A stretch of DNA of 64,000 nt from a virus. Location: IMG/VR virus record IMGVR_UViG_3300008116_000027, positions 1-64,000 of that record. The stretch is one strand, 5' to 3'. The position numbers and the translations under genes are program-made. Positions within the stretch are counted from its first letter, which is position 1, and the number at the start of each line of letters is the position of its first letter. This document shows, piece after piece, positions 1 through 64,000 of the stretch. The notes beneath the pieces were generated by a model. It was not told where the DNA came from, searched no databases, and saw nothing but the letters and a program-made list of their open reading frames with translations.

Positions 1-272
1 ATTTTGCCCCTATATTTATATATAAAAATAGGACATATATATCCAAGATGTACATATAGTACAAATCGGACATTATGTCCTAATATGATTATACTGTTAC
101 TTATAGGTTATAGTTACTGGACCACATAGTTCATTATATCTATCTATCTCTGCAGTCTTCCGTGCCTTTTCCGCCTTCTTCCATTTTCTAAAAGAAGCAA
201 GGGCGTGATTCTTATCCCGCCCATTGCCCTTCCATTTACGGGGTTTGCGTTGGCTAGATCCAGCAGCTTTGC

Positions 273-548
273 TCATGCCTGGATACCCACCTCATGAGCC
301 TCTATTACTTCAGCAAGATGTGAGGCAAGCATAATAGCCTCAGAGGTAAAACCTTCTTCCCAATACGCCTCAAACCTAGAAGCCTGTTCTTTAATGATTT
401 CGGTCATTAACTCCATTAGTCTATCTTGGGTATATAAAGGAAATCTATTTACAATTACACTAGCACATATAGAAGGATTAAACCAATGGTTATCCAATAC
501 TGTTGCTAATTGTTCTGCGATTTTATCTTCATCTGTTTTCTTTGCCAT
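273..548 (-). CDS. hypothetical protein (early region)
   Basis: 91-aa ORF preceded by AGAAAGGCGG and TGGTATAAT; same strand as the whole block. Confidence 0.75.
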   Translation of the reverse strand: MAKKTDEDKIAEQLATVLDNHWFNPSICASVIVNRFPLYTQDRLMELMTEIIKEQASRFEAYWEEGFTSEAIMLASHLAEVIEAHEVGIQA

Positions 549-632
549 ATCCGCCTTTCTAAAAGATTATACCAAAAAGGTTGGGGAAGGTCAATGTTTG
601 GGGGCCACTGACCCTCCCCAATGTTAGATAGT

Positions 633-779
633 TTACTTAGACTTGGTAGGAAGCTCTTTTGTAAACTGTACGCCATTCTTAACAGCCTCTGATAGAGCCT
701 GCTTAGCAGCACCTGAGAAGCGACCACGCTTGCCCACGGTAATGCCCTTGCTTACTAGATATTCACGTTTTGTTGTCAT
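633..779 (-). CDS. 48-aa Lsr2-like DNA-binding-domain peptide
   Basis: Translated by hand: MTTKREYLVSKGITVGKRGRFSGAAKQAL...; resembles the Lsr2 C-terminal motif (REW-x3-G-x2-V-x2-RGR); ATGA overlap with upstream gene. Confidence 0.6.
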   Translation of the reverse strand: MTTKREYLVSKGITVGKRGRFSGAAKQALSEAVKNGVQFTKELPTKSK

Positions 780-1222
780 TGTGTTGACCCTTCTAATACG
801 ACAGGCTCCGCCTTGAAACCTGATTCTTGCGTTCCATATTCAGTTGTGTTATCTGACTCCTCGTCAGAATCTTCGTCTTCGTCATCAAGCCAGTTGTCAT
901 CATCTAGGGCGACCAAGAAATTATTATTGATCATCCAATCCGTGACAGCCTCGTCCATGTACTCAGCGCCATACTCTAATGTAAATTGATCAGGCGGGTT
1001 ACCCCAGAGTTCCTCCCAGATATTATCTAGAGTTACTCCTTCTTTAACAACATATTCATTCCAATCAGATACAGTCTCATATGATTGATACTTATCTCGA
1101 ATAATATCCCAAGACCATAGCCATACTAATGGAATTCCTACATCCATATTATTTAAAGTATTTACTATTTGGTCCAATTGCATTTTGATCTTGACACCAC
1201 GATCATAGTCTGCATTATCCAC
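776..1222 (-). CDS. acidic hypothetical protein
   Basis: 148-aa ORF, GTG start after CAACGAAAGGG. Confidence 0.75.
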   Translation of the reverse strand: MDNADYDRGVKIKMQLDQIVNTLNNMDVGIPLVWLWSWDIIRDKYQSYETVSDWNEYVVKEGVTLDNIWEELWGNPPDQFTLEYGAEYMDEAVTDWMINNNFLVALDDDNWLDDEDEDSDEESDNTTEYGTQESGFKAEPVVLEGSTQ

Positions 1223-1469
1223 GTTGTTTAGCCCTTTCGTTGATAGCGAATGATAAATTATACGTCATAACATAGATATCTGTCAAGGCATCCAGCCTAC
1301 CTGATAAATATTGATATTCAGGATTATCTTGTAGCTCAGAAATGTCTAATAGTCTAGTTTCACATTCATACATTAAGTTTTTTAATTCTCCATGCATGAC
1401 ATCAGTTCCCGTTTCTCCCATATCTATCAGCTTTTGAAGATGTGGGCTTAATTCATCAGACATTATCAT
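1215..1469 (-). CDS. hypothetical protein
   Basis: ORF with GGAGGT RBS, overlapping the next gene. Confidence 0.7.
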   Translation of the reverse strand: MIMSDELSPHLQKLIDMGETGTDVMHGELKNLMYECETRLLDISELQDNPEYQYLSGRLDALTDIYVMTYNLSFAINERAKQRG

Positions 1470-1600
1470 TTGCTACCTCCAGTAGATGTCTAACTGCATG
1501 TATTTGTCCTTCTAAAAATATAAGATCTTCAGGGCTTTTATCTAATGGGTCTCTATCTTGATTAAGACTAATTAGATGTATATTCATATATTCAATCATC

Positions 1601-1798
1601 TTAGTATGATTCACCTTGTACATATCCTTCCGCTAATAGACCTTCAAAGAAATCCCATATGGTTAATAGACCTTGCTTAACGCTAGGGTCGGTGGCGGAA
1701 TCAATAGCAACAGTTAATGATGTACCAAACTCCTGTATATCCTTATATGTATATCCTAACATTCTATGTAGTATTCCTCTCCTGGTTCGACTTGCCAA
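1601..1798 (-). CDS. hypothetical protein (true start probably the internal MLGY)
   Basis: ORF track; AGGAGAGGA RBS precedes the internal ATG. Confidence 0.6.
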   Translation of the reverse strand: MASRTRRGILHRMLGYTYKDIQEFGTSLTVAIDSATDPSVKQGLLTIWDFFEGLLAEGYVQGESY

Positions 1799-1995
1799 TA
1801 TTCATTAAATTGTTTTTTGACGGATTCATCAGAGCACATGCTAGCCATTTCATAGTCAGCAATAAACATACCTTCGTCTAAATGACCTGATATCCAACTA
1901 TCAAATAAGTCCTCAGATATCTCTTGAACAATAGCATTTGCAATATGTTCAGGCATATCATCAAACATACTTGGTTTATCATTTGAATAACCCAT
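1756..1995 (-). CDS. acidic hypothetical protein
   Basis: ORF with CGAAAGGA RBS and promoter at 2020-2041. Confidence 0.8.
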   Translation of the reverse strand: MGYSNDKPSMFDDMPEHIANAIVQEISEDLFDSWISGHLDEGMFIADYEMASMCSDESVKKQFNEYWQVEPGEEYYIEC

Positions 1996-2152
1996 ATATA
2001 TCCTTTCGCTAGGACCTTAATTATATAACAGACCACTGACATTGTATATAGAATATAGGTGTGTTTTACACCACATGTCCAAAGCTTGAGATTTCAGGGA
2101 AATATATTTGACTTCCGTAAAGACAATATGCTACCCTCTCCTCTTTGAGGGC

Positions 2153-2277
2153 AAAAGAAATCCCCCCTGGGACAAGGGGGGATTAAGATGAATGGCTGCT
2201 AGGACCTCAACGAAAGGAAAAACCTGCCTTACTTAGCATCCAATAGATGCACCATTCTATGAATAGGCACAGGGCCT
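2153..2277 (-). ncRNA. candidate ~125-nt sRNA carrying an anti-RBS sequence UUUCCUUUCGUUG
   Basis: TGA-TATAAT at 2284-2292 (-), no ORF, ends in hairpin AATCCCCCC/GGGGGGATT plus T-tract; internal stems GAATGG/CCATTC and GCATC/GATGC. Confidence 0.6.
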
Positions 2278-2294
2278 AATCAAATTATATCACA

Positions 2295-2699
2295 CTAGAC
2301 TAGCAGTCTTTCTAGCGCATACTTCTCACAGAACGCTGTTAGGTCCATGGTAAAGATTGCTTCATTCTTCATACCTAAAACTTTATTCTCTAAGTTACGG
2401 TGATCGTCTTGCTCGTGTAATGAGAAGGTCTGATCTTTCCAGTTGATAACAGCAATCTTGTGCTCATTATCTCCAATTGAATTTACTTGAAGACCCCAGC
2501 CTGTTTCCATGTTCCATTGGTCTCCGATTAATTGGCTAATAGCAATACGTGTTGCATATGATTCATCTGTCCAACGAGGACGTGCTGCGATCACAGCATC
2601 CGCCAATTTGCCTAGCATGTTGTAGCCAGCCCAGTGCCCATATAGACATATGGTGTCACCCGCTCCGTCTACGAATACGTAATTTGCTCTGTCTCCCAT
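2295..2699 (-). CDS. conserved phage hypothetical protein (MGDRAN...YGHWAG type)
   Basis: 134-aa ORF, AAGGCGG RBS. Confidence 0.8.
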   Translation of the reverse strand: MGDRANYVFVDGAGDTICLYGHWAGYNMLGKLADAVIAARPRWTDESYATRIAISQLIGDQWNMETGWGLQVNSIGDNEHKIAVINWKDQTFSLHEQDDHRNLENKVLGMKNEAIFTMDLTAFCEKYALERLLV

Positions 2700-2700
2700 T

Positions 2701-2889
2701 TTAAACCGCCTTTTCTAGTTGAGGTATTTCTTCCGTTTTATTTAATTCTATCATTTCAAAGGCCCATTTGTCTAGGGTCTCTGAATTTTTATTTTTATGA
2801 TGTGAACAGAAAGCTAATTCACCGCCTGTACTACGAGCCAGGTATTTGGCTTGAGCTGGGCAGCTGTCGCATTTAATCCATTCGCTCAT
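2701..2889 (-). CDS. small Zn-finger protein (CxxC...FCxHH)
   Basis: CDSC and FCSHH motifs. Confidence 0.75.
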   Translation of the reverse strand: MSEWIKCDSCPAQAKYLARSTGGELAFCSHHKNKNSETLDKWAFEMIELNKTEEIPQLEKAV

Positions 2890-3032
2890 AGTTTATTGCT
2901 TTCTATCATGTCTGATAATCTATCTAATAACCATGAGTCAATATCTGCAATATCAATTTCCCGTAACTTATCAATCATTTCTTCACGGGCAAACTTATAT
3001 CCGTCTTGAAACCCATCTTTATAATCAGACAT
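2886..3032 (-). CDS. 48-aa hypothetical protein
   Basis: Translated by hand (MSDYKDGFQDGYKFAREEM...); fills the gap and overlaps both neighbours. Confidence 0.65.
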   Translation of the reverse strand: MSDYKDGFQDGYKFAREEMIDKLREIDIADIDSWLLDRLSDMIESNKL

Positions 3033-3264
3033 TTATCATCCTATCATATCTGTACGCTAATTCGTTATCAGCATACTTGCTCTCGATTAAAACCTTAAGT
3101 TGGTGCTTAGATATTAATCTAGTTACCTTCTCAATATTACCAGTTCCAATCTCGAAAGTCAATGCATCAAGATTATATGAATCAGGATCCAGGCCTCCAA
3201 CCTCAGCGTCCCATATAGAAAAATGGAACGCCTTAATTGAATCTGCTTTTAATTTATAATACAT
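3025..3264 (-). CDS. hypothetical protein
   Basis: ORF track 3025-3300; ATG at 3264 coupled to the upstream stop (TAATG). Confidence 0.65.
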   Translation of the reverse strand: MYYKLKADSIKAFHFSIWDAEVGGLDPDSYNLDALTFEIGTGNIEKVTRLISKHQLKVLIESKYADNELAYRYDRMINV

Positions 3265-3713
3265 TAGTTCCAATCCACATCTGTGTCTTCGATGCTCCAT
3301 GTGTTAACATCAACATTATGACTATTTGAATCTAATGATAATTCATCACCTAGATAATAATGTGCGTCAAAGTTTTCAACTTCATTAAATGGAACATCAA
3401 CCGTTACTTCAAATGATATAGTTCCAGTTACAGTTACTTGCTTAGATGGGTTAAGATCAAAGTATTCGCAGAGTTCACGAATTACATCATCTTTGTCATA
3501 GTTTGGATTAGACCATTCTATGATTTGATCATTTAGCCCGTCAATCTTATTTCGCAGGCTAAAGTACTCGGCAGTGCGTTGTCTAGCGTTTTCGAGCACC
3601 CATTCTAAATCTGTTACTTTTGTAATTGGAAATGTAACAGTTTCTCCGTCAATCACCTTGTACTGTACAAGGGCATTAGGATTATATGTGTCAGGTATTA
3701 CAGTTGATTCCAT
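3264..3713 (-). CDS. hypothetical protein
   Basis: 149-aa ORF, CAACGAAAGGAAA RBS, own promoter at 3744-3765. Confidence 0.85.
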   Translation of the reverse strand: MESTVIPDTYNPNALVQYKVIDGETVTFPITKVTDLEWVLENARQRTAEYFSLRNKIDGLNDQIIEWSNPNYDKDDVIRELCEYFDLNPSKQVTVTGTISFEVTVDVPFNEVENFDAHYYLGDELSLDSNSHNVDVNTWSIEDTDVDWN

Positions 3714-3714
3714 G

Positions 3715-4473
3715 TTAGTTTCCTTTCGTTGTGGTAGTGGCTAATTGTACACCATGGGTCTGACATTCTTTCATTGCTTCCTCATCTTGCCAAGAACCTT
3801 GATTGCATTCTGAGCAGAATTCACCGCAGCCGTCCTCACAATAATCTAATGTATTAAAGGATTGGCAAGCATAGCAGCGATTCTCGTATTCTAGTTTAGT
3901 TGTAACCTCACCATTTACAATCTCATATTCTCCTCCCCAGCCTTGCTCCTCTTCAAATTCTAAAGTAAGGACACAGTTCGGAATTAAGTTAGATAGTTTA
4001 ACTAATACAGAGACGGCAGGCGACCATGCAGTATTATATTTATATACTAGCCATTGGTCCTCACCATCAGACATATGCTCCAGTAGTTCAGTATCAGGAT
4101 ACTCGTCACCATCTGATACAGCAACATCCCATTTAGTTCCCCAATTAGAAGTATTCCAGTTATACCAGTCTTTCTGAGTCTTAGCATGCTCTACTTCTTT
4201 AGCAAACCAATCAGGGGAATTTGTATCTAGTCCTAGTCGTGCAGGTTGTTGAACATATTCTTCCATTGTAATACCATCCTCTAATGGAGAATGTATATTC
4301 CAAAAAGCAAAGACAGGATTAGAATAAGTAGACTTAGTTACTTCCATCTGCATAGTCTTCATGTTCCAACTATCATGCATTACTTCAAATGGCTGATTAA
4401 GTTTATCTTTAATTGAATCTACTTGGTCTTTAGGACCTTGTATAGTTAATGTGTTATACACCCAGTTAGGCAT
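3715..4473 (-). CDS. DUF1281/YubB ferredoxin-like domain protein with C-terminal Cys cluster
   Basis: MPNW start, DWYNWN..NWGTKWD and TAWSP motifs; start moved to the ATG after CAACGAAAGGA. Confidence 0.75.
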   Translation of the reverse strand: MPNWVYNTLTIQGPKDQVDSIKDKLNQPFEVMHDSWNMKTMQMEVTKSTYSNPVFAFWNIHSPLEDGITMEEYVQQPARLGLDTNSPDWFAKEVEHAKTQKDWYNWNTSNWGTKWDVAVSDGDEYPDTELLEHMSDGEDQWLVYKYNTAWSPAVSVLVKLSNLIPNCVLTLEFEEEQGWGGEYEIVNGEVTTKLEYENRCYACQSFNTLDYCEDGCGEFCSECNQGSWQDEEAMKECQTHGVQLATTTTKGN

Positions 4474-4595
4474 TTCATTCCTTTCGTTGAATGTCGCAAT
4501 TGTAGCAGAGTCAACTGACATTATCAAGGATTTTGGGGCTTTTTATATGTATGCCGTAAAAGAGCTATGTTGCCTTTAGCTCTGGGGGCAGCTTG

Positions 4596-4669
4596 CGATC
4601 CCAACGGGACTTGAACCCGTAGCCTCTACCGTGACAGGGTAACGATCTAACCAATTGATCTATGGGACC
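4596..4669 (-). tRNA. tRNA-Asp(GTC)
   Basis: Cloverleaf: acceptor GGTCCCA/TGGGATC, anticodon loop CTGTCAC, GTTCAAGTC T-loop; no encoded CCA. Confidence 0.93.
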
Positions 4670-4673
4670 AGAA

Positions 4674-4697
4674 TATAGGGCCCTTGCGGGCCCCATA
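4674..4697. terminator. hairpin after the DUF932 gene
   Basis: ATATAGGGCCC-TTGC-GGGCCCCATAT inverted repeat. Confidence 0.55.
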
Positions 4698-4701
4698 TTA
4701 T

Positions 4702-5718
4702 TTATACTAGTTGTAATTTATTTTGTACAACTTTTAACAAACGATTTTTTTCTGCGTTAATTGCAGGATCAAAACCGCTTGCAGATGCTAACATATTTTC
4801 AGTGTTAGTACCACGGGCATTGCGATGCCAATCTAAACGCTCAGTTAAAGCATTTAAAGCACCCCACGCATTACCAGCGATTGTGTGATTATATTCGCCA
4901 GTATAAATATCGTTAATTAAATTAACTTTATTTTCCCATTTCTTGATTGCACCCTTAACATCTTTATCAGGTTTTGGATAAGCAGCAAGAATGATTTCGT
5001 TAAATTGTTGAGCGGTAATTTCCGTCTCAATCATTAACTTAGCCATGATGTCGAATTTATCCATGTATGCATTGGCAAGACCTAAAGTCTCACGGGCAAC
5101 TTGAATGCGACCTTCCGCCGATTGTGTATGACGGATTTTGAAAGATTGCTTTACGCCATCTTTTTTCTTGATGCTACCCAATGCAAGATTGAGAGTATTA
5201 GCACACACAACACGAACGGGTGTTATGGATGCTTGAATTGCAATTGATCCATCATGCGATGTATTAATTAGCAAATATGTTTTAACCACATCTGCCACGC
5301 CGTTAGGATCGAGCACGGTCTCACGCTCTAAAGCAAGAGATCCAAATACAACACGTCCGCCACGGATTGAGCCAGCGGTCTCCCATCGGCCTCCACCATC
5401 TAGGATGTTATCACCAAATGCAAATAAATCTTCATTTTGCAATGGTACATAGCGCTCACCGACAATTCCTAAAACATCGGTTTGTGTTTTGTCCGTAGGA
5501 TTAGTACGCACAACATATTGATAGTTTTTATCGGATGTTAATTGAGATGGGATTTCTAAATCTTCTAATCTAACATTCCATCCGTTAAGATTTGCAGCAA
5601 CTAGCATTTCGCTAGTATTTTTTTCTTCTGTGAACACGGTACCTAAACCATGCCACGCAGGTTCACGGAATGATGCAAAACTTGCTACACCATTTTGTGA
5701 TTCTAGTTCATGAGCCAT
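4702..5718 (-). CDS. DUF932 family phage/plasmid protein (TIGR03299-like)
   Basis: MAHELE..AWHGLG, ETAGS..GGR, NTSHDGS, TPVRVVCANTL and RHT motifs. Confidence 0.9.
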   Translation of the reverse strand: MAHELESQNGVASFASFREPAWHGLGTVFTEEKNTSEMLVAANLNGWNVRLEDLEIPSQLTSDKNYQYVVRTNPTDKTQTDVLGIVGERYVPLQNEDLFAFGDNILDGGGRWETAGSIRGGRVVFGSLALERETVLDPNGVADVVKTYLLINTSHDGSIAIQASITPVRVVCANTLNLALGSIKKKDGVKQSFKIRHTQSAEGRIQVARETLGLANAYMDKFDIMAKLMIETEITAQQFNEIILAAYPKPDKDVKGAIKKWENKVNLINDIYTGEYNHTIAGNAWGALNALTERLDWHRNARGTNTENMLASASGFDPAINAEKNRLLKVVQNKLQLV

Positions 5719-5885
5719 TTTTATCCTTTCGTTTTGAGTTGCCTTATTCTAGCATACATGACTGACATCTGGCAATACTACTAAACATTCCAGGGGAAAA
5801 TTTGGACTTGACGTAAACAGAAAAATGCCCCCACAGCTTTGCGGGCAGGGAAATGGGCCAGGAGCAAGGACCTGGCCCAAGATTA

Positions 5886-6098
5886 TTAGATTAAAGAATG
5901 AATCTCTTCTGGAAAATAAGCAGCAAATATTTTTTTGTTATCTTTTGTATCAACTACATATGCTTTGACTGTTCCTTGAAAGCGTTTTATGTTTTGCTTA
6001 ACTGCTTTTGTAATTGCTTCACGATTTACATTTTCTTTAAAATAAAGAGTTAAATCGTGAGCTTTGTTTGCGTCGTAGATTTCTACACGATACCGCAT
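5886..6098 (-). CDS. hypothetical protein
   Basis: 70-aa ORF with AAAGGA RBS; followed by a GGGCCAGG/CCTGGCCC hairpin. Confidence 0.75.
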   Translation of the reverse strand: MRYRVEIYDANKAHDLTLYFKENVNREAITKAVKQNIKRFQGTVKAYVVDTKDNKKIFAAYFPEEIHSLI

Positions 6099-6167
6099 TT
6101 TATTCCTTTGTTAGTAGGGATAACTATTTTAACATAGGGGGCTAGATTTTGTCTAGCCCCCAGTTAA

Positions 6168-6590
6168 TTACAAGTATCTTGCGATAGCGTTGTATGTAGA
6201 AGTAGAAACTACTTCCTCATCGGTCATTTTAAGGATACGGATAGCGTTCTCTATCTCCTCTTTCATCTCACGATAACTATGAACATGGATTACCTCATAA
6301 TTACGCTCAGGCTCTTTTGGAAAGTCTTTCTCATCTATGATTAAATCAAAATCAACATTAAGAGTTGTGTTCCAAGAACGATAATTGGTGCGTAGGTTTT
6401 GTGCTTTGGCAATTTGTCCAACTGCCCATTTGCCAATATCCTTCTGCCACTTTTCGTATGCCTTCTTATATTTGGCTTCGTTCTCGTCTTGCTTTGTGTA
6501 GTCAGCCTCTATCTTTGCTAACTTTGTTTCTAGGGCTTTAATAACCTTAGCAGTTGCGATTTTTACCTGTATTGCTTTGCCTCTTGCCAT
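6168..6590 (-). CDS. hypothetical coiled-coil protein
   Basis: 140-aa ORF with AACGAAAGGA RBS and promoter. Confidence 0.85.
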   Translation of the reverse strand: MARGKAIQVKIATAKVIKALETKLAKIEADYTKQDENEAKYKKAYEKWQKDIGKWAVGQIAKAQNLRTNYRSWNTTLNVDFDLIIDEKDFPKEPERNYEVIHVHSYREMKEEIENAIRILKMTDEEVVSTSTYNAIARYL

Positions 6591-6657
6591 TGTATTCCTT
6601 TCGTTAGGTTGGTTGTATTGTAGCAGACCCTACCGACAATAGAGTCTGCTTATCTTA

Positions 6658-6801
6658 TTACTTAACTGATGCGCTAGTCCAGCGTTCCTTGCCATTTACA
6701 TCTAGCAAGATACGAGCAACACCTGAAGGGTGATTATCAATAGCCTTGATAATTCCCTGAATACCACTTTTAGTGGTTGTGTATAGTTGTCCGATTTCCA
6801 T
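6658..6801 (-). CDS. 47-aa hypothetical protein
   Basis: Translated by hand (MEIGQLYTTTKSGIQG...); own RBS and promoter at 6826-6847. Confidence 0.75.
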   Translation of the reverse strand: MEIGQLYTTTKSGIQGIIKAIDNHPSGVARILLDVNGKERWTSASVK

Positions 6802-6848
6802 TTGTTTCCTTTCGTTTAGGTTTGTATTATAGCACCCTCCACCGACAA

Positions 6849-7118
6849 TTAGTAGTCGGTTTCAGGTAGCCACGCTTCTAGGTGATGCGCTTCTATGATT
6901 GCTGAAGCAGGTGCTTGATCTCTGCCCTTCCATAGTACGCCTTCAGGTAATACGATCATCTTATCGTAGTCGTCCTCATAGTAAGCATCGATAGCATCGA
7001 TACATGGCTGTACCATTGATGCAGGTACGGGTGGATAATGATTACCTTGTAAGTGTATTAGTATTGCTTGATCTAAGTCAAAACTCTCAGCCAAGTCCAT
7101 TGCTGTATTTAGTCCCAT
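6849..7118 (-). CDS. hypothetical protein (HLQGNHYPPVP motif)
   Basis: 89-aa ORF coupled to the upstream stop. Confidence 0.8.
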   Translation of the reverse strand: MGLNTAMDLAESFDLDQAILIHLQGNHYPPVPASMVQPCIDAIDAYYEDDYDKMIVLPEGVLWKGRDQAPASAIIEAHHLEAWLPETDY

Positions 7119-7292
7119 TTATTCTAACTCCTCTAGTATAGTTTCGGATAGGTTTTCCATTTCGCTAATACTATCAACAAGGTCTGACATTTCTTTCTCT
7201 GTTAATAGTACTTTAGTAGTAAGGTCTGCTACCTTGCTATCATATATTGCTTTTTTTGTAGCCTCTGCTAATGATATTGCCGTTGCTAACAT
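7119..7292 (-). CDS. 57-aa hypothetical protein
   Basis: Translated by hand (MLATAISLAEATKKAIYD...); CAACGAAAGGAAA RBS and promoter at 7322-7343. Confidence 0.75.
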   Translation of the reverse strand: MLATAISLAEATKKAIYDSKVADLTTKVLLTEKEMSDLVDSISEMENLSETILEELE

Positions 7293-7346
7293 TTATTTCC
7301 TTTCGTTGTTGTAGTGGGTAGATTATACACCTACCCACCGACATTA

Positions 7347-7607
7347 TTAGGCTAAAACTACTAGAGCCTCAGAAGCACCAGCATTTACTCTATCTAACTC
7401 ATCCTGCAATTCCTCAACGCTTAGTTGAGTTGGGTCGCCAATAAGTTCTAGTGTCATGCGGATATTTTCAGCAGTAAACATTCCAGCAGGCAAGCGTTCT
7501 ACTTTAGGATAGAAAGAGCCTTGTGGGTCTAGCATAGAGTTAAACTTAACTCCATTAACTTCGAATGGGTAAGAGACCCAATTCGTTGTATCTAGCATTG
7601 TTTGCAT
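7347..7607 (-). CDS. hypothetical protein
   Basis: 86-aa ORF with RBS and promoter. Confidence 0.8.
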   Translation of the reverse strand: MQTMLDTTNWVSYPFEVNGVKFNSMLDPQGSFYPKVERLPAGMFTAENIRMTLELIGDPTQLSVEELQDELDRVNAGASEALVVLA

Positions 7608-7874
7608 GTATTTCCTTTCGTTTGATTAGTGGAATTATAGCAGGCCTAACTGACATTATCTAAAACACGCCACAAATTCCAGGGTGTTTTATATCACACT
7701 CTTAAAGACACGCCCGACCCCGCAGGTGTGTGGGCGCCTTTTATCCGCTAAGCCCGTTTTCATCTTTATCTGGTTTAGTATATGTGGCAACAAATAAAAA
7801 AATTATAAATGGAGCGATTATAAATAAACTTAATAAGGCGCCAATTATTTCACCTAACAAAAAATCCATGGGCC

Positions 7875-8594
7875 CTATTTCTTAGTAGCAGAAAATCTAA
7901 TATCTGCTTTACCATAAACACACAATCCGCAAGATACGCAAGCAGAACCGCTAGCAGAAATTAATGGAATGCTTTTATTGTTTTCAGGACACTTAGCGCC
8001 AGGCTTACCAATTAATTCTTTCATAGTATTTTCGGTAACGGCAAAAGTCTTCCCAAGATAAGCCAATCTAATTTTAGTACCAGTCTTACGCAGATCATGC
8101 GCTATATCTTTATTCTCATCATCCGTAGAATAATAAAGAGATAGATTAGCAATGTTATCTAGAATAAGCGCAGCAGACTTAACTCGTGTATAAACCCAGA
8201 ATTGAATATCAGCATTAGTTAAGATTACGTATTGCCATGCACGTGCATAGGTATCATTAAAGAAATCTCCATCCCAGTGGATACGGAATAATAATTTAGC
8301 ATTTTTCTTTTCACAATCTTTTCTAAAATCATTAATCATATTTTCTAATAGGTCTACCATAGTAGGCTCATCAGCGTCTTTTAATAAATTCCAATTGTGC
8401 ATGAGCACGTCTCTTACACCTTTATAAACTTTTTCTAATTTGCCAGCATAACACACGCTTTCGCATATGCTAGTAGCGCCAGGACATGAGAATGCTTTAC
8501 CAGCAGGCAACCCGAATGTATTAGCAATGGCAGGGGTCTTACCATTTTTAGAAACTAAATTAGTTACTTTTCTGTCATTAGATCTTTTTAACAT
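7875..8594 (-). CDS. GP88-like Cys-rich (putative Fe-S) protein
   Basis: FGLPAG...CPGA..IC...CYA, FRIHWDGDF, WVYTR and C-terminal CxxCxLC; leaderless ATG 7 nt after TATAAT. Confidence 0.7.
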   Translation of the reverse strand: MLKRSNDRKVTNLVSKNGKTPAIANTFGLPAGKAFSCPGATSICESVCYAGKLEKVYKGVRDVLMHNWNLLKDADEPTMVDLLENMINDFRKDCEKKNAKLLFRIHWDGDFFNDTYARAWQYVILTNADIQFWVYTRVKSAALILDNIANLSLYYSTDDENKDIAHDLRKTGTKIRLAYLGKTFAVTENTMKELIGKPGAKCPENNKSIPLISASGSACVSCGLCVYGKADIRFSATKK

Positions 8595-8623
8595 GGGGGT
8601 AATTATAGCAGGGGCAGGTGACA

Positions 8624-8779
8624 TTAGAGGTCACCCATCTCTGCATCTGCCATGCGTGTCATAGCCCAATCAGCTGCTAGATCACGATCATACACGGCCA
8701 TGCCTTCCGTAGTATAGCCACGGGCACAAATTGTGCAAATAGAGTGATTAGTACAGTAGCATGAATTGATATCGTTCAT
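8624..8779 (-). CDS. 51-aa Cys-rich hypothetical protein
   Basis: Start MNDINSCYC after AACGAAAGG and promoter at 8806-8827. Confidence 0.7.
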   Translation of the reverse strand: MNDINSCYCTNHSICTICARGYTTEGMAVYDRDLAADWAMTRMADAEMGDL

Positions 8780-8913
8780 TAGTTGACCTTTCGTTAAGTA
8801 ATGGAATACTAACAGATCACACTGACATTTACAAATCGACACGCCGCAGATTTCGGGGGATTTTTTTAATGTGGCGTAAATCACAAAATGCCCCCACAGG
8901 GTTTGTGGGCGCA

Positions 8914-8929
8914 TCGAACGTTTGTTCTA
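8914..8929. promoter_or_regulatory. LexA (SOS) box-like site
   Basis: TCGAAC-GTTT-GTTCTA versus the actinobacterial consensus TCGAAC-N4-GTTCGA; second copy TCGAAC-AAAA-GTTCGG at 11040-11055. Confidence 0.55.
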
Positions 8930-8933
8930 ATAA

Positions 8934-9062
8934 TTAATTAGAAGCTTTTTTATGTTTTATTTTTCTAGTATATTTTTTTTTATTGCGAACAGGTTGCGCC
9001 GCATTTGATCGGCGCAATTCCTGAATGCGTTTTACTTTATTTAGAAGAGAAGTTTGGAACAT
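8934..9062 (-). CDS. 42-aa highly basic peptide
   Basis: Translated by hand: MFQTSLLNKVKRIQELRRSNAAQPVRNKKKYTRKIKHKKASN. Confidence 0.6.
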   Translation of the reverse strand: MFQTSLLNKVKRIQELRRSNAAQPVRNKKKYTRKIKHKKASN

Positions 9063-9228
9063 TATAACCGCTTGCCTCATAGAATTTATTTACATTAAAA
9101 TTAGAATTCTCTTTGGCACACAACTCCGCAAAATCTAAAACCATTTTAGAAAAAATAGCGGGGTGAGTTTTGTTAGAGTTATATTTTAAAATTGTAGCAA
9201 TTTCTTTAAAATGTTTTTTTGTCATCAT
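9037..9228 (-). CDS. hypothetical protein (MTKKHF...NFNVNKF type)
   Basis: 63-aa ORF, ATGA overlap. Confidence 0.75.
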   Translation of the reverse strand: MMTKKHFKEIATILKYNSNKTHPAIFSKMVLDFAELCAKENSNFNVNKFYEASGYNVPNFSSK

Positions 9229-9425
9229 TTAGCAGACACCAAACCAATCTGATTAAAGTTTTTAGTATACATTTTGCCATTAGGCATTTCTAAATTATAG
9301 GTTGCGTATTCATTAGCAAAACCGTGATCTTTACATCTAGCAAAAGCCTCAAACGCTTCTAATGCGTCAGAGAATTGGTGTGTAAATTCTAGTTTGCCGT
9401 CATACCAAGTAAATAGTTTAAACAT
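9225..9425 (-). CDS. hypothetical protein
   Basis: ATG at 9425 coupled to the upstream stop. Confidence 0.7.
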   Translation of the reverse strand: MFKLFTWYDGKLEFTHQFSDALEAFEAFARCKDHGFANEYATYNLEMPNGKMYTKNFNQIGLVSAK

Positions 9426-9556
9426 TAAATCCCCCAAGTTTCTAAAGCGCAATCGCAACTTTTAACGTCAAATTCTTTTTCATCTCCATAGAATACAAAT
9501 CCTGCGCCACCGCATTCATCACACTCTACGCCAATTATTTCTGCGATATTTCCCAT
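9425..9556 (-). CDS. 43-aa Zn-finger-like peptide (CDECGG...CDC)
   Basis: Translated by hand; RBS and promoter at 9584-9605. Confidence 0.7.
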   Translation of the reverse strand: MGNIAEIIGVECDECGGAGFVFYGDEKEFDVKSCDCALETWGI

Positions 9557-9735
9557 TTTATTTCCTTCCGTTTATTTAGCAGTATTGTATCAGTTATCAC
9601 TGACAATTGGCAAAACTGGAGAGCCTTCTAACTCTAAGCCAATTTCTAAATTAAGTAATTCTGAAGGCGTGGCTTCGGATAAATCTACCCAGCCAGCACC
9701 TTCATCATTTAAGCGAAAAATTTCTACATATCCCA

Positions 9736-9930
9736 TTATTCACCAACCTTTACGCCAACAGTTCGCACCTTACGGGCTGAACCAACTTCCACTAAATAAC
9801 TTTCGATATTCATTCCGTAGAATGTAGCACGAGGATCTTTTTCGGCAGAAACAATTTCGCCTTCCAAAGTATTTGATCGATAGTGTTTACCCACTAACAG
9901 GTTTTCTATTGTGTAGATATTTGCAGACAT
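9736..9930 (-). CDS. hypothetical protein
   Basis: 64-aa ORF with promoter at 9962-9983; a 48-aa ORF (9590-9736) follows. Confidence 0.75.
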   Translation of the reverse strand: MSANIYTIENLLVGKHYRSNTLEGEIVSAEKDPRATFYGMNIESYLVEVGSARKVRTVGVKVGE

Positions 9931-10032
9931 TGCAACCTTCTTTCTTTTTGGTTATGCCGATATTATACTAGACCCCACCGACAATTTGCATATTACTTGT
10001 GAGTAATTCCATATTTTGAGACGCTCAACTCA

Positions 10033-10224
10033 TGTGATCATAATCACATGCGACACGCCAGACACGCCCGAAGTTATCCACGACACGCCCGAAGTTATCC
10101 ACAAATTTTCAGGGTTTTTCCACATCTGTGCGTAAACCTGTGGATAACCGCCCACAAAAGATTGGGGGCAGCTATCGCCTTTGTCAAGGCGACACGCCGT
10201 CTATTCTTTGTGAGTTTGCTCACA
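10033..10224. promoter_or_regulatory. cluster of CRP-type palindromes, DnaA boxes and GACAC motifs
   Basis: TGTGA-N6-TCACA at 10033-10048 and 10209-10224; DnaA-type boxes at 10074, 10095, 10116 and 10139; GACACGCC at 10052, 10061, 10082 and 10191; 21-bp tandem repeat at 10061-10102. Confidence 0.8.
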
Positions 10225-10824
10225 TACGCATTTAGTATATGCGCCTGCGTTTAACCTGCCACATTTAGGGCAGGTATAAAATCCGCTAGGGTTAGCCATT
10301 TATTTATCTCTCCTAATTAATTTAATCGAATAGATAAATGCGATAGTGCCTACTAATAGCCATGTCGGAATACTAATTTGTAATCCTATGCTATCAGCGT
10401 ATAAACCAAATGCGTTTAAGTCTAAGTATAATTCCATTTATTCTGCCTCCTCCCAATCTAGTGTTAATTCATTTTCGATTATCTCATCAAGGCTAATCAT
10501 GTCCTCATCAAATAGCGTTTCGCTATTGTGTTTATCTAGTTTTTCTAATTCGTCTAAGTGTGTATAAGCGTCTGCCACATCTAGTTGGATAGTGTCCCAT
10601 TTAGTCATCATTAGTTATTACCTCCATTAACAATAGCACCGACAATAGCAATTATAGTTATCGTGCCTAACACAATAGGCAAAACAATATGAGGATAATC
10701 CTCTACCCAATCAAAAAATAGCATATTAGTTATTCTCCTCATCAATTCCAAACATCTCAGCAAACACTTTGTTTGCTTGTTGTAAGGCTTCTATCGCCTC
10801 GTTTATCTTATCCATGTTATCCAT
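10201..10824 (-). other. run of five tightly packed micro-ORFs (32, 37, 57, 45 and 32 aa; two hydrophobic, one CxxC)
   Basis: Translated by hand: 10726-10824, 10611-10724, 10438-10611, 10300-10437, 10201-10299; abutting or overlapping stops and starts, purine-rich RBSs. Confidence 0.7.
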
Positions 10825-10900
10825 TTTCTTACCTTCTTTCGTTGTTGTTATGGTGAAACCTTAGCATACCTAACCGACAATCGGCAAGGCGACACACCCC

Positions 10901-11080
10901 TTAGAGGGTGTGAGATACCTCACATGCGGTATCGCATCTAGGCACATCTGCCATTATTAAGCGTAGCAGACCTACACGCTCAGACTTAGTAAGTCTAAGA
11001 CGGCTAACGGTATCAGGCTTGATACCTCCATGATTATATTCGAACAAAAGTTCGGTATAGATATCGTCTAAGTTATTCAT
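10901..11080 (-). CDS. 59-aa first gene of the leftward block
   Basis: Translated by hand (MNNLDDIYTELLFEYNHGG...); ACGAAAGGA RBS. Confidence 0.7.
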   Translation of the reverse strand: MNNLDDIYTELLFEYNHGGIKPDTVSRLRLTKSERVGLLRLIMADVPRCDTACEVSHTL

Positions 11081-11112
11081 TTATTTATCCTTTCGTAGAT
11101 AATTTTAGTTGA

Positions 11113-11164
11113 GAGCGGTTATTCGCTAGGCTCACCTTTCGGGTTATTTGCTAGGCTCACGCTC
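11113..11164 (-). repeat. twin 19-nt repeat enclosed by a stem, in a 5' UTR
   Basis: GGTTATTCGCTAGGCTCAC (11117-11135) and GGTTATTTGCTAGGCTCAC (11142-11160), flanked by GAGCG/CGCTC. Confidence 0.8.
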
Positions 11165-11423
11165 TAATTCTTTATTTTGTTATACTATAATCATATAAGG
11201 GGGCACTGACATTTTGCCACTCACAAATCGGACATGTCGGACATTTTAAAATAAATCTTTTCTAAATCGTGTGATATACCCCACATATGGTCGCTCTAAT
11301 AGGACAAATCGGACATTTTAAAACCATGGATCATACAAATAAAATCTCTATTAACATTTTATGAAATCTGATATTATAGTCAACTAGGATTATATGGATA
11401 TATATGGGGGGATTTAAGAAAGA

Positions 11424-12137
11424 TTACTTAACCCAGATGGGGGCGTTTATATTTTTATCTAAAGCTTCTTGCAACATTTTTTGATTAAATTCAGTTTCCT
11501 GATATTGCTCTAATGTAGGAACATTTTCTTCAGATGCTACAATAAAGTTTGTATGGGCATATCTAGGACCTTTTGTTACAGCTTTTACTCCATGTCTATA
11601 TTTTTTGCTTGCACTGTGGATAACAAGGTCGCCCTTCTCTGGTTTGTATTCTACCTCTTGTTCTGGATAAAATAGCTCCCCGCCTTCAAAATCATTTATG
11701 TATACTACAAATCCGTACTGCACTATATGACAAGTATTGTGCGGATCGTATAAGTTTCCTTTTTCAATAGCATCAAAGTATCCAATTAAACTTCCTTCGT
11801 CGTGATCATCTGGATGTCCTGGACTATCCCAATGAACCTCTAAAGATTGACCTTCTATCATTTTAGAAACTCCATTAGATGGAAGTGGCTTATACTCTGG
11901 TCCAAAAAATTCTTCTGTTTTTTTCCACAATTCGTCTAATAAAGCATCTCCTTGAAAAACTTGATTAGGTGCTTTAATTTCAGAGTCATGATCCCATTTA
12001 TCTTTATTTAACCAATAATCATCGTGAAACCCATTTACAATTTCTGTATATTTATCTGCTTCTTCATTTGAAATAAAATTTTTATATACATATATCTCAT
12101 TGGCTAATTTAATTAAATTATTGTTATTTTGAAACAT
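11424..12137 (-). CDS. 2OG-Fe(II) oxygenase (prolyl 4-hydroxylase-like)
   Basis: HWD...YINDFEGGELFY...GDLVIH...HGVKAV..GPRY. Confidence 0.88.
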   Translation of the reverse strand: MFQNNNNLIKLANEIYVYKNFISNEEADKYTEIVNGFHDDYWLNKDKWDHDSEIKAPNQVFQGDALLDELWKKTEEFFGPEYKPLPSNGVSKMIEGQSLEVHWDSPGHPDDHDEGSLIGYFDAIEKGNLYDPHNTCHIVQYGFVVYINDFEGGELFYPEQEVEYKPEKGDLVIHSASKKYRHGVKAVTKGPRYAHTNFIVASEENVPTLEQYQETEFNQKMLQEALDKNINAPIWVK

Positions 12138-12174
12138 ATGTATATTATAGCAAATATAGTATACTAAACACTAT

Positions 12175-12247
12175 TGGTCCATAGCTCAATCGGCAGAGCA
12201 CTGAGCTGTTAACTCAGGGGTTCCTGGTTCGAGTCCAGGTGGACCAG
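12175..12247 (+). tRNA. tRNA-Asn(GTT)
   Basis: Acceptor TGGTCCA/TGGACCA, anticodon arm CTGAG-CTGTTAA-CTCAG, GTTCGAGTC. Confidence 0.95.
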
Positions 12248-12269
12248 CATATATTACAAGGAGGTAAAT

Positions 12270-12362
12270 ATGGAACCAAATAAAATGACACCAGAAGGAT
12301 TACTTACAATTGGTGCACTTATTGTGGCTTTAGTAATTCTTTCTATTGTTATAGCATCTTAA
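12270..12362 (+). CDS. 30-aa single-TM micro-protein
   Basis: AAGGAGGT RBS; MEPNKMTPEGLLTIGALIVALVILSIVIAS; fills the gap between two tRNAs. Confidence 0.75.
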   Translation: MEPNKMTPEGLLTIGALIVALVILSIVIAS

Positions 12363-12366
12363 TTTT

Positions 12367-12438
12367 GGCTTCATCGTCTATCGGTTAGGACATCGCCCTT
12401 TCACGGCGGAAAGACGGGTTCGATTCCCGTTGGAGCTA
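12367..12438 (+). tRNA. tRNA-Glu(TTC)
   Basis: Acceptor GGCTTCA/TGGAGCT, anticodon arm TCGCC-CTTTCAC-GGCGG, GTTCGATTC. Confidence 0.93.
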
Positions 12439-12458
12439 CATTTGATATAATAGATAAT

Positions 12459-13238
12459 ATGAAAGTCTCTATGTTACATCCAGATATTTGGTATTTTGAA
12501 GATGCCATTCCAGAATCAAAAAAATTTTTATCTTTACTAGAAGACAATAAAAATATTACAAGCGTTATACCAGATTGGTCTACTTGGCTTGATTCTTTTG
12601 CTAGAGGCACAGATGAAATAATTATTAATAAACCGTTGGCCGCTGGAGAAGGCGGCGCTCCTATGGGTGTAGACAAGTTTGTTGACTGGGACATGTCAAT
12701 AAATGATTACGGCAGAATTTGGCCAAGAATAGTTCCCGACTCGGTAGTGCATAAAGAGGCTTATAAAACATTAAAGTTAATAGACATTCCATTTAAAAAA
12801 GTATTAGACTATTATTGGTCTAAAAATTCAGAGTTACCTGAACTTAAATATATTAGTAAAAATTATCTTATTAGAAAATACTCAACTGGAACATCTATGC
12901 CAATCCATGTAGATGCTAGCGGAAGAGCTGGTGCTACAGATGACGACAAAATATCTATGGATCTGGCTGCTTTGATTTACTTAAACGACGACTATACGGG
13001 CGGGGAATTAAATTTTGTAGATTTAGGCATAAAACTTAAACCATCTGCTGGAAGCATTGTAATTTTTGACGGCATAAAGCATCAGCATGAATCTACCCTA
13101 ATTACATCTGGTAACAAGATATACATTCCATTTTATATGCACACAAAATACGGTTTAATTTCCTGTTTTAGAGAACCTGTCGAAGCAGGCGGCAATCAGA
13201 CTTTTATTTCCAACCAAATACCCAGGTTGACAGAATAA
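12459..13238 (+). CDS. 2OG-Fe(II) oxygenase
   Basis: HVD...YLNDDYTGGEL.F...AGSIVIF...HES...GNK. Confidence 0.88.
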   Translation: MKVSMLHPDIWYFEDAIPESKKFLSLLEDNKNITSVIPDWSTWLDSFARGTDEIIINKPLAAGEGGAPMGVDKFVDWDMSINDYGRIWPRIVPDSVVHKEAYKTLKLIDIPFKKVLDYYWSKNSELPELKYISKNYLIRKYSTGTSMPIHVDASGRAGATDDDKISMDLAALIYLNDDYTGGELNFVDLGIKLKPSAGSIVIFDGIKHQHESTLITSGNKIYIPFYMHTKYGLISCFREPVEAGGNQTFISNQIPRLTE

Positions 13239-13262
13239 TTTTTCAAATGCTACAATCTTAGC

Positions 13263-13462
13263 CTTGGACAGTTTTCGGAGATAATATCAAGGGGTTAAAC
13301 TCCAAGTGCGACAATGACGGAAATGTTATTAGTCTGGCTTATGCATCCAGTATAGGTTCAACCGATGAATTGCAGGCTTACAACCTTAAAAGACAATTTC
13401 GGGGTCCTTTTCTTAAAAAAGGGGTGTAGGGGTTGTATGCTTTCAAATCTGGAAATACTCCT
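13263..13462 (+). ncRNA. candidate structured ncRNA
   Basis: TTGACA-18-TACAAT promoter at 13227-13256; ORF-free and locally GC-richer; pairings CTTGGA/TCCAAG, TACAACC/GGTTGTA and CCTTTT/AAAAGG. Confidence 0.4.
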
Positions 13463-13499
13463 AAAAAATAAATAAGGATATAAATAATATATTAAATAT

Positions 13500-13658
13500 A
13501 TGAATGATAAAAAAAGCGGGAAGTTTAGAATTTGGGATTACGATCTCAGACCAATACCAGTAGATCATCAGACTGATTGGGAATACATCAATAGATGTCA
13601 TAAAGTCCATACATACGTAGTTGGTCCTACTCCTCCAGCAATATGGTGGTCTATATAA
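13500..13658 (+). CDS. 52-aa hypothetical protein
   Basis: Translated by hand (MNDKKSGKFRIWDYDLRP...). Confidence 0.5.
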   Translation: MNDKKSGKFRIWDYDLRPIPVDHQTDWEYINRCHKVHTYVVGPTPPAIWWSI

Positions 13659-13709
13659 TTCATATATATTCTAGTTGACTAAGATATATATCAGATATAT
13701 AATAGCTAT

Positions 13710-13793
13710 ATGAACTCTATTTATCAGAAATTAATAGCAAGTGCTTTAATTATTATGATGGCATATATAGCTCTTGCCTTCATTGTAGGTTAA
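13710..13793 (+). CDS. 27-aa single-TM micro-protein, leaderless
   Basis: TTGACT-17-TATAAT (13675-13703), ATG 6 nt later; MNSIYQKLIASALIIMMAYIALAFIVG. Confidence 0.6.
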   Translation: MNSIYQKLIASALIIMMAYIALAFIVG

Positions 13794-13931
13794 ATTTAAA
13801 ATAGCCTTTAAAAGCCTTCTAAGGCCTATATCCCGATTTTCTGGGCATATGGCTAGGGGTAAGTATGGGTTCTCTACTTTCGACGCACTGAAATTTTTAC
13901 AATTGCACTTATTGAGAGGATTTAGTACCCT

Positions 13932-14447
13932 GTGAATATGGAAGATCAATACATGACTAAGATCATGCAGGGCCCGTTTTTATGGGAGTATTTAAATGAG
14001 ACTCCATATACTATTAGACATACAATGGCTGAATATTTTTTAGCTAATGAACCACTTGTGGTAGATGTTGGCACTTATAAAATCCCGTTAAAGGTAAATG
14101 GAGAATTAATATCTATAGATCCACTTAATACCTTCCCAGGCGGATACAATAAAGATGTTAAGATATTTTTAGAAGAAGTCAATCCAATAAATTTTTCATT
14201 ATCATGCCTAGGTCTGGCAATACAAGGGCCTAAAGAGCAATGGGATGCTTTTTTAGAGTTATTTAAGAGATCTAAAATGGCTGTTATTGAATATTCTAGG
14301 GATGCCCACAATCATTCTGATTTTGATAGGATAGAAGAGTTGTGTAATATTAAACAGGTTTATTTTAAAGCTTATATGGACATGCCAGATGTAGAAGTTA
14401 AAGGCATTAGGCCATACCCTAAAAGAAAGTTTCTAGTTTTTAAATAG
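13932..14447 (+). CDS. hypothetical protein, possibly class I SAM-methyltransferase-like fold
   Basis: VVDVG and ISIDP motifs only; GAGAGG RBS before GTG. Confidence 0.5.
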   Translation: MNMEDQYMTKIMQGPFLWEYLNETPYTIRHTMAEYFLANEPLVVDVGTYKIPLKVNGELISIDPLNTFPGGYNKDVKIFLEEVNPINFSLSCLGLAIQGPKEQWDAFLELFKRSKMAVIEYSRDAHNHSDFDRIEELCNIKQVYFKAYMDMPDVEVKGIRPYPKRKFLVFK

Positions 14448-14582
14448 TTTCCAGAATAGTAGTTTTTGAAAAAACTTTTTTATTGAATTCTGCATCCTTA
14501 ATTCAGGACTTTCGTTTTTATAATGCTCTGATTGAAAATATGGGCTAAACATCTGATCGCTAAAATATCTTCTTGGAGTCAT
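14433..14582 (-). CDS. 49-aa hypothetical protein, leaderless
   Basis: Translated by hand (MTPRRYFSDQMFSPYFQSEHY...); TATAAT 6 nt before ATG. Confidence 0.6.
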   Translation of the reverse strand: MTPRRYFSDQMFSPYFQSEHYKNESPELRMQNSIKKFFQKLLFWKLFKN

Positions 14583-14614
14583 ACTCTAATTATACTATAG
14601 ATGTAATTATACCT

Positions 14615-15439
14615 CTATTTAATTTCATTTACAGGTTCGTTTATGCTGTACTCAGAATTTTCATTTTCAATACGACGCAAAGCATACATATTTTCTTTAT
14701 TTGTCCAAATGTCTTTTTCTTTTTCCGTATTTCTTTCCCTAAATCTACCTAAACTTAAATGCTCTTTACAAGAAGGCACAGTCCTAAATTCTGCTAGATT
14801 TATATCTCTAGACTCTCCTTCTTCTAATTTTGAATAAGGAGGGCCAACAATTATCCACCTTGAAGCCTGTAATTTACAAAAATAACATTCTATATTACCC
14901 AATTCATTTAGAGTTGTAGACCAAGATCCATCTTTTTCATTCTTAATTAATGGTTCATTTATAAAGTAAGATGATTTAGATCTATCTGATTTACTTAAAT
15001 GATGCACTGGGACACTTTCATGTATTAATGAATAGGTGTAATCAAATACCCCAGGCCCATCAAAAGGTATAGCTGGAGACGTAAGATGATCTATTAGCAA
15101 TTCCACATCATCAAGAGATTCATTTAAAAATAAATCAAACCTTACTTCAGCAGGATAAACAGTATCTGTTATTTTCATTACTAAATAACCATTGCTCATA
15201 TATTGAGTAGCAATCAAACCTTCATTGCCAGGTTGTTCTATATTTACAATATAAGGCTTTCCAATTTGGCTTCCTAAATAGTTTTTATGATAAACCTCAT
15301 GACCATAATCGCATAAATGTTCTTTTGAATATGTAAATAAACCAGAAAGCATATTACTTAGCCATTCTAAATCTTTAATTGGATTTATAGTATATCCACG
15401 CAAAGTAAATTTACTATAATATTTTAATTTTTTATTCAT
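14615..15439 (-). CDS. degenerate S-adenosylmethionine-decarboxylase-like domain plus C-terminal CxxC...CxxH region
   Basis: GKPY...PGNEGL.A......Y.V.KI.D...PA.V.FDLF pattern recalls phage SpeD; ES/TSH cleavage motif absent. Confidence 0.5.
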   Translation of the reverse strand: MNKKLKYYSKFTLRGYTINPIKDLEWLSNMLSGLFTYSKEHLCDYGHEVYHKNYLGSQIGKPYIVNIEQPGNEGLIATQYMSNGYLVMKITDTVYPAEVRFDLFLNESLDDVELLIDHLTSPAIPFDGPGVFDYTYSLIHESVPVHHLSKSDRSKSSYFINEPLIKNEKDGSWSTTLNELGNIECYFCKLQASRWIIVGPPYSKLEEGESRDINLAEFRTVPSCKEHLSLGRFRERNTEKEKDIWTNKENMYALRRIENENSEYSINEPVNEIK

Positions 15440-15452
15440 ACATCCATTCTAT

Positions 15453-15532
15453 CAGAAAACCCAATCAGAGGCGGATCCGATTGGGTTTCAGGCATCTTAT
15501 GACGCACTGTAGAGAGCTAGGCTCGACCTACA
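15453..15532 (-). ncRNA. candidate ~80-nt sRNA
   Basis: TTGACT-17-TACAAT (15538-15566, -); 5' hairpin TGTAG/CTACA; terminator GAAACCCAATC/GATTGGGTTTTC; no ORF. Confidence 0.5.
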
Positions 15533-15575
15533 AAATAATTGTATAATTATTATTTTATAAAGTCAACAAAAGAAA

Positions 15576-16385
15576 TTAAATTCCTTCTTTAGATCTTCTT
15601 TCATCCATTATTCTTACTTTTTCCTGGATAACATCAGCAAATTTTGGATTTACTTTTAATGGACCAGCCCACTCATTTAATTGTTGTTCAGTTGGATTTT
15701 TATACTGTCCTATTTGCTCATACCATTCTGGAGTTTTATAATTATAAAAAGTTCCAGGGTTATCTTCTGAATTTAATGCAAAATTAGAAAATACAAACCT
15801 AGTACCAGAAGTTGTTACTTTGGTTCCATGGTCATAAGGTTTACAAGCACCATGCAAAACAACGTCACCAGCCTCTGGCTGAATAACAAGGCAGGGCTCT
15901 TCTAATCTTTCTTTACTAATATCTGTGCCTACTTTAATTGTTCCATCTGGATTAATATTTGGATAGTATAATTCACCACCAGTAAATTCTCCAAAATACG
16001 CAGTCATTCCGTATTGTAAAGAGCAACATGCAGACCAAGTGTCTATTTCAAAAATTTCGTCTTCTCTACCCATTCCAGGACTATCGGCATGCACAAACAT
16101 ACCTTCATCGTGAGGTTCTGCAATCATTAAGCTTCTCATAGGGTGTATAACAATCTCTGGGTGTATTAATTCAGACATAAATTTCCAAACAAGAAAAGTG
16201 CTTGGCATAGGAGGACAAACTTTATCTTCATACCAGTTATTTGAACTCCATATATTTTCAGGCATAGTTCTTTGAAAATTTTCTAAATCTTTGTTAACTT
16301 CATTCATAATTTCTTGTGGAATTATGTTTTTGTAAATAAATATTCTATCTGATAGCTTAGTACATTTTGGATTGTCGTAAAACAT
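15576..16385 (-). CDS. 2OG-Fe(II) oxygenase
   Basis: HADSPG...FTGGELYYP...GDVVLHG...HGT...GTRF; tandem paralogue of the next gene. Confidence 0.88.
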   Translation of the reverse strand: MFYDNPKCTKLSDRIFIYKNIIPQEIMNEVNKDLENFQRTMPENIWSSNNWYEDKVCPPMPSTFLVWKFMSELIHPEIVIHPMRSLMIAEPHDEGMFVHADSPGMGREDEIFEIDTWSACCSLQYGMTAYFGEFTGGELYYPNINPDGTIKVGTDISKERLEEPCLVIQPEAGDVVLHGACKPYDHGTKVTTSGTRFVFSNFALNSEDNPGTFYNYKTPEWYEQIGQYKNPTEQQLNEWAGPLKVNPKFADVIQEKVRIMDERRSKEGI

Positions 16386-16402
16386 ATTATTTATTTTCTC
16401 CT

Positions 16403-17197
16403 TTATACATTATTTTTTGTTTTTTCTTCAATGATTTCTCTAAATTGTTCATTAACTATTAAAGGAGAGTTCCACTCATTTAATTGTTTATCTGTGGGAT
16501 CTTCATATTTACCTATTTGATCTTGCCACTCAGGGGTTTTGTAATTATAAAATGTACCAGGATTATCTTGAGCCATTAAAGCAAAACAAGAAAAGGCAAA
16601 CCTAATTCCATATTCTGTTTCTCTAGTTCCATGATCATATGGAGAGCATGCCCCATGTAAAACTATATCTCCTGGCTCAGGTTGAACTTCAAAACATGGC
16701 TCTTCTAATATTTGTTTAGTGACTTCCCAATGAGGTCCATTATTTTTTATACTACCATCTGGATTTAAATTGGGATAATATAATTTACCGCCTGTAAAAT
16801 TTCCAAAATATGAAATCATCCCATATTCTAATTCACAACAAGTTGTCCATTGATCAATTTCGCTTAACATATGGCAATTGCCTTTTCCAGGGCTATCTGA
16901 ATGCACAAACATTCCTTCATCGCCTGGTACAGATACCATAAAACTTCTTACTGGATGTATTACAACTTCTGGATAAATGAGTTCTGACATAAATTTCCAT
17001 AATGGAAAACTATTTTTATAAGGAGGAGTCATCTTATCCTTATACCATTCTCTTACACTCCAGTCGTTTTTTTCAACGCCTCTTTCATAAGTGGAAAGGT
17101 CTATGTTAACTAAATCCATTATTTCTTTTGGAATAATATTTTTATAGATATAGATTCTATCTGCTAATTTTGTGCATCTAGGGTCATCATAAAACAT
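16403..17197 (-). CDS. 2OG-Fe(II) oxygenase
   Basis: HSDSPG...FTGGKLYYP...GDIVLHG...HGT...GIRF. Confidence 0.88.
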   Translation of the reverse strand: MFYDDPRCTKLADRIYIYKNIIPKEIMDLVNIDLSTYERGVEKNDWSVREWYKDKMTPPYKNSFPLWKFMSELIYPEVVIHPVRSFMVSVPGDEGMFVHSDSPGKGNCHMLSEIDQWTTCCELEYGMISYFGNFTGGKLYYPNLNPDGSIKNNGPHWEVTKQILEEPCFEVQPEPGDIVLHGACSPYDHGTRETEYGIRFAFSCFALMAQDNPGTFYNYKTPEWQDQIGKYEDPTDKQLNEWNSPLIVNEQFREIIEEKTKNNV

Positions 17198-17251
17198 AGG
17201 GGCATTTCCTTTTTTTAGACATAATATAAATATATTATATCACTCAATGCC

Positions 17252-17440
17252 TTATGAATTGATAATTGATTTCTCTATTAATCTGTCATAAGTGTTGTTA
17301 CATATTAACTCAAAAGACCTAAGTCCTTGTTCAATATACTGATCTGACTCTTCATCCGAAATCCCAGCACTAGAATAAATGCCTTTCATATCTGCAATAA
17401 ATCCATCAAGCATCATTTGTACAATTTCTTCTTTATTCAT
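17252..17440 (-). CDS. hypothetical protein
   Basis: 62-aa ORF, coupled. Confidence 0.7.
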   Translation of the reverse strand: MNKEEIVQMMLDGFIADMKGIYSSAGISDEESDQYIEQGLRSFELICNNTYDRLIEKSIINS

Positions 17441-17654
17441 TTTGAGACCCTTCTTCTGTTGTAAATGCAGGGGCTGGTCCTAATAAGAATCCTTTTTCAT
17501 GGTATTCTATTAGCTTAGCCACCTCGTCCCCATCATCTTTTGATGAGTATTTTGCTAACAAAGTTAAAACATCGTAAATTCTGTGAAGCATTATATAATT
17601 TACCATAGGCAAATTGTCTTCAAGGCTTTTAGCCTCATTTTTATTTTCAGACAT
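17433..17654 (-). CDS. hypothetical protein
   Basis: 73-aa ORF, coupled. Confidence 0.75.
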   Translation of the reverse strand: MSENKNEAKSLEDNLPMVNYIMLHRIYDVLTLLAKYSSKDDGDEVAKLIEYHEKGFLLGPAPAFTTEEGSQNE

Positions 17655-17859
17655 TCTTGTTTACTCTTTCCTTTATATCATTATACAATTTTTCTCCAAT
17701 AAATTTTTTATAAGAGCAAGATAAACAATATAAATAAATATTGTCTTCTAAATCTAGGTTAGATTGAAGAAGGCCTTGGTCCATTGGGCATTCAAGCCTA
17801 GGCACAAGACCCTCTTCTGATAAAGCTATATATTGAGATACATATTGTATCTGTCGCAA
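17647..17859 (-). CDS. small Zn-ribbon-like protein
   Basis: CPMD...CLSC; AAGGAG RBS before TTG. Confidence 0.7.
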   Translation of the reverse strand: MRQIQYVSQYIALSEEGLVPRLECPMDQGLLQSNLDLEDNIYLYCLSCSYKKFIGEKLYNDIKERVNKNV

Positions 17860-17868
17860 AATTGCTCC

Positions 17869-18435
17869 TTAAGCTTTAGGGAATTGATTAATCAACTCCT
17901 TGGCCTTTCCTATTGAGTTAGGCCATGATGACCAATCTTTACCGCCCTTAGTCATATAGTACGTTATCTCTGCGTTTGTTACTGGATCAAATAATTCCTT
18001 ATTTGACACTAAATTGAATTTTTCTAATCTGTCTACACCAAGTTCCCCTAGCATATTAATTTGAAAAATCCCGTAAGATTTATCACCAGTTGATTTGTTG
18101 TCGTTTAAAGCAAGCGGTCTCCCGTTAGACTCTACCCTAGCAACAGCCCAAGCTGTTTTTAAAGCAATTCCTTCAAATCCTACAGCCCATAATAAATCTT
18201 TTAAATCTTCAGCTGCAAGCATTTCAGAATGCTTATAAGTTTCATTACTGAACTTATTTATTATTTCTCTTTTTAGTTGTTTTTCGGTTTTTTGTACCTT
18301 TTCAGGCGCAGTTGTTAAAGCTTGACTCATTGTAGGTCCAGGCTGGACTGTAAACAAAAATAATGTTATCATTATAATAACAGTCCAATTATGAACTACA
18401 TCGCTCAAACTTTGTTTGATTCTCTCCATTGGCAT
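17869..18435 (-). CDS. lysozyme-like lytic transglycosylase with N-terminal TM/signal
   Basis: AVARVES (catalytic Glu), SYGIFQIN, LFDPVTNA and DWSSW motifs. Confidence 0.85.
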   Translation of the reverse strand: MPMERIKQSLSDVVHNWTVIIMITLFLFTVQPGPTMSQALTTAPEKVQKTEKQLKREIINKFSNETYKHSEMLAAEDLKDLLWAVGFEGIALKTAWAVARVESNGRPLALNDNKSTGDKSYGIFQINMLGELGVDRLEKFNLVSNKELFDPVTNAEITYYMTKGGKDWSSWPNSIGKAKELINQFPKA

Positions 18436-18513
18436 TCCTCCTTTAGAGATAACGAACTATAATAGTAGCATTGATTAGTTGAGCGTGTCAACCCAGTTGA
18501 CCAGAAAGAGTTT

Positions 18514-19503
18514 ATGAATATTTCATTTTCTACGCCTATAGTTAATTTAAGAACTAATAATGGATATGGATATGCAAGTAAAAATATAGTAAAATCTTTA
18601 AATAAACTAGGACACTTCACACCATTTCAAGATCCAAAATCAAAATTACAATTAAATTTTTCACAACCATCACATTTTAAATTACATAAAAATCAACATC
18701 AAATTAGTTATACTCCGTGGGAGTCCACAATAATCCCAGAAGAGTGGAAATATTACATGAATGCATGTGATGAAATATGGGTAACTTCAGATTGGTGTGC
18801 AAATGTATTTGAAGATAATGGATTTAAAGTTTCTAATGTTTATCCACACGGTATTGACCCTATGTGGATCCCAAACAGAAGGCAAGATGACGGAGTAATT
18901 AAATTTTTACACATAGGGGAGCCAGCACCAAGAAAAGCTGGACAAATGGTATTAGATGCATTTGGACATTTATTCGGAAATAAAGACGGATTCTCATTAA
19001 CAATTAAAGCAGATCAAATAAATACCACCAGAGTATATAATAACTATTTAGATAAAAATATTTTAGGAACACCAGATAAATATTATAATAACGTATATGT
19101 AATTATAGATGTCTTAAATGATGAGGAATTAGTAGAATTATACCAGTCTCATGATGTCTTAGTTTATCCAAGTTATGGTGAAGGATTTGGCTTTATTCCA
19201 TTACAAGCATTAGCAACTGGCATGCCAACAATATGTACAACAGGATGGGCACATTACGAAAATTATCTTGGTCCACTAAAATTAAAATCAGAATTAATAG
19301 ATTCACCTTGGCCATTTCCACATCAAGGAAAAGTTTTTGAACCAAACTATCAACATTTACTTGAACTTATGAGAGATGTTTCAATAAACTTTAATGCATA
19401 TTCTGGATATTATTTTGCTCAGTCAACTAAAATACATAAAGATTATAATTGGGATCAGTTGACCAAGAATGCATTTAAAGATATTTTAAAAAAAATTTAT
19501 TAA
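18514..19503 (+). CDS. GT-B glycosyltransferase (family 4-like)
   Basis: GYG, PWES, RKAG and YPSYGEGFGFIPLQALATGMP motifs. Confidence 0.9.
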   Translation: MNISFSTPIVNLRTNNGYGYASKNIVKSLNKLGHFTPFQDPKSKLQLNFSQPSHFKLHKNQHQISYTPWESTIIPEEWKYYMNACDEIWVTSDWCANVFEDNGFKVSNVYPHGIDPMWIPNRRQDDGVIKFLHIGEPAPRKAGQMVLDAFGHLFGNKDGFSLTIKADQINTTRVYNNYLDKNILGTPDKYYNNVYVIIDVLNDEELVELYQSHDVLVYPSYGEGFGFIPLQALATGMPTICTTGWAHYENYLGPLKLKSELIDSPWPFPHQGKVFEPNYQHLLELMRDVSINFNAYSGYYFAQSTKIHKDYNWDQLTKNAFKDILKKIY

Positions 19504-19590
19504 AGTCTTCCCCTTGTGAATAACATTTGATACACTTATATCTCATCTAAATTTTAAAAACTGCACAGGCGGAGAAAAGGTCGTATATAA

Positions 19591-21525
19591 ATGCCATTTA
19601 CAATTGAAAACCCATATGAAAACTTTATTGCATTATCTAGATATGCAAGATGGATGCCAGAAGAAAATCGTCGTGAAACATGGAGCGAAACCGTAGATCG
19701 TTATTTTGTTTTTATGTTAGATCATTTGTTTAGAGAGTATTCGTACGAGCCATCATCAAAGTTAATCCAGGAATTAAAAGAAGCAGTTCTTAAAAGAAAT
19801 GTTATGCCTTCAATGAGAGCAGTAATGACTTCAGGTCCAGCTTTAGAAAGAGATCATGTTGCTGGATACAATTGTTCATTTGTTCCAGTAGATTCTCCTC
19901 GTTCATTTGATGAAACAATGTATATTCTTATGTGCGGTACAGGAGTAGGATTTTCTGTTGAATATAAGTACATTAATAAATTACCAGCAGTTCCAGAATC
20001 ATTAGAAAAATCTACAACCGTAATTACAGTAGAAGATTCTAAACAAGGATGGGCAAAAGCATATCGTGAACTTCTTGCAATGCTTTGGGCAGGACAAATT
20101 CCAGCAATTGATGTAACTAAATTGCGTCCAGCAGGAGCACGTCTTAAAACTATGGGCGGAAGATCTTCTGGCCCACAACCATTAGTTAATCTTTTTGATT
20201 TTACAATTAAAATATTTAAAAATGCAGTTGGAAGAAATTTAAAACCAATTGAATGTCATGACTTAATGTGTAAAATTGGTGAAGTAGTAGTTGTTGGTGG
20301 AGTTCGTAGATCCGCAATGATTTCTCTTTCTAATATTAATGACATTGAGATGGCGTCAGCAAAATCTGGCAACTGGTGGGAAACAAATCCACAACGTGCA
20401 CTATCAAATAATTCTGTTGCATATTCTCGTAAACCAGAAATGGAACAGTTCATAGCAGAATGGAAAAATTTATATGATTCAAAATCAGGAGAGCGTGGAA
20501 TATACAATGTTGCAGCAGCACAGGCGCAAGCAGCTAAATATGGACGCAGGGATCCTGAAATACACTATGGAACAAACCCTTGCTCTGAAATTATTTTGCG
20601 TCCTTATCAGTTTTGTAACCTTTCAGAAGTCGTATTACGTGAAAAAGATACAATTGAGGATGTTGAAAATAAAGTACGACTTGCTACAATTCTTGGTACC
20701 TGGCAATCAACCTTAACAGACTTTAAATATCTTAGAAAAATTTGGAAAGATAACACAGAAGAAGAAAGACTACTAGGGGTTTCTTTAACTGGACAGTTTG
20801 GGCATAAATTCTTTTCTGGAAAAGAAGATATTAATAAATTAGAAAAAACTCTGGTATCGCTTCGAGAGTCAGCCAGAAAAATAAATTCTGAAGAAGCCAA
20901 AAAAATTGGTATACAGGAATCAGCAGCAATTACTTGTGTTAAACCATCTGGCACCGTATCTCAATTAGTAGGAGTGTCTTCAGGAATGCATCCTTGGCAT
21001 TCCAAGTATTATATTCGCACAGTTCGTGGATCAAAGGGAGACCCAATTTCTGTATTTTTAAAAGAAGTAGGAATTCCAGTAGAAGATGATGTGATGAAGC
21101 CAAATGAAACTTATGTATTTTCATTTCCAATCAAAGCACCAGAAGAAGCAATTGTTAGAAGCGACCTTACAGCAATTGATCATTTAAATACTTGGTTGGT
21201 TTATCAGCGTGCATGGTGTGAACACAAGCCATCTATTACTGTTTCTGTAAAAGAAGATGAATGGATGGAAGTTGGATCATGGGTTTATAAAAACTTTGAT
21301 GAAGTATCTGGAATCTCATTCCTACCCCACTCAGATCATTCATACAAACAAGCACCATATCAAGAAGTTACTAAAGAAGAGTACGAAGAGCTTTTGTCTA
21401 AAATGCCAAAAGAAATTAGATGGCAAGATCTTTCATTTTATGAAACAGAAGATGGAACTTCTACAAATGCTACGCTTGCATGTACTTCAGACGGTAACTG
21501 TGAACTTGTAGATATTTCTGCATAG
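19591..21525 (+). CDS. nrdJ: class II (adenosylcobalamin-dependent) ribonucleotide reductase
   Basis: YNCSF, GTGVGFSV, VVGGVRRSA, TNPCSEI, TCVKPSGT and a C-terminal Cys pair (CTSDGNC); no small subunit adjacent. Confidence 0.92.
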   Translation: MPFTIENPYENFIALSRYARWMPEENRRETWSETVDRYFVFMLDHLFREYSYEPSSKLIQELKEAVLKRNVMPSMRAVMTSGPALERDHVAGYNCSFVPVDSPRSFDETMYILMCGTGVGFSVEYKYINKLPAVPESLEKSTTVITVEDSKQGWAKAYRELLAMLWAGQIPAIDVTKLRPAGARLKTMGGRSSGPQPLVNLFDFTIKIFKNAVGRNLKPIECHDLMCKIGEVVVVGGVRRSAMISLSNINDIEMASAKSGNWWETNPQRALSNNSVAYSRKPEMEQFIAEWKNLYDSKSGERGIYNVAAAQAQAAKYGRRDPEIHYGTNPCSEIILRPYQFCNLSEVVLREKDTIEDVENKVRLATILGTWQSTLTDFKYLRKIWKDNTEEERLLGVSLTGQFGHKFFSGKEDINKLEKTLVSLRESARKINSEEAKKIGIQESAAITCVKPSGTVSQLVGVSSGMHPWHSKYYIRTVRGSKGDPISVFLKEVGIPVEDDVMKPNETYVFSFPIKAPEEAIVRSDLTAIDHLNTWLVYQRAWCEHKPSITVSVKEDEWMEVGSWVYKNFDEVSGISFLPHSDHSYKQAPYQEVTKEEYEELLSKMPKEIRWQDLSFYETEDGTSTNATLACTSDGNCELVDISA

Positions 21526-21594
21526 TGGTATTATATTAGTATTGGGTAACCCCCAAAATTCCTGGGCACACGGCTCAGAAATAGGAGGATCTTA

Positions 21595-21822
21595 ATGAAA
21601 AAAGATCTAAATAACGATGGAGTAATAACAATGACAGAACAAATCCTAGCGGCTCTTGGAACATATGCTCGTGCATTTCTTTCAGCAGCAATCGCTTTGT
21701 ATATGACTGGCAATACAAATCCAAAGGACCTTTTGATGGGTGGAGTTGCAGCAGTAGCCCCAGTAATTTTAAAGGCTCTTTCACCAAGCAATCAAGAGTT
21801 TGGTTTCAAGTCAGCTAAGTAA
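21595..21822 (+). CDS. putative holin
   Basis: 75 aa, two hydrophobic segments (YARAFL...APVILKALSP...FG), AGGAGG RBS. Confidence 0.65.
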   Translation: MKKDLNNDGVITMTEQILAALGTYARAFLSAAIALYMTGNTNPKDLLMGGVAAVAPVILKALSPSNQEFGFKSAK

Positions 21823-21840
21823 TTTAGTAAACTGTATTAA

Positions 21841-21876
21841 GAAAGCTCCTATGCTAAAATGAGCATAGGAGTTTTC
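21841..21876. terminator. long hairpin terminator; its loop overlaps a TGCTAAAAT extended -10
   Basis: GAAAGCTCCTATGCT/AGCATAGGAGTTTTC inverted repeat. Confidence 0.65.
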
Positions 21877-21891
21877 CTATTTTAGGAGATT

Positions 21892-22248
21892 TTGAAAATG
21901 GCAGTACAAAAGAATTTTGAAGTAGATCAAAATGCTACTTTTACCTTTGAGGTTCAATACACCTTAGAGGACGAAGTCACACCAATAAGTTTAGTAAATG
22001 CAACTGCAAAAATGCAAGTACGTGATACTAAAGGTGGATCTAAATTAGCATTTACACTAACATCACCGTCTGGTGGTATAACAATTAATGGCGCAACTGG
22101 AACATTAACCATTAAAATGACACCTACTCAGACAAATAAACTCTTTTATCCAAAATCTTCTTATGACATTATGGTTGTCGATTCTAACGGGAATAAAATA
22201 AAACTCCTTGAAGGGTTTTTAACTCTCAGCAGATCGGTAACTATATAA
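21892..22248 (+). CDS. virion-associated beta-sandwich protein (BppU-N-like)
   Basis: DQNATF...AKMQVR...YDI...LLEG pattern. Confidence 0.65.
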   Translation: MKMAVQKNFEVDQNATFTFEVQYTLEDEVTPISLVNATAKMQVRDTKGGSKLAFTLTSPSGGITINGATGTLTIKMTPTQTNKLFYPKSSYDIMVVDSNGNKIKLLEGFLTLSRSVTI

Positions 22249-22700
22249 TGTCAGAAAAAGTAATAGTAACAGAAGTAAAAAATAAAGTAATTATTAAATC
22301 CCCTGGGCCACAAGGACCAGCTGGAAGAACAATATTAAATGGCACTGGTGCTCCCGCAAATAACTTAGGAGTTACTGGTGATTTTTATTATAATACAACT
22401 ACTACAGATTTTTATGGTCCAAAATTAACAGACTTGTCATGGTCTGGATCATCAGTTATTAAATTTGTACAAGAAGGATCTGATTATTCATATTCTACTT
22501 CTTGGGAACTTGCTCAAGTAACTGGACCAGTTTCTGGAATATATTCTGTAACTATTAACCATAACCTAGACTTTTTCCCAAATGCAACAATAAAAGATAG
22601 CTCTGGAGAAACAGTAGAAACTGGATTAGAATACATTAATACAAATACAATAAAACTGACAATGGCTCAACCATTTTCAGGGACAGCATACCTGTCATAA
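22248..22700 (+). CDS. virion accessory protein
   Basis: GPQGPAG, ILNGTGAP..LG..GDFY, INHNL..FP and FSGTAYLS motifs. Confidence 0.65.
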   Translation: MSEKVIVTEVKNKVIIKSPGPQGPAGRTILNGTGAPANNLGVTGDFYYNTTTTDFYGPKLTDLSWSGSSVIKFVQEGSDYSYSTSWELAQVTGPVSGIYSVTINHNLDFFPNATIKDSSGETVETGLEYINTNTIKLTMAQPFSGTAYLS

Positions 22701-22712
22701 AGGAGAAATAAA

Positions 22713-23645
22713 ATGGCAAGAAAATTTTTAGTTAGTTTAGATCTTAACAAAAATGAGTTACTAAACGCTAGATTACAAAATCTGTCTTCCGACCCATCTT
22801 CACCAGTGGCAGGTCAGATTTACTTTAATACACAAGACAATGTAACAAAATTTTATGATGGCAATCAATGGATTTCAGGGGGGTCTACTAAATTTGGCCT
22901 AGAGGCAAATAGACCAAGTCCTTCTAAATCAGGAACCTTATATGCCGCAACAGACACAAGTACATTATTTTTGGATAATGGAACATCTTGGATTCAAATA
23001 TCTGTAAATCCTGAAGATTTAGCAGATGCTCTTCAAGAAGCAAAAGATTACACAGATACTCGTGAAATTGCAATTACATCTGCTTACGAAGCATATGCAG
23101 ATCAAGCAGAGGTAGATGCAAAAGCTTACACAGATGCTCGTGAAACTGCAATAACAACAGCCTATGAATCTTACACAACAACAGCAATTGGTAATTTAAT
23201 TGATGGTGCACCAGGCTTATTAGATACATTAAATGAAATTGCAGCGGCAATTAACGATGACGCTAATTATTTCACAACTATTGCAAATTCACTTGCAACA
23301 AAACAAGATAACTTAACAGCCGCAAACGGTATTGATATTGATAGCTCTCAAAATATTTCTGTAAAGCTAGGAACTGGTTTATCTTTTGATGGCTCTGGAA
23401 ATATCGTTCCTTCAAGCGGATATGGAGTAAGAAAATATTCAGAAGATATTGGAGACGGCACAGCAGTTTCTTTTGTAATTCCACACGGCTTTAGTACAAA
23501 AGACGTAACAGTTCAAGTATATGAAAAAGCTTCACCTTTTTCAAAAGTTGAAACAGATGTAGAGCACACCGATGTAAACACCACTACAATTAAATTTGCA
23601 TTAGCTCCAAGTCTAAATGAGTACAGAGTTGTAGTAATAGGATAA
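22713..23645 (+). CDS. fibre-like virion protein
   Basis: [22 protein letters not shown] tail-fibre motif; EAKDYTD repeats. Confidence 0.7.
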
Positions 23646-23649
23646 AAAC

Positions 23650-24006
23650 GTGAAGTTAAGGTCTTTACTTAATTTAGCAACACTAGCCTCCGACCCAGCA
23701 GGGTCGGTAGGCGATGTGTTTTTTAATACAACAGAAAAAGCCTTAAAAATTCATAACGGAACAACATGGATTATTCTTTCACAGAACACAGACCCAGCAC
23801 CATTCTATATGCACACACATACATTTGATGGTGACATACATACAATTGATATTGAAAATCCAATAACATTTAAAGATATAAATACTGTAGCAAGTGTCTC
23901 AGAAAATATTCCTAAGATAGTAGGGTTTGACGGAGGGTCACCATCAAACAATGTTACAGATCCTAATTTCTTAGAGTTATCATTACTAGATGGCGGCAAT
24001 ATTTAA
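23650..24006 (+). CDS. virion accessory protein
   Basis: 118-aa ORF in the operon; LDGG C-terminal motif. Confidence 0.65.
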   Translation: MKLRSLLNLATLASDPAGSVGDVFFNTTEKALKIHNGTTWIILSQNTDPAPFYMHTHTFDGDIHTIDIENPITFKDINTVASVSENIPKIVGFDGGSPSNNVTDPNFLELSLLDGGNI

Positions 24007-24068
24007 TTTTTAGGCAATTATAAATATTATAATGTATAATATAACTAAGTCATAATTTAGAGGTAAAA

Positions 24069-24626
24069 ATGGCAACAAACTTTCCAAGCTCTTTAGATAC
24101 ATTAACGAATCCAAACTCAACAGATGCGTTATCAAATCCGTCACACTCTCAGCAGCACACCAATCTTAATGACGCTGTCGAAGCAATTCAGACAAAAATT
24201 GGTGTAAATGGATCTAATGACTCAACTTCAATTCAGTATAAAATATCAGAAATAGAAACAACCTTATCAGATATTGAAAATTCAACTGGGGCAACAGAGA
24301 CTCTTTTAGGACTAGAGGGAAACAATGACCTTACAATATCAGGTATTGAAAACAAAACTACTATAGACTCATTTAATAAAAATCTGTATAGAACATTAGA
24401 ATACACTGTTCAATTATCTAGAGGATCAGAGTATCACAGTTCTAATATTTTAATTTTAAATGATGGCACTAATGTAAACATTGCAGAATCAAACATTATT
24501 TCAAACACAAATAATGTTCTGGCTAATCTTACTTTTGAAGAAAATTCGGGTATAATTAGTTTATGCGTTACTCCAACGAGTACAGCAGTTACTGCTAGAT
24601 ATTACAGAACAGCACTTAAAGTATAA
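24069..24626 (+). CDS. virion accessory/fibre protein
   Basis: MATNFPSSLD...HSQQH..LNDAVEAIQTKIG N-terminus. Confidence 0.7.
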   Translation: MATNFPSSLDTLTNPNSTDALSNPSHSQQHTNLNDAVEAIQTKIGVNGSNDSTSIQYKISEIETTLSDIENSTGATETLLGLEGNNDLTISGIENKTTIDSFNKNLYRTLEYTVQLSRGSEYHSSNILILNDGTNVNIAESNIISNTNNVLANLTFEENSGIISLCVTPTSTAVTARYYRTALKV

Positions 24627-24649
24627 AAAAAGCAGTAAAAGGGGAATAA

Positions 24650-26071
24650 ATGGCAACAGTAAATAAGAACTTTAGAATCAAACATGGTCTGGTGGTTGAG
24701 GGATCAACCGCTACCGTAAATGGCCAAAATGTATTAACCGAAACAGGTGGAGATGCCTATATTCTCAACCTCGTTGGCGGGGCAACACTTGTAAAATCTG
24801 TATCCTCTGACTTTGCAGTAGACGGAGCAGGAAATCTTACAATCAACGGATCTTCAGATCTTGCAAGAACTGGAGATATTACCACAGCAGTTAATGCACT
24901 AGACACTGATGATATTGAAGAAGGTGCAAGTAATCTTTATCATACCGCACAACGTGCAAAAGATGCAGCAGCAGAACTTTTAACAAATGCATCAACAACA
25001 AATATTACAATTACAGGAACAGGTGCTGGATTAACAATTACTGCCGAAAACGGCGTAGCTGATTCAGACACTGATGATCTTACTGAAGGCACAACAAATC
25101 TATACTTCACCAATCAACGTGCATTAGATGCAACAGCATCAGCATACGATATATCAGGTTCTGCTTCAGCAGCACAAACTGCAGCAGAAAATTATGCAGA
25201 CAGTTTAGCAGGAAACTATGATCCAGCAGGCGCTGCTTTAACAGCAGAAACTAATGCTAATATATATACAGATAGTGAAATCAATGGCTTAGTTACAGAT
25301 GACATTGAAGAGGGTGTAAGTAATCTTTACTTTACAAATACTCGTGCTCGTGGAGCAATTTCTGCAGGAACTGGAATCAGTTACGATAGCGGAACTGGTG
25401 TAGTATCTGTAGACAATACAATTGCAACAGAGTCTTACGTCAATACAGCAATTAGTAACCTTGTTGACGGAGCTCCTGATCTTTTAAATACTCTTAATGA
25501 AATTGCAGCAGCAATCAATGATGACGCAAACTACTTTACAACAATTGCTAATCAGATTGCAGGAAAGCAAGATACATTAACAGCATCTACAGGAATTACA
25601 ATTGATGGTTCAAATAACATTTCGGTAACAGCCAATACATATGATGCATATGGAGCAGCTTCAGCGGCCCAAACAGCAGCAGAGGCTACAGCTCAGGCAG
25701 CACTGGATGATGTTCTTGATGCCACAACACCATTCTCAGACATCAATATAAATGATTTTGCAAAGCAGGTAGCTGCTAGATCTACATCACTTGGTTCAGT
25801 TGTAGTAACTGCTTATCAGTTCAATAAATCAACATTTAAATCAGGTAAGTTCTTGGTTAAGATTGACAACGGAACACATAATGAAATCTCAGAAATTCTA
25901 GTAACACTAGATTCATCTGACAACGTAGCAATTACAGAATATGCAATCGTCGGAACAAATGGTTCAAGAGGAACAATTACAGCAGATGTAGATGGAACTC
26001 ATTGCCGAATCAGAGTAAATCCAGTAAATGATTCAACTATTACTGTAGCTGGTACAATCTTTAACGCATAA
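24650..26071 (+). CDS. fibre-like virion protein
   Basis: Three TDD(I/L)xEG..NLY(F/H)T..RA repeats; [22 protein letters not shown] motif. Confidence 0.75.
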   Translation: MATVNKNFRIKHGLVVEGSTATVNGQNVLTETGGDAYILNLVGGATLVKSVSSDFAVDGAGNLTINGSSDLARTGDITTAVNALDTDDIEEGASNLYHTAQRAKDAAAELLTNASTTNITITGTGAGLTITAENGVADSDTDDLTEGTTNLYFTNQRALDATASAYDISGSASAAQTAAENYADSLAGNYDPAGAALTAETNANIYTDSEINGLVTDDIEEGVSNLYFTNTRARGAISAGTGISYDSGTGVVSVDNTIATESYVNTAISNLVDGAPDLLNTLNEIAAAINDDANYFTTIANQIAGKQDTLTASTGITIDGSNNISVTANTYDAYGAASAAQTAAEATAQAALDDVLDATTPFSDININDFAKQVAARSTSLGSVVVTAYQFNKSTFKSGKFLVKIDNGTHNEISEILVTLDSSDNVAITEYAIVGTNGSRGTITADVDGTHCRIRVNPVNDSTITVAGTIFNA

Positions 26072-26128
26072 TTAAATAAAAGGCTAGGGGAGAGCCTTAA
26101 TCTCCCCACAAAAAACAATTAGGGGATA

Positions 26129-26485
26129 GTGAACTTAATGGCAACAACAGATAAAAACTTTAAAGTTAAAAATGGACTCAATGTCGCAGGAAACGCTACA
26201 TTTGATTCTAGCGTTATATTGGGATCAACCCCCCTAAGATTTGATACGGCAACAAATAAACTACAGATCCAATTAAATGGAACATGGAAGCCTATTGCAT
26301 TTACCGAAGACCTGGAAAGCCAAATTGGCTTTACAGATATCGGACTAGCAATAGATTACAATGGTCTTCCAATATACACAGTTCAGGCAAATGGAGTAAG
26401 CACCACAGCAACTAAGTTCGCTGACGGTGGAACCCCAGAAACCTCAACATATGGTATGACATTTGATTCTGGGGCTTTAGTTTAA
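26129..26485 (+). CDS. virion accessory protein
   Basis: MAT.DKNFKVKNGL N-terminus paralogous to the preceding gene. Confidence 0.7.
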   Translation: MNLMATTDKNFKVKNGLNVAGNATFDSSVILGSTPLRFDTATNKLQIQLNGTWKPIAFTEDLESQIGFTDIGLAIDYNGLPIYTVQANGVSTTATKFADGGTPETSTYGMTFDSGALV

Positions 26486-26525
26486 ATAAAATAATGCTAT
26501 ACTTAGCAAATAAGGGGAAATAAAT

Positions 26526-29000
26526 ATGTCAACAGTAAGAATTCAAGTAAGACGAGGTACTGCATCAGAATGGACCTCAGTAAATCCTACACTAGCTGCA
26601 GGAGAACTAGGTGTTGAAACAGACACTAGAAAAATTAAAATTGGAACTGGAAGCACTGCTTGGACTAGCCTTTCTTACATAGCAGCAGACTCACCAGCAA
26701 TTACAGAAATTGCACAAGACGCAATTGATCAAGCTCTTTCTATGGGCTCAGGTCTTACAAAGTCTTATAACGATAACACAAATACAATTTCCCTTGGCAT
26801 CGACGACTCAATTGTCGCACTTAAATCTTATGTTGACAGCCAGGTAGGTGGGTTACAAAATACAGTAACTTCAGACTATGTATTATTAGCAGATGTTGGA
26901 AATGCAGGTGGACCTGCAAAATTAGATGCTGACGGAAACTTGCTTGTTCCAAAATCAAGCATTATTATAGAAGGATCATCAGCAGATGCTCATGAAACCA
27001 CACTAACAGTATCAAATCCAACATCAGATAGAACAATCACACTTCCAGACTCATCTGGTACAGTAGCACTAACATCAGACCTTGCACCATATGCAACAAC
27101 ACAAGCATTAAATTCCGTAGTATCTTCATTGAATATTCATCAAGCAGTAAATGTTGCAACAACAGAACCGTTAGTAGCAACTTATGCTGCTGGTTCCGCT
27201 GATAACGGCAATGGAACTGGAATTGGTGCAACATTAACAATGAACTCAAATGGCACTCTAACAATAGATGGCTTACAAGCAGAAAATGGATTTAGAATAT
27301 TAGTAAAAGATCAAGCAAACTTAGTTCATAATGGTATTTATGAAGTAACAATTGCAGGATCAGCTGGAGCACCAGCCGTTTTAACTAGATCTGCAGACTA
27401 CAATAACTCAGATGTAAACACACCTCTTGATGTTGCTAAAGGCGATGTCGTTTTTGTAACAGATGGAACAGAAAATGGATATAAACAATTTTCTCAAATA
27501 TACGCAGGAACTAACGCAGACGGCTCAGTAAAAATTGGATCTGAAAATATTGACTTTACTCAAATTTCAGGAGCAGCAACAATTATAGCTGGAAATGGTA
27601 TAACTAAATCAGGAAACACAATTAGTGTTGATGCTCAAGAATTTTTAGCAACATCTACCGCATCAAGTACATATTTAACTCAAGCAGATGCAGCAAATGA
27701 CTATTTGTCACAAACAGATGCTGGGGCTACTTATTTAACTCAAGCAGATGCAGCTTTAACATATTTAAATCAAACAGACGCAAGTACGACATACCTGTCA
27801 CAAGCAGATGCAGGTACAACATACTTGTCTCAAGCAGATGCTGCAACAGATTATTTTGCTGTTACAACAGATCAAATTGAAAATGCCAATATTAAAATTG
27901 GCGCAGGAATTGCAGCAGATAAAATATCAGGAAACGCTGTAACACAAGCAGATACAGGAACTGTAACCAATACAATGCTTGCAGGATCCATTGATAATAA
28001 CAAATTATCAAACTCTACAATTTCAGGCATATCGCTTGGATCTAATTTAGAAACATTAACAATTGGAACTGGTTTAAGTGGTACATCTTACAACGGTGGA
28101 TCAGCAGTAACAATTGCAATTGATTCAACAGTTGCTACAGAGTCTTACGCAGACACCGCAGCATCAAATGCTCAAGGAGCAGCAGAAGATTACGCTGACG
28201 GACTTGCAGCAAATTACGAAGTTGCAGGAGCTGTTTCAACACACTCATCTGATACAACAAACGTACACGGAATTACAGATACAGCCCAAATTGCTCTTCT
28301 AGATGCTGCTACACAGCAATTTACAGGAGACATGGGAATTACTGGAGACTTAATTGTTGACGGTGACGTAACTGTTAATGGCGGAAGCTTTACAGCAAGC
28401 GCTACATCTATAACAATTGAAGATAATCTAGTTCAGCTTGCTCATCAAAACGCAGCAAATACCGTAGACTTAGGTCTTGTTGTAGCGTACAATGACGGCG
28501 CAGCAAAACACTCTGGTATAGTAAGAGATGTTTCTGCTAATAAATGGAAACTATTTAAAGGCGTAACAACAGAGCCTGCTACAACAGTAGACTTTACAGA
28601 AGGATCACTTGATGACCTTGAGTTAAATGAAATTAAAACAGCTGGAGTAGTATTCTCAGACGGCACACAGACCAAAGAGGGTGTTCCTTCAAGAACTCCA
28701 ATTATTTCAAAGACTGCAGACTATACATTGTCTGCGCTAACCGAGAGAGATTCATTAATTGAAGTTGACTCTTCTTCAGCAGTAACAATTACAATTCCAA
28801 CCAACTCAGCAGTTGCTTATCCAATTGGAACAACTCTAGATATTCTTGGAGTTAACACAGGACTAATCACAATCGCAGGAGATACTGGTGTAACAGTAAA
28901 TGCTACCCCAGGATTAAAGTTACGTACACAATGGTCATCCGCAACATTACTCAAGAGAGCAGAAAATTCTTGGGTAGTTTACGGCGACTTGAAATCATAA
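26526..29000 (+). CDS. long tail fibre with Mtd_N-like N-terminus and C-terminal adaptor-like domain
   Basis: RIQVRRGTASEW..NPTLAAGELGVETDT..KIG; RILVKDQ....NGIY; C-terminal LRTQWSSATLLKR...W...GDL. Confidence 0.8.
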   Translation: MSTVRIQVRRGTASEWTSVNPTLAAGELGVETDTRKIKIGTGSTAWTSLSYIAADSPAITEIAQDAIDQALSMGSGLTKSYNDNTNTISLGIDDSIVALKSYVDSQVGGLQNTVTSDYVLLADVGNAGGPAKLDADGNLLVPKSSIIIEGSSADAHETTLTVSNPTSDRTITLPDSSGTVALTSDLAPYATTQALNSVVSSLNIHQAVNVATTEPLVATYAAGSADNGNGTGIGATLTMNSNGTLTIDGLQAENGFRILVKDQANLVHNGIYEVTIAGSAGAPAVLTRSADYNNSDVNTPLDVAKGDVVFVTDGTENGYKQFSQIYAGTNADGSVKIGSENIDFTQISGAATIIAGNGITKSGNTISVDAQEFLATSTASSTYLTQADAANDYLSQTDAGATYLTQADAALTYLNQTDASTTYLSQADAGTTYLSQADAATDYFAVTTDQIENANIKIGAGIAADKISGNAVTQADTGTVTNTMLAGSIDNNKLSNSTISGISLGSNLETLTIGTGLSGTSYNGGSAVTIAIDSTVATESYADTAASNAQGAAEDYADGLAANYEVAGAVSTHSSDTTNVHGITDTAQIALLDAATQQFTGDMGITGDLIVDGDVTVNGGSFTASATSITIEDNLVQLAHQNAANTVDLGLVVAYNDGAAKHSGIVRDVSANKWKLFKGVTTEPATTVDFTEGSLDDLELNEIKTAGVVFSDGTQTKEGVPSRTPIISKTADYTLSALTERDSLIEVDSSSAVTITIPTNSAVAYPIGTTLDILGVNTGLITIAGDTGVTVNATPGLKLRTQWSSATLLKRAENSWVVYGDLKS
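27669..27857 (+). repeat. ~6 x 30-nt (10-aa, xYLxQxDAxx) coding repeat
   Basis: TYLTQADAAN DYLSQTDAGA TYLTQADAAL TYLNQTDAST TYLSQADAGT TYLSQADAAT. Confidence 0.85.
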
Positions 29001-29012
29001 GGAGAATTATAA

Positions 29013-30350
29013 ATGAGTAAGAGATCTGGTAGAAAATCCCAAGCAGCAAATGACTTTTTAGAGCCAAAACCTGTAGAAAATTTAGTAGCTACAGATGTAG
29101 GAACTTCTAGAGCATACAATGACGGAGCAGTAAATCTATCATGGGAGTTACCTGCAGGATCACCTCCAGCAACCTCTTACTCAATTACAACAACCCCAGC
29201 ATCAACAACACAAACTACATCTAATACCTCTTTTACATTTACTGGGCTATCATCAGATACAGCCTATACATTTTCAATAACTGGAAGCAATGCTGCAGGA
29301 ACTTCTGCTGCTACAACTTCTAGTTCTGTAACAGCAACTACGGTTCCTCAATCTCCACAATCAGTTTCAGCAGCTTCTCCAAACGCAAACGAAGATGTTG
29401 TTTCATGGTCAGCAGGTGCTTCTGGTGGTAAAACAATTACTAGTTATACCGTAATATCTTCAGATGGACCATCATACACAAATTCAACTTCACCAAAAAC
29501 TATTTCAGAAACAGCTGGAACTTCACAATCTTATACAGTTTATGCAATTAACGATAATGGAACATCAGTAGGAGCAACTACTGGTTCTGTTACTACAACA
29601 GCACCGTTCTTCCCACCGTTCTTCCCATATTTCCCACCGTTCTTCCCATATTTCCCACCGTTCTTCCCATTCTTCCCGTTCTTCCCACCATATTTCCCAC
29701 CATTCTTCCCATTCTTCCCGTTCTTCCCACCATATTTCCCACCGTTCTTCCCATATTTCCCACCGTTCTTCCCATTCTTCCCGTTCTTCCCACCGTTCTT
29801 CCCACCGTTCTTTCCACCAAGATTCGGTCCATATTTCCCAGCGTGTGTTGACGGAGATACTTTAATCTTAACTAGCGAAGGTCCAAAACCTGCTAGAGAG
29901 ATAAAAGTAGGAGATAAACTACTAACAGTTGATGCTTTAGGGTTAGCCGATCAACCTAACAAAACACCTCTTGAAATTAATGTTCAAGATTTGATGATAA
30001 GTAACATGGTACACACAGAAGTTACAAATGTTATAGTCTCAGACAAACAGGACAGAGTTTACTTCAATGGAAACAAAGAAGTTCAGTTTACAGAAACTCA
30101 TCCAATATTCGTAAAACGAAATAACGAATATCGTGTAGTCGAAGCAGGACTAGTACAACAAGGAGATGTTTTAATAAATATCTCAGTAGATAACTTATCT
30201 GAAACTTTAGATATGACCAAGGTAATATCAGAAGTTGAAGTGTCTAAGGTAGATAAAATAACTTTAGATTTAGCAAAAGATGTGTACACATTTAGCTGCG
30301 ATCCACATAATTGGTACTTCGCAGGAGATATATTAACACACAATAAGTAA
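29013..30350 (+). CDS. 2xFN3 + poly(Pro/Phe/Tyr) tract + C-terminal Hint domain protein
   Basis: FN3 motifs (LSW..P, TGL...TAYTF); P/F/Y tract at aa ~198-276; Hint from C278 (CVDGDT, TETHP, VY...THNK-stop). Confidence 0.88.
   Translation: MSKRSGRKSQAANDFLEPKPVENLVATDVGTSRAYNDGAVNLSWELPAGSPPATSYSITTTPASTTQTTSNTSFTFTGLSSDTAYTFSITGSNAAGTSAATTSSSVTATTVPQSPQSVSAASPNANEDVVSWSAGASGGKTITSYTVISSDGPSYTNSTSPKTISETAGTSQSYTVYAINDNGTSVGATTGSVTTTAPFFPPFFPYFPPFFPYFPPFFPFFPFFPPYFPPFFPFFPFFPPYFPPFFPYFPPFFPFFPFFPPFFPPFFPPRFGPYFPACVDGDTLILTSEGPKPAREIKVGDKLLTVDALGLADQPNKTPLEINVQDLMISNMVHTEVTNVIVSDKQDRVYFNGNKEVQFTETHPIFVKRNNEYRVVEAGLVQQGDVLINISVDNLSETLDMTKVISEVEVSKVDKITLDLAKDVYTFSCDPHNWYFAGDILTHNK
29604..29840 (+). 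repeat. PFFP/PYFP low-complexity coding repeat
   Basis: Mosaic of TTCCCACCGTTC and TTCCCATAT units encoding ~79 aa almost entirely P, F and Y. Confidence 0.95.
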
Positions 30351-30362
30351 AATAATAATCAC

Positions 30363-30388
30363 CTAAAGCCCCCAAACGGGGGCTTTAG
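30363..30388 (+). terminator. intrinsic terminator
   Basis: CTAAAGCCCCC-AAAC-GGGGGCTTTAG. Confidence 0.75.
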
Positions 30389-30393
30389 TATTC

Positions 30394-30422
30394 TTGACAG
30401 TTAATTATATATTATATATAAT
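30394..30422 (+). promoter_or_regulatory. consensus sigma70/SigA promoter for the oxygenase operon
   Basis: TTGACA-17 nt-TATAAT. Confidence 0.8.
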
Positions 30423-30446
30423 GTATACATAGTAGAAAGATAAAAT

Positions 30447-31166
30447 ATGCAAGATATTTATGATATAAACGATAATCCATGGTTTACAAAAGATAGATCA
30501 GAATCAACTTCTTTTAGGGTAAATAGATCTTTTGGTAATATTAAAGTTTTAAATCCAGGTATTGGATTAAATATTTATGAATCAGCTATTCCAAGCAGTG
30601 TTTGCGAAACATCAATTAAAACATTAGAAGATAAGCTAACAAATGGCAACATGTATAAATGGTCAGAAGCACAAGTTACGACCTCAGACAAACCAGTAAA
30701 ATCTGCAAGAGATTGCGTAGATTTTAAATTTAAACCAGAAAATCTTGGAAAAAGAAATGAAAATAATGCAGAACTTCTAGATATGCATGAATCCATTTAT
30801 AATGTATTAAAAAAATGCGTAGATGATTATTGTCAATATTGGGGAATTAATGTTGTATATTATGAAGCTTTTAATTTTGTGAAATACACCAGCCCAGGAC
30901 AACATTTTAGAGTTCATGCTGATCATGGTCCACACTATAATTGTACAGTTTCAGCTGTAATATATTTAAATGATGATTACGAGGGCGGGGAGATAGCATT
31001 TCCAAGATTAGATAAATTAGTATATAAACCAAAACGTGGTGACGTAGTAATTTTTCCATCAAACTATATATACGAACATTCTTCAGAACCAATGATTTCT
31101 GGAGATAAATACTCTGTTGTAATTATGATGGATATTAACCTATTAGGACATAAGGAGAACAATTAA
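30447..31166 (+). CDS. 2OG-Fe(II) oxygenase (prolyl 4-hydroxylase-like)
   Basis: HADHG, YLNDDYEGGEI.F, GDVVIFPSNYIYEH and SGDKYS. Confidence 0.92.
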   Translation: MQDIYDINDNPWFTKDRSESTSFRVNRSFGNIKVLNPGIGLNIYESAIPSSVCETSIKTLEDKLTNGNMYKWSEAQVTTSDKPVKSARDCVDFKFKPENLGKRNENNAELLDMHESIYNVLKKCVDDYCQYWGINVVYYEAFNFVKYTSPGQHFRVHADHGPHYNCTVSAVIYLNDDYEGGEIAFPRLDKLVYKPKRGDVVIFPSNYIYEHSSEPMISGDKYSVVIMMDINLLGHKENN

Positions 31167-31822
31167 TGAATAAACAAACTTGGTCAAGCGCAGAAGACTT
31201 AGGATCAGGAATTTGGGTATATAGAGATGTTTTAACAAAAGATTTAGATATTATTAATAGGCTAGAAACAAATTTAGATGGAAGCACTCCAGGTTGGACT
31301 TGGCAGCCAGCTTATGTTGGATATCAAGAAAGAATGCCAGAATATAGAGACTGCGTAGACTTTAAATTTAAAAAATCAGATATAGCAAATGATAAGTCTC
31401 CTATATCATTAAAAATGCAAGAATTGTGGCAAGACTGCTATGATAGGCAAGCACCAGCAGTAGAAGATTATTGTCAAAAACATAATATACATAAACTTCA
31501 ATATTGGGAAGCTTTTAATTTTATTAAATATGTTCCTGGACATCACTTCATGGAGCACCATGATCATGGATTTTCATATAATTGCACTGTATCTTTAGTT
31601 GGCTATATTAACGATGATTACGAGGGCGGAGAATTATATTTCAGATTACAAAATTTAAATATTAAACCAAAAGCTGGAGATTTATATATTTTCCCTTCAA
31701 CATATATGTATCCTCATCAAGCAAAAGTAGTTAAGTCTGGAACAAAATATTCATTAGTTACAATGTTAGATTATAGCGCAAAATTTCATACTCCAGCAAT
31801 GTACGAAGATACTGGTAATTAG
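31166..31822 (+). CDS. 2OG-Fe(II) oxygenase (prolyl 4-hydroxylase-like)
   Basis: HHDHG, YINDDYEGGELYF, IFPSTYMYPH and SGTKYS. Confidence 0.92.
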   Translation: MNKQTWSSAEDLGSGIWVYRDVLTKDLDIINRLETNLDGSTPGWTWQPAYVGYQERMPEYRDCVDFKFKKSDIANDKSPISLKMQELWQDCYDRQAPAVEDYCQKHNIHKLQYWEAFNFIKYVPGHHFMEHHDHGFSYNCTVSLVGYINDDYEGGELYFRLQNLNIKPKAGDLYIFPSTYMYPHQAKVVKSGTKYSLVTMLDYSAKFHTPAMYEDTGN

Positions 31823-32541
31823 TGTCTATATTAAAGGCATATAAAAGACATCCAAATTCTTTTATAATTGAACCTATTTCAGTAAAAAGACAATGGATGG
31901 ACGAAACTCCAGACGGTCATGCGTATAGGTGTTTTCCAGTAACAATGGCAAATACAATAGGTTGGACATTATCGTGTCCAGTGGACGTATCATTTATATG
32001 GGATGGGCAAATAGACACAACGCCAGATAGAGTTAAAATTTTATCTGGTCAAGAATATTGTTACACTGGAAGAGGCCAAGGTTCAGTAAGTTTTAATACA
32101 GGTCTTATTCTAAAATCAGAAAAACATATAAGTGTATTAAGTATTACTCCACAAAATTATTTTTATGAAGATTTTGAAGTAATGTCATCATTAATAAGTA
32201 CATCTTTTTTTAATGTTGATTTTCCATTAGCAATTAAAGTTAAAATTCCAAATAAAGAAATTATTATAAAAGCTGGCACTCCCATTGCTACAATTATTCC
32301 GATTTCTCTTACATCATTAAAAGATGAATCTATAGAAATAGAAAATTTTATAAAGCCAGAAGATTATGATGCTAAATTAAAAAGTTATGGAGATGCTGCT
32401 CAAGTAATAAATCAATCTGGACAGTGGACAGATTGGTATAGAGATGCTATTGATGAAACTGGCACATCTATTGGAGAGCATGAAACTAAAGCTTTAAAAT
32501 TAAAAGTAATAGATAATACAACAAAGGAAAATAACAATTAA
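31822..32541 (+). CDS. DUF6065-like protein
   Basis: RQWMD.T...HAYRCFP..MAN..GW and KAGTPIA.IIP motifs. Confidence 0.7.
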   Translation: MSILKAYKRHPNSFIIEPISVKRQWMDETPDGHAYRCFPVTMANTIGWTLSCPVDVSFIWDGQIDTTPDRVKILSGQEYCYTGRGQGSVSFNTGLILKSEKHISVLSITPQNYFYEDFEVMSSLISTSFFNVDFPLAIKVKIPNKEIIIKAGTPIATIIPISLTSLKDESIEIENFIKPEDYDAKLKSYGDAAQVINQSGQWTDWYRDAIDETGTSIGEHETKALKLKVIDNTTKENNN

Positions 32542-33262
32542 TATAATTAAATTTGTATCAAATAGGCCTTGGTTAAATAAAGAAAGTATTTCTAAGCCAA
32601 CAGCAGCCATAAAAGAAATACCAGAATGGTTTAGAAAGGCAGATAGATTTGCAGTTAATCCAATTACTAAAGATTATTGGAAAGGGCCAGACGGAGGCAA
32701 AGTTCCTACATGGAAGGCTTGCCCAGCTATATTTGATATATTAGGCACTGGCTATGTTCTTAAAACACCATGCGACATTAAATTTTATTTAAAAAATAAT
32801 AAAATGTCTGTTGAAATAAAAGAAGATAGGTATAAAGATTTTTGTTCTCAAAGAGACCCTATGCCACAATTTGTTCATCCAAAAGGTTACCATAAAGAAC
32901 ATTTTGCATGGTACCCAGACTGGGCAATTGAGTTGCCAGAAGGATACAGTGCTTTATACACAACCCCATTTAATAGGTTTGATTTACCATTTTTAATGAC
33001 TACTGGAATTGTAGATAATGATAAAATTAATTTACCAGGAACAATGCCATTTTTTATAATTAGAGGATTTGAAGGAGTGCTACCAGCAGGAACTCCATAT
33101 GCTCAAATAATTCCATTTAAAAGAGAAGATTGGTCATCAGAAATATTTATAGAAAATCCAAATAATTTATACAAAAAGAATCAAAAAAATAGTGATAAAT
33201 ATAGAGTAAAAGATGGTGGAGTCTATAAAAATGAAGTTTGGTCTAAAAGAACATATGAATAG
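32537..33262 (+). CDS. DUF6065-related protein with probable non-canonical ATT start
   Basis: Frame open from 32513; IPEWF, TWKACPA..D...GY..TPCD upstream of the track's ATG; TPFNR..LPF...GIVD.D and GTP.AQIIPFKREDW. Confidence 0.7.
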   Translation: MNIIKFVSNRPWLNKESISKPTAAIKEIPEWFRKADRFAVNPITKDYWKGPDGGKVPTWKACPAIFDILGTGYVLKTPCDIKFYLKNNKMSVEIKEDRYKDFCSQRDPMPQFVHPKGYHKEHFAWYPDWAIELPEGYSALYTTPFNRFDLPFLMTTGIVDNDKINLPGTMPFFIIRGFEGVLPAGTPYAQIIPFKREDWSSEIFIENPNNLYKKNQKNSDKYRVKDGGVYKNEVWSKRTYE

Positions 33263-33279
33263 AATGATATAATAAATAT

Positions 33280-33951
33280 ATGGACAATAATTTAGCAAAT
33301 GGTGCAGCAAATTGGGATAACCGTGTTTCAATAACACCACCTGGATTTTTTGGCAACAGTCCAGAGCATATTCAGGCAAGAGAAAATTTTATGACTGAAG
33401 AAGAGAGATTATTCTTATTAGAATCAGCTAAATCAATTAATGAGTGGGATAGAACCGAAACTCATTATAATGATGACGGAATTGTAATTTATGACTCTTC
33501 TTATTGGGATAACCGTGTTGCATCAAGACCAATTCTTGATAAAATAAATCCAGAGATATCTGTTGTAATTGAAAAACTTGTTGAAAGATTAAAAGTTGAA
33601 GTTGATAATCATTTTAATGTTGATGCTAAACCTACAAGTCCAGCAATTGTTAGATGGATGAAAGGATATAGACAAGAGCCACATGCAGACAAACAGTTGC
33701 AAAATGGAGAGCCAAATGATTTTCCTTGGTATGATCTTGCTGGATTATTTTATTTAAATGATGACTACGAAGGCGGAGAACTTTATTTTATGCATCATGA
33801 TGTACAATTTAAACCAAAACCTGGAGCAGCATATTTCTTCCCAGGAGATGTAGGATACAGTCACGGAGTAAAAGAAATAACAAATGGAATTAGATATGTT
33901 ATTCCATTTTTTTGGACAATTTTAAAACATACTGGTGATAAGCAGCCATGA
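33280..33951 (+). CDS. 2OG-Fe(II) oxygenase
   Basis: HAD, YLNDDYEGGELYF, FFPGD..YSHGV and GIRY. Confidence 0.92.
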   Translation: MDNNLANGAANWDNRVSITPPGFFGNSPEHIQARENFMTEEERLFLLESAKSINEWDRTETHYNDDGIVIYDSSYWDNRVASRPILDKINPEISVVIEKLVERLKVEVDNHFNVDAKPTSPAIVRWMKGYRQEPHADKQLQNGEPNDFPWYDLAGLFYLNDDYEGGELYFMHHDVQFKPKPGAAYFFPGDVGYSHGVKEITNGIRYVIPFFWTILKHTGDKQP

Positions 33952-34742
33952 CAGTAGATTACACAGAAATATATCCTAAAATATATGTATACCACAATTC
34001 AATAAAAGATCCTAATTTTTTTTTAAAGCAGTCTTTAAATCAATATAAAATTGGTTGGAAGGATTGGTCATTTTTTGGAAGATATATAGGAATTGGCGGG
34101 AAAACAGCTAAATATAAAAAATTTCCAACCTGGGAAGAATTTAAAGAGTCTATAGATTTACAAGAAAATCAACAACTAAGTTTAGAGTATATTGATAAGT
34201 TTTATCACAACACTAAACATTATATAGATAATAATTTAATTACTTTAAACGAATGGGCATACGAGTCTTCCTCTTTATGTGAATATGATATAGCAAAAGG
34301 ACATGACGGAGAATTCTCTATGGCCTATCACTCAGACTTTATTGTGCCAGAAAAAAATTGGCCAGGATTAAAATTTGAAATATCAGTAACAACTTATCTT
34401 AATGATGATTACGATGACGGTGAGTTGTGTTTTGCTATAGATAACGATTTATTTTCTTATAAACCTAAAGCTGGAGATATGATTATTTTTCCATCAAGAC
34501 CACCATATTTTCATGGAGTAAGAAAACATAAAAATAAAAATAGATATATGATTAGAGGATTTTGGCTATCTTCTTACGAAGGAAGTCTTGAATGGCATGA
34601 GGGATTGCTTAAATACGGTAAAGAAGAGTGGGAAAAAATGCAAAGAATCGAACTAGAAAAATATACCATAGAAAATATACCTTCTCCATCAGAATACGCA
34701 TCTTCTTATTCTAGAGATAATGAAAGATTAAATATAAAATGA
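33948..34742 (+). CDS. 2OG-Fe(II) oxygenase
   Basis: YHSD, YLNDDYDDGE, IFPSRPPYFHGV and RYMIR. Confidence 0.9.
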   Translation: MTVDYTEIYPKIYVYHNSIKDPNFFLKQSLNQYKIGWKDWSFFGRYIGIGGKTAKYKKFPTWEEFKESIDLQENQQLSLEYIDKFYHNTKHYIDNNLITLNEWAYESSSLCEYDIAKGHDGEFSMAYHSDFIVPEKNWPGLKFEISVTTYLNDDYDDGELCFAIDNDLFSYKPKAGDMIIFPSRPPYFHGVRKHKNKNRYMIRGFWLSSYEGSLEWHEGLLKYGKEEWEKMQRIELEKYTIENIPSPSEYASSYSRDNERLNIK

Positions 34743-35548
34743 AAAATTTAGAATTTATAACAATATATCCTGGAGTAAACGTATACAGAAATGTTTTTCA
34801 GGATGTAAATGATTTTTTAGAAAAAGCAAAAAAATGTGAAAAATGGGAGCAATGGTATACATTTGGATCAATGCTTGCTCTTCAAGAAATGCCAATTAAA
34901 TTTGATTCATTTCCAAATAAAGATGAGTATATGACATCAAGAAAATGGGACGACGGTACAGAAAATTCAAAAATAAGAGGACAGCTAGCAGAAGAAGTAG
35001 CAGAAATATTTTATGATGTAACAAGTCATTATATAAAAATGCATCCAGAGCATTCATTACAAAATTGGATAAAAAACCCCGCTTCTGTTAATAGATACAA
35101 TGATGGATCAAGTATATCTGATAACTATTCAATGAACTACCATACAGACTATAATCAAGAAATTGAAGATTCAAGTGGTATTAAATTTGGAATTACTACA
35201 ACATTTTATTTAAATGATGACTATAAAGATGGAGAAATTTGTTTTAAAATTAATGATCATTTTATTTCTCATAAACCACAAAAGGGAGACGTAATAGTAT
35301 TTCCATCTAAGCCACCATACTATCATGCAGTTAGAAAATCTAGTGGAACAGATAGATATATGATTAGATCATTTTGGCAATTTGAGTATGAAGGATCAAA
35401 AGAATGGCTAGAAAATCAAGAAAAATACGGCAAAGATGTTTGGGCGTCTATGGAAGAAAAAAGAATTAGCAAAGAAAGATTTATGTATCAAATTGAAGGA
35501 GAGTCTATGCATAAATTTTTTGGAAAAGATAATGGAATTAAACTATGA
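34739..35548 (+). CDS. 2OG-Fe(II) oxygenase
   Basis: YHTD, YLNDDYKDGE, VFPSKPPYYHAV and RYMIR. Confidence 0.9.
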   Translation: MKNLEFITIYPGVNVYRNVFQDVNDFLEKAKKCEKWEQWYTFGSMLALQEMPIKFDSFPNKDEYMTSRKWDDGTENSKIRGQLAEEVAEIFYDVTSHYIKMHPEHSLQNWIKNPASVNRYNDGSSISDNYSMNYHTDYNQEIEDSSGIKFGITTTFYLNDDYKDGEICFKINDHFISHKPQKGDVIVFPSKPPYYHAVRKSSGTDRYMIRSFWQFEYEGSKEWLENQEKYGKDVWASMEEKRISKERFMYQIEGESMHKFFGKDNGIKL

Positions 35549-36387
35549 GACAATGTACTTGTGGAAGATCTAATGCGTATCCATATTGTGATGGAACTCA
35601 TAAAAAGAAAAAGGAGCCAATAATGAAAGACGGCATGATAGATGTTTTAGATAAAAGTAAATTTATTGTTTTGCAAGACGAAGAAGTTCCAGAAAATAAA
35701 GCTGGTGTACTTGGAGTCTATACCAATAAAATTGTAGAAATACCCAACTTTATTGACCCAGCAATAGTTCCCAAGATGATTCATTTTTTTGAAAATTGTA
35801 ATGTTGAGTGGGGAGATATTGCGTTTTACGGATCTTCTGGAAAAGGTATTTTAACTGACTCTGAAACAATGAAAAAATTTGGATTGCCAGATGAATTTTT
35901 TGATAAGTTAAAAAATAAATATCAGGAAACAGTAGAACTGGTATTCGGCAGAGAAGTTAGAGCAAATACTTCTCATGCACAAAAATGGGATGTTGGAGGA
36001 TTTGCAAGCCCGCATTCAGATAATTCAGATAATGAAGGAAAACCTAATGCTTTTGAAATAAATAAGTATGTTGGAATTTTATACTTAAACGATGACTATG
36101 AGGGTGGGGAATTATATTTTTGCGATAAAGATAATGAGATGAATCCATATCTATCATTTAAACCAAATGTATATTCTTATTATGTATTTCCTGGAGGGTA
36201 TGAAAATATTCACGGAGTATCAGAAATTACTAAAGGAACAAGATACACTATGGTATCATTTTGGGATTTTGCAGATTTAGTATATGACGATGCTACTTTA
36301 GAAAAATGGAAAGAAGAAGAAAAGCAAGTTAGAATTGAACAGGCTGCACAAAAAGAAGAATGGCTAAAAGGAAATAAATATGCCTAA
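35545..36387 (+). CDS. CDGSH [2Fe-2S] motif fused to a 2OG-Fe(II) oxygenase
   Basis: CTCGRSNAYPYCDGTH; then HSD, YLNDDYEGGELYF, HGV and GTRY. Confidence 0.88.
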   Translation: MRQCTCGRSNAYPYCDGTHKKKKEPIMKDGMIDVLDKSKFIVLQDEEVPENKAGVLGVYTNKIVEIPNFIDPAIVPKMIHFFENCNVEWGDIAFYGSSGKGILTDSETMKKFGLPDEFFDKLKNKYQETVELVFGREVRANTSHAQKWDVGGFASPHSDNSDNEGKPNAFEINKYVGILYLNDDYEGGELYFCDKDNEMNPYLSFKPNVYSYYVFPGGYENIHGVSEITKGTRYTMVSFWDFADLVYDDATLEKWKEEEKQVRIEQAAQKEEWLKGNKYA

Positions 36388-36976
36388 TGTTCAAAGATTT
36401 GAAAAAATATCATATTATAAAAACGTTATAGACGATCCTAAATCACTAATCAATTTAATAGAGGAGTCAGATAAAAATTTAACGTCAGATACTAGTATCC
36501 CAAGTTGGCAAGAATGGAATGCTAGCGGAGATAGTCCTTATCAATTTGGTTATCAAAAAAGATTTAACAATAATGTTGAAGCTGATACTTCTCTAGAAAT
36601 TAAAAAAATAAATATGACATTAAAAAATGCTATTGTAGATGCATCTAATGATTATTCAAAAGAATATGGTATAAATATAGGAACATTAATGCCTTTATCT
36701 ATAAGTAAGTATTCCACTGGAAAATCTATGGGCCCTCATGTAGACGATTATAATAATGGAGATGACCCAAACATATCAGTAGTTTTATATTTAAATGATA
36801 ATTATGACGGTGGTGAGATTAATTTCCCAAATCAAAACATAACAATAAAACCAGAAGCAGGAAGCATTGTGATATTCCCATCTGTAGAGCCATATTACCA
36901 CGAATCCCTACCAGTTATTTCTGGTATTAAATATATGTCTCCTGGATTTTGGCGTAAAGTAGACAAGGTGGTATAA
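36380..36976 (+). CDS. 2OG-Fe(II) oxygenase
   Basis: HVD, YLNDNYDGGEINF, IFPSVEPYYHES and SGIKY. Confidence 0.92.
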   Translation: MPNVQRFEKISYYKNVIDDPKSLINLIEESDKNLTSDTSIPSWQEWNASGDSPYQFGYQKRFNNNVEADTSLEIKKINMTLKNAIVDASNDYSKEYGINIGTLMPLSISKYSTGKSMGPHVDDYNNGDDPNISVVLYLNDNYDGGEINFPNQNITIKPEAGSIVIFPSVEPYYHESLPVISGIKYMSPGFWRKVDKVV

Positions 36977-36983
36977 TTTAAAA

Positions 36984-38087
36984 ATGGCCACTATTCCAAA
37001 TGATAAAAACTGGAGATTCCCAGACTACACAGATTCACCAGATATACCAAGAGATATTTCTTATTTAGCTGCAGATATTTCAGAGTATATAGATTCTCAC
37101 CCAGGTCCACAAGGTGAGCAGGGGGATACTGGACCAGCAGGACCAGCAAACGTTTTATCAGTCGGAACAGTAACAACTGGACCAGCAGAGTCTTCAGCCT
37201 CAGTTACAATTACTGGTACATCACCAGAGCAAACAATCAATTTTACAATTCCTCGTGGCGATACTGGAGCAACTGGTGCAACTGGCGCACAAGGTATTCA
37301 GGGAATACAGGGCATACAAGGAGAACAAGGAATTCAAGGTATACAAGGAGAAAAGGGCGACAAGGGCGATACTGGTGCAACTGGCGCAACAGGACCTCAA
37401 GGTATACAAGGCGAAAAAGGTGATGATGGTGACCAGGGCATACAAGGAGAACAAGGAACTGGCGTTAATATATTAGGTTCTTATGCTAATCTTACAGCAC
37501 TACAGACAGCACATCCAACTGGAAGCTCTGGAGATGCATATTTAATAGATAATGATTTATATGTTTGGTCTCAATCAACATCTTCATGGATAAACGTTGG
37601 AACAATAAGAGGCCCACAAGGTATTCAAGGAGAGCATGGCATACAGGGTCCAAAAGGCGATAAGGGAGATACTGGCGATACTGGAGCAACTGGTGCACAA
37701 GGACCGCAAGGCCCACAAGGCGAACCAGGATTAACAGGAGCAGACGGAGCAGACGGAGCAGACGGAGCAGACGGTCAAGACCTTACATCAGTATTTACAA
37801 TATCACAAAAATCTACATCTTACACATTAGTGGCATCAGATCTTGGAAAATTAATAGAAATGTCAAATGGCGGAGATCTAATTATACCAACAGATTCAGA
37901 AATATTTGATATCGGATCTACTATAGATATAATTCAAACTGGATCATCGCAAGTAACAATAGGCGGAGATACTGGTGTAACAGTAAACTCAACCCCAGGA
38001 TTAAAATTAAGAGCACAGTGGTCATCTGCAACATTAATTAAAAGAGGAAATAATCTTTGGGTTGCTGTAGGCGATTTGAGCGTCTAA
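36984..38087 (+). CDS. collagen-like fibre with C-terminal adaptor-like domain
   Basis: Gly-X-Y runs (GPQ, GIQ, GAT, GAD); C-terminal ~90 aa paralogous to that of 26526-29000. Confidence 0.88.
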   Translation: MATIPNDKNWRFPDYTDSPDIPRDISYLAADISEYIDSHPGPQGEQGDTGPAGPANVLSVGTVTTGPAESSASVTITGTSPEQTINFTIPRGDTGATGATGAQGIQGIQGIQGEQGIQGIQGEKGDKGDTGATGATGPQGIQGEKGDDGDQGIQGEQGTGVNILGSYANLTALQTAHPTGSSGDAYLIDNDLYVWSQSTSSWINVGTIRGPQGIQGEHGIQGPKGDKGDTGDTGATGAQGPQGPQGEPGLTGADGADGADGADGQDLTSVFTISQKSTSYTLVASDLGKLIEMSNGGDLIIPTDSEIFDIGSTIDIIQTGSSQVTIGGDTGVTVNSTPGLKLRAQWSSATLIKRGNNLWVAVGDLSV

Positions 38088-38088
38088 A

Positions 38089-39003
38089 ATGCCAAAAAGA
38101 AATCGTGGTAGATCTGGTACAAGAAAAACAAATGTTCCAAATTATTTAGGACAAACTTCTACCGACACGCAAACATCTTTAACAAATCTTGGATTTGTTT
38201 ATATATATAATACAACCGATACTACAACAGAGTCTGATAATTTAAAAATATATTCACAAAGTATTTCTTCTGGTCAATTATATACTTTGGGATCACAAGT
38301 TTCAGTTGAATATTATGTGTATGTTGCGCCGTTCTTCCCACCGTTCTTTCCATTTTTCCCACCCTATTTCCCACCGTTCTTTCCATTTTTCCCACCCTAT
38401 TTCCCACCGTTCTTTCCATTTTTCCCACCCTATTTCCCACCGTTCTTTCCATTTTTCCCACCAAGATTTGCCCCAGTGGGTCCTTATTTCCCAGCATGCC
38501 TAGATGAAAACACTTTAGTGTTAACTAACGAAGGAATGAAGCCAGCTAAAGATATTAAGGTCGGGGATACATTATTAACAGTTGATGCATTAGGATTGTC
38601 TAATCAACCAAATGCAACCCCACTTGAAATTAATGTTAAAAATCTTAATATAACAAACTTAAGATCTACACAGGTTACAAATGTAATTGTTTCTGATAAA
38701 ACAGATAGAGTCTATTTTAATGAAAATACAGAAATTCAATTTACTGAAACTCACCCAATATTCGTAAAACGAAATAATGAATATCGTGTAGTAGAAGCGG
38801 GATCAGTTCAAGAGGGAGATATCATTATAATTATAAATATAAGTCTCTTAAAAGAACAAATAAATATATCAGAAGTAATAACTGAAACTGTAATAAATAA
38901 AGTTGAAAAGAAAACTTTAGATGTTGCAAAAAATGTATATACGTTTAGCTGTGATCCATATAATTGGTATTTTGCTGGAAATATATTAACTCACAATAAG
39001 TAG
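38089..39003 (+). CDS. PASTA-like + poly(Pro/Phe/Tyr) tract + C-terminal Hint domain protein
   Basis: VPNYLGQT......L.NLGF...SQS..SG....GSQV; tract at aa ~81-135; Hint from C137 (CLDENT, TETHP, THNK-stop). Confidence 0.85.
   Translation: MPKRNRGRSGTRKTNVPNYLGQTSTDTQTSLTNLGFVYIYNTTDTTTESDNLKIYSQSISSGQLYTLGSQVSVEYYVYVAPFFPPFFPFFPPYFPPFFPFFPPYFPPFFPFFPPYFPPFFPFFPPRFAPVGPYFPACLDENTLVLTNEGMKPAKDIKVGDTLLTVDALGLSNQPNATPLEINVKNLNITNLRSTQVTNVIVSDKTDRVYFNENTEIQFTETHPIFVKRNNEYRVVEAGSVQEGDIIIIINISLLKEQINISEVITETVINKVEKKTLDVAKNVYTFSCDPYNWYFAGNILTHNK
38329..38463 (+). repeat. 33-nt tandem repeat encoding FPPFFPFFPPY (~4 units)
   Basis: TTCCCACCGTTCTTTCCATTTTTCCCACCCTAT repeated exactly. Confidence 0.95.
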
Positions 39004-39021
39004 ATTGGAGGTTGTCAATAA

Positions 39022-40872
39022 ATGTCATATAAACTTAAAATATTAAAAGACCATCCTATTGGATTTTGGCAACTTGATGATGTGGCTACAAATCCTACTT
39101 TTGACTTTACTGATATTTTAGAAAAATATGATACCTATCAAGATTTATTAGATGCATATGAAGACTATGCAAATATAAACTATTTTGCAGAAGATAGTTC
39201 TGGATGCTCTAATACTGGACTGTATGTCGGAACTTTTGATACTAATAAAAAATATTTTCCTTTATCTCCAGGAGGAAGATATTCTATAGATATAACATCA
39301 TCTAAAAGTATAGATTTCCCAATAATTAATAGTTACTATAAAAATAATGCACCTGGCGGTTTTGCTACAAGAGATTATGGAGATAATGATTTTACACTAG
39401 AATGCTGGATCTACCCAGAAATAACCACTAATTCTTTAACAACAATATTTGCCGATAGTAGTAAAAATGTTGGCATATTTTACCAAAATGGAAATATCAT
39501 TTTTAAATTAGATCAAGAACTTTTAGAATATACATTACCAATTATAAATAAATCAATGCATATAGTTGCAGTATATTTAGTAACAGAAGCTCATTTATAT
39601 ATAGATGGCAAACTATCCATTAGTAAAACAATATCTTCTAATCCATTTACCAATACTGAAATTTTATTAACCTCTGGGCCCACATCAAATTTAAACGATA
39701 AATTTTTAATAGACGATATAGCAGTATATAGATATGGTCTATCTAATATAAAAATATTAGATCATTATTATAATGATAGCTATACAAATCCATCTCAAAT
39801 AATACAAGTAGACAATGGAGAAATTTTTGAATTTTACGATACAGATATAAGTAAAGTTTTTTCTTATTCATATCCTTTAAATAGGCCCTGGCAAGAAGTC
39901 GTGACAGAAGATTTATATTATGACCAAACAAATCAATATATACAAATTAAAAAAAGTGGCGTACAAGAGTCTAAGTCTATTGTAATAGAAGATACAATAT
40001 ACTTACCAGCAGCAACTTCTATAAATTCTTCAAAAATAGATTGGTTTGGAGATAATGGAATTACTGTTGAAACTAGTATTAATGGAGAAGATTATGAATT
40101 GTGTATCAACGGACAGTCTATACCACAATACACCTCATTAAATTTTAACAATAGTAGAGTTTTAAATATAAAAATAACAATAGGCTCAACGGACATTTCT
40201 AAATATTTACCAAAATTATATAATTTAAATATTAGTTTTTATAATAATCAAATTATGTATTCAAAAAATGGAACAAGCTATTTGTCAAAAATTGAAAATA
40301 AAGACTATTATTTAGGAGAAAATAAATACCCAATTTTATCTAGGGATCCAAGAAATGGAATATTGTGTCCAAGTAACTCTGGATTTAATATTAATTTATT
40401 TCAATTAAAACAATCAATAGAATTTTTTTATACACCATATAGTTTAAATAAAGGTCTACTAATTAGCTCAATTATAGATGAAGACGGGGCAGCCAGCGAA
40501 TATTCATGGAATACAGATGGATCAATTAATCAAACTAACATAGAGTCTATTTATGTCAATGGTATAGATGTTTCTCTAGAAGATGACATATCTAATATAT
40601 TTACATTAAACGATATACATCACGTTGTGATTAATTTTACAGACCCTATATATGGGCTAGCAACAATCAACTACAAGTCATCTGGTTCAACAAAAGCCCT
40701 ATATCAATATATGTCATTTTACCAGAATTCATTAAGTTATAATACTATAATTAATCATTATCGTTTATATACCTCTAGAGACCTATATCAAACAAGTTAT
40801 TCTTCCATGTTTATGTCAGAAAACTCAGTTAATCTATATAATAATGACTGGATTGTGGTACAAAACTCATAA
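39022..40872 (+). CDS. LamG/ConA-like domain virion protein
   Basis: DHPIGFWQLD, DFTLECW, HIVAVY...LYIDG and IDDIAVYRYGL motifs. Confidence 0.75.
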   Translation: MSYKLKILKDHPIGFWQLDDVATNPTFDFTDILEKYDTYQDLLDAYEDYANINYFAEDSSGCSNTGLYVGTFDTNKKYFPLSPGGRYSIDITSSKSIDFPIINSYYKNNAPGGFATRDYGDNDFTLECWIYPEITTNSLTTIFADSSKNVGIFYQNGNIIFKLDQELLEYTLPIINKSMHIVAVYLVTEAHLYIDGKLSISKTISSNPFTNTEILLTSGPTSNLNDKFLIDDIAVYRYGLSNIKILDHYYNDSYTNPSQIIQVDNGEIFEFYDTDISKVFSYSYPLNRPWQEVVTEDLYYDQTNQYIQIKKSGVQESKSIVIEDTIYLPAATSINSSKIDWFGDNGITVETSINGEDYELCINGQSIPQYTSLNFNNSRVLNIKITIGSTDISKYLPKLYNLNISFYNNQIMYSKNGTSYLSKIENKDYYLGENKYPILSRDPRNGILCPSNSGFNINLFQLKQSIEFFYTPYSLNKGLLISSIIDEDGAASEYSWNTDGSINQTNIESIYVNGIDVSLEDDISNIFTLNDIHHVVINFTDPIYGLATINYKSSGSTKALYQYMSFYQNSLSYNTIINHYRLYTSRDLYQTSYSSMFMSENSVNLYNNDWIVVQNS

Positions 40873-40935
40873 TTATGTCAACTGTCTTGACAATATATGG
40901 ACTTTAACCGTAAGTAATGGTAGAATTGAGACCTA

Positions 40936-41271
40936 ATGGATATTAAAAATGTTAATCAAAAAGTAATAGAGGAAACAACTCTAGGAATATATGTGTGGGA
41001 AATGCCAGACGGAAGATGGATTGGCGATGACGATGGCAATTTTCTATCAATAACATCTAAAAAAGGCAACCGCTCAAAAATGGACACATTAGCAAAAGCC
41101 GTAAGATCTTATGGAATTTATGAGGGACAGCCTAAATTTTTATCAGGCAGACGTAAAATTGATGATGAAGAATTTGAATATCAAAAACAAAGATTAGATT
41201 GGGGACTAACACCAGACCCACTAGATATTGGTGTATATAAAGATTCAATTAAAAATGGAGGAAGACCATAA
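40936..41271 (+). CDS. conserved hypothetical protein preceding the portal
   Basis: 111-aa ORF, TAATG-coupled to the portal. Confidence 0.8.
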   Translation: MDIKNVNQKVIEETTLGIYVWEMPDGRWIGDDDGNFLSITSKKGNRSKMDTLAKAVRSYGIYEGQPKFLSGRRKIDDEEFEYQKQRLDWGLTPDPLDIGVYKDSIKNGGRP

Positions 41272-42857
41272 TGGAGTTCATTAACGACGACACAGATCCT
41301 ACACAAAATATAGATATATCAAACTCTGCCGACTGGATGAGATTTAACAGCAAAGAAGTTGTAGTAGACAATGATCCATTTAGTATTGGAGAAGCAGAGT
41401 TAAAAAAAGTTAATGGTCTTGGAACAAGTTTTCGTAGAAAGATGTCTAGAGAATTTTCTAAAAGATTTATCGGTCAAGATGGAACTGGAACACAGCAGAA
41501 TTTATTGCAGCAGGCAGTTACGGGATATGCAATGTTCGATCTCGTTCAACCAGTATACAACCTAGAATATCTATCAAAGATTTATGAAATATCTCCTTAT
41601 AATTACGCAGCAATTAATGCAAAAGTTGCAAATATTGTAGGGCTTGGGTATACGTTCGTAGAAACAAAAAAAGCAAATGATGCACTAGACAATATTTCAG
41701 ATGAAAAACAATTAGATAGGGCACGTAGAAAATTAAATAAGCTTCGTCAAGATTTAGATTATTGGCTAGAAGAAACAAACGAAGAAGAAACATTTACAGA
41801 AACATTAATTAAAGCCTATACAGATTTAGAAGCTACTGGTAATGGCTTTATTGAAATTGGTAGAACCACTGCTGGCAATATAGGATACATAGGACATATC
41901 CCAGCAAAGACTATGCGTGTTCGTCGTTTGCGTGATGGATTTATTCAATTGCTATATGGTAAGGCTGTATATTTTAGAAACTTTGGAGATCAAGAAACCC
42001 CTAATCCAATAGCGGATGGAACAGATAGACCAAATGAAATTATTCATTTAAAGAAATATACTCCAATGAATAATTACTACGGGCTACCAGATATAGTTGC
42101 AGCACAAACATCAATGGCTGGAAATGAATTTGCTGGTAAATATAATTTAGACTATTTTGAAAATAAAGCAGTTCCACGATATGTTATTACTGTAAAGGGA
42201 GCAAAGCTTTCCCCAGAATCCGAAAGAAAATTATTAGAATTTTTCCAGGTAGGATTAAAAGGTAAAAATCATAGATCGTTATATGTACCGCTTCCACCAG
42301 ACAGCCCAGACTCAAAGGTTGAATTTAAAATGGAGCCTATTGAGGCAAGCTCTCAAGAGTCTTCATTTAATGTTTACCGAAAGGCAAATAGAGACGAAAT
42401 ATTATTAGCTCACAGAGTTCCTATTAATAAAATAGGAGTTCCAGAAGGAATTAGTCTAGCATCTGCAAGAGACGCAGATAAAATGTTCAAAGAGCAGGTA
42501 TGTCGTCCAGCACAGGATATTTTAGAGAAGAAATTAAATAGAATTATTTCTGAAAAAACAGATGCCTTAATTCTTAAATTTAATGAATTAACCCTAACTG
42601 ACGAAGATACTCAATCTAAAATTGATGAACGTTATTTAAGAATGCAGGTAATTACTCCAAATGAAGTTAGAATTAGAAAGGGTATGGTGCCTAGGGATGG
42701 CGGAGATAATGTTGTTGATTTAAAAGCTCAAGGGGCAGCCGAACAAACCGCTCAAGCAATGAATTCTAGAAATAGGACTCAGGAGAGATCTGCAAATTCA
42801 CCAGATATTTCTGGGGAGGCCAGAAATCCAAAAGGTGAGGGTCGAACCACTGCTTAA
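41271..42857 (+). CDS. portal protein
   Basis: ATGNGFIE, NEIIHLK.Y....YYGLP, YFENKAVP, EILLAHRVP and ITPNEVR motifs. Confidence 0.92.
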   Translation: MEFINDDTDPTQNIDISNSADWMRFNSKEVVVDNDPFSIGEAELKKVNGLGTSFRRKMSREFSKRFIGQDGTGTQQNLLQQAVTGYAMFDLVQPVYNLEYLSKIYEISPYNYAAINAKVANIVGLGYTFVETKKANDALDNISDEKQLDRARRKLNKLRQDLDYWLEETNEEETFTETLIKAYTDLEATGNGFIEIGRTTAGNIGYIGHIPAKTMRVRRLRDGFIQLLYGKAVYFRNFGDQETPNPIADGTDRPNEIIHLKKYTPMNNYYGLPDIVAAQTSMAGNEFAGKYNLDYFENKAVPRYVITVKGAKLSPESERKLLEFFQVGLKGKNHRSLYVPLPPDSPDSKVEFKMEPIEASSQESSFNVYRKANRDEILLAHRVPINKIGVPEGISLASARDADKMFKEQVCRPAQDILEKKLNRIISEKTDALILKFNELTLTDEDTQSKIDERYLRMQVITPNEVRIRKGMVPRDGGDNVVDLKAQGAAEQTAQAMNSRNRTQERSANSPDISGEARNPKGEGRTTA

Positions 42858-42912
42858 TTATTAGGCAACTAGTTATTTGCCTTTTTATATATACAAAGAT
42901 AAAATTAAGCAT

Positions 42913-44220
42913 ATGAATATTGAAAAATCTTATTGGTCCAGCAATGGCGATGATATCAGTTTATCTATTCCTTTCACAAAAGTCAATCGTGAAAAGAGAA
43001 CTGTCTCTGGTTTTGCGACACTAGACAACATTGATCAAACAGGAGATGTTGTAACTGCAGAGGCCAGCTTAAAAGCTTTTGAAAACTTTAGAGGAAATAT
43101 CCGTGAGATGCACGGATCAAATGCAGTCGGTAAAATGGTTTCATTTAAACCAGAAACTTACTATGACCCAAAGTCAGGTGAATTTTTTAACGGAGTATAT
43201 GTAGACGCATATATCTCAAAGGGCGCACAAGACACCTGGGAAAAAGTTTTAGACGGAACACTACAAGGATTTTCAATTGGCGGAAAAATTGTGGATTCAG
43301 AGAATGAAGTAAATAAGTCTACAGGAAATCCAGTAAGATTTATTAAAGAGTATTCATTGATTGAGCTATCAGTAGTAGACTCACCAGCAAATGAATTATG
43401 TAATATTTTATCTATTCAAAAAATGAATGGACAATTAATTTTTAAAGGAATAGCAGCAGATACTGTTACGGAAAATATTTTTTATTGTGAAGATAGCGAT
43501 TCCGTATTCATGTCAACAGACGCAACTTATACCTCACCAGTAACTGGTAAATTAGCAAGTTTAATTGGTTGGGTAGAAAGTAACGATGTTAATAAAGCAA
43601 AAGAAATAGAAAAGATTCTTGCTTCATTCAAGAAGTCAAGATTAACGTTGCCTGAAACACAAATAGCAAAACAGGCAAACGCAGAAGGAGGTAATGAAGT
43701 GTCAGAAAACACAGAAACAGTAGCAGTAGAAGAAACTGCTCCAGTAGAAGTTTCAAGCGCTGCAGAGGCAGTAATTGAAAAAGCTGTTACAGAAGATGTA
43801 GTAGCCGAAGATACTTCTGCCGAAACCGTTGAAAAAGCAGCAGACGTCTCAGAAGTCGTCGTTGATGAACCTGATTTTGCAAAAATGTTAGGTGACCTAA
43901 AAGGCTTTTTCTCAGAAACTCTAAGCAAAGCTTCAGAAGCAAATGCAGCACAAGTTACAACTATTAAAGAAACAGTTGAATCTTTTAGCAAGAGCGTAGA
44001 AACTAGAATTTCAGAGTTGGCAGAACAACACTCAGAACTCAGCAAAACTGTTGAGAACATCAAGAACACGATTGATGGTGTAGAAAAGCGTGTCGATGCA
44101 GTAGAATCAGAGACTGCAATTAAGAAGTCCTCAGACCTTGGCGGGTCTAGGGAAGTAAAAATCCAAAAATCAAAATGGAACGGTTCTTTCCTCGGTTCCG
44201 TAAACGAACTATTTAAATAA
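42913..44220 (+). CDS. HK97-type prohead protease fused to an acidic/coiled-coil scaffold
   Basis: VSGFAT...D..GD, IREMH, GFSIGG and ELSVVDSPAN; leaderless ATG 7 nt after TAAAAT. Confidence 0.88.
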   Translation: MNIEKSYWSSNGDDISLSIPFTKVNREKRTVSGFATLDNIDQTGDVVTAEASLKAFENFRGNIREMHGSNAVGKMVSFKPETYYDPKSGEFFNGVYVDAYISKGAQDTWEKVLDGTLQGFSIGGKIVDSENEVNKSTGNPVRFIKEYSLIELSVVDSPANELCNILSIQKMNGQLIFKGIAADTVTENIFYCEDSDSVFMSTDATYTSPVTGKLASLIGWVESNDVNKAKEIEKILASFKKSRLTLPETQIAKQANAEGGNEVSENTETVAVEETAPVEVSSAAEAVIEKAVTEDVVAEDTSAETVEKAADVSEVVVDEPDFAKMLGDLKGFFSETLSKASEANAAQVTTIKETVESFSKSVETRISELAEQHSELSKTVENIKNTIDGVEKRVDAVESETAIKKSSDLGGSREVKIQKSKWNGSFLGSVNELFK

Positions 44221-44240
44221 AGGGTAGGTGAAATAAATAA

Positions 44241-45293
44241 ATGAGCAATGAATTATTAGAAAAAGCAGTAGCTGCCGATACGACAGTAACTGGTACATTT
44301 GCTTCAGCAACTGGAGGAGAAGGAATCCACACAGGGTCAGAAAATGGCAACGGTGGTCTTCTTAATCCAGAACAGTCAGCTCGATTCCTAGACTATATGT
44401 TCGACGCAACCGTAATTGGTAAAGTCGCACGTACCGTCAGAATGAAGTCTGATACAACTGAAATTGATCGCATGGGCGTAGGCGAAAAGCTTATGAAACT
44501 TGCGACAGAAGGAGATAACACAAACAGCGACAACGCTGCAGTGACATTCTCAAAGATTTCTTTGACAACAAAGAAGTTACGTCTAGATTGGGAACTTTCA
44601 ACTGAGTCTCTAGAAGACAATATTGAGGGTGCAGATCTAGAAGATCACATTGCACGTCTAATGGCAACACAAGCTGGTAACGACATTGAAGATTTGGTTC
44701 TTAACGGAAACACATCTCTATCATCTGATCAGCTTTACAAGGCATTTGACGGAGCAGTTAAGCTTTCAAAGACAAACGGTCACGTAGTTGACGCAGGTGG
44801 AGATACAATCTCCCGTGCAGTATTTAATGATGCGCTTAAGGCTCTTCCACGTAAATACAAGCAACGCCGTACAGACCTACGTTTCTTGTCAGGTTCAAAC
44901 TTGATTCAAGATTACTTATATGCAACTTCACAAAATATCCAAAACGTTAACCCACAAGATATTGCTTCTGGCATTATTCGTGGTGAGGTAGCACCTGTAT
45001 CTGGCCCAGCTGGATATGTAGCTCCATACGCATTTGGTATTCCAATCGTTGAAGTTCCATTACTAAATGAGACACAAACTGGCTCATACTCAGGAGCAAC
45101 AGGATCACACGGTGACGTCCACTTGACATTCCCAAATAACGTAGTTATTGGTATCAAGCGTGATGTAACTGTATACCGATTCTTCTGGCCAAAGAAGGAC
45201 TCAATCGAGTACACAATGTATACTCGTGTTGGCGTTCAAATTGAGCAAGCAGATGCTTGGGTAGTAGTAAAGAACGTAAAGGTTGCTTCTTAA
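44241..45293 (+). CDS. major capsid protein
   Basis: Position after the protease; GGLLNPEQS..F, LEDNIEG and DIEDL..NG; biased codon usage; strong terminator follows. Confidence 0.92.
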   Translation: MSNELLEKAVAADTTVTGTFASATGGEGIHTGSENGNGGLLNPEQSARFLDYMFDATVIGKVARTVRMKSDTTEIDRMGVGEKLMKLATEGDNTNSDNAAVTFSKISLTTKKLRLDWELSTESLEDNIEGADLEDHIARLMATQAGNDIEDLVLNGNTSLSSDQLYKAFDGAVKLSKTNGHVVDAGGDTISRAVFNDALKALPRKYKQRRTDLRFLSGSNLIQDYLYATSQNIQNVNPQDIASGIIRGEVAPVSGPAGYVAPYAFGIPIVEVPLLNETQTGSYSGATGSHGDVHLTFPNNVVIGIKRDVTVYRFFWPKKDSIEYTMYTRVGVQIEQADAWVVVKNVKVAS

Positions 45294-45310
45294 TTAAGAA
45301 TTAACCATAT

Positions 45311-45343
45311 TGAAGGCCCCCAATTAATTTTGGGGGCTTTTCA
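45311..45343 (+). terminator. intrinsic terminator after MCP
   Basis: GAAGGCCCCCAA...TTGGGGGCTTTTC. Confidence 0.85.
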
Positions 45344-45391
45344 TTTAAATTTAGTAATGATATAATTAAAGAACTAGACTAAGGAGAATAT

Positions 45392-45787
45392 ATGTCATTT
45401 GAGACATTAAAACTATCTGAAATTAAAAAAGTAGCCGAAGACTTTGGCGTAGATATAGAAGCACTAAAAAGCAAGAACGATATTATTGCAGCATTAGCTG
45501 AAGAAGGCGTAACCTGGTCAATATATCAAAAGACAATTAAAGATATAGCAGATGCCACAGAAGAGATTGAGGTTTTACCAAGGTTTGATGCTAAAAAGAA
45601 TCAAGACAAAGATTCAGTTTTAGTTAGAATGGAAAGAGCAAATCATAGATATGATACTATGGGATTTACATTTACAAGTACACACCCATTTGTAGCAATG
45701 TCTGAGGAACAAGCTCAAGAAATTTTTGATAGGGAGGAAGGTTTTAGATTAGCCACACCAAAGGAAGTTCAAGACTTCTATAACTAA
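45392..45787 (+). CDS. hypothetical head-associated protein (Rho-N/HeH-like N-terminus)
   Basis: LKLSEIKKVAEDFGV.....K.DII.AL pattern. Confidence 0.65.
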   Translation: MSFETLKLSEIKKVAEDFGVDIEALKSKNDIIAALAEEGVTWSIYQKTIKDIADATEEIEVLPRFDAKKNQDKDSVLVRMERANHRYDTMGFTFTSTHPFVAMSEEQAQEIFDREEGFRLATPKEVQDFYN

Positions 45788-45801
45788 TCTAAGCCTATAA
45801 T

Positions 45802-46785
45802 ATGGCTGAAGTATATGTAGATAGCAATTCAATAACATCAACTAAAATTATTTATGGGGGAGAAATTGTAGATGCTGATGGTGCTGTAATGGTAACTGTA
45901 TTTGATATTACAGAAGACCCTGCCGTAACTCCTGCAGTTGATCCTGGCACCTCAGTATACACAACTCAAGCAACAAAAACGGAAACTGACATTGGGTCAT
46001 ATAAAATTAATATACCGTATTCTTTAGCAAACAGAAGTAAAAATTTTAAAATAAGATGGAATTATTCTATCAATGGACAGGCGCACCAACACTACACTAC
46101 ATTAGATGTAGTAAAGCCATATTGTAATTTAGCAGAAGCAATTGATGATTTAGGTTTAGGAACAGACCCATCTGATCCAAATTACAAGTCATACCATGAG
46201 TTAGTAATGGCTGAAAAATATGCAAGAAAAATAATTGATGAATTTACTGGACAAAAATTTGCAACATACGACGACGTACACATAGTGTATGGATCAGGAT
46301 CAGACATTCTTCCTTTACCATATAAATTAAATACATTGCATGAACTATATCAAAATGATGTGCTAATTGTAGATACAATAAATGAAATTAATAATTGGAA
46401 TTTTACAACAAGAATTTCAGAAACTGGATTTGGATTAAGAGTCGATAGACAAAGTACTCTAGACAACACAGTTTATTCAGCTAATGGAATGGTGCCTCCA
46501 TCTATTAATGATTCTTATAATGGAGCTTTTATTAAAGACTATACATATCGTGTACAAGGAAGGTTTGGTTGGGACGTGGTACCAGATCAAGTTGAACAGG
46601 CCTGTATACAATTAATGGGACAATATTTTGCTAAAGATAGATTGTGGACAGATAGATACTTGAAGAGCGTTTCAACATTTGATTGGGACTTTGAGTACGC
46701 AGACGCAGCATTTACTGGTACTGGTTCTTCATATGTAGACAAATTACTTTCCCCATATGTTTTAACAAATATGGTGATTATTTAA
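45802..46785 (+). CDS. head-tail adaptor
   Basis: Position; ID.FTGQKF, GW..VP..VEQA and VDKLL.PY motifs. Confidence 0.7.
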   Translation: MAEVYVDSNSITSTKIIYGGEIVDADGAVMVTVFDITEDPAVTPAVDPGTSVYTTQATKTETDIGSYKINIPYSLANRSKNFKIRWNYSINGQAHQHYTTLDVVKPYCNLAEAIDDLGLGTDPSDPNYKSYHELVMAEKYARKIIDEFTGQKFATYDDVHIVYGSGSDILPLPYKLNTLHELYQNDVLIVDTINEINNWNFTTRISETGFGLRVDRQSTLDNTVYSANGMVPPSINDSYNGAFIKDYTYRVQGRFGWDVVPDQVEQACIQLMGQYFAKDRLWTDRYLKSVSTFDWDFEYADAAFTGTGSSYVDKLLSPYVLTNMVII

Positions 46786-47213
46786 TGTTTGATATCATGG
46801 AAGCAGTGCTATCCATGAAAATGGATATATATAAACAGTTTGATATACAAAATCCAGACACTGGCGCTATAGTAAAAGAATGGAACTACTATAAAACATT
46901 GAACTGTCATGCAAAAGGAGTAATAACAAACTCTGCAACAACAAGATCTGGTGACAAGCAAATACTTGGAAACAAATATACTAATGAACAGGTTATCCAA
47001 GTTCGTACTTCAGATAGACTTACGGCTAGAGAAAAAATTACTAATATTAGAGATAGCAATGAAAAAACAATTTGGACAGAATTAAATTATCCATCTGACA
47101 CCCCAACCGTTTTTGAAGTCATTGGAACAACTCCAATAACAGATCCATTTGGACAAGTTTTAGCATATAATTCAACACTAAAAAGATCGGAGAATCAGCA
47201 AATTGGAATCTAA
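46785..47213 (+). CDS. head-closure/stopper protein
   Basis: Synteny and size. Confidence 0.6.
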   Translation: MFDIMEAVLSMKMDIYKQFDIQNPDTGAIVKEWNYYKTLNCHAKGVITNSATTRSGDKQILGNKYTNEQVIQVRTSDRLTAREKITNIRDSNEKTIWTELNYPSDTPTVFEVIGTTPITDPFGQVLAYNSTLKRSENQQIGI

Positions 47214-47991
47214 CGTAATGCTTCTACAAGCTGCCTCTGGTCTTGAAAGACTAATGTATAATAAAAATCCCAAAGGTGCTATTAATGATAGCAACGTGGC
47301 CCAAATATCAGCAGCCCTATATTATCAGGCCAATGTAATATCCAAATTAAGCAATAGCAAAAAGTTTAAAAATTCTTTTAAGAAAATAATATTTACTCAG
47401 ATAGAAAAAGATTTTGGTAATTATATAGATGCTCAAGCAAGGTCAAAGCCTAAATCATTTCACCATGTATATGAATGGAAAAAGTCTGGAAATAAGAATG
47501 CTAGATTATTTAAATTAACATCTATGGATTCTGAGGGAATATCATTTAAAATTGATTTTGAATTTATATTATCTAAATCATTAGTTCCATCATCAAATAG
47601 TAAGCGTAGGCATACATTTGCAATGAAAGCTTCTGTGATGGAGGCAGGAATGCCCCTTAAAATTGCTCCACGCCATTCTGAGAGGCTAGTATTTGAAGTT
47701 GATGGTAATACAGTGTTTATGCCCAAAGGGGCCGCAGTGACCGTTAAAAGGCCAGGAGGAACTAGTGTCAAAAATCAATTTACATTACAATATTCAAGAT
47801 TCTTTAGTGGAGAATTAATAAATAACTCTATTAAAAAATCTGGGTTCAAAGAATTATTTAATTCAGAGTCATTAAAGGCTCTAAGAATCCCAGCTTCAAT
47901 TAGAACAATTAAATATTCATTCTCTCCAAATTTAATTAGATCAATGGCGGATGCAGCATCAGAAAAAGCATTTGGAGGGTACATGTTATGA
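47203..47991 (+). CDS. neck/tail-completion protein
   Basis: Synteny; basic protein. Confidence 0.5.
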   Translation: MESNVMLLQAASGLERLMYNKNPKGAINDSNVAQISAALYYQANVISKLSNSKKFKNSFKKIIFTQIEKDFGNYIDAQARSKPKSFHHVYEWKKSGNKNARLFKLTSMDSEGISFKIDFEFILSKSLVPSSNSKRRHTFAMKASVMEAGMPLKIAPRHSERLVFEVDGNTVFMPKGAAVTVKRPGGTSVKNQFTLQYSRFFSGELINNSIKKSGFKELFNSESLKALRIPASIRTIKYSFSPNLIRSMADAASEKAFGGYML

Positions 47992-48500
47992 CAGCTGATT
48001 TTAAATTAGATGCTATGCTAGAAATTAGAAAGTTCCTCTGGTCAGAATTAGTAGAAGCAGGCATATTCGACTCAGATGAGTATTATAGCGATAATATAGG
48101 AAAATCCGTAGTCCCTATAATCCCAGTTCAGCAGGCCCCAGAAATGAACCAATTCTTAAGTGGAAAAAAGCATATAATTTATGACAAGATAGGTCTTTCA
48201 TATGAGGACAATTGGTTGATATGCTGTGAGCAAGTTCTTTTTACTGTATATTCCATAGATGTATCAGAGATCAATGAAATAAGAAATTTTATGACTGATC
48301 TATTTAGGAGAATGGACGACTCTGCAAAAGATATCAATAGATTTCAAAAATTAAATAATAAGTTTAAATTCCATAGTATTTTTATAGCCGACATATCTCC
48401 CACAGAGCCCTCTGAAGAACTACAGGGCTTTCTTTCAACAGACATTATTCTAGAGGTCAAATATTCAAGAATAACAGACTCAGTAGGCCGATTCCTCTAA
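47988..48500 (+). CDS. tail terminator-like protein
   Basis: Synteny directly before the major tail gene. Confidence 0.55.
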   Translation: MTADFKLDAMLEIRKFLWSELVEAGIFDSDEYYSDNIGKSVVPIIPVQQAPEMNQFLSGKKHIIYDKIGLSYEDNWLICCEQVLFTVYSIDVSEINEIRNFMTDLFRRMDDSAKDINRFQKLNNKFKFHSIFIADISPTEPSEELQGFLSTDIILEVKYSRITDSVGRFL

Positions 48501-48614
48501 ATTGCTTTAGGCTTTGATATGCCGTATCATAGGACATGAGGAAAGAAGCCTAGCCAGCTTTGGTTTTTAAAATATATATATATATAGTTTAAAACACAGG
48601 AGGTAACAAATACT

Positions 48615-49325
48615 ATGGCACAATCCGTAGGTAATGCTAAAAATATTCTTGTTGGTGCGTCACCGCTGTTTTTATCAACAGTAGACGTAAACGACTCAGA
48701 TTATATCGCTAACGCAGAAGCAGGAGTAGCAATTGCATCAGGTTCAGGCAATGTAGCAATTCCAGCTTTCGCAACAGGTGTATCATACACAACTTCACTA
48801 AATGCAGTAAATCAGGAAGAAGGTAAGTTTGGATATCGTAACGTTGGTTTTACTAACAACGGTCTTCAAATCACTTACAATCCAACATACGATTCAGTAA
48901 CTGTTGACCAATTGCTAGATACAGCTAAGCTGTTCAAATCTGCAATGGAGGTTATGATTGCAACAGAAATGTCAGAAGGTACTCTAGAAAATATCGTAGC
49001 AGTATTCGGACAATCAGCATCATCACTATCAGACAATGGTTTGACTGGACAGTCAAACAAGAAAGAGTTAGGTCTAGAAGCAGGTGCACTTGGTGCAGCT
49101 CCAACAGAGCGTCAGCTAATTGCAGTAGGACAAGCTCCAACTGCTAGTGCAACAGCAACAGAGCGTGTATATTATGCACGTCGAGTATTGTCTGTACAAC
49201 AGTCACAATTCTCACTTGCTCGTACAACTCCAACCACGTTCCCAGTAACATTCCGTCTTCTACCAGATGCTAACTACTCTGGCTCAGAATACGGCAAGAT
49301 TATTGACCGTGTATTGACAGCATAA
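48615..49325 (+). CDS. major tail protein
   Basis: NILVGA, VGFTNNG, VDQL and FPVTFRLLPD; GGAGGT RBS; terminator follows. Confidence 0.85.
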   Translation: MAQSVGNAKNILVGASPLFLSTVDVNDSDYIANAEAGVAIASGSGNVAIPAFATGVSYTTSLNAVNQEEGKFGYRNVGFTNNGLQITYNPTYDSVTVDQLLDTAKLFKSAMEVMIATEMSEGTLENIVAVFGQSASSLSDNGLTGQSNKKELGLEAGALGAAPTERQLIAVGQAPTASATATERVYYARRVLSVQQSQFSLARTTPTTFPVTFRLLPDANYSGSEYGKIIDRVLTA

Positions 49326-49344
49326 ATTTAATTAATTTAAATTA

Positions 49345-49376
49345 TAGAAGCCCCCATTAATTTGGGGGTCTTTCTA
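49345..49376 (+). terminator. intrinsic terminator
   Basis: TAGAAGCCCCCA...TGGGGGTCTTTCTA. Confidence 0.75.
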
Positions 49377-49432
49377 TTTGTGGTGATAATACCATTATGT
49401 TATAATAATTAAGACAATCCTAGGAGGATAAA

Positions 49433-49771
49433 TTGGCTACAACAGTATACGACGTAGAAGAAATTGAACTTCAAAATGGCTCAAAGGTTAAGCTAAAACC
49501 ATTGACTATCAAAGCCTTAAGAAAGTTCATGACAGAAATCAAAAAGACAGAAAATTCTTCTGGCGAAGATGAAACTCTTACAATTCTAATTACAGCATGT
49601 GGAATTGCAATTGAGTCTCAGGTGCCAGAATTAGTAGCAGATAAAGATAAATTAGAAGAGGCATTAGATATGCCAACCATTAATCGCATTCTAGAAGTAT
49701 GTGGTGGAATAAAACTTGACGACCCAAACCTTCTAGCGGCAGCGGTTCTGGCTGGGCAGAACTCGATTTAG
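49433..49771 (+). CDS. tail assembly chaperone (G)
   Basis: Between major tail and tape measure; AGGAGG RBS with TTG start. Confidence 0.85.
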   Translation: MATTVYDVEEIELQNGSKVKLKPLTIKALRKFMTEIKKTENSSGEDETLTILITACGIAIESQVPELVADKDKLEEALDMPTINRILEVCGGIKLDDPNLLAAAVLAGQNSI

Positions 49772-50091
49772 CCGCTTTGTTAGGAGAAGTTTTTCTTTTA
49801 GGTAATTGGAAAAATTACGAAGAACTAGAAGAAAGCCTCTCAATGCCAGAACTGATACAAACATTTAAGTCAATGCAAAAAACTGAAGATGAAAAAAGAA
49901 AATTCCTAGCATCACTTCAGGGAGTAAACTTAAATAGCGAAGAAGAAAAAGAAGGTCCTACCTTTGATGATATTCGAAGAAAGGCACTTGGAGTAAATGC
50001 AAAAGGTGACGATGTATTATCACTACAAGGCAGTTTTGCTTCAGAAGCTGGATTCGGAATAGGAGCAGGTTTAGGATACTCTAAGGAGTAA
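49723..50091 (+). CDS. tail assembly chaperone frameshift extension (GT), -1 slip at C CCA AAC
   Basis: XXXYYYZ heptamer CCCAAAC at 49723-49729 in the correct phase; -1 frame open to 50091. Confidence 0.85.
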   Translation, partial: PKPSSGSGSGWAELDLAALLGEVFLLGNWKNYEELEESLSMPELIQTFKSMQKTEDEKRKFLASLQGVNLNSEEEKEGPTFDDIRRKALGVNAKGDDVLSLQGSFASEAGFGIGAGLGYSKE

Positions 50092-50102
50092 AATTATAGT
50101 AA

Positions 50103-53100
50103 ATGGCTGAAGAACAGATAGTCACCCGAATAGTCGCTACGTCCGACTTTTCAAACCTTATTGCAGATCTCGGTAAGGTTTCTTCAGCCTTAACTACTTT
50201 ACAATCAAAGCTAAACGCAACAAACAAAAATTTATCATCACAAGTTGCTGTGATGAATCGTTCTTTTGCCGAAACACTTAGAAGCACTGGTCAATTTTCT
50301 AGCCACTTTGTAAACCTACAATCAGATGTAGAAAAATTTGGAACTCAATTAGATAAAGGCCAAATTAAATTAAAACAATTTTTTCAAGTATATCAAAGTC
50401 ATTTAAAGACTAATGGCGGATTAATTAGACAACTTGCAACTCAACAAGTTCAATTACAAAATGCAATATTACAACCTCTTGGCAAAAACGCAGAAGGTTT
50501 GATGCAGTACAATGTGCATATACCAGCTGGCCTAGATAGGGTAAAAAGCAGAACAGCTTTAGCAAGACAAGAATTGCAGATTATGAATCGTGTAATTCAA
50601 GAAGGTGCAAACTCATTAATTAATTGGGGTAAAAATACACAGTGGGCTGGACGTCAATTAACAGTAGGATTAACTGTACCGCTTGCAGCATTTGGAGCAG
50701 CATCTGCAAAAGCATTTAGAGAAGCAGATCAAGAATTAACACGTTTAACTAAGGTTTACGGAGGACTTGCTGCAACCTCTGCTTCTGATTTAGGAAAGAT
50801 AAGAAAACAAGTTACCGACACAGCATCAGAACTTTCAAAATCTTATGGCGCATCATTTAAAGAAACAATTGCTTTAGGTGCAGATATTGCTGCCACTGGC
50901 AAACAGGGTAATGAGTTATTAGGGTCCATTAAAGAAACAACCCGATTAGCAGTTCTCGGAGAAGTTGATAGACAAGATGCAATGAAAGCAACATTAGCAA
51001 TTCAATCTGCATTTAAACAAAATACAGACGAGTTAGCAGAATCAATTAACTTTTTAAACGCAGTTGAAAACCAGACATCAACAACGCTTAACGATCTTGT
51101 AGAAGCAATTCCAAAAGCTGGTCCAATTATTAAAGGTCTTGGAGGAAGCGTAGAAGATTTAGCCCTTTATCTCACTGCAATGAGAGAAGGTGGAATTAAT
51201 GCATCAGAAGGAGCTAACGCATTAAAGTCAGGACTTGCATCTTTAATTAATCCAACAAAGGTTGCAAAAGAAATGTTTGCGGGATTTGGAATATCCTTAA
51301 CAGATATTGTACAAAAAAATGCTGGCAATACAACTGAAACTTTACTAGCACTGCAAGCAGCATTAGACTCTTTAAACCCATTACAAAAACAACAAGCATT
51401 AGAACAGTTATTTGGTAAATTCCAATTTGCTCGTATGAATGCTTTATTTGAAAACCTTGGAAAACAAGGAAGCCAGACTTTGCAGGTAATGGATTTAATG
51501 AAAGCAAGCTCAGAAGACCTAGCAAATATTGCAGGTCGAGAGTTAAGTATGGTAACAGAGTCTGCTTCTGGTAAATATCGTAGAGCTTTAGAAGGATTAA
51601 AAGCCGATCTTGCAGAAGTAGGAGAACAATTCTTAACAATCAATACTCATTTAATTAATATTGTTAGTGGAATATTAAAATTTATTGATAAACTTCCTGG
51701 ACCAATTAAAACAATCTTAGCATTTTTTGGAGGACTAACAGCAGTTGCAGGACCATTAATTATGTTAACTGGTGTTCTTGCAAACTTCTTTGGATATGTA
51801 ATTAAAGGAGCTTCACATTTTAGATCTATGTTTAAAGGTGGAGAAGGATGGAGATTATTAACTCCAGAAATTCTTGCAGCCAATAAAGCTGGATCTTTAG
51901 TAGAACAAACATTTTATAGCGATGCAAAAGCGGCAGAAATATTAAAAACAGCAGTAGATAGATTATCCGCCTCTTATCAAAAACTAGCAGCAGATGCAAA
52001 TAGTGCAAGAATTGTAACAAACCCTGGAGTTTCTACAGTAGGTGGAACACAGATAATTGCTGCAGGTGGACCAAGAATTGTTGATCCAAAACATCCCTTA
52101 GTTGGAGATATGGGAACAAGAGCTGGGGCACATCATAATCCAAGATCTCTAATGTCTATTAATCAAAGAAATGCTACAACTATACATGGAATTACTCCAC
52201 AAGCTATTCCAGTAAACGGAGGCATTGGTGCAGTTCCTCAAATATTTATGAATAAGGATCTTCCAAGAATTGAAGGCCTAACAACATCTAGGGGAATTTC
52301 AACTGGAATAGTTGCTGGCGAAGCGGCAAAATGGCATGCCCTTATGGGAACACTTTCTATGTTATCAAAGAGAGAAGTTGCAGATCTACAAAAAGAAATT
52401 GCCAGAACAGGAACTTTTAGTACAGAAATAAGTGCTACATTTTCACAATTATTGCCTCACATGACTAAGATAACATCTAATGCTGCGGCACAATCTGCAA
52501 AAATTGTTGCAGAACTTCAAGCAAATAAAATAACTTTAGATGCTGCAAGAGCTAAAATTATTGCTTTAAATACACAAATAGAAACAATGATGGTTCAAAC
52601 TACACAACAGGTAGCAGCATCCCTTAGCAGAAATGCCGCTGTTACACAAGTTCCTTTGCTTAATCAACCAATAGTAAATGCTAAAGGTAAAGCAAACATT
52701 AGAGAAATATTTAGACCCGAAAGACCAGTTGCAAAGATAATTGATAAAATTGCAAGAGGTTTGGGAGTAAGAACTTCTGGAGCTGGATATTCTATAGAAA
52801 CAACAAAACCAAAGAATTTTGCTACTGGAGGAAGAGTATTTGATGGACCTAGGTCAGACACAACAGATACACAGTTTGAATACTTACCAGAAGGATCTTT
52901 TGTATTAAATAGAAAAGCTTCTGATAATTTATTAGGATTTAATAAAGGCGGAATGGTACCAGCAATGGTTACCCCTGGAGAAATTTTAATTGAAAATCCT
53001 ACATCAGACGAATTGGATATGCTTGAAGCATATAATAATCAATTTGCCGCTGGCGGAAAAGTTGTTAAATCACAAAATAATTATGGAATACCTACAACAA

Positions 53101-56100
53101 GCTTACTTAAACTATTAAGTGCAAATCAAATGAAAAAATTAGTTCCTGGATTTTCTGGATCTCAAAGATATTATCAAGCTAAAGGAACTGCTGGAGTTTT
53201 TATTGGAGACATATCAGATCCAAAAATACTTAAAAAATATTCACATCTTGTAAATAAAAATGGAGTCATAAGTAGAACAACTATTAATAGCTTAGGAACA
53301 AATTATAAGATTCCAGGAGATTTATTTAAAGCTGCAATTAAAGCAAGGCCAAAGGGAGTTAATCTAGGATCTGCAGATAACTTTTTAGATACACTTGCAA
53401 AAAATGGAATAGTAGATCCAAAACAAGCTAAAAATATTAGAGATGCAATAGAAGCAAAATATTTTGATTATTTAAGTAAAAATAAAGTATGGGATACAAA
53501 TAACGAATATTGGAAAGTTGTAAATTCAATACTTTCTAAAGAATTAGTTGGTAACTCAAATGCAAAGAATTTATGGAAACAATACTCAAGTACAGTTGCA
53601 GTGCACACAGGATCAAATACAGCAAAACGTGGAAAATCTGGAGCGTCTACTAGCCCTCAAACAATAAAAATTAGAGATAAAGATGGTAAAGTAATAAATT
53701 TTGGAACCCTAGAGGGAGATTTAAAACAAGGTTATTTATTTGCACATACTAAAACGCCAGACCCATTAAGAAAAATGGCATTACAAAAACTTAACATGGG
53801 CGGAGTAGTAGGAGGAAGAGTAAGACGTGGAAAAAATAATTATGGAATTCCAGGATTAAATACTTCTGGATTAAATCAACCACCATTGATTCAACAAATG
53901 GGACTTCAGTCTCCAACACAAATGCAACCAGACGAGCAAATGCCAAAACAAAGAGGAATGCTAACTGGAAATTTAATTGGCATGGCTGGCTCTATGGGAG
54001 GATATTCTTTAGGAAGTAAATTTGGTGGACAACTTGGGGGTTTTGCTGGCATGATGCTCGTGCCAGCCCTTTTAGATAAAGTTATATCTAAAATGGGAGT
54101 TTTAGGAAAAACATCTACTGGAACAGCTAGTATTGCTGGAAGACTTGGCCCTATTTTGGCAAATCCATACGTAGCATTTGGAGCAGCAATTGTTGGCGCA
54201 ACTGCAGTATTGCTTAAGCTAAATGCTAAAATAGAAGAAACAAGAAGAATTAATAGACTTGCATTTTCTGGCGGAGTAAAACCTATTAAAGATTTTGATT
54301 CAGAATTGAAACAAGTTAAAGAAAATATTGAAAATACAAGGGCTGCATCAGAATTATTGCATGCTCAAATGAATTCTGCTGGAATATCTGGACTAACTAT
54401 AACTATAAAAGAATTTGCAGATTTAAGAGAAAAAATTAAATCAACTCACCCAGAATTAATAAAGTTATTTAATCAAACTCCAAATGATAAGTTGAGTAAA
54501 GTTGCAGAAGGATTAAAATCACAATTTGTGGCAGCAGGAGATTCTGCCGCACAAGCAAATACAAAAATAGCAGCTTTAATGGCTGAAACAGGAAAGACTG
54601 GATTTATACAATCTGTTTTAGGATCTGAAGGAGTTAAAGGAATAGTAGACGCAAAAACTGCAATATCTTCTATGTTAAAAGCCCTAGAAGGATTTATGAC
54701 TAGCAAAGATAAAGCAGCTGGAATTCTTCAAGTATTTAGTTCAATGTCAGACTATATAGCAAAATCAAATGATAAGGGCGCAGCATTAAAAGAACAGTTT
54801 GATCTTATTGCTAAATCTGGTCAGGCAAATGTTCAAATAACTCAAGATCAAATAGTAGAATTATCAAAAACTGATCCTATACTAGCTGGAATATTAGATA
54901 GAACAGATACGGTTGGAAAGGCTTTAGCAAAATGGAGATTAGCTGTAGCTGGAGTAAATAAAGAATTAGACGGATCAGAAGCACAGTTAATGCAATATGC
55001 AATAGCGGCAGAAGGAATTGACTCATATTATAAGAAATTGTTAGACGTATCTAGCAAAGAAGCTCAAAGCAATAAAATGACTGGTCAATGGGCAAAAGAT
55101 ATTGATGCATTTGAAAAGAAACAGGTTACTGCAAGTAAAACTGCTATCCAAAATCTTGAAAAACAAATTGATTTAAAAAATAAACAAATAGATCAAATTA
55201 AAAAAGAAGCTGATGCAAGAAAGAAAGCACTAAGAGATCAACAACAAATTGAAGATGTAAGATTACAGATACAGCAAGAACAATTAAGTTATCAAATGGC
55301 TTTGGCTGCTGGAGACATGTCATCTGCAGCACAAGCGCAAATTAATATTCAAAGACTTGTTGGCCAACAACAATTAAAAACCGCAGAGGATGCAATAGAT
55401 TCAGCAGCACAAGCAAAAATAGATGCTCTTCAGGCACAAATAGACGTTCTTAATAAAAAATCAACTGCTGTAAGTAATGCTGCCAGCACAGCTAAGCCAG
55501 CACAGTCCCCATCAAGACCAACATATGAAGCAATTCAATCAGTATATAAACAATATTCTTTGGGCAATATAGATGAAGCAACCGCCGCAAGTCAACTTAA
55601 TGATTTAGTTAGAAAATTAGAACAAACAGAAGGCGGAGACAAATATATTAAAGATCTTGGACTTTCAAAATCAGCAAGCAATTTTGTAAGAGAAGATAGG
55701 GAAACAAGAAAAGTTAATCTTGATTTAACATCTGGAGTTGGACTAGAGTTAAAGAATGCTTTAAATAAAGGTACAGACACTCTTGTTAAAGCAGCAATTG
55801 ATAAATCTAATACTTACTTACAAGAAATTAGAAATAAGTTAGTTAATGATACAGACCCCGCTCCAGTTTCAACAGGAGGAGGAGCAGGATCAAGAAGCGG
55901 AAGACCAGGACCAGCAGATAATACTCCTAATTCTGGCTGGGGAGGGTATGCTGATGCTGTTAACAAAAAGCCAGGAAGACTTTATACTCCACCTGGTGCA
56001 TCTAGATATATTATGGATCCTGCAGGAAATGCAGTATACGAAGATTTAAGTCCAAAAGAATTTAAAGAAATTGCAAAACAATATGGCACAAAACTTGCAA

Positions 56101-56486
56101 TGGGTGGCTTTATTAAAAAATATGCTCAAGCAGGTGTGGTGGTAGGACCAGGAACTGGAACTTCCGATTCAATTCCAGCAATGCTTTCAAACGGTGAATA
56201 TGTAATAAGAGCAGCTTCCGTACAAGCAGTCGGAACATCTTTCTTAGACGGAATTAATAAAATGTCAGCAGGCGGAATTGCAACAAAATATAGTATTCCT
56301 AAAATGAGTATGGGCGGACGAGTAAATATGTCTAACGCTGGACATGCTTCTACATCAAATGCTTTGTATAATATAAATGTTACACTTAATGGAACAGAAT
56401 TAACAGCAGACGATGTTGCAAGAACTATAGAGGAAAGAATGAGAAGAATGCAGTCAAAAGAGGGGTTAAATAGAGTATACTCATGA
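50103..56486 (+). CDS. tape measure protein
   Basis: 2127 aa, Ala/Leu-rich helical, follows the chaperones; GG.V.GPGTGTSDSIPAMLSNGEYV motif. Confidence 0.95.
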   Translation: MAEEQIVTRIVATSDFSNLIADLGKVSSALTTLQSKLNATNKNLSSQVAVMNRSFAETLRSTGQFSSHFVNLQSDVEKFGTQLDKGQIKLKQFFQVYQSHLKTNGGLIRQLATQQVQLQNAILQPLGKNAEGLMQYNVHIPAGLDRVKSRTALARQELQIMNRVIQEGANSLINWGKNTQWAGRQLTVGLTVPLAAFGAASAKAFREADQELTRLTKVYGGLAATSASDLGKIRKQVTDTASELSKSYGASFKETIALGADIAATGKQGNELLGSIKETTRLAVLGEVDRQDAMKATLAIQSAFKQNTDELAESINFLNAVENQTSTTLNDLVEAIPKAGPIIKGLGGSVEDLALYLTAMREGGINASEGANALKSGLASLINPTKVAKEMFAGFGISLTDIVQKNAGNTTETLLALQAALDSLNPLQKQQALEQLFGKFQFARMNALFENLGKQGSQTLQVMDLMKASSEDLANIAGRELSMVTESASGKYRRALEGLKADLAEVGEQFLTINTHLINIVSGILKFIDKLPGPIKTILAFFGGLTAVAGPLIMLTGVLANFFGYVIKGASHFRSMFKGGEGWRLLTPEILAANKAGSLVEQTFYSDAKAAEILKTAVDRLSASYQKLAADANSARIVTNPGVSTVGGTQIIAAGGPRIVDPKHPLVGDMGTRAGAHHNPRSLMSINQRNATTIHGITPQAIPVNGGIGAVPQIFMNKDLPRIEGLTTSRGISTGIVAGEAAKWHALMGTLSMLSKREVADLQKEIARTGTFSTEISATFSQLLPHMTKITSNAAAQSAKIVAELQANKITLDAARAKIIALNTQIETMMVQTTQQVAASLSRNAAVTQVPLLNQPIVNAKGKANIREIFRPERPVAKIIDKIARGLGVRTSGAGYSIETTKPKNFATGGRVFDGPRSDTTDTQFEYLPEGSFVLNRKASDNLLGFNKGGMVPAMVTPGEILIENPTSDELDMLEAYNNQFAAGGKVVKSQNNYGIPTTSLLKLLSANQMKKLVPGFSGSQRYYQAKGTAGVFIGDISDPKILKKYSHLVNKNGVISRTTINSLGTNYKIPGDLFKAAIKARPKGVNLGSADNFLDTLAKNGIVDPKQAKNIRDAIEAKYFDYLSKNKVWDTNNEYWKVVNSILSKELVGNSNAKNLWKQYSSTVAVHTGSNTAKRGKSGASTSPQTIKIRDKDGKVINFGTLEGDLKQGYLFAHTKTPDPLRKMALQKLNMGGVVGGRVRRGKNNYGIPGLNTSGLNQPPLIQQMGLQSPTQMQPDEQMPKQRGMLTGNLIGMAGSMGGYSLGSKFGGQLGGFAGMMLVPALLDKVISKMGVLGKTSTGTASIAGRLGPILANPYVAFGAAIVGATAVLLKLNAKIEETRRINRLAFSGGVKPIKDFDSELKQVKENIENTRAASELLHAQMNSAGISGLTITIKEFADLREKIKSTHPELIKLFNQTPNDKLSKVAEGLKSQFVAAGDSAAQANTKIAALMAETGKTGFIQSVLGSEGVKGIVDAKTAISSMLKALEGFMTSKDKAAGILQVFSSMSDYIAKSNDKGAALKEQFDLIAKSGQANVQITQDQIVELSKTDPILAGILDRTDTVGKALAKWRLAVAGVNKELDGSEAQLMQYAIAAEGIDSYYKKLLDVSSKEAQSNKMTGQWAKDIDAFEKKQVTASKTAIQNLEKQIDLKNKQIDQIKKEADARKKALRDQQQIEDVRLQIQQEQLSYQMALAAGDMSSAAQAQINIQRLVGQQQLKTAEDAIDSAAQAKIDALQAQIDVLNKKSTAVSNAASTAKPAQSPSRPTYEAIQSVYKQYSLGNIDEATAASQLNDLVRKLEQTEGGDKYIKDLGLSKSASNFVREDRETRKVNLDLTSGVGLELKNALNKGTDTLVKAAIDKSNTYLQEIRNKLVNDTDPAPVSTGGGAGSRSGRPGPADNTPNSGWGGYADAVNKKPGRLYTPPGASRYIMDPAGNAVYEDLSPKEFKEIAKQYGTKLAMGGFIKKYAQAGVVVGPGTGTSDSIPAMLSNGEYVIRAASVQAVGTSFLDGINKMSAGGIATKYSIPKMSMGGRVNMSNAGHASTSNALYNINVTLNGTELTADDVARTIEERMRRMQSKEGLNRVYS

Positions 56487-56956
56487 GTACAGTATCAATG
56501 CCAAGAGGATCTATATTACAAATAAGAGCATATGACTTATCCCTTAATGGTGGAAATGGCACATTTAAATATAATAAAGTTACAGAACATAACAGATCTG
56601 CATTTGATATTAGCAATGAAAGAATTGAAAAAAGCACTAGAATGTCTAACGGATCATTAAGAAAATATTTTATTGCAGATAAAAAAACATTTTCTTTATC
56701 TTGGGACATGCTTCCCTCATATAGAACATTAACTGTAGATGGAGCATGGGGAGCAGAAGACTTAAGATCATTTTATAATAGTGCAGAAGGACAATCTTCT
56801 TTTAATATAAGAGTTAATTTAGCAAAAAATGGTTCAAGTCAAGAATCTTCTGGATATGAAGAGTATACGGTTGTCTTTGGAGATTGCAATTTCTCTGTAT
56901 TAAAAAGAGGACTTCAGCCATTTTGGAGTGTATCGTTAACCCTGGTAGAGGTATAA
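56483..56956 (+). CDS. distal tail-like protein
   Basis: Directly after TMP, ATGA overlap. Confidence 0.6.
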   Translation: MSTVSMPRGSILQIRAYDLSLNGGNGTFKYNKVTEHNRSAFDISNERIEKSTRMSNGSLRKYFIADKKTFSLSWDMLPSYRTLTVDGAWGAEDLRSFYNSAEGQSSFNIRVNLAKNGSSQESSGYEEYTVVFGDCNFSVLKRGLQPFWSVSLTLVEV

Positions 56957-58999
56957 ATGATATCAGCACCTGCAAATTTAAAAACTTTATTATATAACAA
57001 TACAAATATTAAAATTAACTCTGGTTGTTATATTGAGTACAACATGAACACAATGCTAGACGGAGTATCGGCATCTACTAATATAACGGATACATCGTAT
57101 ACATCACAAATTGTAGATATAATTGGGCAGCCAACTTGGCCAAATGGCAGACCAAATCCATATAAAAAACTATTTCCAGTAGATTCAATTATTAAGCCAT
57201 TTAGACCATTAGCCTCTGGAATTAAATATTTTATTTTAGAAAAACCAGTTGCAAATGGTGGACCAACCGAAACACAAAAAAATACTTTTTCTAACTATAG
57301 ATCAGTTTTATATCCAGAGACACAACCAAGAATATATTATCCAGGGGCAAACACATATTATAAATACTGGGTAACACCTAAAGACACTGGAGTAAATATT
57401 ACTGTTAACTATTTAACAAATTTAACTCAATATGCATTAACTAATAAAATAGTTTTAAAATTTGAAAGCACACACAGTCTTCCAGGAACCTATACAGTTA
57501 AAATTACAAAATCAAATAATACAGAAGAAACTATTGCAAATGCCTTAGCAACACCATTAAGTGGACTTATTGAATTATATTACAATGGAACATCATGGTC
57601 TACGTCAGCACCCTCAGAACCACAATCATTTTCAGATCCAATATCAATTAAATCAATAACGGTTACTACTCCAAGTGCTGGTACAAATAGAATAATTGGT
57701 GTAACTGAAATTTCTGCAAGATGGATAAAAGATATTTCCTCAGACGTAGTTTCATTTGATATAAGTAAAGAATCGTCATCTAGCTCAGAAGAGTTGTTGC
57801 CAATAGGTAAAATAACAGCAAATAGTATTAATTTAAATTTAGTTAAATATAACCAAAGCACACTTCAATATGTTTCATACAATAGAAATATTGCTTTAAA
57901 CTCTTCATTAACCTATATGACAAAAAATGCAAAAGTAATTCCATTTTTTAAAATATATCATCAGGATGGTTTAATATCAGAAGGATCAAGTAAATATGAT
58001 AAAGTTAATCAGGGATATTTTTATATAAATGAATGGAACATTTCTAGTTACGGAGAAGTATCACTCAGCGCCCTCGATTCAGCAAAATATTTAATGGAAG
58101 TGGTGTGCCCAGATATACTATGTGAAGCATATCCAGTAACTGCAATTATTAGAAGATTGCTAGATTCAGTAGGATACACTAATTATAAATTTAATTTATC
58201 ATCTAACTCGGATTCTTCTGTTCCATTAATTAATTATTTTTGGACAGATGGTTCTAAAACTGTTTGGGAATACCTACAAGAATTATGTAGAGATATTCAA
58301 ATGAATGCAATTATTGATGAAAATGATATACTTCAATTTTATAGTAGAAATTATATGTATTCACGAACAACAAAAGATTGGAACTTTTATCAAGAAGTAG
58401 AGGGAAGCGCTTTACCAAATATTATTGAATTTTCTAAAAAAGAAATGCCGTCTGCCAATCAAGTAAAAGTAAGGTGGAGTACACCAACAACCAGCGAATA
58501 CCTACAGTCCTCAGATCCATTGTGGCAGTCTTCTCAATCATTTATAGTGGCTGGCGGACTTACAGAATCATTAGGAGTTTCTGGAAATAATAATATTGCA
58601 ATTGATTTATCTGGACCTAGTGTATATAACAAATTAATATCTGGATTTAATTTTGAAGGGTATTTTTTGGTGGATTCAGAAATTATTGAATACGATGCAA
58701 TGGGGTATCAATACATACCAGCAGAAACAACAAACAATACTGTTACAGATGCAATTAACGGAACTGTTTTGAATAATGGTACTAATCCAATAAATATATG
58801 GATAGAGTCTTCTGCAGATTTGAGCAAATATACTGCCTTGTCTAAACCGCCAACTGGTACAACTCTTCAAATAAATATAAAGCCAAATGGTAGATACAGA
58901 ATTAAAACAAGAGGTGCTTTAGGAACTACCGCTGCTGCTCATAATTATAGCGGTGCACCGTCCTCACAGTATGCTTGGACGGGAGTTTTAATAGGATGA
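56957..58999 (+). CDS. minor tail/baseplate hub protein
   Basis: Synteny; TVWEYLQELC....A..DE.D.LQF pattern. Confidence 0.65.
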   Translation: MISAPANLKTLLYNNTNIKINSGCYIEYNMNTMLDGVSASTNITDTSYTSQIVDIIGQPTWPNGRPNPYKKLFPVDSIIKPFRPLASGIKYFILEKPVANGGPTETQKNTFSNYRSVLYPETQPRIYYPGANTYYKYWVTPKDTGVNITVNYLTNLTQYALTNKIVLKFESTHSLPGTYTVKITKSNNTEETIANALATPLSGLIELYYNGTSWSTSAPSEPQSFSDPISIKSITVTTPSAGTNRIIGVTEISARWIKDISSDVVSFDISKESSSSSEELLPIGKITANSINLNLVKYNQSTLQYVSYNRNIALNSSLTYMTKNAKVIPFFKIYHQDGLISEGSSKYDKVNQGYFYINEWNISSYGEVSLSALDSAKYLMEVVCPDILCEAYPVTAIIRRLLDSVGYTNYKFNLSSNSDSSVPLINYFWTDGSKTVWEYLQELCRDIQMNAIIDENDILQFYSRNYMYSRTTKDWNFYQEVEGSALPNIIEFSKKEMPSANQVKVRWSTPTTSEYLQSSDPLWQSSQSFIVAGGLTESLGVSGNNNIAIDLSGPSVYNKLISGFNFEGYFLVDSEIIEYDAMGYQYIPAETTNNTVTDAINGTVLNNGTNPINIWIESSADLSKYTALSKPPTGTTLQINIKPNGRYRIKTRGALGTTAAAHNYSGAPSSQYAWTGVLIG

Positions 59000-60672
59000 G
59001 TACATTTACAATCATTAAAGATTTAGTTGTAAATCCTAGTGAAAATGGAGCAATAATAGTTGTAGACACATATGATGGATATGATGCTCCTACTAATTAT
59101 AATGTTGTAATAAATGAAATATTAGATAGCGGGCAAGTTATCATTCAAGATTTTAATGTTAGTCCAAATCCACCAACACTAACTACATCAATTACAGTAA
59201 GTGGTTTAAAAAGTGGAACTTCGTATGAGGCTGTTGTAATACCAACTTTAAATGGAGTATTTGCCCCAATGAGACCTCGTTGGACAAAAAAGTTTAGCAC
59301 TATATCTAGTTATGGTGGGCAAACAGTTTCTTCAACAAGACAAGATTTTAAAGTTAGTAAATCATATCTGCAGTTAGCAGTAACTGCTGCACAATATAAG
59401 AATAAACAGTCTGCAGTTTTTTATAGAAATTTTGATTCTATAACAATACCAACTACTAAAACTGTATCGCAAACAAATGGAAATTCATATAACACTGGAT
59501 ACTTTTCTTTTGGAACAAGTTTAATAATGAAAGATACTTTAGAAAATACATTGCATGCTGGCGGTATAGGATTCTTTTTAAATGAGACAGGAACAAGTGG
59601 GTACTATATTGTAATGGAATCAACTGCCTCAGCATCAGCAATATTAGATAAAAAATCAGTAAGAATTGAAAAATGGGTAGGCAGCAATAAGATACCACTT
59701 AAAGAAGTTGGAACAAGAACTGAGTCTAATATAGAAGGAATATTTGGAGGAAGAACATACAATATTGATGTTAAGGTTAAAATAGATAATCAAACAGTTA
59801 TTATTAATGCCTTTATAAATGGTTACGGAATAACAGCAGTAGATACTACTTATAAAATTAATAATAAAGTTCAAATTAAATCAACAATTTTGCCTCCCAC
59901 CAAAAAAATAGGTTTAGCGTGTACTAGAGGAGAAGTAGCTTTTGATTATGGATATGGATATTCAATAACAGAAAATCAATACAACGACAGACTTTCAGAG
60001 TTAAATATGTATCAAGGTCAATTTAATAATGATTTAATAAATGCATCATATGGAGATTTAATCTATATGGCAAATTATCAAGCAGATGAAATATCTATGA
60101 ATAATAAAAAAGAAATAGCAATAGATGAATTTGGAACAGTAGTAAGAGAAATTATTAAAAAAGATGTAACGTTTAATAAAAGGCCAGCATACCCAGTAAT
60201 GTGGAGCACTGGTATAAATCCTTTTGCAAAAATACTTGGGGAAAAAATTTCTAATTTTGGATCACAAGTTTTTGTCATGAATAATACATCTCAAACAATT
60301 CCATTATCAAATGGAGCAGAAGCATCATTTTTATTATTAGGAAATAGCTTAGGAAATTCAGGAGACCTAGAGTATTCTACTGATGAATTAAATGACTACG
60401 TAAATAAAGAGCCAGCAATATTTATTTCTAGTTGGCTACAGAATGAGTCGGATGTCAAATCTCTTGCTACTTGGATTAAATCTAATATAGTAAATAAAGG
60501 TAAAATTGTAAATATGACAATTTTTGGAAATCCTCTTATTTCTGTAGGAGATATTATTTCAATAAAGCATACATATCAAGGTCTTGCAGGGACAGAAAAC
60601 TTTATTGTAACTGAAGTAAAACAATCATTTTCTGAAGGATTGGAGACATCAATTACCTGTAGAACTTTATAG
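58996..60672 (+). CDS. minor tail protein
   Basis: FN3-like N-terminus; C-terminal IFGNPLI.VGDII; start moved to the ATG overlapping the upstream stop. Confidence 0.65.
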   Translation: MSTFTIIKDLVVNPSENGAIIVVDTYDGYDAPTNYNVVINEILDSGQVIIQDFNVSPNPPTLTTSITVSGLKSGTSYEAVVIPTLNGVFAPMRPRWTKKFSTISSYGGQTVSSTRQDFKVSKSYLQLAVTAAQYKNKQSAVFYRNFDSITIPTTKTVSQTNGNSYNTGYFSFGTSLIMKDTLENTLHAGGIGFFLNETGTSGYYIVMESTASASAILDKKSVRIEKWVGSNKIPLKEVGTRTESNIEGIFGGRTYNIDVKVKIDNQTVIINAFINGYGITAVDTTYKINNKVQIKSTILPPTKKIGLACTRGEVAFDYGYGYSITENQYNDRLSELNMYQGQFNNDLINASYGDLIYMANYQADEISMNNKKEIAIDEFGTVVREIIKKDVTFNKRPAYPVMWSTGINPFAKILGEKISNFGSQVFVMNNTSQTIPLSNGAEASFLLLGNSLGNSGDLEYSTDELNDYVNKEPAIFISSWLQNESDVKSLATWIKSNIVNKGKIVNMTIFGNPLISVGDIISIKHTYQGLAGTENFIVTEVKQSFSEGLETSITCRTL

Positions 60673-60697
60673 TTTTAAAATGGTATAATAAAAATAT

Positions 60698-61498
60698 ATG
60701 AATAATCCAAATAAAAGATTAAGTTTAAGCGACCTTAATAGAGGACAAGTTTTTGTTTTAACTGAGGGAAGTCCAGAAACCATAGTTTCTTTCCCAGGAA
60801 CATATTTAATATTAAAAGGTGGCTCAATAGATTATTCTAAATATTTATCTGCCAGTCTATATTCGGCGGGATCTGGTAGCGGATTATATGTAAATGAAGA
60901 TGGGGAAGTTAATACTAATCTGCCAAGTCTAGAAGATCTATTAGATATTCCAGAGTTATCGGATATAGAAAGTATAACTTATGAGCCATACTATGACATT
61001 GCAACAAAGGTACAAAAAGTAAGGGCTATATTAAAAATTAGAAATTCAAGTCAAAATAAAATTAATGTAGACGGAGTAGACGCTAGAATATTTAATCCCA
61101 CCACAATTGTTCAGGTTGCAAGCAAAACATCTACATCCGTACAATTTATTACTCCAACTCCTGGAGTTCCTGCTGTTTATTTTAAGAGAGACAGCACAGA
61201 AATTTTTTGGGGATGGAATAACGTTTCTGGACTTGGGTCATATTCAAGTGTAAGATATGATTGGATAATAAGCTCATCAAGTTCGTCTACCGCCACGGCA
61301 TTAAACAGCGGGTCAGAAGTTTATTCCACATCTGCTTCAAATGGTATTGGTAGTAGCGGAGTAATGAAAACTTATAGAGTAAGTTCAAGGGATGGAGATA
61401 CAGCAGCAACATCTTCATTTAGATGGCTTAGAGTAAAAACTGTAGTAACAGGAACAAATGGAATAGAGTATTCATCTTCATACTCTACACCAATTTAG
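60698..61498 (+). CDS. minor tail protein
   Basis: 266-aa ORF in the tail module. Confidence 0.55.
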   Translation: MNNPNKRLSLSDLNRGQVFVLTEGSPETIVSFPGTYLILKGGSIDYSKYLSASLYSAGSGSGLYVNEDGEVNTNLPSLEDLLDIPELSDIESITYEPYYDIATKVQKVRAILKIRNSSQNKINVDGVDARIFNPTTIVQVASKTSTSVQFITPTPGVPAVYFKRDSTEIFWGWNNVSGLGSYSSVRYDWIISSSSSSTATALNSGSEVYSTSASNGIGSSGVMKTYRVSSRDGDTAATSSFRWLRVKTVVTGTNGIEYSSSYSTPI

Positions 61499-61505
61499 GA
61501 GAAAA

Positions 61506-62633
61506 ATGATTAAAGGAACATATATATATTATCAAGACGGAAAAGAAATTGCCCGTTCTTCAAATGTTATTACAAAATTTGGAAAAAGATTTTTAACAAA
61601 TACAATAGCTGGAAACGTATCTAATTTAAAAAAAGACATAGCAATAGGAATAGACTACACTACTGCCGCAGAAAATGACACAAGATTAGGTTTTGAGTTT
61701 TATAGAGTACCAGTATTTTTTGGATCATCTGACATACAGACAGTTGACGGTACATCAACATATTCTGCAATTTTTAAAACATCAATACCGCAAGATGTAG
61801 AGGGACATATTAATGAGATAGGACTCTACCCATCGGACAGAACTTCAATTAATAATTATGATAGTAAATTTTTAACAGATTTTTCTAGCTACTTAGACTG
61901 GACAGATGAAGATTTATTTAAAGCAGACTATTCTACTAACAATCCAAGAATTGGTAACAATTTAGTAGTAATGCAGTCAGACGGGCCAGATGCTAATGAA
62001 TATTTTTATAACATTACACCAATTGATTTATCTGGATACAGCGTAAACGACACTTTAAGATTAGCATATAATAAATTAGATCAAGAACTGGAATCTATTA
62101 AAATTAAATTGTATAGCTCAGATACTCAATATTTTGAATATGAAATAATGCCATCTCAAGAGTTAGGACATGCAATTACAAATGATATATTAATGTCATT
62201 AGTATATGCTGGAACAAGTGCTGTTTCCCCAGACAAAAAATTAATTAATAAAATTGGAATAACAATTACACCATCTGGAAGCAATACTACATATGTTGGC
62301 TTTGATGGATTAAGAATTAATGATGAAGATACATTTGATCCATTTTTTGGATTAATCAGTAGATCTGTTGTAAACAATACAACATCAATATCTGGAACAT
62401 CGGGACAAAATACAATAACAGTTGGATCAATAAATAATCTGTTTGTAGGTCAACCAGTTGTTGGAACTGGAATAGCGTCTGGTTCTCTAATAACTGATAT
62501 TTCAAATAATACAGTAACACTTTCAAAAAATAATACTGGAACAGTATCTGGTGCTGGATCTTTTTATGGCATTAAAAAAATTGCTGGTAGGTCTTTGGAT
62601 ATAGAATATAAATTAGACCTAGACTGGAACTAA
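61506..62633 (+). CDS. minor tail/baseplate protein
   Basis: NVITKFGK, D..LGFEF.R and INEIGLY motifs. Confidence 0.65.
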   Translation: MIKGTYIYYQDGKEIARSSNVITKFGKRFLTNTIAGNVSNLKKDIAIGIDYTTAAENDTRLGFEFYRVPVFFGSSDIQTVDGTSTYSAIFKTSIPQDVEGHINEIGLYPSDRTSINNYDSKFLTDFSSYLDWTDEDLFKADYSTNNPRIGNNLVVMQSDGPDANEYFYNITPIDLSGYSVNDTLRLAYNKLDQELESIKIKLYSSDTQYFEYEIMPSQELGHAITNDILMSLVYAGTSAVSPDKKLINKIGITITPSGSNTTYVGFDGLRINDEDTFDPFFGLISRSVVNNTTSISGTSGQNTITVGSINNLFVGQPVVGTGIASGSLITDISNNTVTLSKNNTGTVSGAGSFYGIKKIAGRSLDIEYKLDLDWN

Positions 62634-62634
62634 A

Positions 62635-64000
62635 ATGTCAGCATATCAAGATCTGCTAAAAGACACATCGGTTGCTGTTGAAGACGGCAACTATTTTATA
62701 GTAACAGTCGCAGATCTAAATTTAAATACAACATATCCAATTCAATTTAGATGGAAATATAAAGATGGCACATATGGGCTATGGGGTGCTACTAAAATAA
62801 TAACAACAACTGGAGAAATTGTGCCAGGCAGACCAAATCTTGGAGTTTCTGATGTTGTTGGAGATAAAGGGTTTATTAAAGTTACTTGGAATGGAAATGA
62901 TAGTTCTGGGAAACCAATAACAAACATAGATAGAGTTGATATATATATAGATGGTTCTCCATTTAATGGATTAAAACCAGCTGGTAGCTTTAAAACTTCA
63001 GGAACACAAACAATTGCCGCACCAGCAGGACAATACATAGTTGCCTTGTATGCAGTAACTAATTATGGAAGTACGTCTCCTGTAAGCACTTCAAGAACAG
63101 TAACTGTGGCTGATGCTGGACAGACAATAATTAGTCCAGAAAACCCAGATGTTCCAACATTAACTGCAGGGCTAGCATCAATTATTGTTTCTTGGAATGG
63201 TAAAAAATTAGTCGATGGCGTTGCCAGCAATTTTTCTGAAGGGGCTTTTGCAAGCGCTAAGGTTTATGTAGGAACCTCGGCTGAGTTTGTTACAAGTGAT
63301 AATAATTGGGTTCATTCATTAAACTTTGCAAACGGAACTAATCAAGTATCAATTGGAGTTGGAACTGTAATTGATAAATCGCTTGGGACAAAATTAGAAT
63401 ATGGTGTGCCATATTACGTTAAGATTAAAACTGTAAATGCTGCAGTACCACCAGTTGAAACATCAACAGCAGTTTCTTCTAGCCCAACAAATATTACAGT
63501 TGATAAGGTAGCAGCAAGCGAAATTAAAACAGGATTCCTTTCAGCAGATGCACAAATACTTGCTGGAATTAGTGGCGGAGCAAGAGTAGAATTATCAGGA
63601 TCTACAACACCATTTGTAATATATGGAACTGGCGGACAAGAGTTATTAAAATTTATTTCAAGCCCAACCCCAAGCTTAACAGTTAATGGAGGAGGAATAT
63701 TTACTGGAGATCTTTCAGCAGGATCAGGGACTTCAATATTTAAATCAGATTCAAGCGGAATATATTTAGGAAATGAAACATTTGGATTAGCCCCATTTAG
63801 TGTATCTAGAAACGGTACATTGAAAGCACAATCTGGAACAATTGGTGGATGGCAAATATCAGGAAGCTATTTACAGAATACTACTGGCACATTTCAGATA
63901 AATAGTAATGACTCCGCTATGTATTTAGGAAGTCCAGATTCAAGTCATATAAGATTTACTCCTTCTCAAATTGCACACTATAACGGATCGGGATCTCCTA
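62635..64000 (+). CDS. minor tail/fibre protein with FN3-like repeats (truncated by window end)
   Basis: ATG at 62635 (MSAYQDLLKD...); frame appears open to the end; absent from the ORF track because no stop lies in the window. Confidence 0.7.
   Translation, partial: MSAYQDLLKDTSVAVEDGNYFIVTVADLNLNTTYPIQFRWKYKDGTYGLWGATKIITTTGEIVPGRPNLGVSDVVGDKGFIKVTWNGNDSSGKPITNIDRVDIYIDGSPFNGLKPAGSFKTSGTQTIAAPAGQYIVALYAVTNYGSTSPVSTSRTVTVADAGQTIISPENPDVPTLTAGLASIIVSWNGKKLVDGVASNFSEGAFASAKVYVGTSAEFVTSDNNWVHSLNFANGTNQVSIGVGTVIDKSLGTKLEYGVPYYVKIKTVNAAVPPVETSTAVSSSPTNITVDKVAASEIKTGFLSADAQILAGISGGARVELSGSTTPFVIYGTGGQELLKFISSPTPSLTVNGGGIFTGDLSAGSGTSIFKSDSSGIYLGNETFGLAPFSVSRNGTLKAQSGTIGGWQISGSYLQNTTGTFQINSNDSAMYLGSPDSSHIRFTPSQIAHYNGSGSP

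Follow-up and report, generated by a model that had tools for sequence, protein, structure and literature searches.

Fifteen sites on one strand of a small-gene block in a phage carry the box and the spacing of recA/PafBC-controlled genes, so the phage probably borrows a switch of its host. Judging from their sequence features, we consider it on balance probable that they are real promoters of the PafBC type that are read by the PafBC of the host, which presumably possesses this factor, and the block that they serve is probably an early one. The stretch of DNA analysed (the window) comprises 64,000 nucleotides, positions 1 to 64,000 of the IMG/VR record IMGVR_UViG_3300008116_000027, an actinophage fragment of 76.9 kb with ~35% GC. 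To our knowledge, the "sigma adaptation" exerted by PafBC is known only as a DNA-damage response of the host, and we know of almost nothing on transcription control in uncultured freshwater actinobacteria; full-text literature searches found no paper on phage promoters of the PafBC class. If true across a widespread family of lake phages, this reading would provide a clear case of a virus turning the ssDNA alarm of its host into its own switch for a whole gene class. Uncultured freshwater actinobacteria would thereby gain a set of promoters that is defined by sequence and easy to test, and the success of infection would seem to be coupled to DNA damage, e.g., from sunlight.

The promoter array of the small-gene block

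The pattern TGTCRG-N10-TANNNT has 14 exact matches on the minus strand between positions 2020 and 11211, and a fifteenth site with the variant box TGTCAC lies at 8602-8623 (minus strand); the array described in the sequence-only reading is therefore real, although its count of 14 had included the variant, which comes on top of the 14 exact copies. The chance expectation from shuffles is a mean of 0.86 matches with a maximum of 5, and 15 were reached in 0/100. The lone plus-strand match (40814-40835) falls within the last part of a structural gene and has probably arisen by chance, outside the system; beyond this match and the block, the motif is absent from the whole 76.9-kb record. Within the block, TGTCRG occurs 16 times on the strand of the array, and 14 of these hexamers are promoter-linked. 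The GTC triplet is invariant in 15/15 sites, while spacers and flanks are unlike from site to site. As had been claimed, a start codon lies downstream of every site (15/15), usually with a ribosome-binding site, exact ACGAAAGGA at 8 sites and a near variant at 4, and the distance from the -10 to the start is 24-33 nt at 12/15. A TGn precedes the -10 in 10/15 sites and a 5/6 match to TTGACA is found at 17-18 bp in 3/15; the promoters at 11190, 9962 and 3744 have neither. The claim that the hexamer sits near -26 holds by geometry, as the ATG at 8594, leaderless and 7 nt past its -10, would set the hexamer roughly between -29 and -24 relative to the predicted start, but the accompanying "not -35" was overstated in view of the three sites with a good -35. 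Elsewhere in the record the promoters are ordinary, as previously noted, being either TTGACA-N17/18-TAnAAT or leaderless TGn-TAnAAT.

The predicted promoters all lie on the minus strand. The most upstream, promoter 1 (11190-11211; TGTCAG-N10-TATGAT, without TGn or -35), has a 109-nt leader to the ATG at 11080, and is followed by promoter 2 (10858-10879; TGTCGG-N10-TAAGGT with TGn), by promoter 3 (9962-9983; TGTCGG-N10-TATAAT), which would drive the gene at 9736-9930, and by promoter 4 (9584-9605; TGTCAG-N10-TACAAT with TGn and TTGCCA at 18 bp). Promoter 5 (8806-8827; TGTCAG-N10-TAGTAT) has a terminator-like hairpin ahead of it (8893-8909), and promoter 6, the variant (TGTCAC-N10-TATAAT), precedes the leaderless gene starting at ATG 8594 (7875-8594, minus strand), which belongs to the Pfam GP88 family, that of mycobacteriophage L5 gp88. 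Promoters 7 (7634-7655; TGTCAG-N10-TATAAT with TGn) and 8 (7322-7343; TGTCGG-N10-TATAAT) are followed by promoter 9 (7168-7189; TGTCAG-N10-TAGTAT), which overlaps the last part of the gene before it, 49 nt ahead of the ATG at 7118, and whose 22-mer is identical in one relative (G001). Promoters 10 (6826-6847; TGTCGG-N10-TATAAT) and 11 (6617-6638; TGTCGG-N10-TACAAT) both have a TGn, as has promoter 12 (5746-5767; TGTCAG-N10-TAGAAT, TTGCCA at 18 bp), which would drive the DUF932 gene (4702-5718, minus strand). A tRNA-Asp gene (4595-4669, minus strand) separates this gene from promoter 13 (4499-4520; TGTCAG-N10-TACAAT with TGn and TTGATA at 17 bp) and from a gene with a DUF1281_C (Api92-like ferredoxin-like) domain (3715-4473, minus strand). 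Promoter 14 (3744-3765; TGTCAG-N10-TACAAT) again lies within the end of the upstream gene, and promoter 15 (2020-2041; TGTCAG-N10-TATAAT) is the last of the class; past it, at lower coordinates, two canonical promoters follow on the same strand (1257-1286, TTGACA-N18-TATAAT; 566-594, TTGACC-N17-TATAAT). Searches of the block genes with PHROGs and Pfam assigned no function besides GP88, DUF932 and DUF1281_C. In an aquatic metatranscriptome (X1), contigs of relatives, mostly 90-95% identical, cover 26 of the 30 bins of positions 1-13000; these contigs are silent on starts, strand and level and may include DNA carry-over, and are neutral on transcription starts. Three lake metatranscriptome runs held essentially no contigs of relatives over the same positions.

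Conservation and likeness to PafBC promoters

Relatives were fetched with the DUF932 gene, giving 80 loci at 82-97% protein identity. These contain 540 matches to the motif on the gene strand, versus 7 for a reversed control pattern. The invariance of the 10-nt spacer, already claimed for the single record, extends to the family, with 502 matches for N10, 6 for N9 and 0 for N11; such a rigid spacer fits an element that a single complex reads jointly with the -10. Five complete relatives have the motif in one ~10-kb block on one strand and nowhere else, and boxes away from a -10 are almost absent in the family. The family logo shows an asymmetric box with no palindromic partner, as expected for a heterodimer of which PafB alone touches the box, and no -35 consensus. 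In the family, 91% of the sites carry A at position 5, and the box variants found in relatives (TGTCTG, TGTCAC, TGTCCC) retain GTC.

In PafBC-dependent promoters the GTC triplet is read by PafB R46/R50, and mycobacteria prefer G at box position 5. PafBC-dependent promoters (RecA-NDp, recA P1-type) have reportedly been described in Mycobacterium and other Actinobacteria, in work attributed to Gamulin 2004 and Muller 2018. The ChIP-seq consensus of PafBC is tGTCgg(N10)tA(N3)T, with the GTC read by PafB and contacts from -23 to -28 (PMC8635444), and the phage motif equals this consensus with its -26 element (PMC8635444), as the sequence-only reading had recognised. The two sets share the TGTCRG box and its gap of exactly 10 bp to TAnnnT, a position near -26 (by geometry in the phage), a GTC without exception, an asymmetric form and, commonly, a T after the box (TG in the phage); as to the -35, no consensus emerges in the phage family, as in the known promoters, although 20-25% of its sites have a good match. 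Unlike the known promoters, the phage sites form a phage-borne array of 15 that precedes small genes of no assigned function rather than repair genes, favour A at position 5, mostly carry TGn and in about a fifth of cases have a -35. Taken together, the sequence likeness argues strongly that the sites are members of the PafBC-type (RecA-NDp) class of actinobacterial promoters.

A metagenome scan for recA genes preceded by the motif returned 80/80 in which it lies 5-55 nt upstream, and ~71-73 of these genes are of actinobacterial type; since the scan was conditioned on the motif, it shows the presence of this promoter type in such lineages and not its frequency. The motif-bearing recA contigs include some of 44-52% GC, and the RecA from one low-GC contig is 92% identical to that of "actinobacterium acAMD-5" and 85-87% identical to proteins of "Ca. 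Nanopelagicales" MAGs. The low-GC recA promoters likewise use A at position 5, and a second motif, unselected by the search, was found before a neighbouring HTH gene.

Proposed reading of the box and its rivals

In the mechanism that we favour, the host RNA polymerase with its housekeeping sigma would read the -10 (TAnAAT, mostly with TGn), and the TGTCRG box, exactly 10 bp upstream of it and thus spanning about -28 to -23, would be read by the host heterodimer PafBC. This factor would be placed between sigma domain 4 and the DNA and be active only when bound to ssDNA, and expression of the block would thus hinge on ssDNA arising in the cell, presumably from processing of the entering linear DNA, from phage replication or from prior damage. 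The PafBC alarm uses the same sensor family as the controllers of several anti-phage systems. According to PMC12848934, which cites Rafique et al. 2025, pafBC has been linked to mycobacteriophage resistance. A wider proposal, which we advance only tentatively and with some doubt, is that an abundant lytic lake phage clade swapped ordinary early promoters for PafBC-type ones, so that ssDNA ignites a takeover or anti-defence block; this ssDNA could stem from entry and resection of the linear genome, from the onset of replication or from sunlight damage to the host. As a speculation, the ~15 sites per genome copy might soak up PafBC and thereby blunt host repair or PafBC-controlled defence. Several observations count against PafBC as the reader. 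For a lytic phage, making an early block wait for signs of damage is risky; the hosts of six cultured relatives have PafBC, yet the motif is unused there; with TGn in 10/15 sites and a good -35 in 3/15 (20-25% in the family), many promoters could fire with SigA alone; and A at position 5 departs from the mycobacterial G, although this is offset by the A of the low-GC recA promoters.

That the box has the same geometry and another reader appears unlikely. Here, an unrecognised adaptor would bind TGTCRG at -26 and bridge to sigma, and it might be a phage product, a protein injected along with the DNA, or a further WYL- or SARP-type factor of the host, comparable to MotA/AsiA of T4, SiwR or AfsR. 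Several factors of actinobacteria do work by sigma adaptation or at the -26 region, SiwR at a 19-bp palindrome with GGA at -26 (PMC10693628) and AfsR by sigma adaptation at direct repeats (PMC11804915). As is proposed for the phage promoters, these systems activate at the -26 region or by adaptation of SigA, but their sites are unlike TGTCRG; the box is that of PafBC and neither the GGA palindrome nor SARP repeats, and SiwR was rejected as the reader on this ground. Most block genes lack a known family, the motif is limited to an aquatic clade and was absent from all six cultured relatives searched, and in four of the five complete relatives a small HTH protein gives a weak, sub-threshold match to sigma region 4, all of which would suit a dedicated adaptor. 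Against this, the first promoter of the block already has the box, and the only ordinary same-strand promoter upstream is that of an oxygenase gene; moreover, the motif precedes recA genes of host type, so that host PafBC should see the phage sites anyway. The suggestion that the phage encodes its own PafBC mimic found no backing, with zero matches to WYL, HTH_11 or HTH_PafC in the record and the five complete relatives. A phage sigma factor was rejected as the reader because Sigma70_r2 gave no match in the phage family and the region-4-like matches are sub-threshold, and T4-type appropriation by AsiA because AsiA has zero matches in these six records and the box sequence differs. T4 middle promoters (a MotA box at -30 plus a -10, with AsiA/MotA) likewise replace the -35 by a box at a fixed short distance; they differ in box sequence and spacing and in relying on a factor of the phage, versus one of the host as proposed here.

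Somewhat less likely again are ordinary SigA promoters with an extended -10, some with a -35, in which a repressor, e.g., a shut-off protein of the phage that later silences the block, would bind TGTCRG as its operator within the spacer. Besides the TGn of 10/15 sites, a 5/6 or better match to TTGACA stands at 17-18 bp in 20-25% of family sites versus <1% at control offsets. The orthologous DUF932 promoter (promoter 12), aligned in 59 distinct relatives, has TTGCAT or TTGACA directly ahead of the box in most of them, and some relatives (L072, L026, L036) have lost the box there and retained the -35 and the -10. However, a repressor has no need of a spacer whose length is exact across ~500 sites, and the three promoters with neither TGn nor -35 would be very weak. 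In addition, the -35 score of promoter candidates is lower with the box than without it (3.55 vs 3.99, p = 0.0025), and the highest -35 scores (4.94) belong to degraded boxes such as TGTCTG; activating elements behave in this way, which argues that the box substitutes for the -35 and is not an operator. L5 stoperators, 13-bp sites (GGTGGMTGTCAAG) bound by the repressor gp71, are similarly asymmetric, contain TGTCA and are repeated in one orientation, and the GP88 family is shared with cluster A phages, but they are scattered in transcription units, are not locked to a -10 and have a GGTGGM flank where the phage sites have AAW; with almost no orphan boxes in the family, this type of site was rejected. 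Finally, chance, or duplicated cassette copies with no function of their own, is extremely improbable: the general AT-richness of the sequence is all that speaks for it, and the shuffles, the dissimilar spacers and flanks, and the hundreds of sites conserved across the relatives speak against it.

Host and related phages

The sequence supports an uncultured, low-GC, lake-type phage of actinobacteria as the source of the record. The portal is 56% identical to that of Streptomyces BE-cluster phages, the GP88 family is common to the record and mycobacteriophages, and WhiB is encoded in 5/5 complete relatives, which together support an actinobacterial host phylum. By tblastn, this WhiB is an orthologue of the WhiB of BE-cluster phages, so its inheritance ran through the virus lineage, which makes it uninformative on the host. 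In the search for a host, homologue searches with WhiB returned phage and metagenome proteins alone, an Atlas look-up of WhiB viral clusters alone, and a homologue search with the ThyX of Jay2Jay phages alone. A 4-kb WhiB contig in a "Saccharibacteria" MAG (L092/G006) was rejected as host evidence and regarded as a mis-binned phage fragment, as the family of that MAG has genomes of 0.7-1.1 Mb without WhiB. According to a review, the Pup-proteasome locus and the associated pafBC genes occur in all Actinobacteria, and RecA-NDp reaches beyond mycobacteria (PMC8223512).

A megablast of the small-gene block against cultured phages gave zero matches. In its layout, the block resembles those of the BE-cluster phages (Stanwilliamsviridae, e.g., Jay2Jay) and the host-takeover module of SPO1, in which small genes likewise fill ~10 kb close to one end of the genome, run opposite to the structural genes and have numerous promoters and terminators at short intervals; the BE-cluster phages further share the homologous portal and WhiB. 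The promoters of Jay2Jay differ, being TTGTAT/TTGCAT-N17-TAGACT with an upstream CGGACA element.

Architecture of the promoter array

The 76,885-bp IMG/VR virus record, whose initial 64 kb make up the window, is 71% complete according to CheckV and has a GC content of ~35%. An exact search for TGTCRG-N10-TANNNT (the TGTCRG box and its -10 element) returned 14 minus-strand matches, all within the block of small, probably early genes at 2020-11211, and one plus-strand match at 40814; shuffled sequences averaged 0.86 matches, with at most 5. A relaxed search added a fifteenth minus-strand site, TGTCAC-N10-TATAAT, at 8602-8623. The array described in the sequence-only reading is therefore real, but its 14 copies, said to include one TGTCAC, are in fact 14 exact sites and, in addition, one variant. 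The minus strand of 1-12200 has 16 TGTCRG hexamers, 14 of them promoter-linked. As had been claimed, every site (15/15) lies upstream of a gene start, the start codon being 24-33 nt past the -10 in 12 of them, and a ribosome-binding site usually follows, with an exact ACGAAAGGA Shine-Dalgarno at eight sites and a near variant at four. Several block promoters sit inside the 3′ end of the preceding gene, and terminator-like hairpins precede some units (8893-8909 and 5830-5845).

The motif is widespread in the uncultured aquatic phage clade collected through its DUF932 protein. Across 80 loci of these relatives (1.33 Mb) there are 540 matches on the gene strand and 63 on the opposite one, compared with 7 for a reversed control, and in complete relatives the motif is limited to one strand of a single ~10-kb block. 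The invariant 10-nt spacer noted initially holds across the family, where N10 gives 502 matches, N9 six and N11 none. Built from 386 distinct sites, the sequence logo is AAW-TGTCAG-T-S-S-N4-TG-N-TAnAAT-T, and spacer and flanking sequences vary between sites, which excludes the duplication of a single cassette as the origin of the array.

The hexamer had also been placed near -26. At the TGTCAC site, the ATG of the GP88-family gene lies 7 nt after TATAAT and the Pfam match starts exactly at its methionine, which argues for a leaderless transcript; by this geometry the hexamer would span roughly -29 to -24, in agreement with that placement. Several genes of the record appear to be leaderless, since an ATG is found 6-7 nt past TGn-TAnAAT or TATAAT at 8594-8623 (-), 12137 (-), 12459 (+) and 15439 (-) of the window and at 66832 (+) of the record. 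Leaderless transcripts are a hallmark of actinobacterial gene expression, and these genes, typical of it, provide independent support for an actinobacterial host phylum.

Outside the block, two ordinary promoter types were found, as the reading had it: TTGACA-N17/18-TAnAAT (e.g., before 30447, 69875 and 73312, and at minus-strand positions 1257-1286 and 566-594) and leaderless TGn-TAnAAT at 12459 (+), 12137 (-), 15439 (-) and 66832 (+). TGTCRG thus represents a separate regulatory class rather than the general promoter style of the phage.

The box, the -35 element and a probable activator

That the box is not a -35 element stands for most sites, with the qualification that 20% of family sites also match five or six positions of TTGACA at 17-18 bp (control offsets, <1%), as do three block sites here (9584, 5746 and 4499). 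When the orthologous DUF932 promoters of 59 distinct relatives were aligned without bias, they read TTGCAT or TTGACA followed, after a single base, by TGTCAG; a few relatives lack the box yet retain a consensus -35. Such arrangements could be read as ordinary SigA promoters with an operator in the spacer, an explanation to which we assign a low probability. When family-wide candidates combining an extended -10 (TGn), a Shine-Dalgarno and an ATG were scored, the mean -35 score was 3.55 with a TGTCRG box versus 3.99 without it (p = 0.0025), and reached 4.94 where the box was degraded (TGTCTG, TGTCAC). The -35 is thus weaker where the box is intact and best where it has decayed, indicating that the box acts as a -35 substitute, an activating recognition element; this substitution, together with the base-pair-exact spacing, opposes a mere repressor operator.

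Among known activators, PafBC, the heterodimeric activator switched on by ssDNA, recognizes promoters that agree with the phage sites in sequence, spacing, asymmetry and position. Its in vivo consensus is tGTCgg(N10)tA(N3)T without a -35 consensus, and PafB contacts -23 to -28, both guanines of GTC being read by R46 and R50 (PMC8635444). Other actinobacterial activators working at -26 or through sigma adaptation recognize different sites: that of SiwR is a GGA palindrome (PMC10693628), and that of AfsR, a further sigma-adaptation activator (PMC11804915), is also unlike the phage box. In the family sites the box has no palindromic partner. Six-frame searches of this record and five complete relatives gave no match to WYL, HTH_11, HTH_PafC, Sigma70 region 2 or AsiA, leaving the earlier suggestion of a phage-made PafBC mimic unsupported. 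A small HTH protein (57-91 aa) with a sub-threshold sigma-70 region-4-like match is encoded outside the block in four of the five complete relatives (G004:81175-81249; G002:25897-25965; G003:6757-6828; G005:46067-46138) and is missing from this 71%-complete record; it is a candidate phage regulator. That the same geometry is read by an adaptor protein other than PafBC is unlikely, though somewhat less so than the operator explanation. On balance, we lean towards host PafBC adapting SigA-RNA polymerase to these promoters and so tying the block to cellular ssDNA.

PafBC is constitutively present and active only once bound to ssDNA of at least 6 nt, longer ssDNA working better (PMC11804915). The block may be either immediate-early or turned on when replication yields ssDNA; the replication genes (69.8-75 kb) carry canonical promoters, which would fit activation after replication has made ssDNA. 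Basal firing would be possible through the TGn that 10 of the 15 carry and through the -35 of a minority; full dependence on the adaptor is expected at 11190, 9962 and 3744, which have neither. Titration of PafBC by 15 sites per genome copy is conceivable, if speculative. Full-text literature searches (PafBC with phage; RecA-NDp) returned no report of phage promoters of the PafBC/RecA-NDp class. As cited in PMC12848934, a 2025 paper links pafBC to mycobacteriophage resistance.

PafBC-type promoters in low-GC actinobacteria

The Pup-proteasome locus and the associated pafBC genes have been described in all Actinobacteria, and RecA-NDp promoters extend beyond mycobacteria (PMC8223512, review). 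JGI metagenome contigs were scanned for the motif followed, at a recA-like distance, by codons for [F/Y]GKGS[V/I]M. A recA N-terminus was present at 80 of 80 loci examined, in a scan that, being conditioned on the motif, shows presence, gives no frequencies and identifies no host. Some 71-73 of the 80 are of actinobacterial type as judged by DREKAL...GKGSVMRLG, a peptide that is nevertheless universal in bacteria, and their GC contents span 44% to 74%. At the lower end, contigs L140 and L124 (GC 44%) carry the promoter TGTCAGTTAGGGCAGTTATCTT 32 nt from the ATG, L133 (47%) has the TGTCAG form, and seven contigs at 50-52% have TGTCGG. For the L140 RecA, identity is 100% with a MAG protein labelled 'Actinobacteria bacterium', 92% with 'actinobacterium acAMD-5' and 85-87% with MAG proteins of 'Candidatus Nanopelagicales'. 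The recA scan shows that in low-GC actinobacteria, possible hosts for the phage, recA has promoters of the PafBC type, and that the A form of the box occurs at low GC. In addition, a 121-aa Xre/ClgR-like HTH gene adjoining recA in four contigs (L093, L157, L167 and L096; GC 50-52%) has its own TGTCRG-N10-TANNNT, unselected by the search, and is presumed from this site to be a second PafBC regulon member in these bacteria.

Phage lineage and neighbouring elements

Streptomyces BE-cluster phages (Stanwilliamsviridae) have portals 55-59% identical to the one encoded here, and the GP88-family protein has matches in 283 records of mycobacteriophages and 99 of Streptomyces phages. WhiB, a marker of actinophages (PMC10202952), is encoded by all five relatives of 104-117 kb (CheckV, 96-100% complete) and is orthologous to BE-cluster and Rhodococcus phage WhiB, and was thus passed down in the virus lineage. 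A 4-kb contig with the clade's WhiB (CAYZIG010000046.1), binned in a 0.7-Mb 'Candidatus Saccharibacteria' MAG, was rejected as a host signal; it is a mis-binned phage fragment, because eight other genomes of that MAG's family lack WhiB. With 458 DUF932 relatives in IMG/VR, the clade is abundant and uncultured. The motif is not enriched in any of six phages that represent the cultured relatives (Jay2Jay, Blueeyedbeauty, Wakanda, Grayson, Coruscant and Emma1919), so this promoter class arose within the aquatic clade. A comparable block of small genes exists in Jay2Jay, where it is driven from TTGTAT/TTGCAT-N17-TAGACT plus an upstream CGGACA element.

ATGTCCG(A/T)TTT brackets the block (61-80 and 11228-11316) and, in relatives' loci (L010-L089), precedes the DUF932 promoter by ~40 nt. 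On the opposite strand it reads CGGACAT, similar to the CGGACA element that precedes Jay2Jay early promoters, and it may be an upstream element common to the wider phage group. Three perfect TGTGA-N6-TCACA palindromes (CRP/GlxR-type) fall within 900 bp (10033, 10209 and 10909), and six minus-strand copies of GGCGTGTC surround the upstream promoters of the block (7707, 8838, 10052, 10061, 10082 and 10191). The record also has many 2OG-Fe(II) oxygenase genes (e.g., 11424-12137 (-), 12459-13238 (+) and 30447-31822 (+)), an Mtd_N-type tail protein (26526-29000) and a protein that combines fn3 with a Hint domain at its C terminus (29013-30350), which are structural or modification genes unrelated to the promoters.

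Follow-up and report, generated by a model that had tools for sequence, protein, structure and literature searches.

The signals, fold and conservation of the minus strand around 2153-2292 indicate a small non-coding RNA gene of about 125 nt, transcribed leftward from its own promoter and closed by a strong intrinsic terminator. Its predicted product, here called R1 RNA, belongs to a real, conserved and structured RNA family that is absent from Rfam. According to the reading that appears somewhat the likelier, R1 RNA would be a trans-acting, c4-like, multi-target antisense repressor that lowers the translation of early leaders as a set; production of the RNA, its pairing and the repressive outcome are what we infer from signals, fold, conservation and complementarity. 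If this is correct, a single small RNA would shut down an entire temporal class of genes by way of the leader tag that they have in common, and a post-transcriptional early-to-late switch would operate in a large group of phages that are abundant in lakes and infect hosts without Hfq. The window, that is, the whole stretch of DNA analysed, comprises the first 64 kb of an IMG/VR virus record of 76.9 kb (about 71% complete), and its positions 1-12137 form an early block of small leftward genes. The portal protein of the phage shares 56-59% identity with its counterparts in Streptomyces phages of cluster BE, domains of the GP88 and DUF932 families are also encoded, and the DNA occurs in lake and freshwater metagenomes; the source phage is therefore an uncultured freshwater relative of large actinobacterial phages. 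In one run search, 20 runs contained the locus, all of them DNA runs from such metagenomes; none of the runs is recorded as RNA. Comparison of the region with phage records by megablast and blastn returned nothing beyond tRNA and one coding stretch.

The signals that delimit the RNA gene are the following:

2284 to 2292, minus strand: extended -10 promoter (TG-n-TATAAT) of the RNA gene, read from the sequence, at the stop codon region of the upstream gene
near 2277, minus strand: predicted transcription start of the RNA gene
2265 to 2277, minus strand: predicted 5' hairpin of the transcript, with a 4-pair stem and a 5-nt loop
2153 to 2184, minus strand: intrinsic terminator of the RNA gene, a 10-pair hairpin with 6 GC pairs (2184-2159) followed by a T-run (U-run in the RNA)

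The initial annotation had described here a minus-strand unit with a TGA-TATAAT promoter lacking TGTCRG, no ORF and a strong terminator, and each of these elements has been recovered. The extended -10 is present at 2292-2284, no TGTCRG-N10-TANNNT occurs at the RNA gene, the minus strand of 2100-2294 holds no ORF of at least 20 aa, and the hairpin 2184-2159 with its T-run is the top-ranked terminator-like site within 1-12000. With a promoter, a terminator and no ORF, the region is thus a separate transcription unit at the sequence level. A gene on the + strand behind the leader-like motif has been considered and rejected: reading of the sequence confirms that no ATG follows the motif, no start codon stands at the right distance, and the only ORFs there (27-29 aa) lie over the terminator.

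Comparison with relatives defined a conserved core with the following parts:

2189 to 2258, minus strand: conserved core of 70 nt, a three-way junction (covariance model R1, 65.1 bits, E 4e-14)
2257-2252 with 2195-2190, minus strand: stem P1
2251, minus strand: J1/2, a single U
2250-2236, minus strand: P2 hairpin
2235-2228, minus strand: J2/3 (UAAGUAAG)
2227-2198, minus strand: P3, with a bulged A
2197-2196, minus strand: J3/1 (AG)

The members are IMG/VR phage contigs, to which a pattern scan added more than 118 further contigs; 101 distinct sequences were aligned, and the model R1 was built on this alignment. Its junction order is P1, one U, P2, UAAnUAAR, P3 with a bulged base, AG and P1'. 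Pairing is retained in 94.3% of the cells in a MAFFT alignment of 45 distinct cores and in 93.1% for the 101 distinct sequences (MAFFT), compared with 22-48% in controls with slid partners. Compensatory changes, on both sides, are found at 11 of the 18 pairs, and the covariation score of the 101 sequences (0.435, versus 0.137 for shuffles) was exceeded by none of 500 shuffles; the score of the 45 cores was likewise out of reach of the shuffles. Covariation in homologues thus backs the two stems proposed earlier, GAAUGG/CCAUUC (P1) and AGG/CCU (inner P3); what that first reading of the sequence missed is the three-way-junction scaffold under the seed. The junction bases GGUG, UAAnUAA and GCAGCC are invariant in the 101 sequences, and the window copy shows the three-way junction with all three. 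No second R1 copy was found in the whole 76.9-kb record. When 1-12000 was searched with cmscan against Rfam 15 (including C4, RF01695) at E up to 1, only a tRNA at 4596-4669 and a chance plastid match were obtained; since Rfam lacks the RNA and its distinct sequences number well over a hundred, it is ready for description as a new RNA family.

Several other identities and affiliations have been discarded. A tmRNA, suggested by gene order in Streptomyces phages, is not indicated, as ARAGORN finds none in the window, Rfam gives no tmRNA match and R1 has no match in the tmRNA region of the phage MindFlayer. A riboswitch or attenuator was rejected because the folds show no alternative pairing between core and terminator, and the next gene lies about 150 nt away with a separate promoter. 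A pseudoknot between J2/3 (UAAGUAAA) and UUUACUUA of the type B loop (loop types are described below) would be complementary in many type B members; it was not adopted because a G/A change in J2/3 is unmatched in the loop and several members would have mismatches at 3 of 8 positions. Matches on genome contigs of Niabella, Saprospiraceae, Lysobacterales, Fibrivirga and Oscillospiraceae are due to chance. True R1 members do occur on three 3-kb contigs (L185, L188 and L190) of metagenome-assembled genomes labelled Bacteroidia, Polynucleobacter and 'bacterium'; as these labels belong to unrelated taxa, the contigs are probably mis-binned phage DNA and not host genes.

The second line of evidence is the sequence carried at the tip of P3. 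The features needed here, including the upstream gene used as a query, are:

2208 to 2220, minus strand: seed UUUCCUUUCGUUG at the P3 tip, exact complement of leader 13-mers
2216-2209, minus strand: 8-mer CUUUCGUU within the seed, conserved family-wide
2295 to 2699, minus strand: upstream gene encoding an acidic protein of 134 aa, syntenic partner of the RNA in types A-D, whose 3' end holds the RNA promoter region

The conservation of the loop is not circular, given that the loci were fetched through the neighbouring protein gene alone. With the upstream protein (P0001) as query, 63 related IMG/VR loci were obtained (42-99% identity), and CUUUCGUU, preceded by C or A, is kept 50-165 nt past the gene in 61 of the 61 with enough downstream sequence. 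Four tip designs share this same 8-mer:

type A (that of the window): a U-run, then CCUUUCGUUGAGG
type B: an open loop of about 22 nt
type C: ACUUUCGUUGGU in an inner helix of 3-6 pairs
type D: UCUUUCGUUGGAAA in an inner helix of 6 pairs

Between types C and D, A:U in the inner helix is swapped for U:A. A hairpin similar to that at 2265-2277 is present in most type A relatives. In one contig (L059) the R1 model detects no scaffold, and a plain 9-pair hairpin at about 4420-4520 presents the same 12-nt stretch in its loop (UUUCCUUUCGUU), followed by a terminator. This contig is the strongest sign of selection acting on the loop letters and not on the fold alone; the loop appears to work without the junction, for it is kept where the scaffold has been dropped. 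The initial annotation had placed the seed in a probable loop closed by AGG/CCU. For the tip this agrees with the ensemble prediction, which leaves both UCGUU and the U-run ahead of the seed open (probabilities of 0.8-0.95 for being unpaired, with 0.92-0.95 for UCGUU), but the CCUU of the seed is predicted to lie in a weak 4-pair helix with GAGG. The exposed part is thus UCGUU, with CCUU weakly paired, and both are complementary to the ribosome-binding regions of leaders. The loop UUCG also fits YUNR, the U-turn motif of antisense loops that pair fast.

How far the RNA stands as a unit of its own differs among types. The element TGnTAnAAT precedes P1 by 25-38 nt in 17/23 contexts of type A, 27/31 of type B, 36/36 of type D and 6/33 of type C; taken over the 123 distinct contexts of types A-D, 86 retain this promoter element at the same spacing. 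Terminators, scored crudely as a stable hairpin with a T-run, were found 3' of the core in 13/23 contexts of type A, 30/31 of type B, 17/33 of type C and 35/36 of type D. For most type C relatives, the core begins right after the stop codon of the upstream gene and has no promoter of its own. The promoter counts therefore suggest that the RNA is an independent unit in the majority of lineages and forms the 3' part of the upstream mRNA in the remainder. The type C arrangement is what would be expected if the element acted in cis, either by stabilising or terminating the transcript of the upstream gene from its 3' untranslated region or, in the manner of put, by altering the behaviour of polymerase at the next terminator, the likeness to leaders being a by-product of shuffled promoter-leader modules. 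Such an account might also draw on the tight synteny with the upstream gene (a homologue of the 134-aa protein stands 8-89 nt upstream, on the same strand, at 118 of 121 loci found by the RNA pattern alone) and on a 10-nt same-sense repeat in common with the leader of gene 1995. The synteny is, however, partly explained by the position of the RNA promoter within the last codons of the gene, and it is broken in relatives of two further types (E and F, see below). Moreover, a dedicated promoter in 86 of 123 contexts is not expected of a cis element, a cis switch is dismissed because no part of the core is able to pair with the arm of the terminator, and chance shuffling of modules fails to explain an 8-mer kept across four loop architectures. 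Action in cis is therefore regarded as very unlikely.

The putative targets of the seed are found in the early block. Its gene strand holds fifteen promoter-like sites of the form TGTCRG-N10-TANNNT, a class already noted in the initial annotation, and at about 12 of these 15 the sequence (A)ACGAAAGG follows some 10-15 nt past the -10 and precedes a start codon, so placed that no more than about 10 nt separate the tag from the predicted leader 5' end. The 13-mer on the + strand at 2208-2220 is identical to the minus-strand leader 13-mers at 3719-3731 and 7296-7308, as had been proposed, and it is the sole copy on the + strand. With up to 2 mismatches allowed, 10 matches are found versus 2.35 +/- 1.57 expected, a number reached by none of 100 shuffles. 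Counted over the whole record, the 8-mer ACGAAAGG has 10 copies on the gene strand and one on the opposite strand, which bears out the earlier remark that a single copy stands in the opposite orientation. The main tagged leaders are:

3719 to 3731, minus strand: leader of gene 3713, predicted target; exact complement of 13 nt behind the early promoter at 3765, duplex -23.4 kcal/mol
7296 to 7308, minus strand: leader of gene 7292, predicted target; exact complement of 13 nt, behind the early promoter at 7343, net cofold gain -16.3 kcal/mol
4477 to 4489, minus strand: leader of gene 4473, predicted target; 1 mismatch in 13, best net cofold gain (-21.0 kcal/mol)
6594 to 6606, minus strand: tagged leader of gene 6590
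6805 to 6817, minus strand: tagged leader of gene 6801
7611 to 7623, minus strand: tagged leader of gene 7607, 1 mismatch
5722 to 5734, minus strand: tagged leader of gene 5718 (DUF932 protein), 2 mismatches

Besides the two exact 13-nt matches, about nine leaders of the window match the seed over 8-12 nt; the nine named in the initial annotation (1222, 1995, 4473, 5718, 6590, 6801, 7607, 8779 and 11080) all carry CGAAAGG-type tags. The tag is not a peculiarity of this phage. Behind early promoters AACGAAAG is the consensus in every subtype, with A before CGAAAG in 95-99% of cases at -2 and in 76-97% at -1, and 192 of the 341 GAAAGG-type sites in relatives (56%) are ACGAAAGG. The late genes of the window have AAGGAG sites. 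Duplex energies between the P3 interior and start regions range from -18 to -24 kcal/mol for tagged first genes, compared with a median of -11.4 and a best value of -17.5 kcal/mol for late genes. When the cost of unfolding is paid, the net cofold gain of tagged leaders is -8 to -21 kcal/mol versus -6.6 +/- 3.2 for shuffled leaders; six leaders reach -11.8 or lower, but the best shuffled control (-14.9) is surpassed by no more than two of them (-21.0 and -16.3). A 10-nt repeat on the same strand (AGGUCCUAGC, minus) has also been noticed at 2008-2017 and 2198-2207, that is, at the leader start of gene 1995 and on the 3' side of P3; the leader of gene 1995 has the best raw duplex energy of all (-23.7 kcal/mol). 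The leader of the upstream gene itself was considered as a special target and rejected: its CCUCAAC stretch recurs in phages with an RNA that has no GAGG, and is therefore attributed to coding conservation and not to pairing.

These data are consistent with the following mechanism. The RNA is predicted to fold into a 5' hairpin, the three-way junction and the terminator hairpin, and P3 would present a U-rich tip, with UCGUU or UUCGUU as its terminal loop, in which CUUUCGUU is placed, with 13 complementary nt in the phage of the window. The tip would pair with AACGAAAG(GAAA), the tag near the 5' end of the short early-promoter leaders, which overlaps the 5' half of the ribosome-binding site. 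Pairing probably begins at the open loop (YUNR-type UUCG), after which the weak inner helix would open, and the duplex would keep the 30S subunit from about ten of the first genes simultaneously. As a result, the early class would be turned down and the late AAGGAG genes left alone. Of the earlier proposal of a trans-acting repressor of the early regulon, the parts that have gained support are a real and conserved RNA gene with its own promoter and terminator, a loop that mirrors the early leader tag and duplexes that separate early from late genes. A point against the repressor reading is that one RNA would need to titrate about ten mRNA species. The proposed extension to host GAAAGGA-led mRNAs did not hold: CUUUCGUU extends upstream of the Shine-Dalgarno core, types C and D lack the C that would be needed, and the poor pairing of the late AAGGAG genes gives no support to a general attack on host ribosome-binding sites.

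The extent of the duplex varies with the type of tip. In types A and B it covers the whole ribosome-binding site. Types C and D have A or U where C is needed to pair with the core GG, and pairing ends before the GG; in subtype C an A stands opposite the first G of the Shine-Dalgarno core, and in the leaders of types C and D the positions after CGAAAG are more relaxed. This shorter pairing would suit an RNA that binds the same leaders and helps them, either by shielding the 5' end from 5'-end-dependent RNases or by delaying translation, and the position of the tag within about 10 nt of the predicted leader 5' end would suit it too. Nevertheless, the duplex still covers GAAAG, inside the 30S footprint, and extends over the entire site in types A and B, and known loop-to-RBS antisense RNAs repress (PMC12197685), so that a protective role seems quite unlikely. 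The loop of types A and B contains UCCUUUC, a string with the same letters as what we take to be the 3' tail of actinobacterial 16S rRNA. A mimic of that tail could serve as a decoy for a toxin or factor reading the anti-Shine-Dalgarno, or as a general Shine-Dalgarno sponge that includes host messages; nonetheless, the conserved part of the loop is CUUUCGUU and not CCUCC, types C and D lose the CC, and AAGGAG late genes pair poorly, all of which makes mimicry highly improbable.

For the preferred antisense reading, the co-variation of seed and target between lineages was also considered. At the core it is uninformative, because the 8-mer is invariant on both sides. For the flanks, counting of extra pairs beyond the core for all combinations of leader sets and RNA types gave no diagonal and no cognate preference: type D pairs best with all leader sets and type C worst. 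Only the core of about 8 nt thus seems constrained, as the flanks show no co-variation with leaders from their own phage, and what is seen between lineages is a coarse correlation only, in which types E and F have neither the loop nor the tag.

The comparison with known systems supports the principle and also marks differences. The c4 RNA of phages P1 and P7 has loops complementary to the ribosome-binding region that block the translation of phage mRNA (PMC12197685). Like c4, and P22 sar of the same kind, R1 RNA would be small, folded and phage-encoded, with a loop complementary to the RBS region. However, there is no homology with c4 in sequence or structure (no Rfam match, E up to 1), and the R1 scaffold is a three-way junction. 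Furthermore, c4 acts on one operon (icd-ant) in temperate-phage immunity, whereas R1 RNA would address about ten separate early leaders by means of the tag common to them, and no co-variation resembling heteroimmunity has been found for R1. Among host RNAs, the 6C sRNA (RF01066) of Actinobacteria, which lack Hfq, is multi-target and its pyrimidine-rich loops pair with purine-rich ribosome-binding sites. The same loop-to-RBS principle, in common with other loop-to-Shine-Dalgarno sRNAs of Hfq-less Gram-positives, is proposed for R1. In contrast, 6C is host-encoded, has C-rich loops and consists of two hairpins, and no Rfam 6C match exists in 1-12000; unlike 6C, the R1 loop reaches upstream of the core site and would be specific for the phage tag.

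A scan with the scaffold only has revealed relatives with unrelated tips (types E and F), which score 46-54 bits on R1. Their tips and positions are:

type E tip: CCUCGAAAA or CCUAGAAAU
type F tip: CUGGGGGUGUU
L195, 5407-5482: variant-tip member
L196, 2989-3065: variant-tip member
L197, 5065-5139: variant-tip member
L194, 2743-2823: variant-tip member
L198, 5675-5755: variant-tip member

Each of the five members has a -35/-10 promoter to itself, and P1 of type E is immediately followed by a U-run; the tip of type E looks like an AGAAA-type leader read in the sense direction. Phages with types E and F have AGAAAGG leaders or leaderless starts, and none of 12 sites is ACGAAAGG. A repeated complement to the type E and F tips was looked for and none was found. 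Scaffold and junction bases are thus conserved even where the loop differs, which is not explained by a simple antisense RNA; the scaffold must have a role of its own, as it is present in related phages with quite different loops.

The main alternative starts from this point: the scaffold would bind a protein or machine (ribosome, RNA polymerase, RNase or a defence protein), the P3 tip being a swappable specificity module that happens to target the leader tag in this lineage, or that is itself read by the partner. The invariance of GGUG, UAAnUAA and GCAGCC in the 101 sequences, the 46-54 bits retained by types E and F despite unrelated loops and the lack of a repeated complementary target for the loops of these types all speak for it. 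It is nevertheless judged rather unlikely in both versions, given that L059 retains the loop without the scaffold, that the loop 8-mer exactly mirrors the most frequent 8-mer of the leaders, a likeness not required of a protein site, and that no partner is known, the neighbouring protein being acidic and without a recognisable RNA-binding fold. This account and the antisense reading are not exclusive. A more speculative extension, itself unlikely, is that the junction is a reusable platform with a swappable guide tip, in which an unknown partner would read the junction and the tip would pick the RNAs. On an equally tentative footing, the tip would be set against the early-leader tag in types A-D and against something else in types E and F. 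If this were true, a new class of modular regulatory RNA would exist in actinobacterial phages, beyond another antisense RNA. The 8-13-nt tag, the compact scaffold, the naturally variant tips and the natural scaffold-less version would also provide a clean test system.

The relation between tag and RNA is also informed by a cultured lake phage, DSL-LC01 (an Actinomycetia phage, OQ999401.1). Its genome has 22 forward leader tags ACGAAAGG, all on the same strand, at 24-43 kb, and it encodes a homologue of the neighbouring protein (43% identity), yet it contains neither an R1 match nor a reverse copy of the tag. A single reverse 8-mer at 4279-4286 was rejected as a candidate: it lies between two hairpins, gives no model match and is within chance. 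As tags occur in this phage without the RNA, the tag does not need R1 RNA and is older or wider than it. DSL-LC01 may thus offer a laboratory system for the role of the tag itself.

Finally, the upstream protein and the sequence on the other side of the RNA gene deserve description. The acidity of the 134-aa protein was established by residue count. It has 55 invariant columns among 28 homologues and an AlphaFold pLDDT of 89, and its gene loses synteny with the RNA in types E and F. No Pfam family was found for it, and it falls in one PHROG of unknown function; searches with the predicted fold gave no Foldseek match at E up to 0.001, a best VIA Z of 3.6 and no PDB fold match, and in the Atlas only viral hypothetical clusters were returned. 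In the Streptomyces phage MindFlayer (L192, 2001-2695) a homologue (gene 184, 34.9% identity) has an annotated tmRNA gene within 20 nt downstream. The slot next to the homologue thus also holds an RNA gene in this soil relative, and no homology between the MindFlayer tmRNA and R1 RNA has been found. Directly past the RNA terminator, at 2092-2154 on the minus strand, a hairpin of the form GCCCnCA...GAGGGU is followed by TTTACG-N16-CCCTGAAA. This block stands upstream of the next early promoter and occupies the same place in most related loci, and six copies of it in the window were counted in the initial annotation.

Follow-up and report, generated by a model that had tools for sequence, protein, structure and literature searches.

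Introduction

The PeSL (promoter-early stem-loop) cassettes of T4-type phages are repeated units of a terminator and an early promoter, and SPO1, T5 and the Streptomyces cluster BE phages have host-takeover or terminal-repeat early blocks. Short conserved words mark other phage genomes. The stoperators of Cluster A mycobacteriophages lie within transcribed DNA and are read by a phage repressor, and the start-associated sequences of Cluster K are words tied to starts. Host DnaA can act as a transcription factor or a roadblock: it stimulates lambda pR, and a DnaA box blocks the asnC transcript.

Two classes of host promoter also bear comparison with the locus described here. Class I CRP sites are permitted at -61.5, -71.5, -81.5 and -91.5, in steps of one helical turn (PMC2844151). 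The CRP of M. tuberculosis binds best to the E. coli-type consensus without mismatches, activates from upstream class I positions and shows appreciable binding without cAMP (PMC4117774, PMC2844151). The PafBC-dependent (RecA-NDp) promoters of Actinobacteria, which involve sigma adaptation, have the consensus tGTCgg-N10-tA-N3-T, with a -26 element in place of the -35 (PMC8635444). Our literature search returned nothing relevant on CRP/GlxR or DnaA sites in the early regions of actinophages.

We analysed a 64-kb stretch (the window) from an abundant, uncultured freshwater actinophage with a genome of roughly 110 kb. A sequence-only reading of this DNA had singled out positions 10033-11285 as a dense hub of CRP, DnaA and WhiA sites, through which the phage might sense host state, or which might serve as a DnaA decoy or a DnaA-dependent origin. 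Every motif listed in that reading is present at the coordinates given, far above chance. The idea of a unique hub or origin did not hold up: the motifs are parts of a cassette that is repeated between small early genes, and the hub is one enlarged copy of this control cassette.

Results

A control cassette repeated between small early genes

Region 10033-11285 lies within a leftward early block of small genes and contains two or three cassette copies between them. Read leftward, a cassette begins with a terminator hairpin, followed by one DnaA-type box, or two at a 21-bp spacing, and by CCCTGAAA; it continues with TGTGA-N6-TCACA, the word GGCGTGTC, a PafBC-type core TGTCRG-N10-TANNNT and a conserved AACGAAAGGA RBS. 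All of the listed motifs are upstream, in the leftward sense, of PafBC-type promoters. The enlarged copy, which contains a 21-bp duplication, spans 10033-10224 and stands upstream of gene 9736-9930(-). Its terminator-like hairpin (10148-10172; GCTGCCCCCAATCTTTTGTGGGCGG on the minus strand) separates a 32-aa ORF from the box cluster, and in orthologues the hairpin is kept while its sequence varies. On the minus strand at 10181-10199, ACGGCGTGTCGCCTTGACA, which includes GACACGCC at 10191, is invariant in nine orthologous regions except for one column (C/G between GTCG and CTTGACA). Two more conserved elements occupy 9992-10028 on the minus strand, between palindrome and core promoter: ATTACT-N4-AGTAAT (9992-10007) and TTGAGCGTCTCA (10017-10028). 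The LexA box TCGAAC-N4-GTTCGA does not occur within the 64-kb window.

The sequence-only reading had proposed conservation in relatives as a check, and there we found the ordered cassette, several times per locus in 80 or more related freshwater actinophages. In three near-complete genomes the early block holds every perfect palindrome and every PafBC-type core. It also holds nearly all the GACACGCC/GGCGTGTC words; in the genome designated G004 one word lies outside it. IMG/VR contains more than 595 relatives, and sequence of the window is present in runs from at least 14 studies; at the DNA level, none of 50,697 phage records matched the region. A Logan metatranscriptome contig spans 10002-10224, with DNA carry-over possible and transcript starts unreadable.

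Gene content after the GP88 gene differs among relatives, and a MAFFT alignment of this region was unusable for that reason. Metagenome contigs join cassette to cassette (8846>10122, 7732>10180, 9573>6608), which indicates that the repeats mediate gene shuffling. Repeated stem-loops with early promoters bound these shuffled small genes, as in a mobile promoter-terminator cassette. The PeSL, SPO1, T5 and BE early blocks are alike in having repeated terminator-promoter units between small early genes, and gene content that varies among relatives with breakpoints in the repeats. Unlike them, the cassettes described here carry ordered host-regulator-like sites in strict helical register.

One could envision that duplication and recombination have merely spread a promoter-terminator unit whose sub-motifs lack a function of their own and whose words are inherited baggage. 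In favour of this, the cassettes are paralogous repeats, and the cassette-to-cassette joints show gene shuffling through them. We nevertheless consider this explanation extremely unlikely. In an alignment of 76% mean identity the columns of the motifs do not vary, a given slot can hold a box in either orientation, and palindromes are retained even within coding sequence. In addition, the spacers between palindrome and promoter have become unrecognisable as relatives and form 39 classes, and their lengths are still on a 10-bp ladder.

PafBC-type core promoters

The window has 15 PafBC-type cores on the minus strand between 2020 and 11212, many of which have a weak TTGnnA at the -35 position. 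Three of the cores, all on the minus strand, lie in or next to the region of interest. The core at 9962-9984, TTGTCGGT-N9-TATAAT, is the promoter of gene 9736-9930(-). The core at 10858-10880, preceded by GTGTGTCGCC and TTGCCG, heads the gene run from 10824 to 10201(-), and the core at 11190-11212 is the most upstream in the early block. The phage core matches PafBC-dependent promoters in both sequence and spacing. It differs from host PafBC promoters in its setting, with 15 copies in an 11-kb phage block that drive small genes of unknown function. The phage also adds the weak TTGnnA and CRP-type, DnaA-type and GGCGTGTC elements, which are undescribed for the host.

Palindromes in helical register with the promoters

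Perfect TGTGA-N6-TCACA palindromes occur only three times in 64 kb, at 10033, 10209 and 10909; about 0.1 per 100 kb is expected at the base composition of the window. These copies, and the near matches at 11270 and 8870 (one mismatch each) and 7683 (two mismatches), are those of the sequence-only reading, and the 16-bp form of a CRP site is thereby present in three perfect and two one-mismatch copies. The centre of the first palindrome (TGTGATCATAATCACA, 10033-10048) precedes the -10 hexamer of the gene 9736-9930(-) promoter by 73 bp, and the orthologous position reads invariant ATGTGATTA....CACA in nine relatives. The second (TGTGAGTTTGCTCACA, 10209-10224) is inside the 3' end of a 32-aa zinc-ribbon ORF, 10201-10299(-), and is followed 13 bp later, in the leftward sense, by GGCGTGTCGCCTTGACA. 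The third (TGTGAGATACCTCACA, 10909-10924) is inside the 3' end of a 59-aa ORF, 10901-11080(-), with its centre 53 bp upstream of the -10 of promoter 10858-10880. A word-N13-palindrome arrangement had been reported twice with identical spacing, and it is found as CAAGGCGACAC-N13-TGTGA-N6-TCACA at 10185 and 10885.

The imperfect copies vary more in their placement. The one-mismatch palindrome at 11270-11285 stands 82 bp (counted by hand) ahead of the -10 hexamer of promoter 11190-11212, the most upstream of the early block, a distance class that is present in relatives too. A second one-mismatch copy, at 8870-8885, comes just after a terminator hairpin and is 66 bp from the next -10, off the 10-bp ladder. 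The two-mismatch relic at 7683-7698 is about 51 bp from the -10 of promoter 7634-7656. A palindrome is retained at only about five of the 15 promoters in the window, and it has been lost from one orthologous cassette.

Relatives supply 225 unique perfect palindrome contexts, in which position 6 is K, position 11 is M and the AT-rich centre shows a weak TA. Within 130 bp upstream, 55% of 751 unique promoter contexts have a palindrome of no more than one mismatch, versus 4% in downstream control DNA. The distance from palindrome centre to -10 hexamer is 42, 52, 62, 72 or 82 bp across the 39 unrelated spacer-sequence classes (Rayleigh R 0.66, p ~3e-8, period 10-10.25 bp). One-mismatch sites behave in the same way, with 87% of 201 on this ladder; the reversed-pattern control gave four hits only. 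A smaller class of contexts, with a spacing of 57 bp, does not fit the ladder. The ladder is a new result; it resembles class I activator placement, with distances from 42 to 82 bp that step by one helical turn.

Compared with class I CRP promoters (E. coli lac type, M. tuberculosis whiB1 CRP1, Corynebacterium GlxR), the phage promoters share an upstream 16-bp palindrome placed in steps of one helical turn; the phage sites have an AT-rich centre with weak TA and K6/M11. Several features set them apart. The phage sites are perfect consensus, which is almost never so in host genomes, and they precede PafBC-type cores and not -35/-10 promoters. Their estimated positions, which assume that the -10 hexamer starts at -12, are about -54.5, -64.5 and so on, shifted relative to the -61.5 of E. 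coli class I and the -58.5 of M. tuberculosis whiB1. They are also phage-borne, in many copies and some inside coding sequence.

A different kind of reader could account for such sites. The palindromes, the boxes and the GC-rich word could be operators for phage-encoded or virion-delivered regulators, used for example in shut-off or autoregulation, and the match to host CRP and DnaA consensus would then be coincidence or incidental mimicry. Looping or cooperative repression would need helical phasing too. We judge this alternative unlikely, though it merits serious attention. The sites lie at about -55 to -95, which is activator territory, and do not overlap the core promoter. Moreover, the most upstream promoter carries a site as well, and this promoter would fire before any phage protein exists.

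DnaA-type boxes

Four DnaA-type boxes lie at 10074-10147 (TTATCCACG at 10074, TTATCCACA at 10095, TTTTCCACA at 10116 and TGTGGATAA at 10139), with the 21-23 bp spacing previously noted for them. They form a cluster of TTATCCACA-type 9-mers, four in 75 bp versus a window mean of 0.036 per 100 bp. At 10061-10102, a 21-bp unit of one word and one box is duplicated perfectly in tandem. In relatives, paired boxes are centred about 24 and 45 bp upstream of the palindrome centre, and either orientation is found in the same slot. The box-flanking sequence (GGYTTACG, CCCTGAAA) is likewise conserved, which suggests that the real site may be longer than the DnaA box, and which also fits operators for a regulator made or delivered by the phage.

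The cluster had been read as an origin of phage replication that depends on DnaA, or as a decoy of the datA kind for host DnaA. It resembles oriC and datA in having perfect TTATCCACA 9-mers, two helical turns apart, and its four boxes per 75 bp are as dense as those in the oriC flanks of the host lineage (four in ~170 bp). The boxes fit the host-lineage consensus, TTATCCACG variant included, and replicating copies of phage DNA would titrate DnaA to some extent. However, either function is very unlikely to be the main role of the cluster. In contrast to oriC and datA, the phage boxes are dispersed over two to five cassettes per genome. They always stand between terminator and promoter, just downstream of the terminator and at fixed distances upstream of palindrome and promoter; no single dedicated origin locus emerges from this distribution. 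Orthologous copies mostly carry a single box or a pair, and some lack boxes altogether; the four-box state of the window arose in part from the recent 21-bp duplication. We saw no unwinding element and no unique location for the boxes. GC skew, suggested earlier as a check, tracks transcription direction and gene orientation and gives no origin signal.

A GC-rich word and the WhiA question

GACACGCC occurs exactly six times in the window, always on the plus strand, at the positions first reported for it: 7707, 8838, 10052, 10061, 10082 and 10191. With up to one mismatch there are 18 copies versus 9.4 expected, a count that none of 100 shuffles reached. Read on the minus strand as GGCGTGTC, three words lie within 10052-10102 (the plus-strand copies at 10052, 10061 and 10082), and orthologues of this segment have one to three. 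The word at 8838-8845 (minus strand) is at about -42 of promoter 8806-8828, and that at 7707-7714 (minus strand) directly follows a terminator hairpin (7719-7734).

The GACAC within this word had been taken for a WhiA site, and a host WhiA reader would tie early genes to the cell-division cycle. The word does contain GACAC, and it is conserved and position-specific in 292 + 86 unique contexts in relatives. The conserved unit is the longer CGGCGTGTCG, though, which exceeds the GACAC core and is often fused to TTGACA. Its placement also counts against WhiA: most copies stand near -42, beside the -35 zone, or immediately follow a terminator. So does the comparison with Streptomyces phage Coruscant, and we regard such a reader as very unlikely. 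Coruscant has the same layout with other upstream palindromes, GGCGCCCGGCGCC and TAGATG-N7-CATCTA, and GGCGCCCGGCGCC, another GC-rich word, occupies the slot equivalent to that of CGGCGTGTCG. This substitution points to a lineage-specific reader and not to a universal host factor; GGCGTGTC is probably read by a factor peculiar to the phage lineage. Cluster A stoperators and Cluster K sequences are similar in that both are short, conserved words that recur through a block of a phage genome and go with the starts of transcription or translation. Unlike stoperators, the cassette words are upstream of promoters, and no phage reader is known here.

Phage proteins and candidate host factors

WhiB is present in four of four complete relatives, which points to an actinobacterial host. 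Phage contigs are binned in MAGs of Bacteroidia, a cyanobacterium, Actinomycetota and others. Host identification by this route was ambiguous, with several phyla represented, and two Actinomycetota MAGs were used solely to reach a candidate host order. All 31 genomes of this candidate order encode a CRP orthologue (E 1e-78 to M. tuberculosis CRP, PDB 3D0S), with a helix-turn-helix stretch, ASRETVNKALADFA, that is identical to that of M. tuberculosis CRP. WYL-domain genes are likewise present in 31 of 31, usually two side by side, the arrangement expected for pafBC. In one genome of the candidate host lineage, TTATCCACA-type boxes flank dnaA/oriC, the TTATCCACG variant among them. Five candidate-order genomes contain zero or one perfect copy of the palindrome each. 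One-mismatch palindromes are not enriched in such genomes over the reversed control, and those inspected were in coding sequence.

Domain searches of this contig and four complete relatives found no Crp, cNMP-binding, DnaA_C, HTH_3 (Cro-type) or WYL domain, so the phages lack a counterpart of the adjacent pafB-/pafC-like WYL genes of the candidate order. None of 20 early proteins of the window has a Pfam DNA-binding match. The early block has genes for about 30 small proteins, none with a known function, and the first of them, of 59 aa, has five homologues, too few for useful fold prediction.

These results bear in both directions on regulators encoded or delivered by the phage. The small early proteins offer a pool of candidates, and the host genomes have no palindrome enrichment. 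Coruscant, which has no TGTGA palindromes although Streptomyces has CRP, combines the same layout with different palindromes, as co-evolving pairs of site and reader would give. Against such regulators, no recognisable DNA-binding domain appears in the early proteins or the four complete relatives. The PafBC core, the CRP 16-mer and the DnaA 9-mer are each an exact match to a host factor, for which chance is an unlikely cause. Abundant host CRP and DnaA would be expected to bind perfect consensus sites in any case.

Discussion

Our data suggest that this phage probably ties early gene expression to host state. The proposal that host regulators read this DNA found partial support. The CRP- and DnaA-type motifs support it as sequence matches that are conserved, phased and fitted to factors that the phages lack and the candidate host order has; it fell short for WhiA and for an origin or decoy. 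We lean, with moderate confidence, towards a modular cassette in which predicted host CRP and DnaA input sets early gene expression. The palindrome would be an upstream activator site that acts from one helix face, as in class I CRP promoters, and its most likely occupant would be the host CRP/GlxR orthologue. The perfect TTATCCACA boxes would most likely be occupied by host DnaA, which could be a co-regulator or a roadblock just behind the terminator. Early genes may thus fire according to the cAMP, replication and DNA-damage state of the host.

A more ambitious form of this model, which we hold tentatively and find possible but less likely than not, is that the early promoters are three-input devices read wholly by host proteins. 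PafBC, activated by single-stranded DNA, would provide promoter recognition, and CRP at a perfect, helically registered site would provide activation. DnaA on the paired boxes behind each terminator would insulate or gate the unit. Early expression would then be decided from the state of a slow-growing, oligotrophic host.

The phages are widespread in lakes, and the bacteria they probably infect rank with the most abundant in fresh water. Perfect-consensus sites of this kind are ready probes for DNA binding by CRP and DnaA of hard-to-culture organisms. If these sites are indeed read by host CRP, DnaA and PafBC, the cassette would stand as a clear example from nature of a lytic phage that connects its first genes to several master regulators of its host at once, and PafBC-type promoters would for the first time be seen in use beyond the cellular DNA-damage regulon.

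A repeated promoter cassette in the early block

The source contig (76.9 kb, of which the window is the initial 64 kb; ~71% complete; GC ~35%) has a portal protein that shares ~56% identity with its counterparts in Streptomyces phages including Wakanda and Coruscant (Stanwilliamsviridae), and WhiB is encoded by all four complete relatives (109-116 kb). Judged by these two features, the window phage is a low-GC actinophage. Its family, known from freshwater metagenomes, is very large: a GP88-like gene (7875-8624, minus strand) used alone as query retrieves more than 595 related IMG/VR stretches, and lake-water runs of many studies hold the very sequence of the window. The 'direct terminal repeat' recorded for the complete relative G004, of 116,220 bp, is a 120-bp overlap made of a 45-bp tandem repeat, and appears to reflect closure of the assembly rather than a physical repeat at the genome ends.

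Positions 1 to ~11,300 form an early block of ~30 small leftward genes, laid out as in Coruscant and bracketed by the 13-mer ACAAATCGGACAT (61-73, 11223-11235 and 11304-11316). Nearly every gene has its own minus-strand promoter, A(A/T)TGTC(A/G)GT-N9-TAnnnT, with AACGAAAGGA and ATG after it. Between 2020 and 11212 we count 15 such core promoters, all on the minus strand and matching the PafBC consensus TGTCRG-N10-TANNNT; they agree in sequence and spacing alike with the published form, tGTCgg-N10-tA-N3-T (PMC8635444). Elsewhere in the contig we find a single chance match, at 48373. The ribosome-binding site AACGAAAGGA is near-invariant after most of the 15 cores, 5-8 nt ahead of the ATG.

The sequence-only reading had singled out 10033-11285 as a dense hub of host-regulator sites, and every motif it listed is present. 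The CRP-type palindrome TGTGA-N6-TCACA occurs at 10033, 10209 and 10909, the only perfect copies in 64 kb, with one-mismatch copies at 8870 and 11270 and a two-mismatch relic at 7683. Six exact copies of GACACGCC lie between 7707 and 10198, all on the plus strand, and two copies of CAAGGCGACAC-N13-palindrome share the same spacing. Four DnaA-type boxes fall within 10074-10147, compared with 0.036 per 100 bp over the whole window. The cluster is thus real, but its status as a special hub is not upheld. Because the same ordered motifs recur in relatives and the invariant columns of the hub sit on them, the hub is better described as an enlarged example of a control cassette that occurs many times; it lies upstream of gene 9736-9930, with neighbouring cassettes at 10858-10924 and 11190-11285.

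Across 80 related loci the order is terminator hairpin, TTATCCACA boxes, CCCTGAAA, palindrome, GGCGTGTC or GACACGCC, core promoter and ribosome-binding site; TTGAGCGTCTYA is found in 52 of these loci. The orthologous hub, aligned in nine phages, has a mean identity of 76%, and its invariant columns coincide with the motifs, TTGAGCGTCTCA, ATTACT-N4-AGTA and the core promoter. Two of these conserved elements, within 9992-10028 between palindrome and core, have no known reader: TTGAGCGTCTCA and, covering the -35 zone, ATTACT-N4-AGTAAT, both largely invariant in the nine regions. Three near-complete genomes confine all perfect palindromes and all cores to the early block, together with most boxes and almost every GACACGCC/GGCGTGTC word (one exception, in G004). 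Among 751 unique promoter contexts, a perfect palindrome lies within 130 bp upstream in 29% and a one-mismatch copy in 26%; each amounts to ~2% in downstream control DNA. (TC)GGACAT-type words also recur within several cassettes of relatives.

Two perfect palindromes, 10209 and 10909, sit within the final codons of small minus-strand ORFs, 10201-10299 (32 aa, a CxxC...CxC zinc-ribbon-like peptide) and 10901-11080 (59 aa, the first early gene), and DNA site and coding sequence are conserved jointly in relatives. In the window phage and its closest relatives, a ~40-bp deletion has removed the palindrome from cassette 5719-5885, which lies upstream of the DUF932 gene (4702-5718), and the DnaA-type box of this cassette has decayed in the window; most other relatives retain both.

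Helical register of the sites

Distances were counted from the centre of each palindrome to the base at which the -10 hexamer begins. The 188 unique spacers form 39 sequence-unrelated classes, with modal distances of 42 (7 classes), 51-53 (11), 61-62 (7), 72-73 (3) and 81-84 (3); off this ladder are three classes at 57-58 and longer ones at 94-110, at least some with two palindromes. Over the 39 classes, Rayleigh R is 0.66 (p ~3e-8, period 10-10.25 bp), and even with a single ancestor per rung, five rungs would share one phase by chance with a probability of roughly 0.01. One-mismatch sites follow the same ladder (175 of 201), and a reversed-pattern control gave four hits only. In the window the sites stand at 53, 73, 82 and ~51 bp, apart from a degenerate copy at 66. 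Spacers thus diverge in sequence but keep their length, and the motif is preserved, which is the signature of protein sites obliged to face the transcription machinery.

Measured from the palindrome centre, box centres lie ~24 and ~45 bp upstream; two boxes are 21 bp apart when they have the same direction and 23-24 bp apart when convergent, and a given slot accepts a box in either orientation. The proposal that this DNA serves mainly as an origin or decoy is unlikely, since the boxes are distributed among several cassettes and keep a fixed register with promoters; GC skew reflects the direction of transcription and nothing more. The four-box state at the hub owes much to recent duplication, and a perfect 21-bp tandem duplication spans 10061-10102. 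Replicating phage DNA may titrate some DnaA. Nor is the proposed role of WhiA favoured: it drew on the pentamer GACAC, and it is CGGCGTGTCG that is conserved, usually at ~-42 or directly after terminators; it appears to be a lineage-specific word.

Candidate readers of the cassette

Family phage contigs are binned in assorted MAGs, two of them Actinomycetota. Through one of these we entered a candidate host order, probably Nanopelagicales (genomes of 1.2-2.2 Mb). All 31 sampled genomes have one CRP orthologue, matching M. tuberculosis CRP at E 1e-78 with an identical helix-turn-helix stretch, ASRETVNKALADFA; all 31 also have WYL-domain genes, usually two side by side, the arrangement expected of pafBC. 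Perfect TTATCCACA boxes lie beside dnaA; in one genome the dnaA-dnaN spacer and the stretch upstream of dnaA hold four boxes each, the TTATCCACG variant found at window position 10074 among them. M. tuberculosis CRP activates from upstream positions; its binding to the E. coli-type consensus is strongest at mismatch-free sites and is appreciable even without cAMP (PMC4117774, PMC2844151). In an infected actinobacterial cell, host CRP and DnaA would therefore almost certainly sit on perfect consensus sites.

Phage-encoded regulators could be the readers instead. Conserved sequence also lies beside the boxes, and five candidate-order genomes show no enrichment of the palindrome (0-1 perfect copies each, one-mismatch copies not above a reversed control, those inspected being coding). 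In Coruscant, whose Streptomyces host has CRP, cassette layout is kept and the upstream words differ, as expected if phage readers co-evolve with their sites. Against this, a domain search of the contig and four complete relatives found no Crp helix-turn-helix, cNMP-binding, DnaA C-terminal, Cro/CI-type helix-turn-helix or WYL domain, and the most upstream early promoter, which should fire ahead of any phage protein, carries a palindrome too. No DNA-binding domain is recognisable among the ~30 early-block genes. A 48-aa basic ORF (633-779, minus strand) has a GKRGRFSG motif; because an Lsr2-like protein is annotated in the Coruscant early block, it might encode a small DNA-binding protein resembling nucleoid proteins. 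Weighing both sides, we lean modestly towards host CRP and DnaA, with phage-encoded readers as the less likely alternative.

If host CRP is the reader, the cassette would combine the mode of action of a class I CRP promoter with a core of PafBC type. Class I sites stand at -61.5, -71.5, -81.5 and -91.5 (PMC2844151), helical-turn steps like those of the palindrome ladder. The estimated absolute positions in the cassette (about -54.5 etc.) differ from those in E. coli and at whiB1, which counts against the host reading. In the homologous early block of Coruscant (NC_070782.1, 1-11000) the analogous repeated cassette comprises a terminator, GGCGCCCGGCGCC, TAGATG-N7-CATCTA, -35 TTGCAT, -10 TAAGCT and a related ribosome-binding site, an ordinary -35/-10 promoter in contrast to the PafBC-type cores of the window. 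We know of no description of these Coruscant elements, and among the papers searched there was no account of sites of the CRP or DnaA type in the early regions of actinophages.

A lake metatranscriptome contig (~95% identical) covers intergenic hub positions 10002-10224, reflecting either read-through transcription or DNA carry-over, between which contigs cannot discriminate. In genomic role the cassettes resemble T4-type promoter-plus-stem-loop cassettes. In contigs of close relatives, from metagenomes and metatranscriptomes, one cassette is joined directly to another (8846>10122, 7732>10180 and 9573>6608, within window 6608-10180), and the intervening genes are skipped; the repeated cassettes therefore bound gene-content variants.

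Follow-up and report, generated by a model that had tools for sequence, protein, structure and literature searches.

Proline/phenylalanine-rich fibre tails beside a battery of hydroxylase-like genes in an uncultured lake phage

In the uncultured lake phage IMGVR_UViG_3300008116_000027, two tail-fibre tip proteins, assigned as such by inference, each end in a 56-80-residue proline/phenylalanine/tyrosine (P/F/Y) polymer capped by a Hint domain that is predicted to cleave itself. The two proteins flank seven collagen-type hydroxylase-like genes, and in about 230 related phage fragments this enzyme battery goes with the proline-rich polymer rather than with the Hint domain. The polymer is therefore a good candidate substrate of the enzymes, although this assignment rests on sequence and gene order and not on biochemical or proteomic evidence. 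The window analysed here is the whole 64,000-nucleotide stretch comprising positions 1 to 64,000 of that record.

Organization of the locus

An earlier note, made from the sequence alone, had described two fibre genes, each followed by a P/F/Y tract-Hint gene, bracketing a dioxygenase operon, and every element of that description was found on the plus strand in the order given, so the observation is confirmed (Table 1). The note had read two FN3 domains in tip protein 1. One is clear, but the second Ig-like domain rests only on weak SusE and Tissue_fac hits. Tract 1 occupies residues 198-277 of the protein. Both tracts begin A-PFFPPFFP and end GPYFPA immediately before Cys1, the two Hint domains are 75% identical, and the two fibres share a 97-aa C-terminal domain at 53% identity (E 4e-24), a domain that precedes a Hint/tract gene in nearly all related loci. 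The tracts are far beyond chance, as they lie in frame between folded domains and are conserved as peptide in hundreds of homologues.

The terminator-like hairpin and the promoter between tip gene 1 and the enzyme array are both conserved in 10 of 10 distinct relatives of this lineage, with compensatory changes in the stem. All seven oxygenases exceed the Pfam cut-off for PF13640 and keep the HxD...H motif, and a search of the PDB with their profile hit P3H1, PiuC, Bacillus anthracis P4H and LH3. The second DUF6065-like gene was listed as 152 aa, but the frame is open for 242 codons from about 32537, as in relatives, where the protein is 242 aa. It lacks an ATG, GTG or TTG start, and an ATT preceded by AAGGA is plausible. 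It matches the first copy by BLASTP (E 9e-6) but gave no Pfam hit. At least three further PF13640 genes lie in the genome outside the module.

Table 1. Features of the fibre-tip module and the enzyme array (all on the plus strand)
Positions	Feature	Length	Evidence and remarks
26526..29000	Fibre A	824 aa	Mtd_N N-terminus (Pfam, E 1.8e-15); residues 726-822 (nt 28701-28991) form the C-terminal domain shared with fibre B
29013..30350	Tip protein 1	445 aa	Basic N-terminus (5 K/R in the first 20 residues), FN3 (E 5e-13) plus an Ig-like domain, P/F/Y tract, Hint
29604..29843	P/F/Y tract 1	80 aa	37 F, 34 P, 6 Y and 3 others; tandem DNA repeats of period 21/63; an in-frame CCA insertion variant at 29717 occurs in metagenomes
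29844..30347	Hint domain 1	168 aa	Cys1, TETH, terminal His-Asn-Lys; weak PF14890 and TIGR01445 hits
30363..30388	Intrinsic terminator-like hairpin		11-bp stem
30394..30422	Consensus sigma-70-type promoter		TTGACA, 17 nt, TATAAT; 12 of 12 matches
30447..31166	2OG-Fe(II) oxygenase 1	239 aa	PF13640, E 4.9e-13
31166..31822	2OG-Fe(II) oxygenase 2	218 aa	PF13640, E 8.7e-12
31822..32541	DUF6065 protein	239 aa	PF19541, 106 bits; conserved Cys; predicted dUTPase-like fold (AF2 model, VIA Z 11.3 to dUTPases); homologue of Syn9 gp43
32537..33262	Second DUF6065-like gene	about 242 codons	Probably starts at a non-canonical ATT
33280..33951	2OG-Fe(II) oxygenase 3	223 aa	PF13640, E 5.5e-9
33948..34742	2OG-Fe(II) oxygenase 4	264 aa	PF13640, E 3.2e-9; absent from many close relatives
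34739..35548	2OG-Fe(II) oxygenase 5	269 aa	PF13640, E 4.5e-9
35545..36387	2OG-Fe(II) oxygenase 6	280 aa	PF13640, E 5.5e-9; N-terminal CDGSH-type motif (zf-CDGSH, 29.0 bits against a 29.5-bit cut-off)
36380..36976	2OG-Fe(II) oxygenase 7	198 aa	PF13640, E 2.2e-13
36984..38087	Collagen-like fibre B	367 aa	PF01391, E 1e-21; residues 273-365 form the shared C-terminal domain
38089..39003	Tip protein 2	304 aa	Basic N-terminus, PASTA (E 1.7e-5, above the cut-off), P/F/Y tract, Hint
38329..38496	P/F/Y tract 2	56 aa	24 P, 23 F and 4 Y; 3.9 perfect copies of a 33-nt repeat
38497..39000	Hint domain 2	168 aa	AF2 model with pLDDT 75-90 in the Hint part

Conservation of the module and its association with the enzyme array

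To characterize the Hint domain, we compared its AF2 model with solved structures using Foldseek. The best PDB matches were the bacterial intein-like (BIL) domain of Clostridium thermocellum (2LWY) and Tetrahymena BIL2 (6Y75), followed by mini-inteins and Hedgehog, whereas the tract received no confident structure (pLDDT below 45). Cys1, T-x-x-H and the terminal His-Asn are invariant in the lineage, and there is no +1 nucleophile, indicating a type-A BIL-like domain. Of 100 distinct relatives, 97 end in HN, 85 as HN-K-stop, and all 97 carry a Lys within +1 to +3. In 39 of the 100, though not in this window, the residue before Cys1 is Pro, which is unfavourable for intein N-cleavage.

The pair formed by a fibre with the shared C-terminal domain and a tract gene recurs in freshwater phage contigs, across more than 200 loci, and is fused into one ORF in eight of the related loci (numbered here with the prefix L: L072, L078, L111, L113, L120, L123, L125 and L126). 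Tract chemistry differs by lineage, but all Hint paralogues within a phage share one tract type in 20 of 21 distinct multi-Hint loci. The C-terminal cap is interchangeable. Homologues on long contigs end the tract with Cys-rich tails (22), short or no tails (8) or other tails (4), and L027, L033 and L034 replace the Hint with a 44-aa six-Cys tail. The Hint is thus dispensable, which favours simple self-removal over an essential ligation step.

We subsequently determined whether the tract-Hint genes co-occur with the dioxygenase clusters, a test that the earlier note had proposed, and the outcome was positive. Of 57 arrays with a visible upstream neighbour, 50 begin directly after a Hint-tract gene, often with a gap of only 8-26 nt. 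In a sample chosen by the N-terminal FN3 region and not by the Hint, Pro-rich tracts are followed by an array in 41 of 42 cases, with or without a Hint, compared to 2 of 13 for Pro-poor tracts. Likewise, all 11 Pro-rich Hint clusters have arrays, against 2 of 13 Pro-poor clusters. However, the signal cannot be separated from shared ancestry, as only 4-5 supported, phylogenetically independent contrasts exist and the sign test gives p 0.25-0.5, and conserved synteny within one phage clade could produce the same pattern. Moreover, some Pro-poor lineages carry small arrays (L049, L051, L188 and L192). In favour of the link, a complete 109-kb genome with a YSFTP tract has one PF13640 gene, and other protein-modifying enzymes, a sulfotransferase and an Asp/Asn beta-hydroxylase, sit at the same position in other lineages.

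Comparison with known systems

The enzyme battery is not new, contrary to the suggestion in the earlier note of a candidate new modification system. It is the Syn9-type tandem dioxygenase array described by Iyer, Abhiman, de Souza and Aravind (2010, NAR; PMC2938197) for Synechococcus phage Syn9 (gp41-gp54), which likewise combines many tandem classical 2OG-Fe dioxygenases with a dUTPase-fold protein carrying a conserved Cys and lies directly downstream of fibre genes. Syn9 gp43 matches the DUF6065 profile at E 1.4e-14. Here there are no tryptophan halogenases and no JmjC/MINA member, all seven oxygenases are PF13640 (P4H-like), and the array is bracketed by Pro-Phe tract proteins, which gives a concrete candidate protein substrate, whereas the Syn9 array was interpreted as metabolite biosynthesis. 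A search with our Hint HMM found no Hint among the 23 Syn9 proteins scanned (gp32-gp40, gp43-gp54 and gp60-gp61), and gp33 and gp35-gp40, which were inspected directly, show no P/F tract. Such arrays therefore work without this substrate.

Type-A BIL domains (Amitai 2003, Dassa 2004 and Aranko 2013, as cited in PMC4031507) share with the present domain the Hint fold, Cys1, the block-B TxxH, the C-terminal His-Asn and the absence of a +1 nucleophile, and the expected chemistry is an N-terminal thioester plus Asn cyclization, with cleavage dominant, although type-A BILs can also splice through the free amine of the C-flank (PMC4031507). The phage domain differs in sitting at the very end of a fibre-tip protein with a single conserved Lys as C-flank, in always being preceded by an aromatic/proline repeat, and in scoring below the cut-offs of sequence models (PF14890, 27.5 to 30.7 bits against 35.8). 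The Hedgehog C-terminal autoprocessing domain and the Tetrahymena BUBL BIL domains (structural matches 1AT0, 6TYY and 6Y75) are also terminal Hints that activate the preceding residue as a thioester for transfer or cleavage, but here there is no sterol-recognition region and no ubiquitin-like N-extein. Dickeya phage AD1 gp108 and its Erwinia pEa_SNUABM jumbo-phage homologues are virion structural, collagen-like proteins ending in a related Hint domain (27-29% identity over all 168 residues). That domain has a canonical +1 Thr and a 10-aa C-flank, the protein has no aromatic/proline tract, and no dioxygenase-named gene is annotated among the seven genes retrieved around it.

Self-cleaving C-terminal intramolecular chaperone domains of phage tail spikes and fibres (K1F endosialidase, T5 pb1; Peptidase_S74) also remove themselves after doing their job, so that the mature fibre ends at the cleavage site, but their fold and chemistry are unrelated, being Ser-Lys dyad proteolysis rather than a Hint thioester with Asn cyclization. 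As for the enzymes, P4H-clan 2OG oxygenases acting on repeat proteins, such as PBCV-1 P4H on Pro-rich repeats, Bacillus anthracis P4H and Mimivirus collagen lysyl hydroxylase, are encoded beside or with low-complexity Pro-rich or collagen-like structural proteins. Here there are seven paralogues rather than one, and the putative substrate motif would be Phe/Tyr-flanked Pro-Pro, with no X-Pro-Gly.

A candidate substrate and alternative explanations

Based on these data, the interpretation in the earlier note is partly supported. Its anatomy was read correctly and the tract remains the likeliest substrate of the neighbouring enzymes, but its alternative proposal, a RiPP-like multi-core precursor cut into small PPFF-type peptides, has no real support and is very unlikely. 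It rests only on the resemblance of PPFF units to antamanide and cyclolinopeptide A and on a sub-threshold hit of one oxygenase to the YhhC family (16.7 bits against a 150-bit cut-off), while no protease, macrocyclase, leader peptide or recognition element was found by Pfam scanning, the repeat units are irregular, mixing 3- and 4-residue steps, and the tract sits in a 300-445-aa multidomain protein that is syntenic with, and sometimes fused to, tail fibres. It is also possible, though unlikely, that the battery modifies other structural proteins of the module, above all the G-X-Y repeats of fibre B by Lys or Pro hydroxylation, as with bacterial and giant-virus collagen hydroxylases, leaving the P/F/Y tract as only a stiff or sticky linker. 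The enzyme profile hits collagen P3H1, P4H and lysyl hydroxylase LH3, fibre B lies directly after the array and has G-D-K, G-E-K and G-P-K triplets, collagen-like genes follow 14 of the 38 arrays with a visible downstream neighbour, and Iyer et al. (PMC2938197) predicted that collagen-like and tail-collar proteins are substrates of co-encoded hydroxylases and sulfotransferases. However, many arrays have no collagen-like gene within 10 kb (for example L056, L057, L065, L067 and L084-L092), such genes are equally present in lineages without arrays (L058, L070 and L098-L101), L022 keeps the array but lacks fibre B, and array presence follows tract chemistry.

We consider equally unlikely that the array is a Syn9-type metabolic or secondary-metabolite cassette, or a host-takeover island, unrelated to virion proteins and beside fibre genes only because that region is a tolerated, vertically inherited insertion hot-spot. 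The composition shared with Syn9, the array's own consensus host-type promoter after a terminator, the extra PF13640 genes elsewhere and the few independent contrasts are consistent with this view. Yet no non-ribosomal peptide synthetase, halogenase, transporter or other small-molecule enzymes were seen among the Pfam-scanned ORFs of the window, the 8-26-nt junctions in many lineages suggest co-transcription with the tract gene, the association with Pro-rich tracts holds across changes of the C-terminal cap, and the closest solved relatives are protein hydroxylases. A further proposal, which concerns the Hint step only and could coexist with any substrate role of the tract, is that the Hint acts as a ligase whose thioester is resolved by a specific amine (its own conserved Lys, a Lys of the fibre, or a host cell-wall amine positioned by the PASTA or FN3 domain), giving a sortase-like or BUBL-like covalent link. 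The conserved Lys, the structural match to the BUBL BIL2 domain, the capacity of type-A BILs to ligate through a free amine and the presence in tip protein 2 of a PASTA domain, which binds peptidoglycan, speak for it, but we regard it as doubtful, given that Hint-less homologues with the same N-domains, tracts and arrays are at least as common, so ligation cannot be essential to the family, and that thioesters hydrolyse while virions must survive for long periods in lake water.

What the analysis establishes is the anatomy, the predicted fold and the catalytic residues, the conservation, the gene fusions, and the link between array and tract chemistry. Self-cleavage, which we consider likely, docking of the tip protein on the C-terminal domain of the fibre, which is somewhat less certain, and the role of the tract as enzyme substrate, which can only be put forward tentatively, are all inferred. 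In addition to the limits on independent contrasts and the Syn9 precedent noted above, no P4H is known to act on Phe-flanked prolines, and in this lineage the terminator and promoter imply that the array may be timed apart from the fibre genes.

These results imply a real, conserved tail-fibre tip module in a large clade of freshwater phages that are siphovirus-like and whose host is probably actinobacterial. In this view, each fibre ends in the shared ~100-aa domain and is followed by a tip protein built of a basic N-terminal peptide, a putative cell-surface-binding domain (FN3/Ig-like or PASTA), an aromatic/proline low-complexity tail and a type-A BIL-like Hint domain. The Hint would convert the peptide bond between Ala and Cys1 into a thioester and remove itself, or, by the type-A BIL route, may instead leave its single C-terminal Lys on the tract, and either way the P/F/Y polymer would become the free distal tail of the fibre tip. 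The seven collagen P4H/P3H/LH-like 2OG dioxygenases and the two DUF6065 proteins of predicted dUTPase fold may then modify this tail, chiefly by prolyl hydroxylation and perhaps also by hydroxylation of aromatic residues, and the collagen-like fibre may be a second substrate.

The putative fibre-tip module and its predicted terminal Hint domain

The window is part of a 76.9-kb IMG/VR viral contig that is about 71% complete. Its morphogenesis genes are siphovirus-like, comprising portal, protease, major capsid protein and a 2127-aa tape measure, and capsid and portal are 56-59% identical to those of Streptomyces siphophages. Near-identical DNA occurs in lake and freshwater metagenomes from more than ten studies, and it is therefore inferred that the host is probably a freshwater actinobacterium. 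A megablast search of the 10-kb module against isolated phages returned only a 39-nt chance match. Metatranscriptome contigs match parts of fibre A and Hint 1 exactly, but since an RNA library can hold DNA, we do not count this as evidence of expression.

The arrangement described in the earlier note, in which two fibre genes, each followed by a Pro/Phe/Tyr tract protein ending in a Hint domain, bracket a run of dioxygenase genes, was confirmed in every element. The tracts are 80 aa (77 of them P, F or Y) and 56 aa (51 P, F or Y), and both end GPYFPA immediately before Cys1 of a 168-aa Hint domain that ends His-Asn-Lys-stop. The two fibres share a 97-aa C-terminal domain with 53% identity, and fibre B contains G-X-Y repeats that match PF01391 in two stretches (E 1e-21). 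Only small corrections were required: the note had listed two FN3 domains, of which only one is clear, the second DUF6065-like gene is intact for about 242 codons but lacks a canonical start, and the genome carries at least three more PF13640 genes outside the module (see the table). One of the two located around the tRNA genes, far from the fibre module, also has a weak Tet_JBP hit. The in-frame insertion in tract 1 is seen in contigs of two public runs, and assemblies also break at both tracts; both observations fit rapid length variation by slippage. The LamG/concanavalin-like gene follows the second Hint gene and precedes the portal, an arrangement that is conserved in the close relatives.

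Coordinates of features in the window, its contig and related loci (L numbers denote loci from scans of viral contigs)
Sequence	Position	Feature
Window	11424-13238	Two PF13640 oxygenase genes on opposite strands around tRNA-Asn and tRNA-Glu
Window	27668-27843	30/60-nt tandem repeats in fibre A, encoding a repeated T-Y-L-x-Q-x-D-A motif
Window	29717	In-frame CCA (Pro) insertion in tract 1
Window	30447-36976	Array of seven oxygenase genes plus two DUF6065-type genes
Window	32525-32545	Start region of the second DUF6065-like gene; no ATG/GTG/TTG, frame open for 242 codons, ATT preceded by AAGGA the likely start
Window	35545-35640	N-terminus of oxygenase 6 with a CDGSH-type iron-sulfur motif (zf-CDGSH, 29.0 bits against a 29.5 cut-off)
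Window	39022-40872	616-aa LamG/concanavalin-like protein
Contig	about 67.8 kb	Further PF13640 gene
L027	10492-10941	Tract followed by a small Cys-rich tail, not a Hint
L033	11633-12079	Tract followed by a small Cys-rich tail, not a Hint
L034	17340-17786	Tract followed by a small Cys-rich tail, not a Hint
L072	3424-5943	Single ORF fusing fibre C-terminal domain and Hint
L123	3408-6401	Single ORF fusing fibre C-terminal domain and Hint
L111	8016-10196	Single ORF fusing fibre C-terminal domain and Hint
L090	3929-5872	Sulfotransferase directly after the Hint gene, followed by an Asp/Asn beta-hydroxylase and a possible methyltransferase
L053	5343-6074	Sulfotransferase directly after the Hint gene
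L054	10158-10871	Sulfotransferase directly after the Hint gene
L041	11330-13322	Three paralogues (215-236 aa, no Pfam hit) after the Hint gene; homologues in other lineages with FGFTP tracts
L041	680-1291	203-aa ORF after a small Hint gene; weak Hint-module hit (E 0.0018), no N-terminal Cys, possibly a degenerate Hint
L147 (Dickeya phage AD1 gp108)	3017-4456	Collagen-like virion structural protein ending in a related Hint, with a canonical +1 Thr and a 10-aa C-flank

The Hint domains score below the cut-offs of curated sequence models, with 30.7 and 27.5 bits against 35.8 for PF14890, 19.3 and 17.9 bits against 24.5 for TIGR01445, and 17.2 against 29.7 for PF01079, and membership in the Hint superfamily therefore rests on fold and motifs. 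In an AF2 model of the 304-aa tip protein, residues 137-304 form a Hint fold with pLDDT 75-90, while the PASTA part and the tract gave no usable structure (pLDDT 25-45). The best PDB matches by Foldseek are the Clostridium thermocellum BIL domain (2LWY) and Tetrahymena BIL2 (6Y75), followed by mini-inteins and Hedgehog, all at probability 1.00. Cys1 is invariant in 13 of 13 sequences of the lineage alignment and in 22 of 22 distant relatives; the alignment of the latter was too diverse for a pattern scan, and three sub-alignments were used instead. The block B motif T-x-x-H is present as an invariant TETH in the window's lineage, although in other lineages the His is often Gln, and the terminal His-Asn is likewise invariant in the lineage. 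The lack of a +1 nucleophile makes the domain type-A BIL-like, a class in which cleavage dominates and splicing can proceed through the free amine of the C-flank (PMC4031507). A mobile intein was ruled out, since the domain is terminal rather than inserted within a host protein, its C-flank is a single Lys, and at 168 aa it contains no endonuclease.

An exhaustive HMMER search returned 255 cluster representatives, almost all of which carry the Hint at the extreme C-terminus. Among 100 distinct copies from viral contigs, 97 end in HN, 85 end as HN-K-stop, and only 3 have Ser at +1; all 97 have a Lys within three residues of the Asn. Two FN3-FGFTP tract proteins, P0200 and P0207 (615 and 609 aa), have a Hint-like domain that starts with Ser and ends His-Asp, followed by an extension of ~80 aa, and in these the Hint may be inactivated or repurposed. 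A related terminal Hint is also found in a collagen-like virion protein of cultured jumbo phages, namely Dickeya AD1 gp108 and Erwinia relatives, and gp108 could serve as an experimental entry point. No proteomics was found for gp108 in the literature, and the papers found that mention a Hint domain in phages concern terminase inteins.

Variation of the tract and its cap among related loci

To determine how the module varies, we analysed about 230 loci from five scans of viral contigs. A gene ending in the shared fibre C-terminal domain is almost always followed directly by a tract protein. In eight loci the two are a single polypeptide composed of the fibre C-terminal domain, Thr/Pro linkers, 4-Cys modules, a short PFFP motif and the Hint; in the three of these listed in the table there are Thr/Pro/Ala linkers and five to seven small 4-Cys modules. 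This fusion pattern suggests that the tip protein continues the fibre distally.

Upstream of Cys1 there is always an aromatic/proline low-complexity repeat, but its chemistry depends on lineage, and includes PFFP/PYFP, PHFP, GFFAPP, FGFTP, FSPFG, YSFTP, FAPVFS and even Cys-containing FCPFFP. Within one phage, all paralogues share one tract type in 20 of 21 distinct multi-Hint loci, and the one exception shares an identical final 25 residues. In contrast, the cap is variable. Searching with the FN3 N-terminal region alone showed that Hint-less homologues are at least as common, with tracts that end in Cys-rich tails (22), short or no tails (8) or other tails (4). In loci L027, L033 and L034 the second tip gene carries a six-Cys tail in place of the Hint, and across these and many of the loci L152-L225 the tails are 8-45 aa with 2-8 Cys, again with a Cys right after the tract. 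Some tracts carry Cys inside the repeat as well (FCPFFPNFCP in loci L170, L194 and L195). The mature functional unit is most simply read as the N-terminal domains plus the tract, and in this view the Hint would be a self-removing cap.

The oxygenase battery and its co-occurrence with Pro-rich tracts

All seven oxygenases exceed the gathering score of PF13640 (37-51 bits against 27), and the HxD...H iron-binding triad (H120, D122 and H174) is invariant across the seven paralogues. Their profile hits prolyl 3-hydroxylase 1 (P3H1), PiuC, Bacillus anthracis P4H and lysyl hydroxylase LH3, which are the nearest solved relatives. In some relatives the gene for oxygenase 6, which in the window carries the CDGSH-type motif, is about 26 aa shorter (254 against 280 aa). 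The first DUF6065 gene matches PF19541 at 106.5 bits, and the second has no Pfam hit but gives BLASTP E 9e-6 to the first. DUF6065 has no sequence relative in the PDB, but its AF2 model has a dUTPase-like fold (VIA Z 11.3, rmsd 2.8, 112 residues aligned), with the top 14 matches all dUTPases, and Cys37 is invariant in the family alignment. While tblastn of DUF6065 against isolated phages returned nothing at 1e-3, a profile search linked it to gp43 of Synechococcus phage Syn9 at E 1.4e-14. A literature search returned no paper that mentions DUF6065.

Iyer et al. (2010) described exactly this kind of array in Syn9, where it also lies just after the fibre genes. The battery in the window, with seven plus two genes in one co-directional block, satisfies their description of five or more tandem 2OGFeDO genes with a dUTPase-fold protein, but differs in that no Pfam hits to tryptophan halogenases or a JmjC/MINA-clade member were found in the array region. 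The battery, which the earlier note had put forward as part of a candidate new modification system, is therefore a known type for which no substrate has been identified.

Co-occurrence of the tract genes with the enzymes, which had been proposed beforehand as a test, was then examined. Of 57 arrays with a visible upstream neighbour, 50 start directly after a Hint-tract gene. Spacers are often 8-26 nt, while in the window's lineage there is instead a conserved terminator plus consensus promoter. At 60% Hint identity the sequences form 24 clusters, and all 11 Pro-rich clusters have arrays, against 2 of 13 Pro-poor ones. In the sample anchored on the N-terminal domain, Pro-rich tracts are followed by arrays in 41 of 42 cases (14 with Hint, 27 without), and Pro-poor tracts in 2 of 13. 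A complete 109-kb genome with YSFTP tracts has a single PF13640 gene. These results indicate that the array tracks tract chemistry, not the Hint. On the Hint tree, however, only 4-5 supported independent contrasts exist, of which about 2-3 go the expected way and almost none the other way (p 0.25-0.5), so that the test is underpowered and shared ancestry cannot be excluded.

Pro-poor lineages carry other genes at the same position, either a sulfotransferase or three paralogues of a family found in the FGFTP lineages. By hhalign this three-paralogue family was negative against the window's oxygenases (probability 0.2), as was DUF6065 against the same oxygenases; the protein atlas suggests that the three paralogues are PF13759-like (2OG-FeII_Oxy_5-like; score 0.96), which is a lead only. 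One Pro-rich lineage adds a sulfotransferase and an Asp/Asn beta-hydroxylase, and in loci L090-L092 a possible methyltransferase follows the Hint gene as well. This echoes the hydroxylase-plus-sulfotransferase operons of Iyer et al. 2010.

The tract as a candidate hydroxylase substrate

Based on the data presented here, our preferred but tentative reading is that this is a fibre-tip protein whose aromatic/proline tail is freed by BIL-type self-cleavage and is the main substrate of the adjacent hydroxylase battery. The anatomy of the module, its recurrence and fusion in related loci, the conserved motifs and the link between array and tract chemistry were observed directly, whereas autocatalytic cleavage or splicing by the Hint, peptidyl hydroxylase activity of the oxygenases on the tract or any other defined substrate, and the nature of the host are inferred. 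The interpretation offered in the earlier note, that the tract is modified by the neighbouring enzymes and exposed or ligated by Hint cleavage, or is alternatively a RiPP-like precursor, is thus supported only in part.

Among the alternatives, it is possible, although we consider it unlikely, that the battery acts on collagen-like or other fibre proteins, and we regard as equally unlikely that it is an unrelated Syn9-type cassette. That the Hint acts as a ligase is less likely still, but this concerns the Hint step only and could coexist with the preferred reading. A RiPP precursor is very improbable and was rejected, since no leader/core peptide with a dedicated protease, cyclase or recognition element was found in the window's module, and the tract lies in a multidomain fibre-associated protein. 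The frequent Cys-rich tails after the tract suggest that it may be a multi-chain polyproline-II-type assembly stapled at its end, although this is speculation. A further possibility, which is improbable but cannot be excluded on present evidence, is that the tail would be a new kind of enzymatically hydroxylated structural polymer at the fibre tip, a phage 'extensin', with its C-terminus kept as a latent Hint thioester that would be transferred to an amine, either the conserved Lys or a host cell-wall amine presented by the PASTA or FN3 domain, giving covalent, irreversible adsorption.

Tandem dioxygenase arrays have been known in phages since 2010, and here they sit next to a concrete, easily expressed candidate substrate, a 50-150-residue Pro/Phe/Tyr polymer on a putative fibre-tip protein, with array presence following the polymer's proline content across hundreds of lake-phage contigs. 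If the tract is hydroxylated, this would be a new protein polymer chemistry in viruses, analogous to collagen or extensin maturation, and it would give a function to DUF6065 and Syn9 gp43-type proteins. The Hint domain that ends His-Asn-Lys, assigned on predicted fold and motifs, is a large, uncharacterised, domesticated BIL family in phage structural proteins, and with its strictly conserved Lys it could be useful for protein engineering. These phages are abundant in freshwater, so the module probably shapes adsorption to a major bacterioplankton group.
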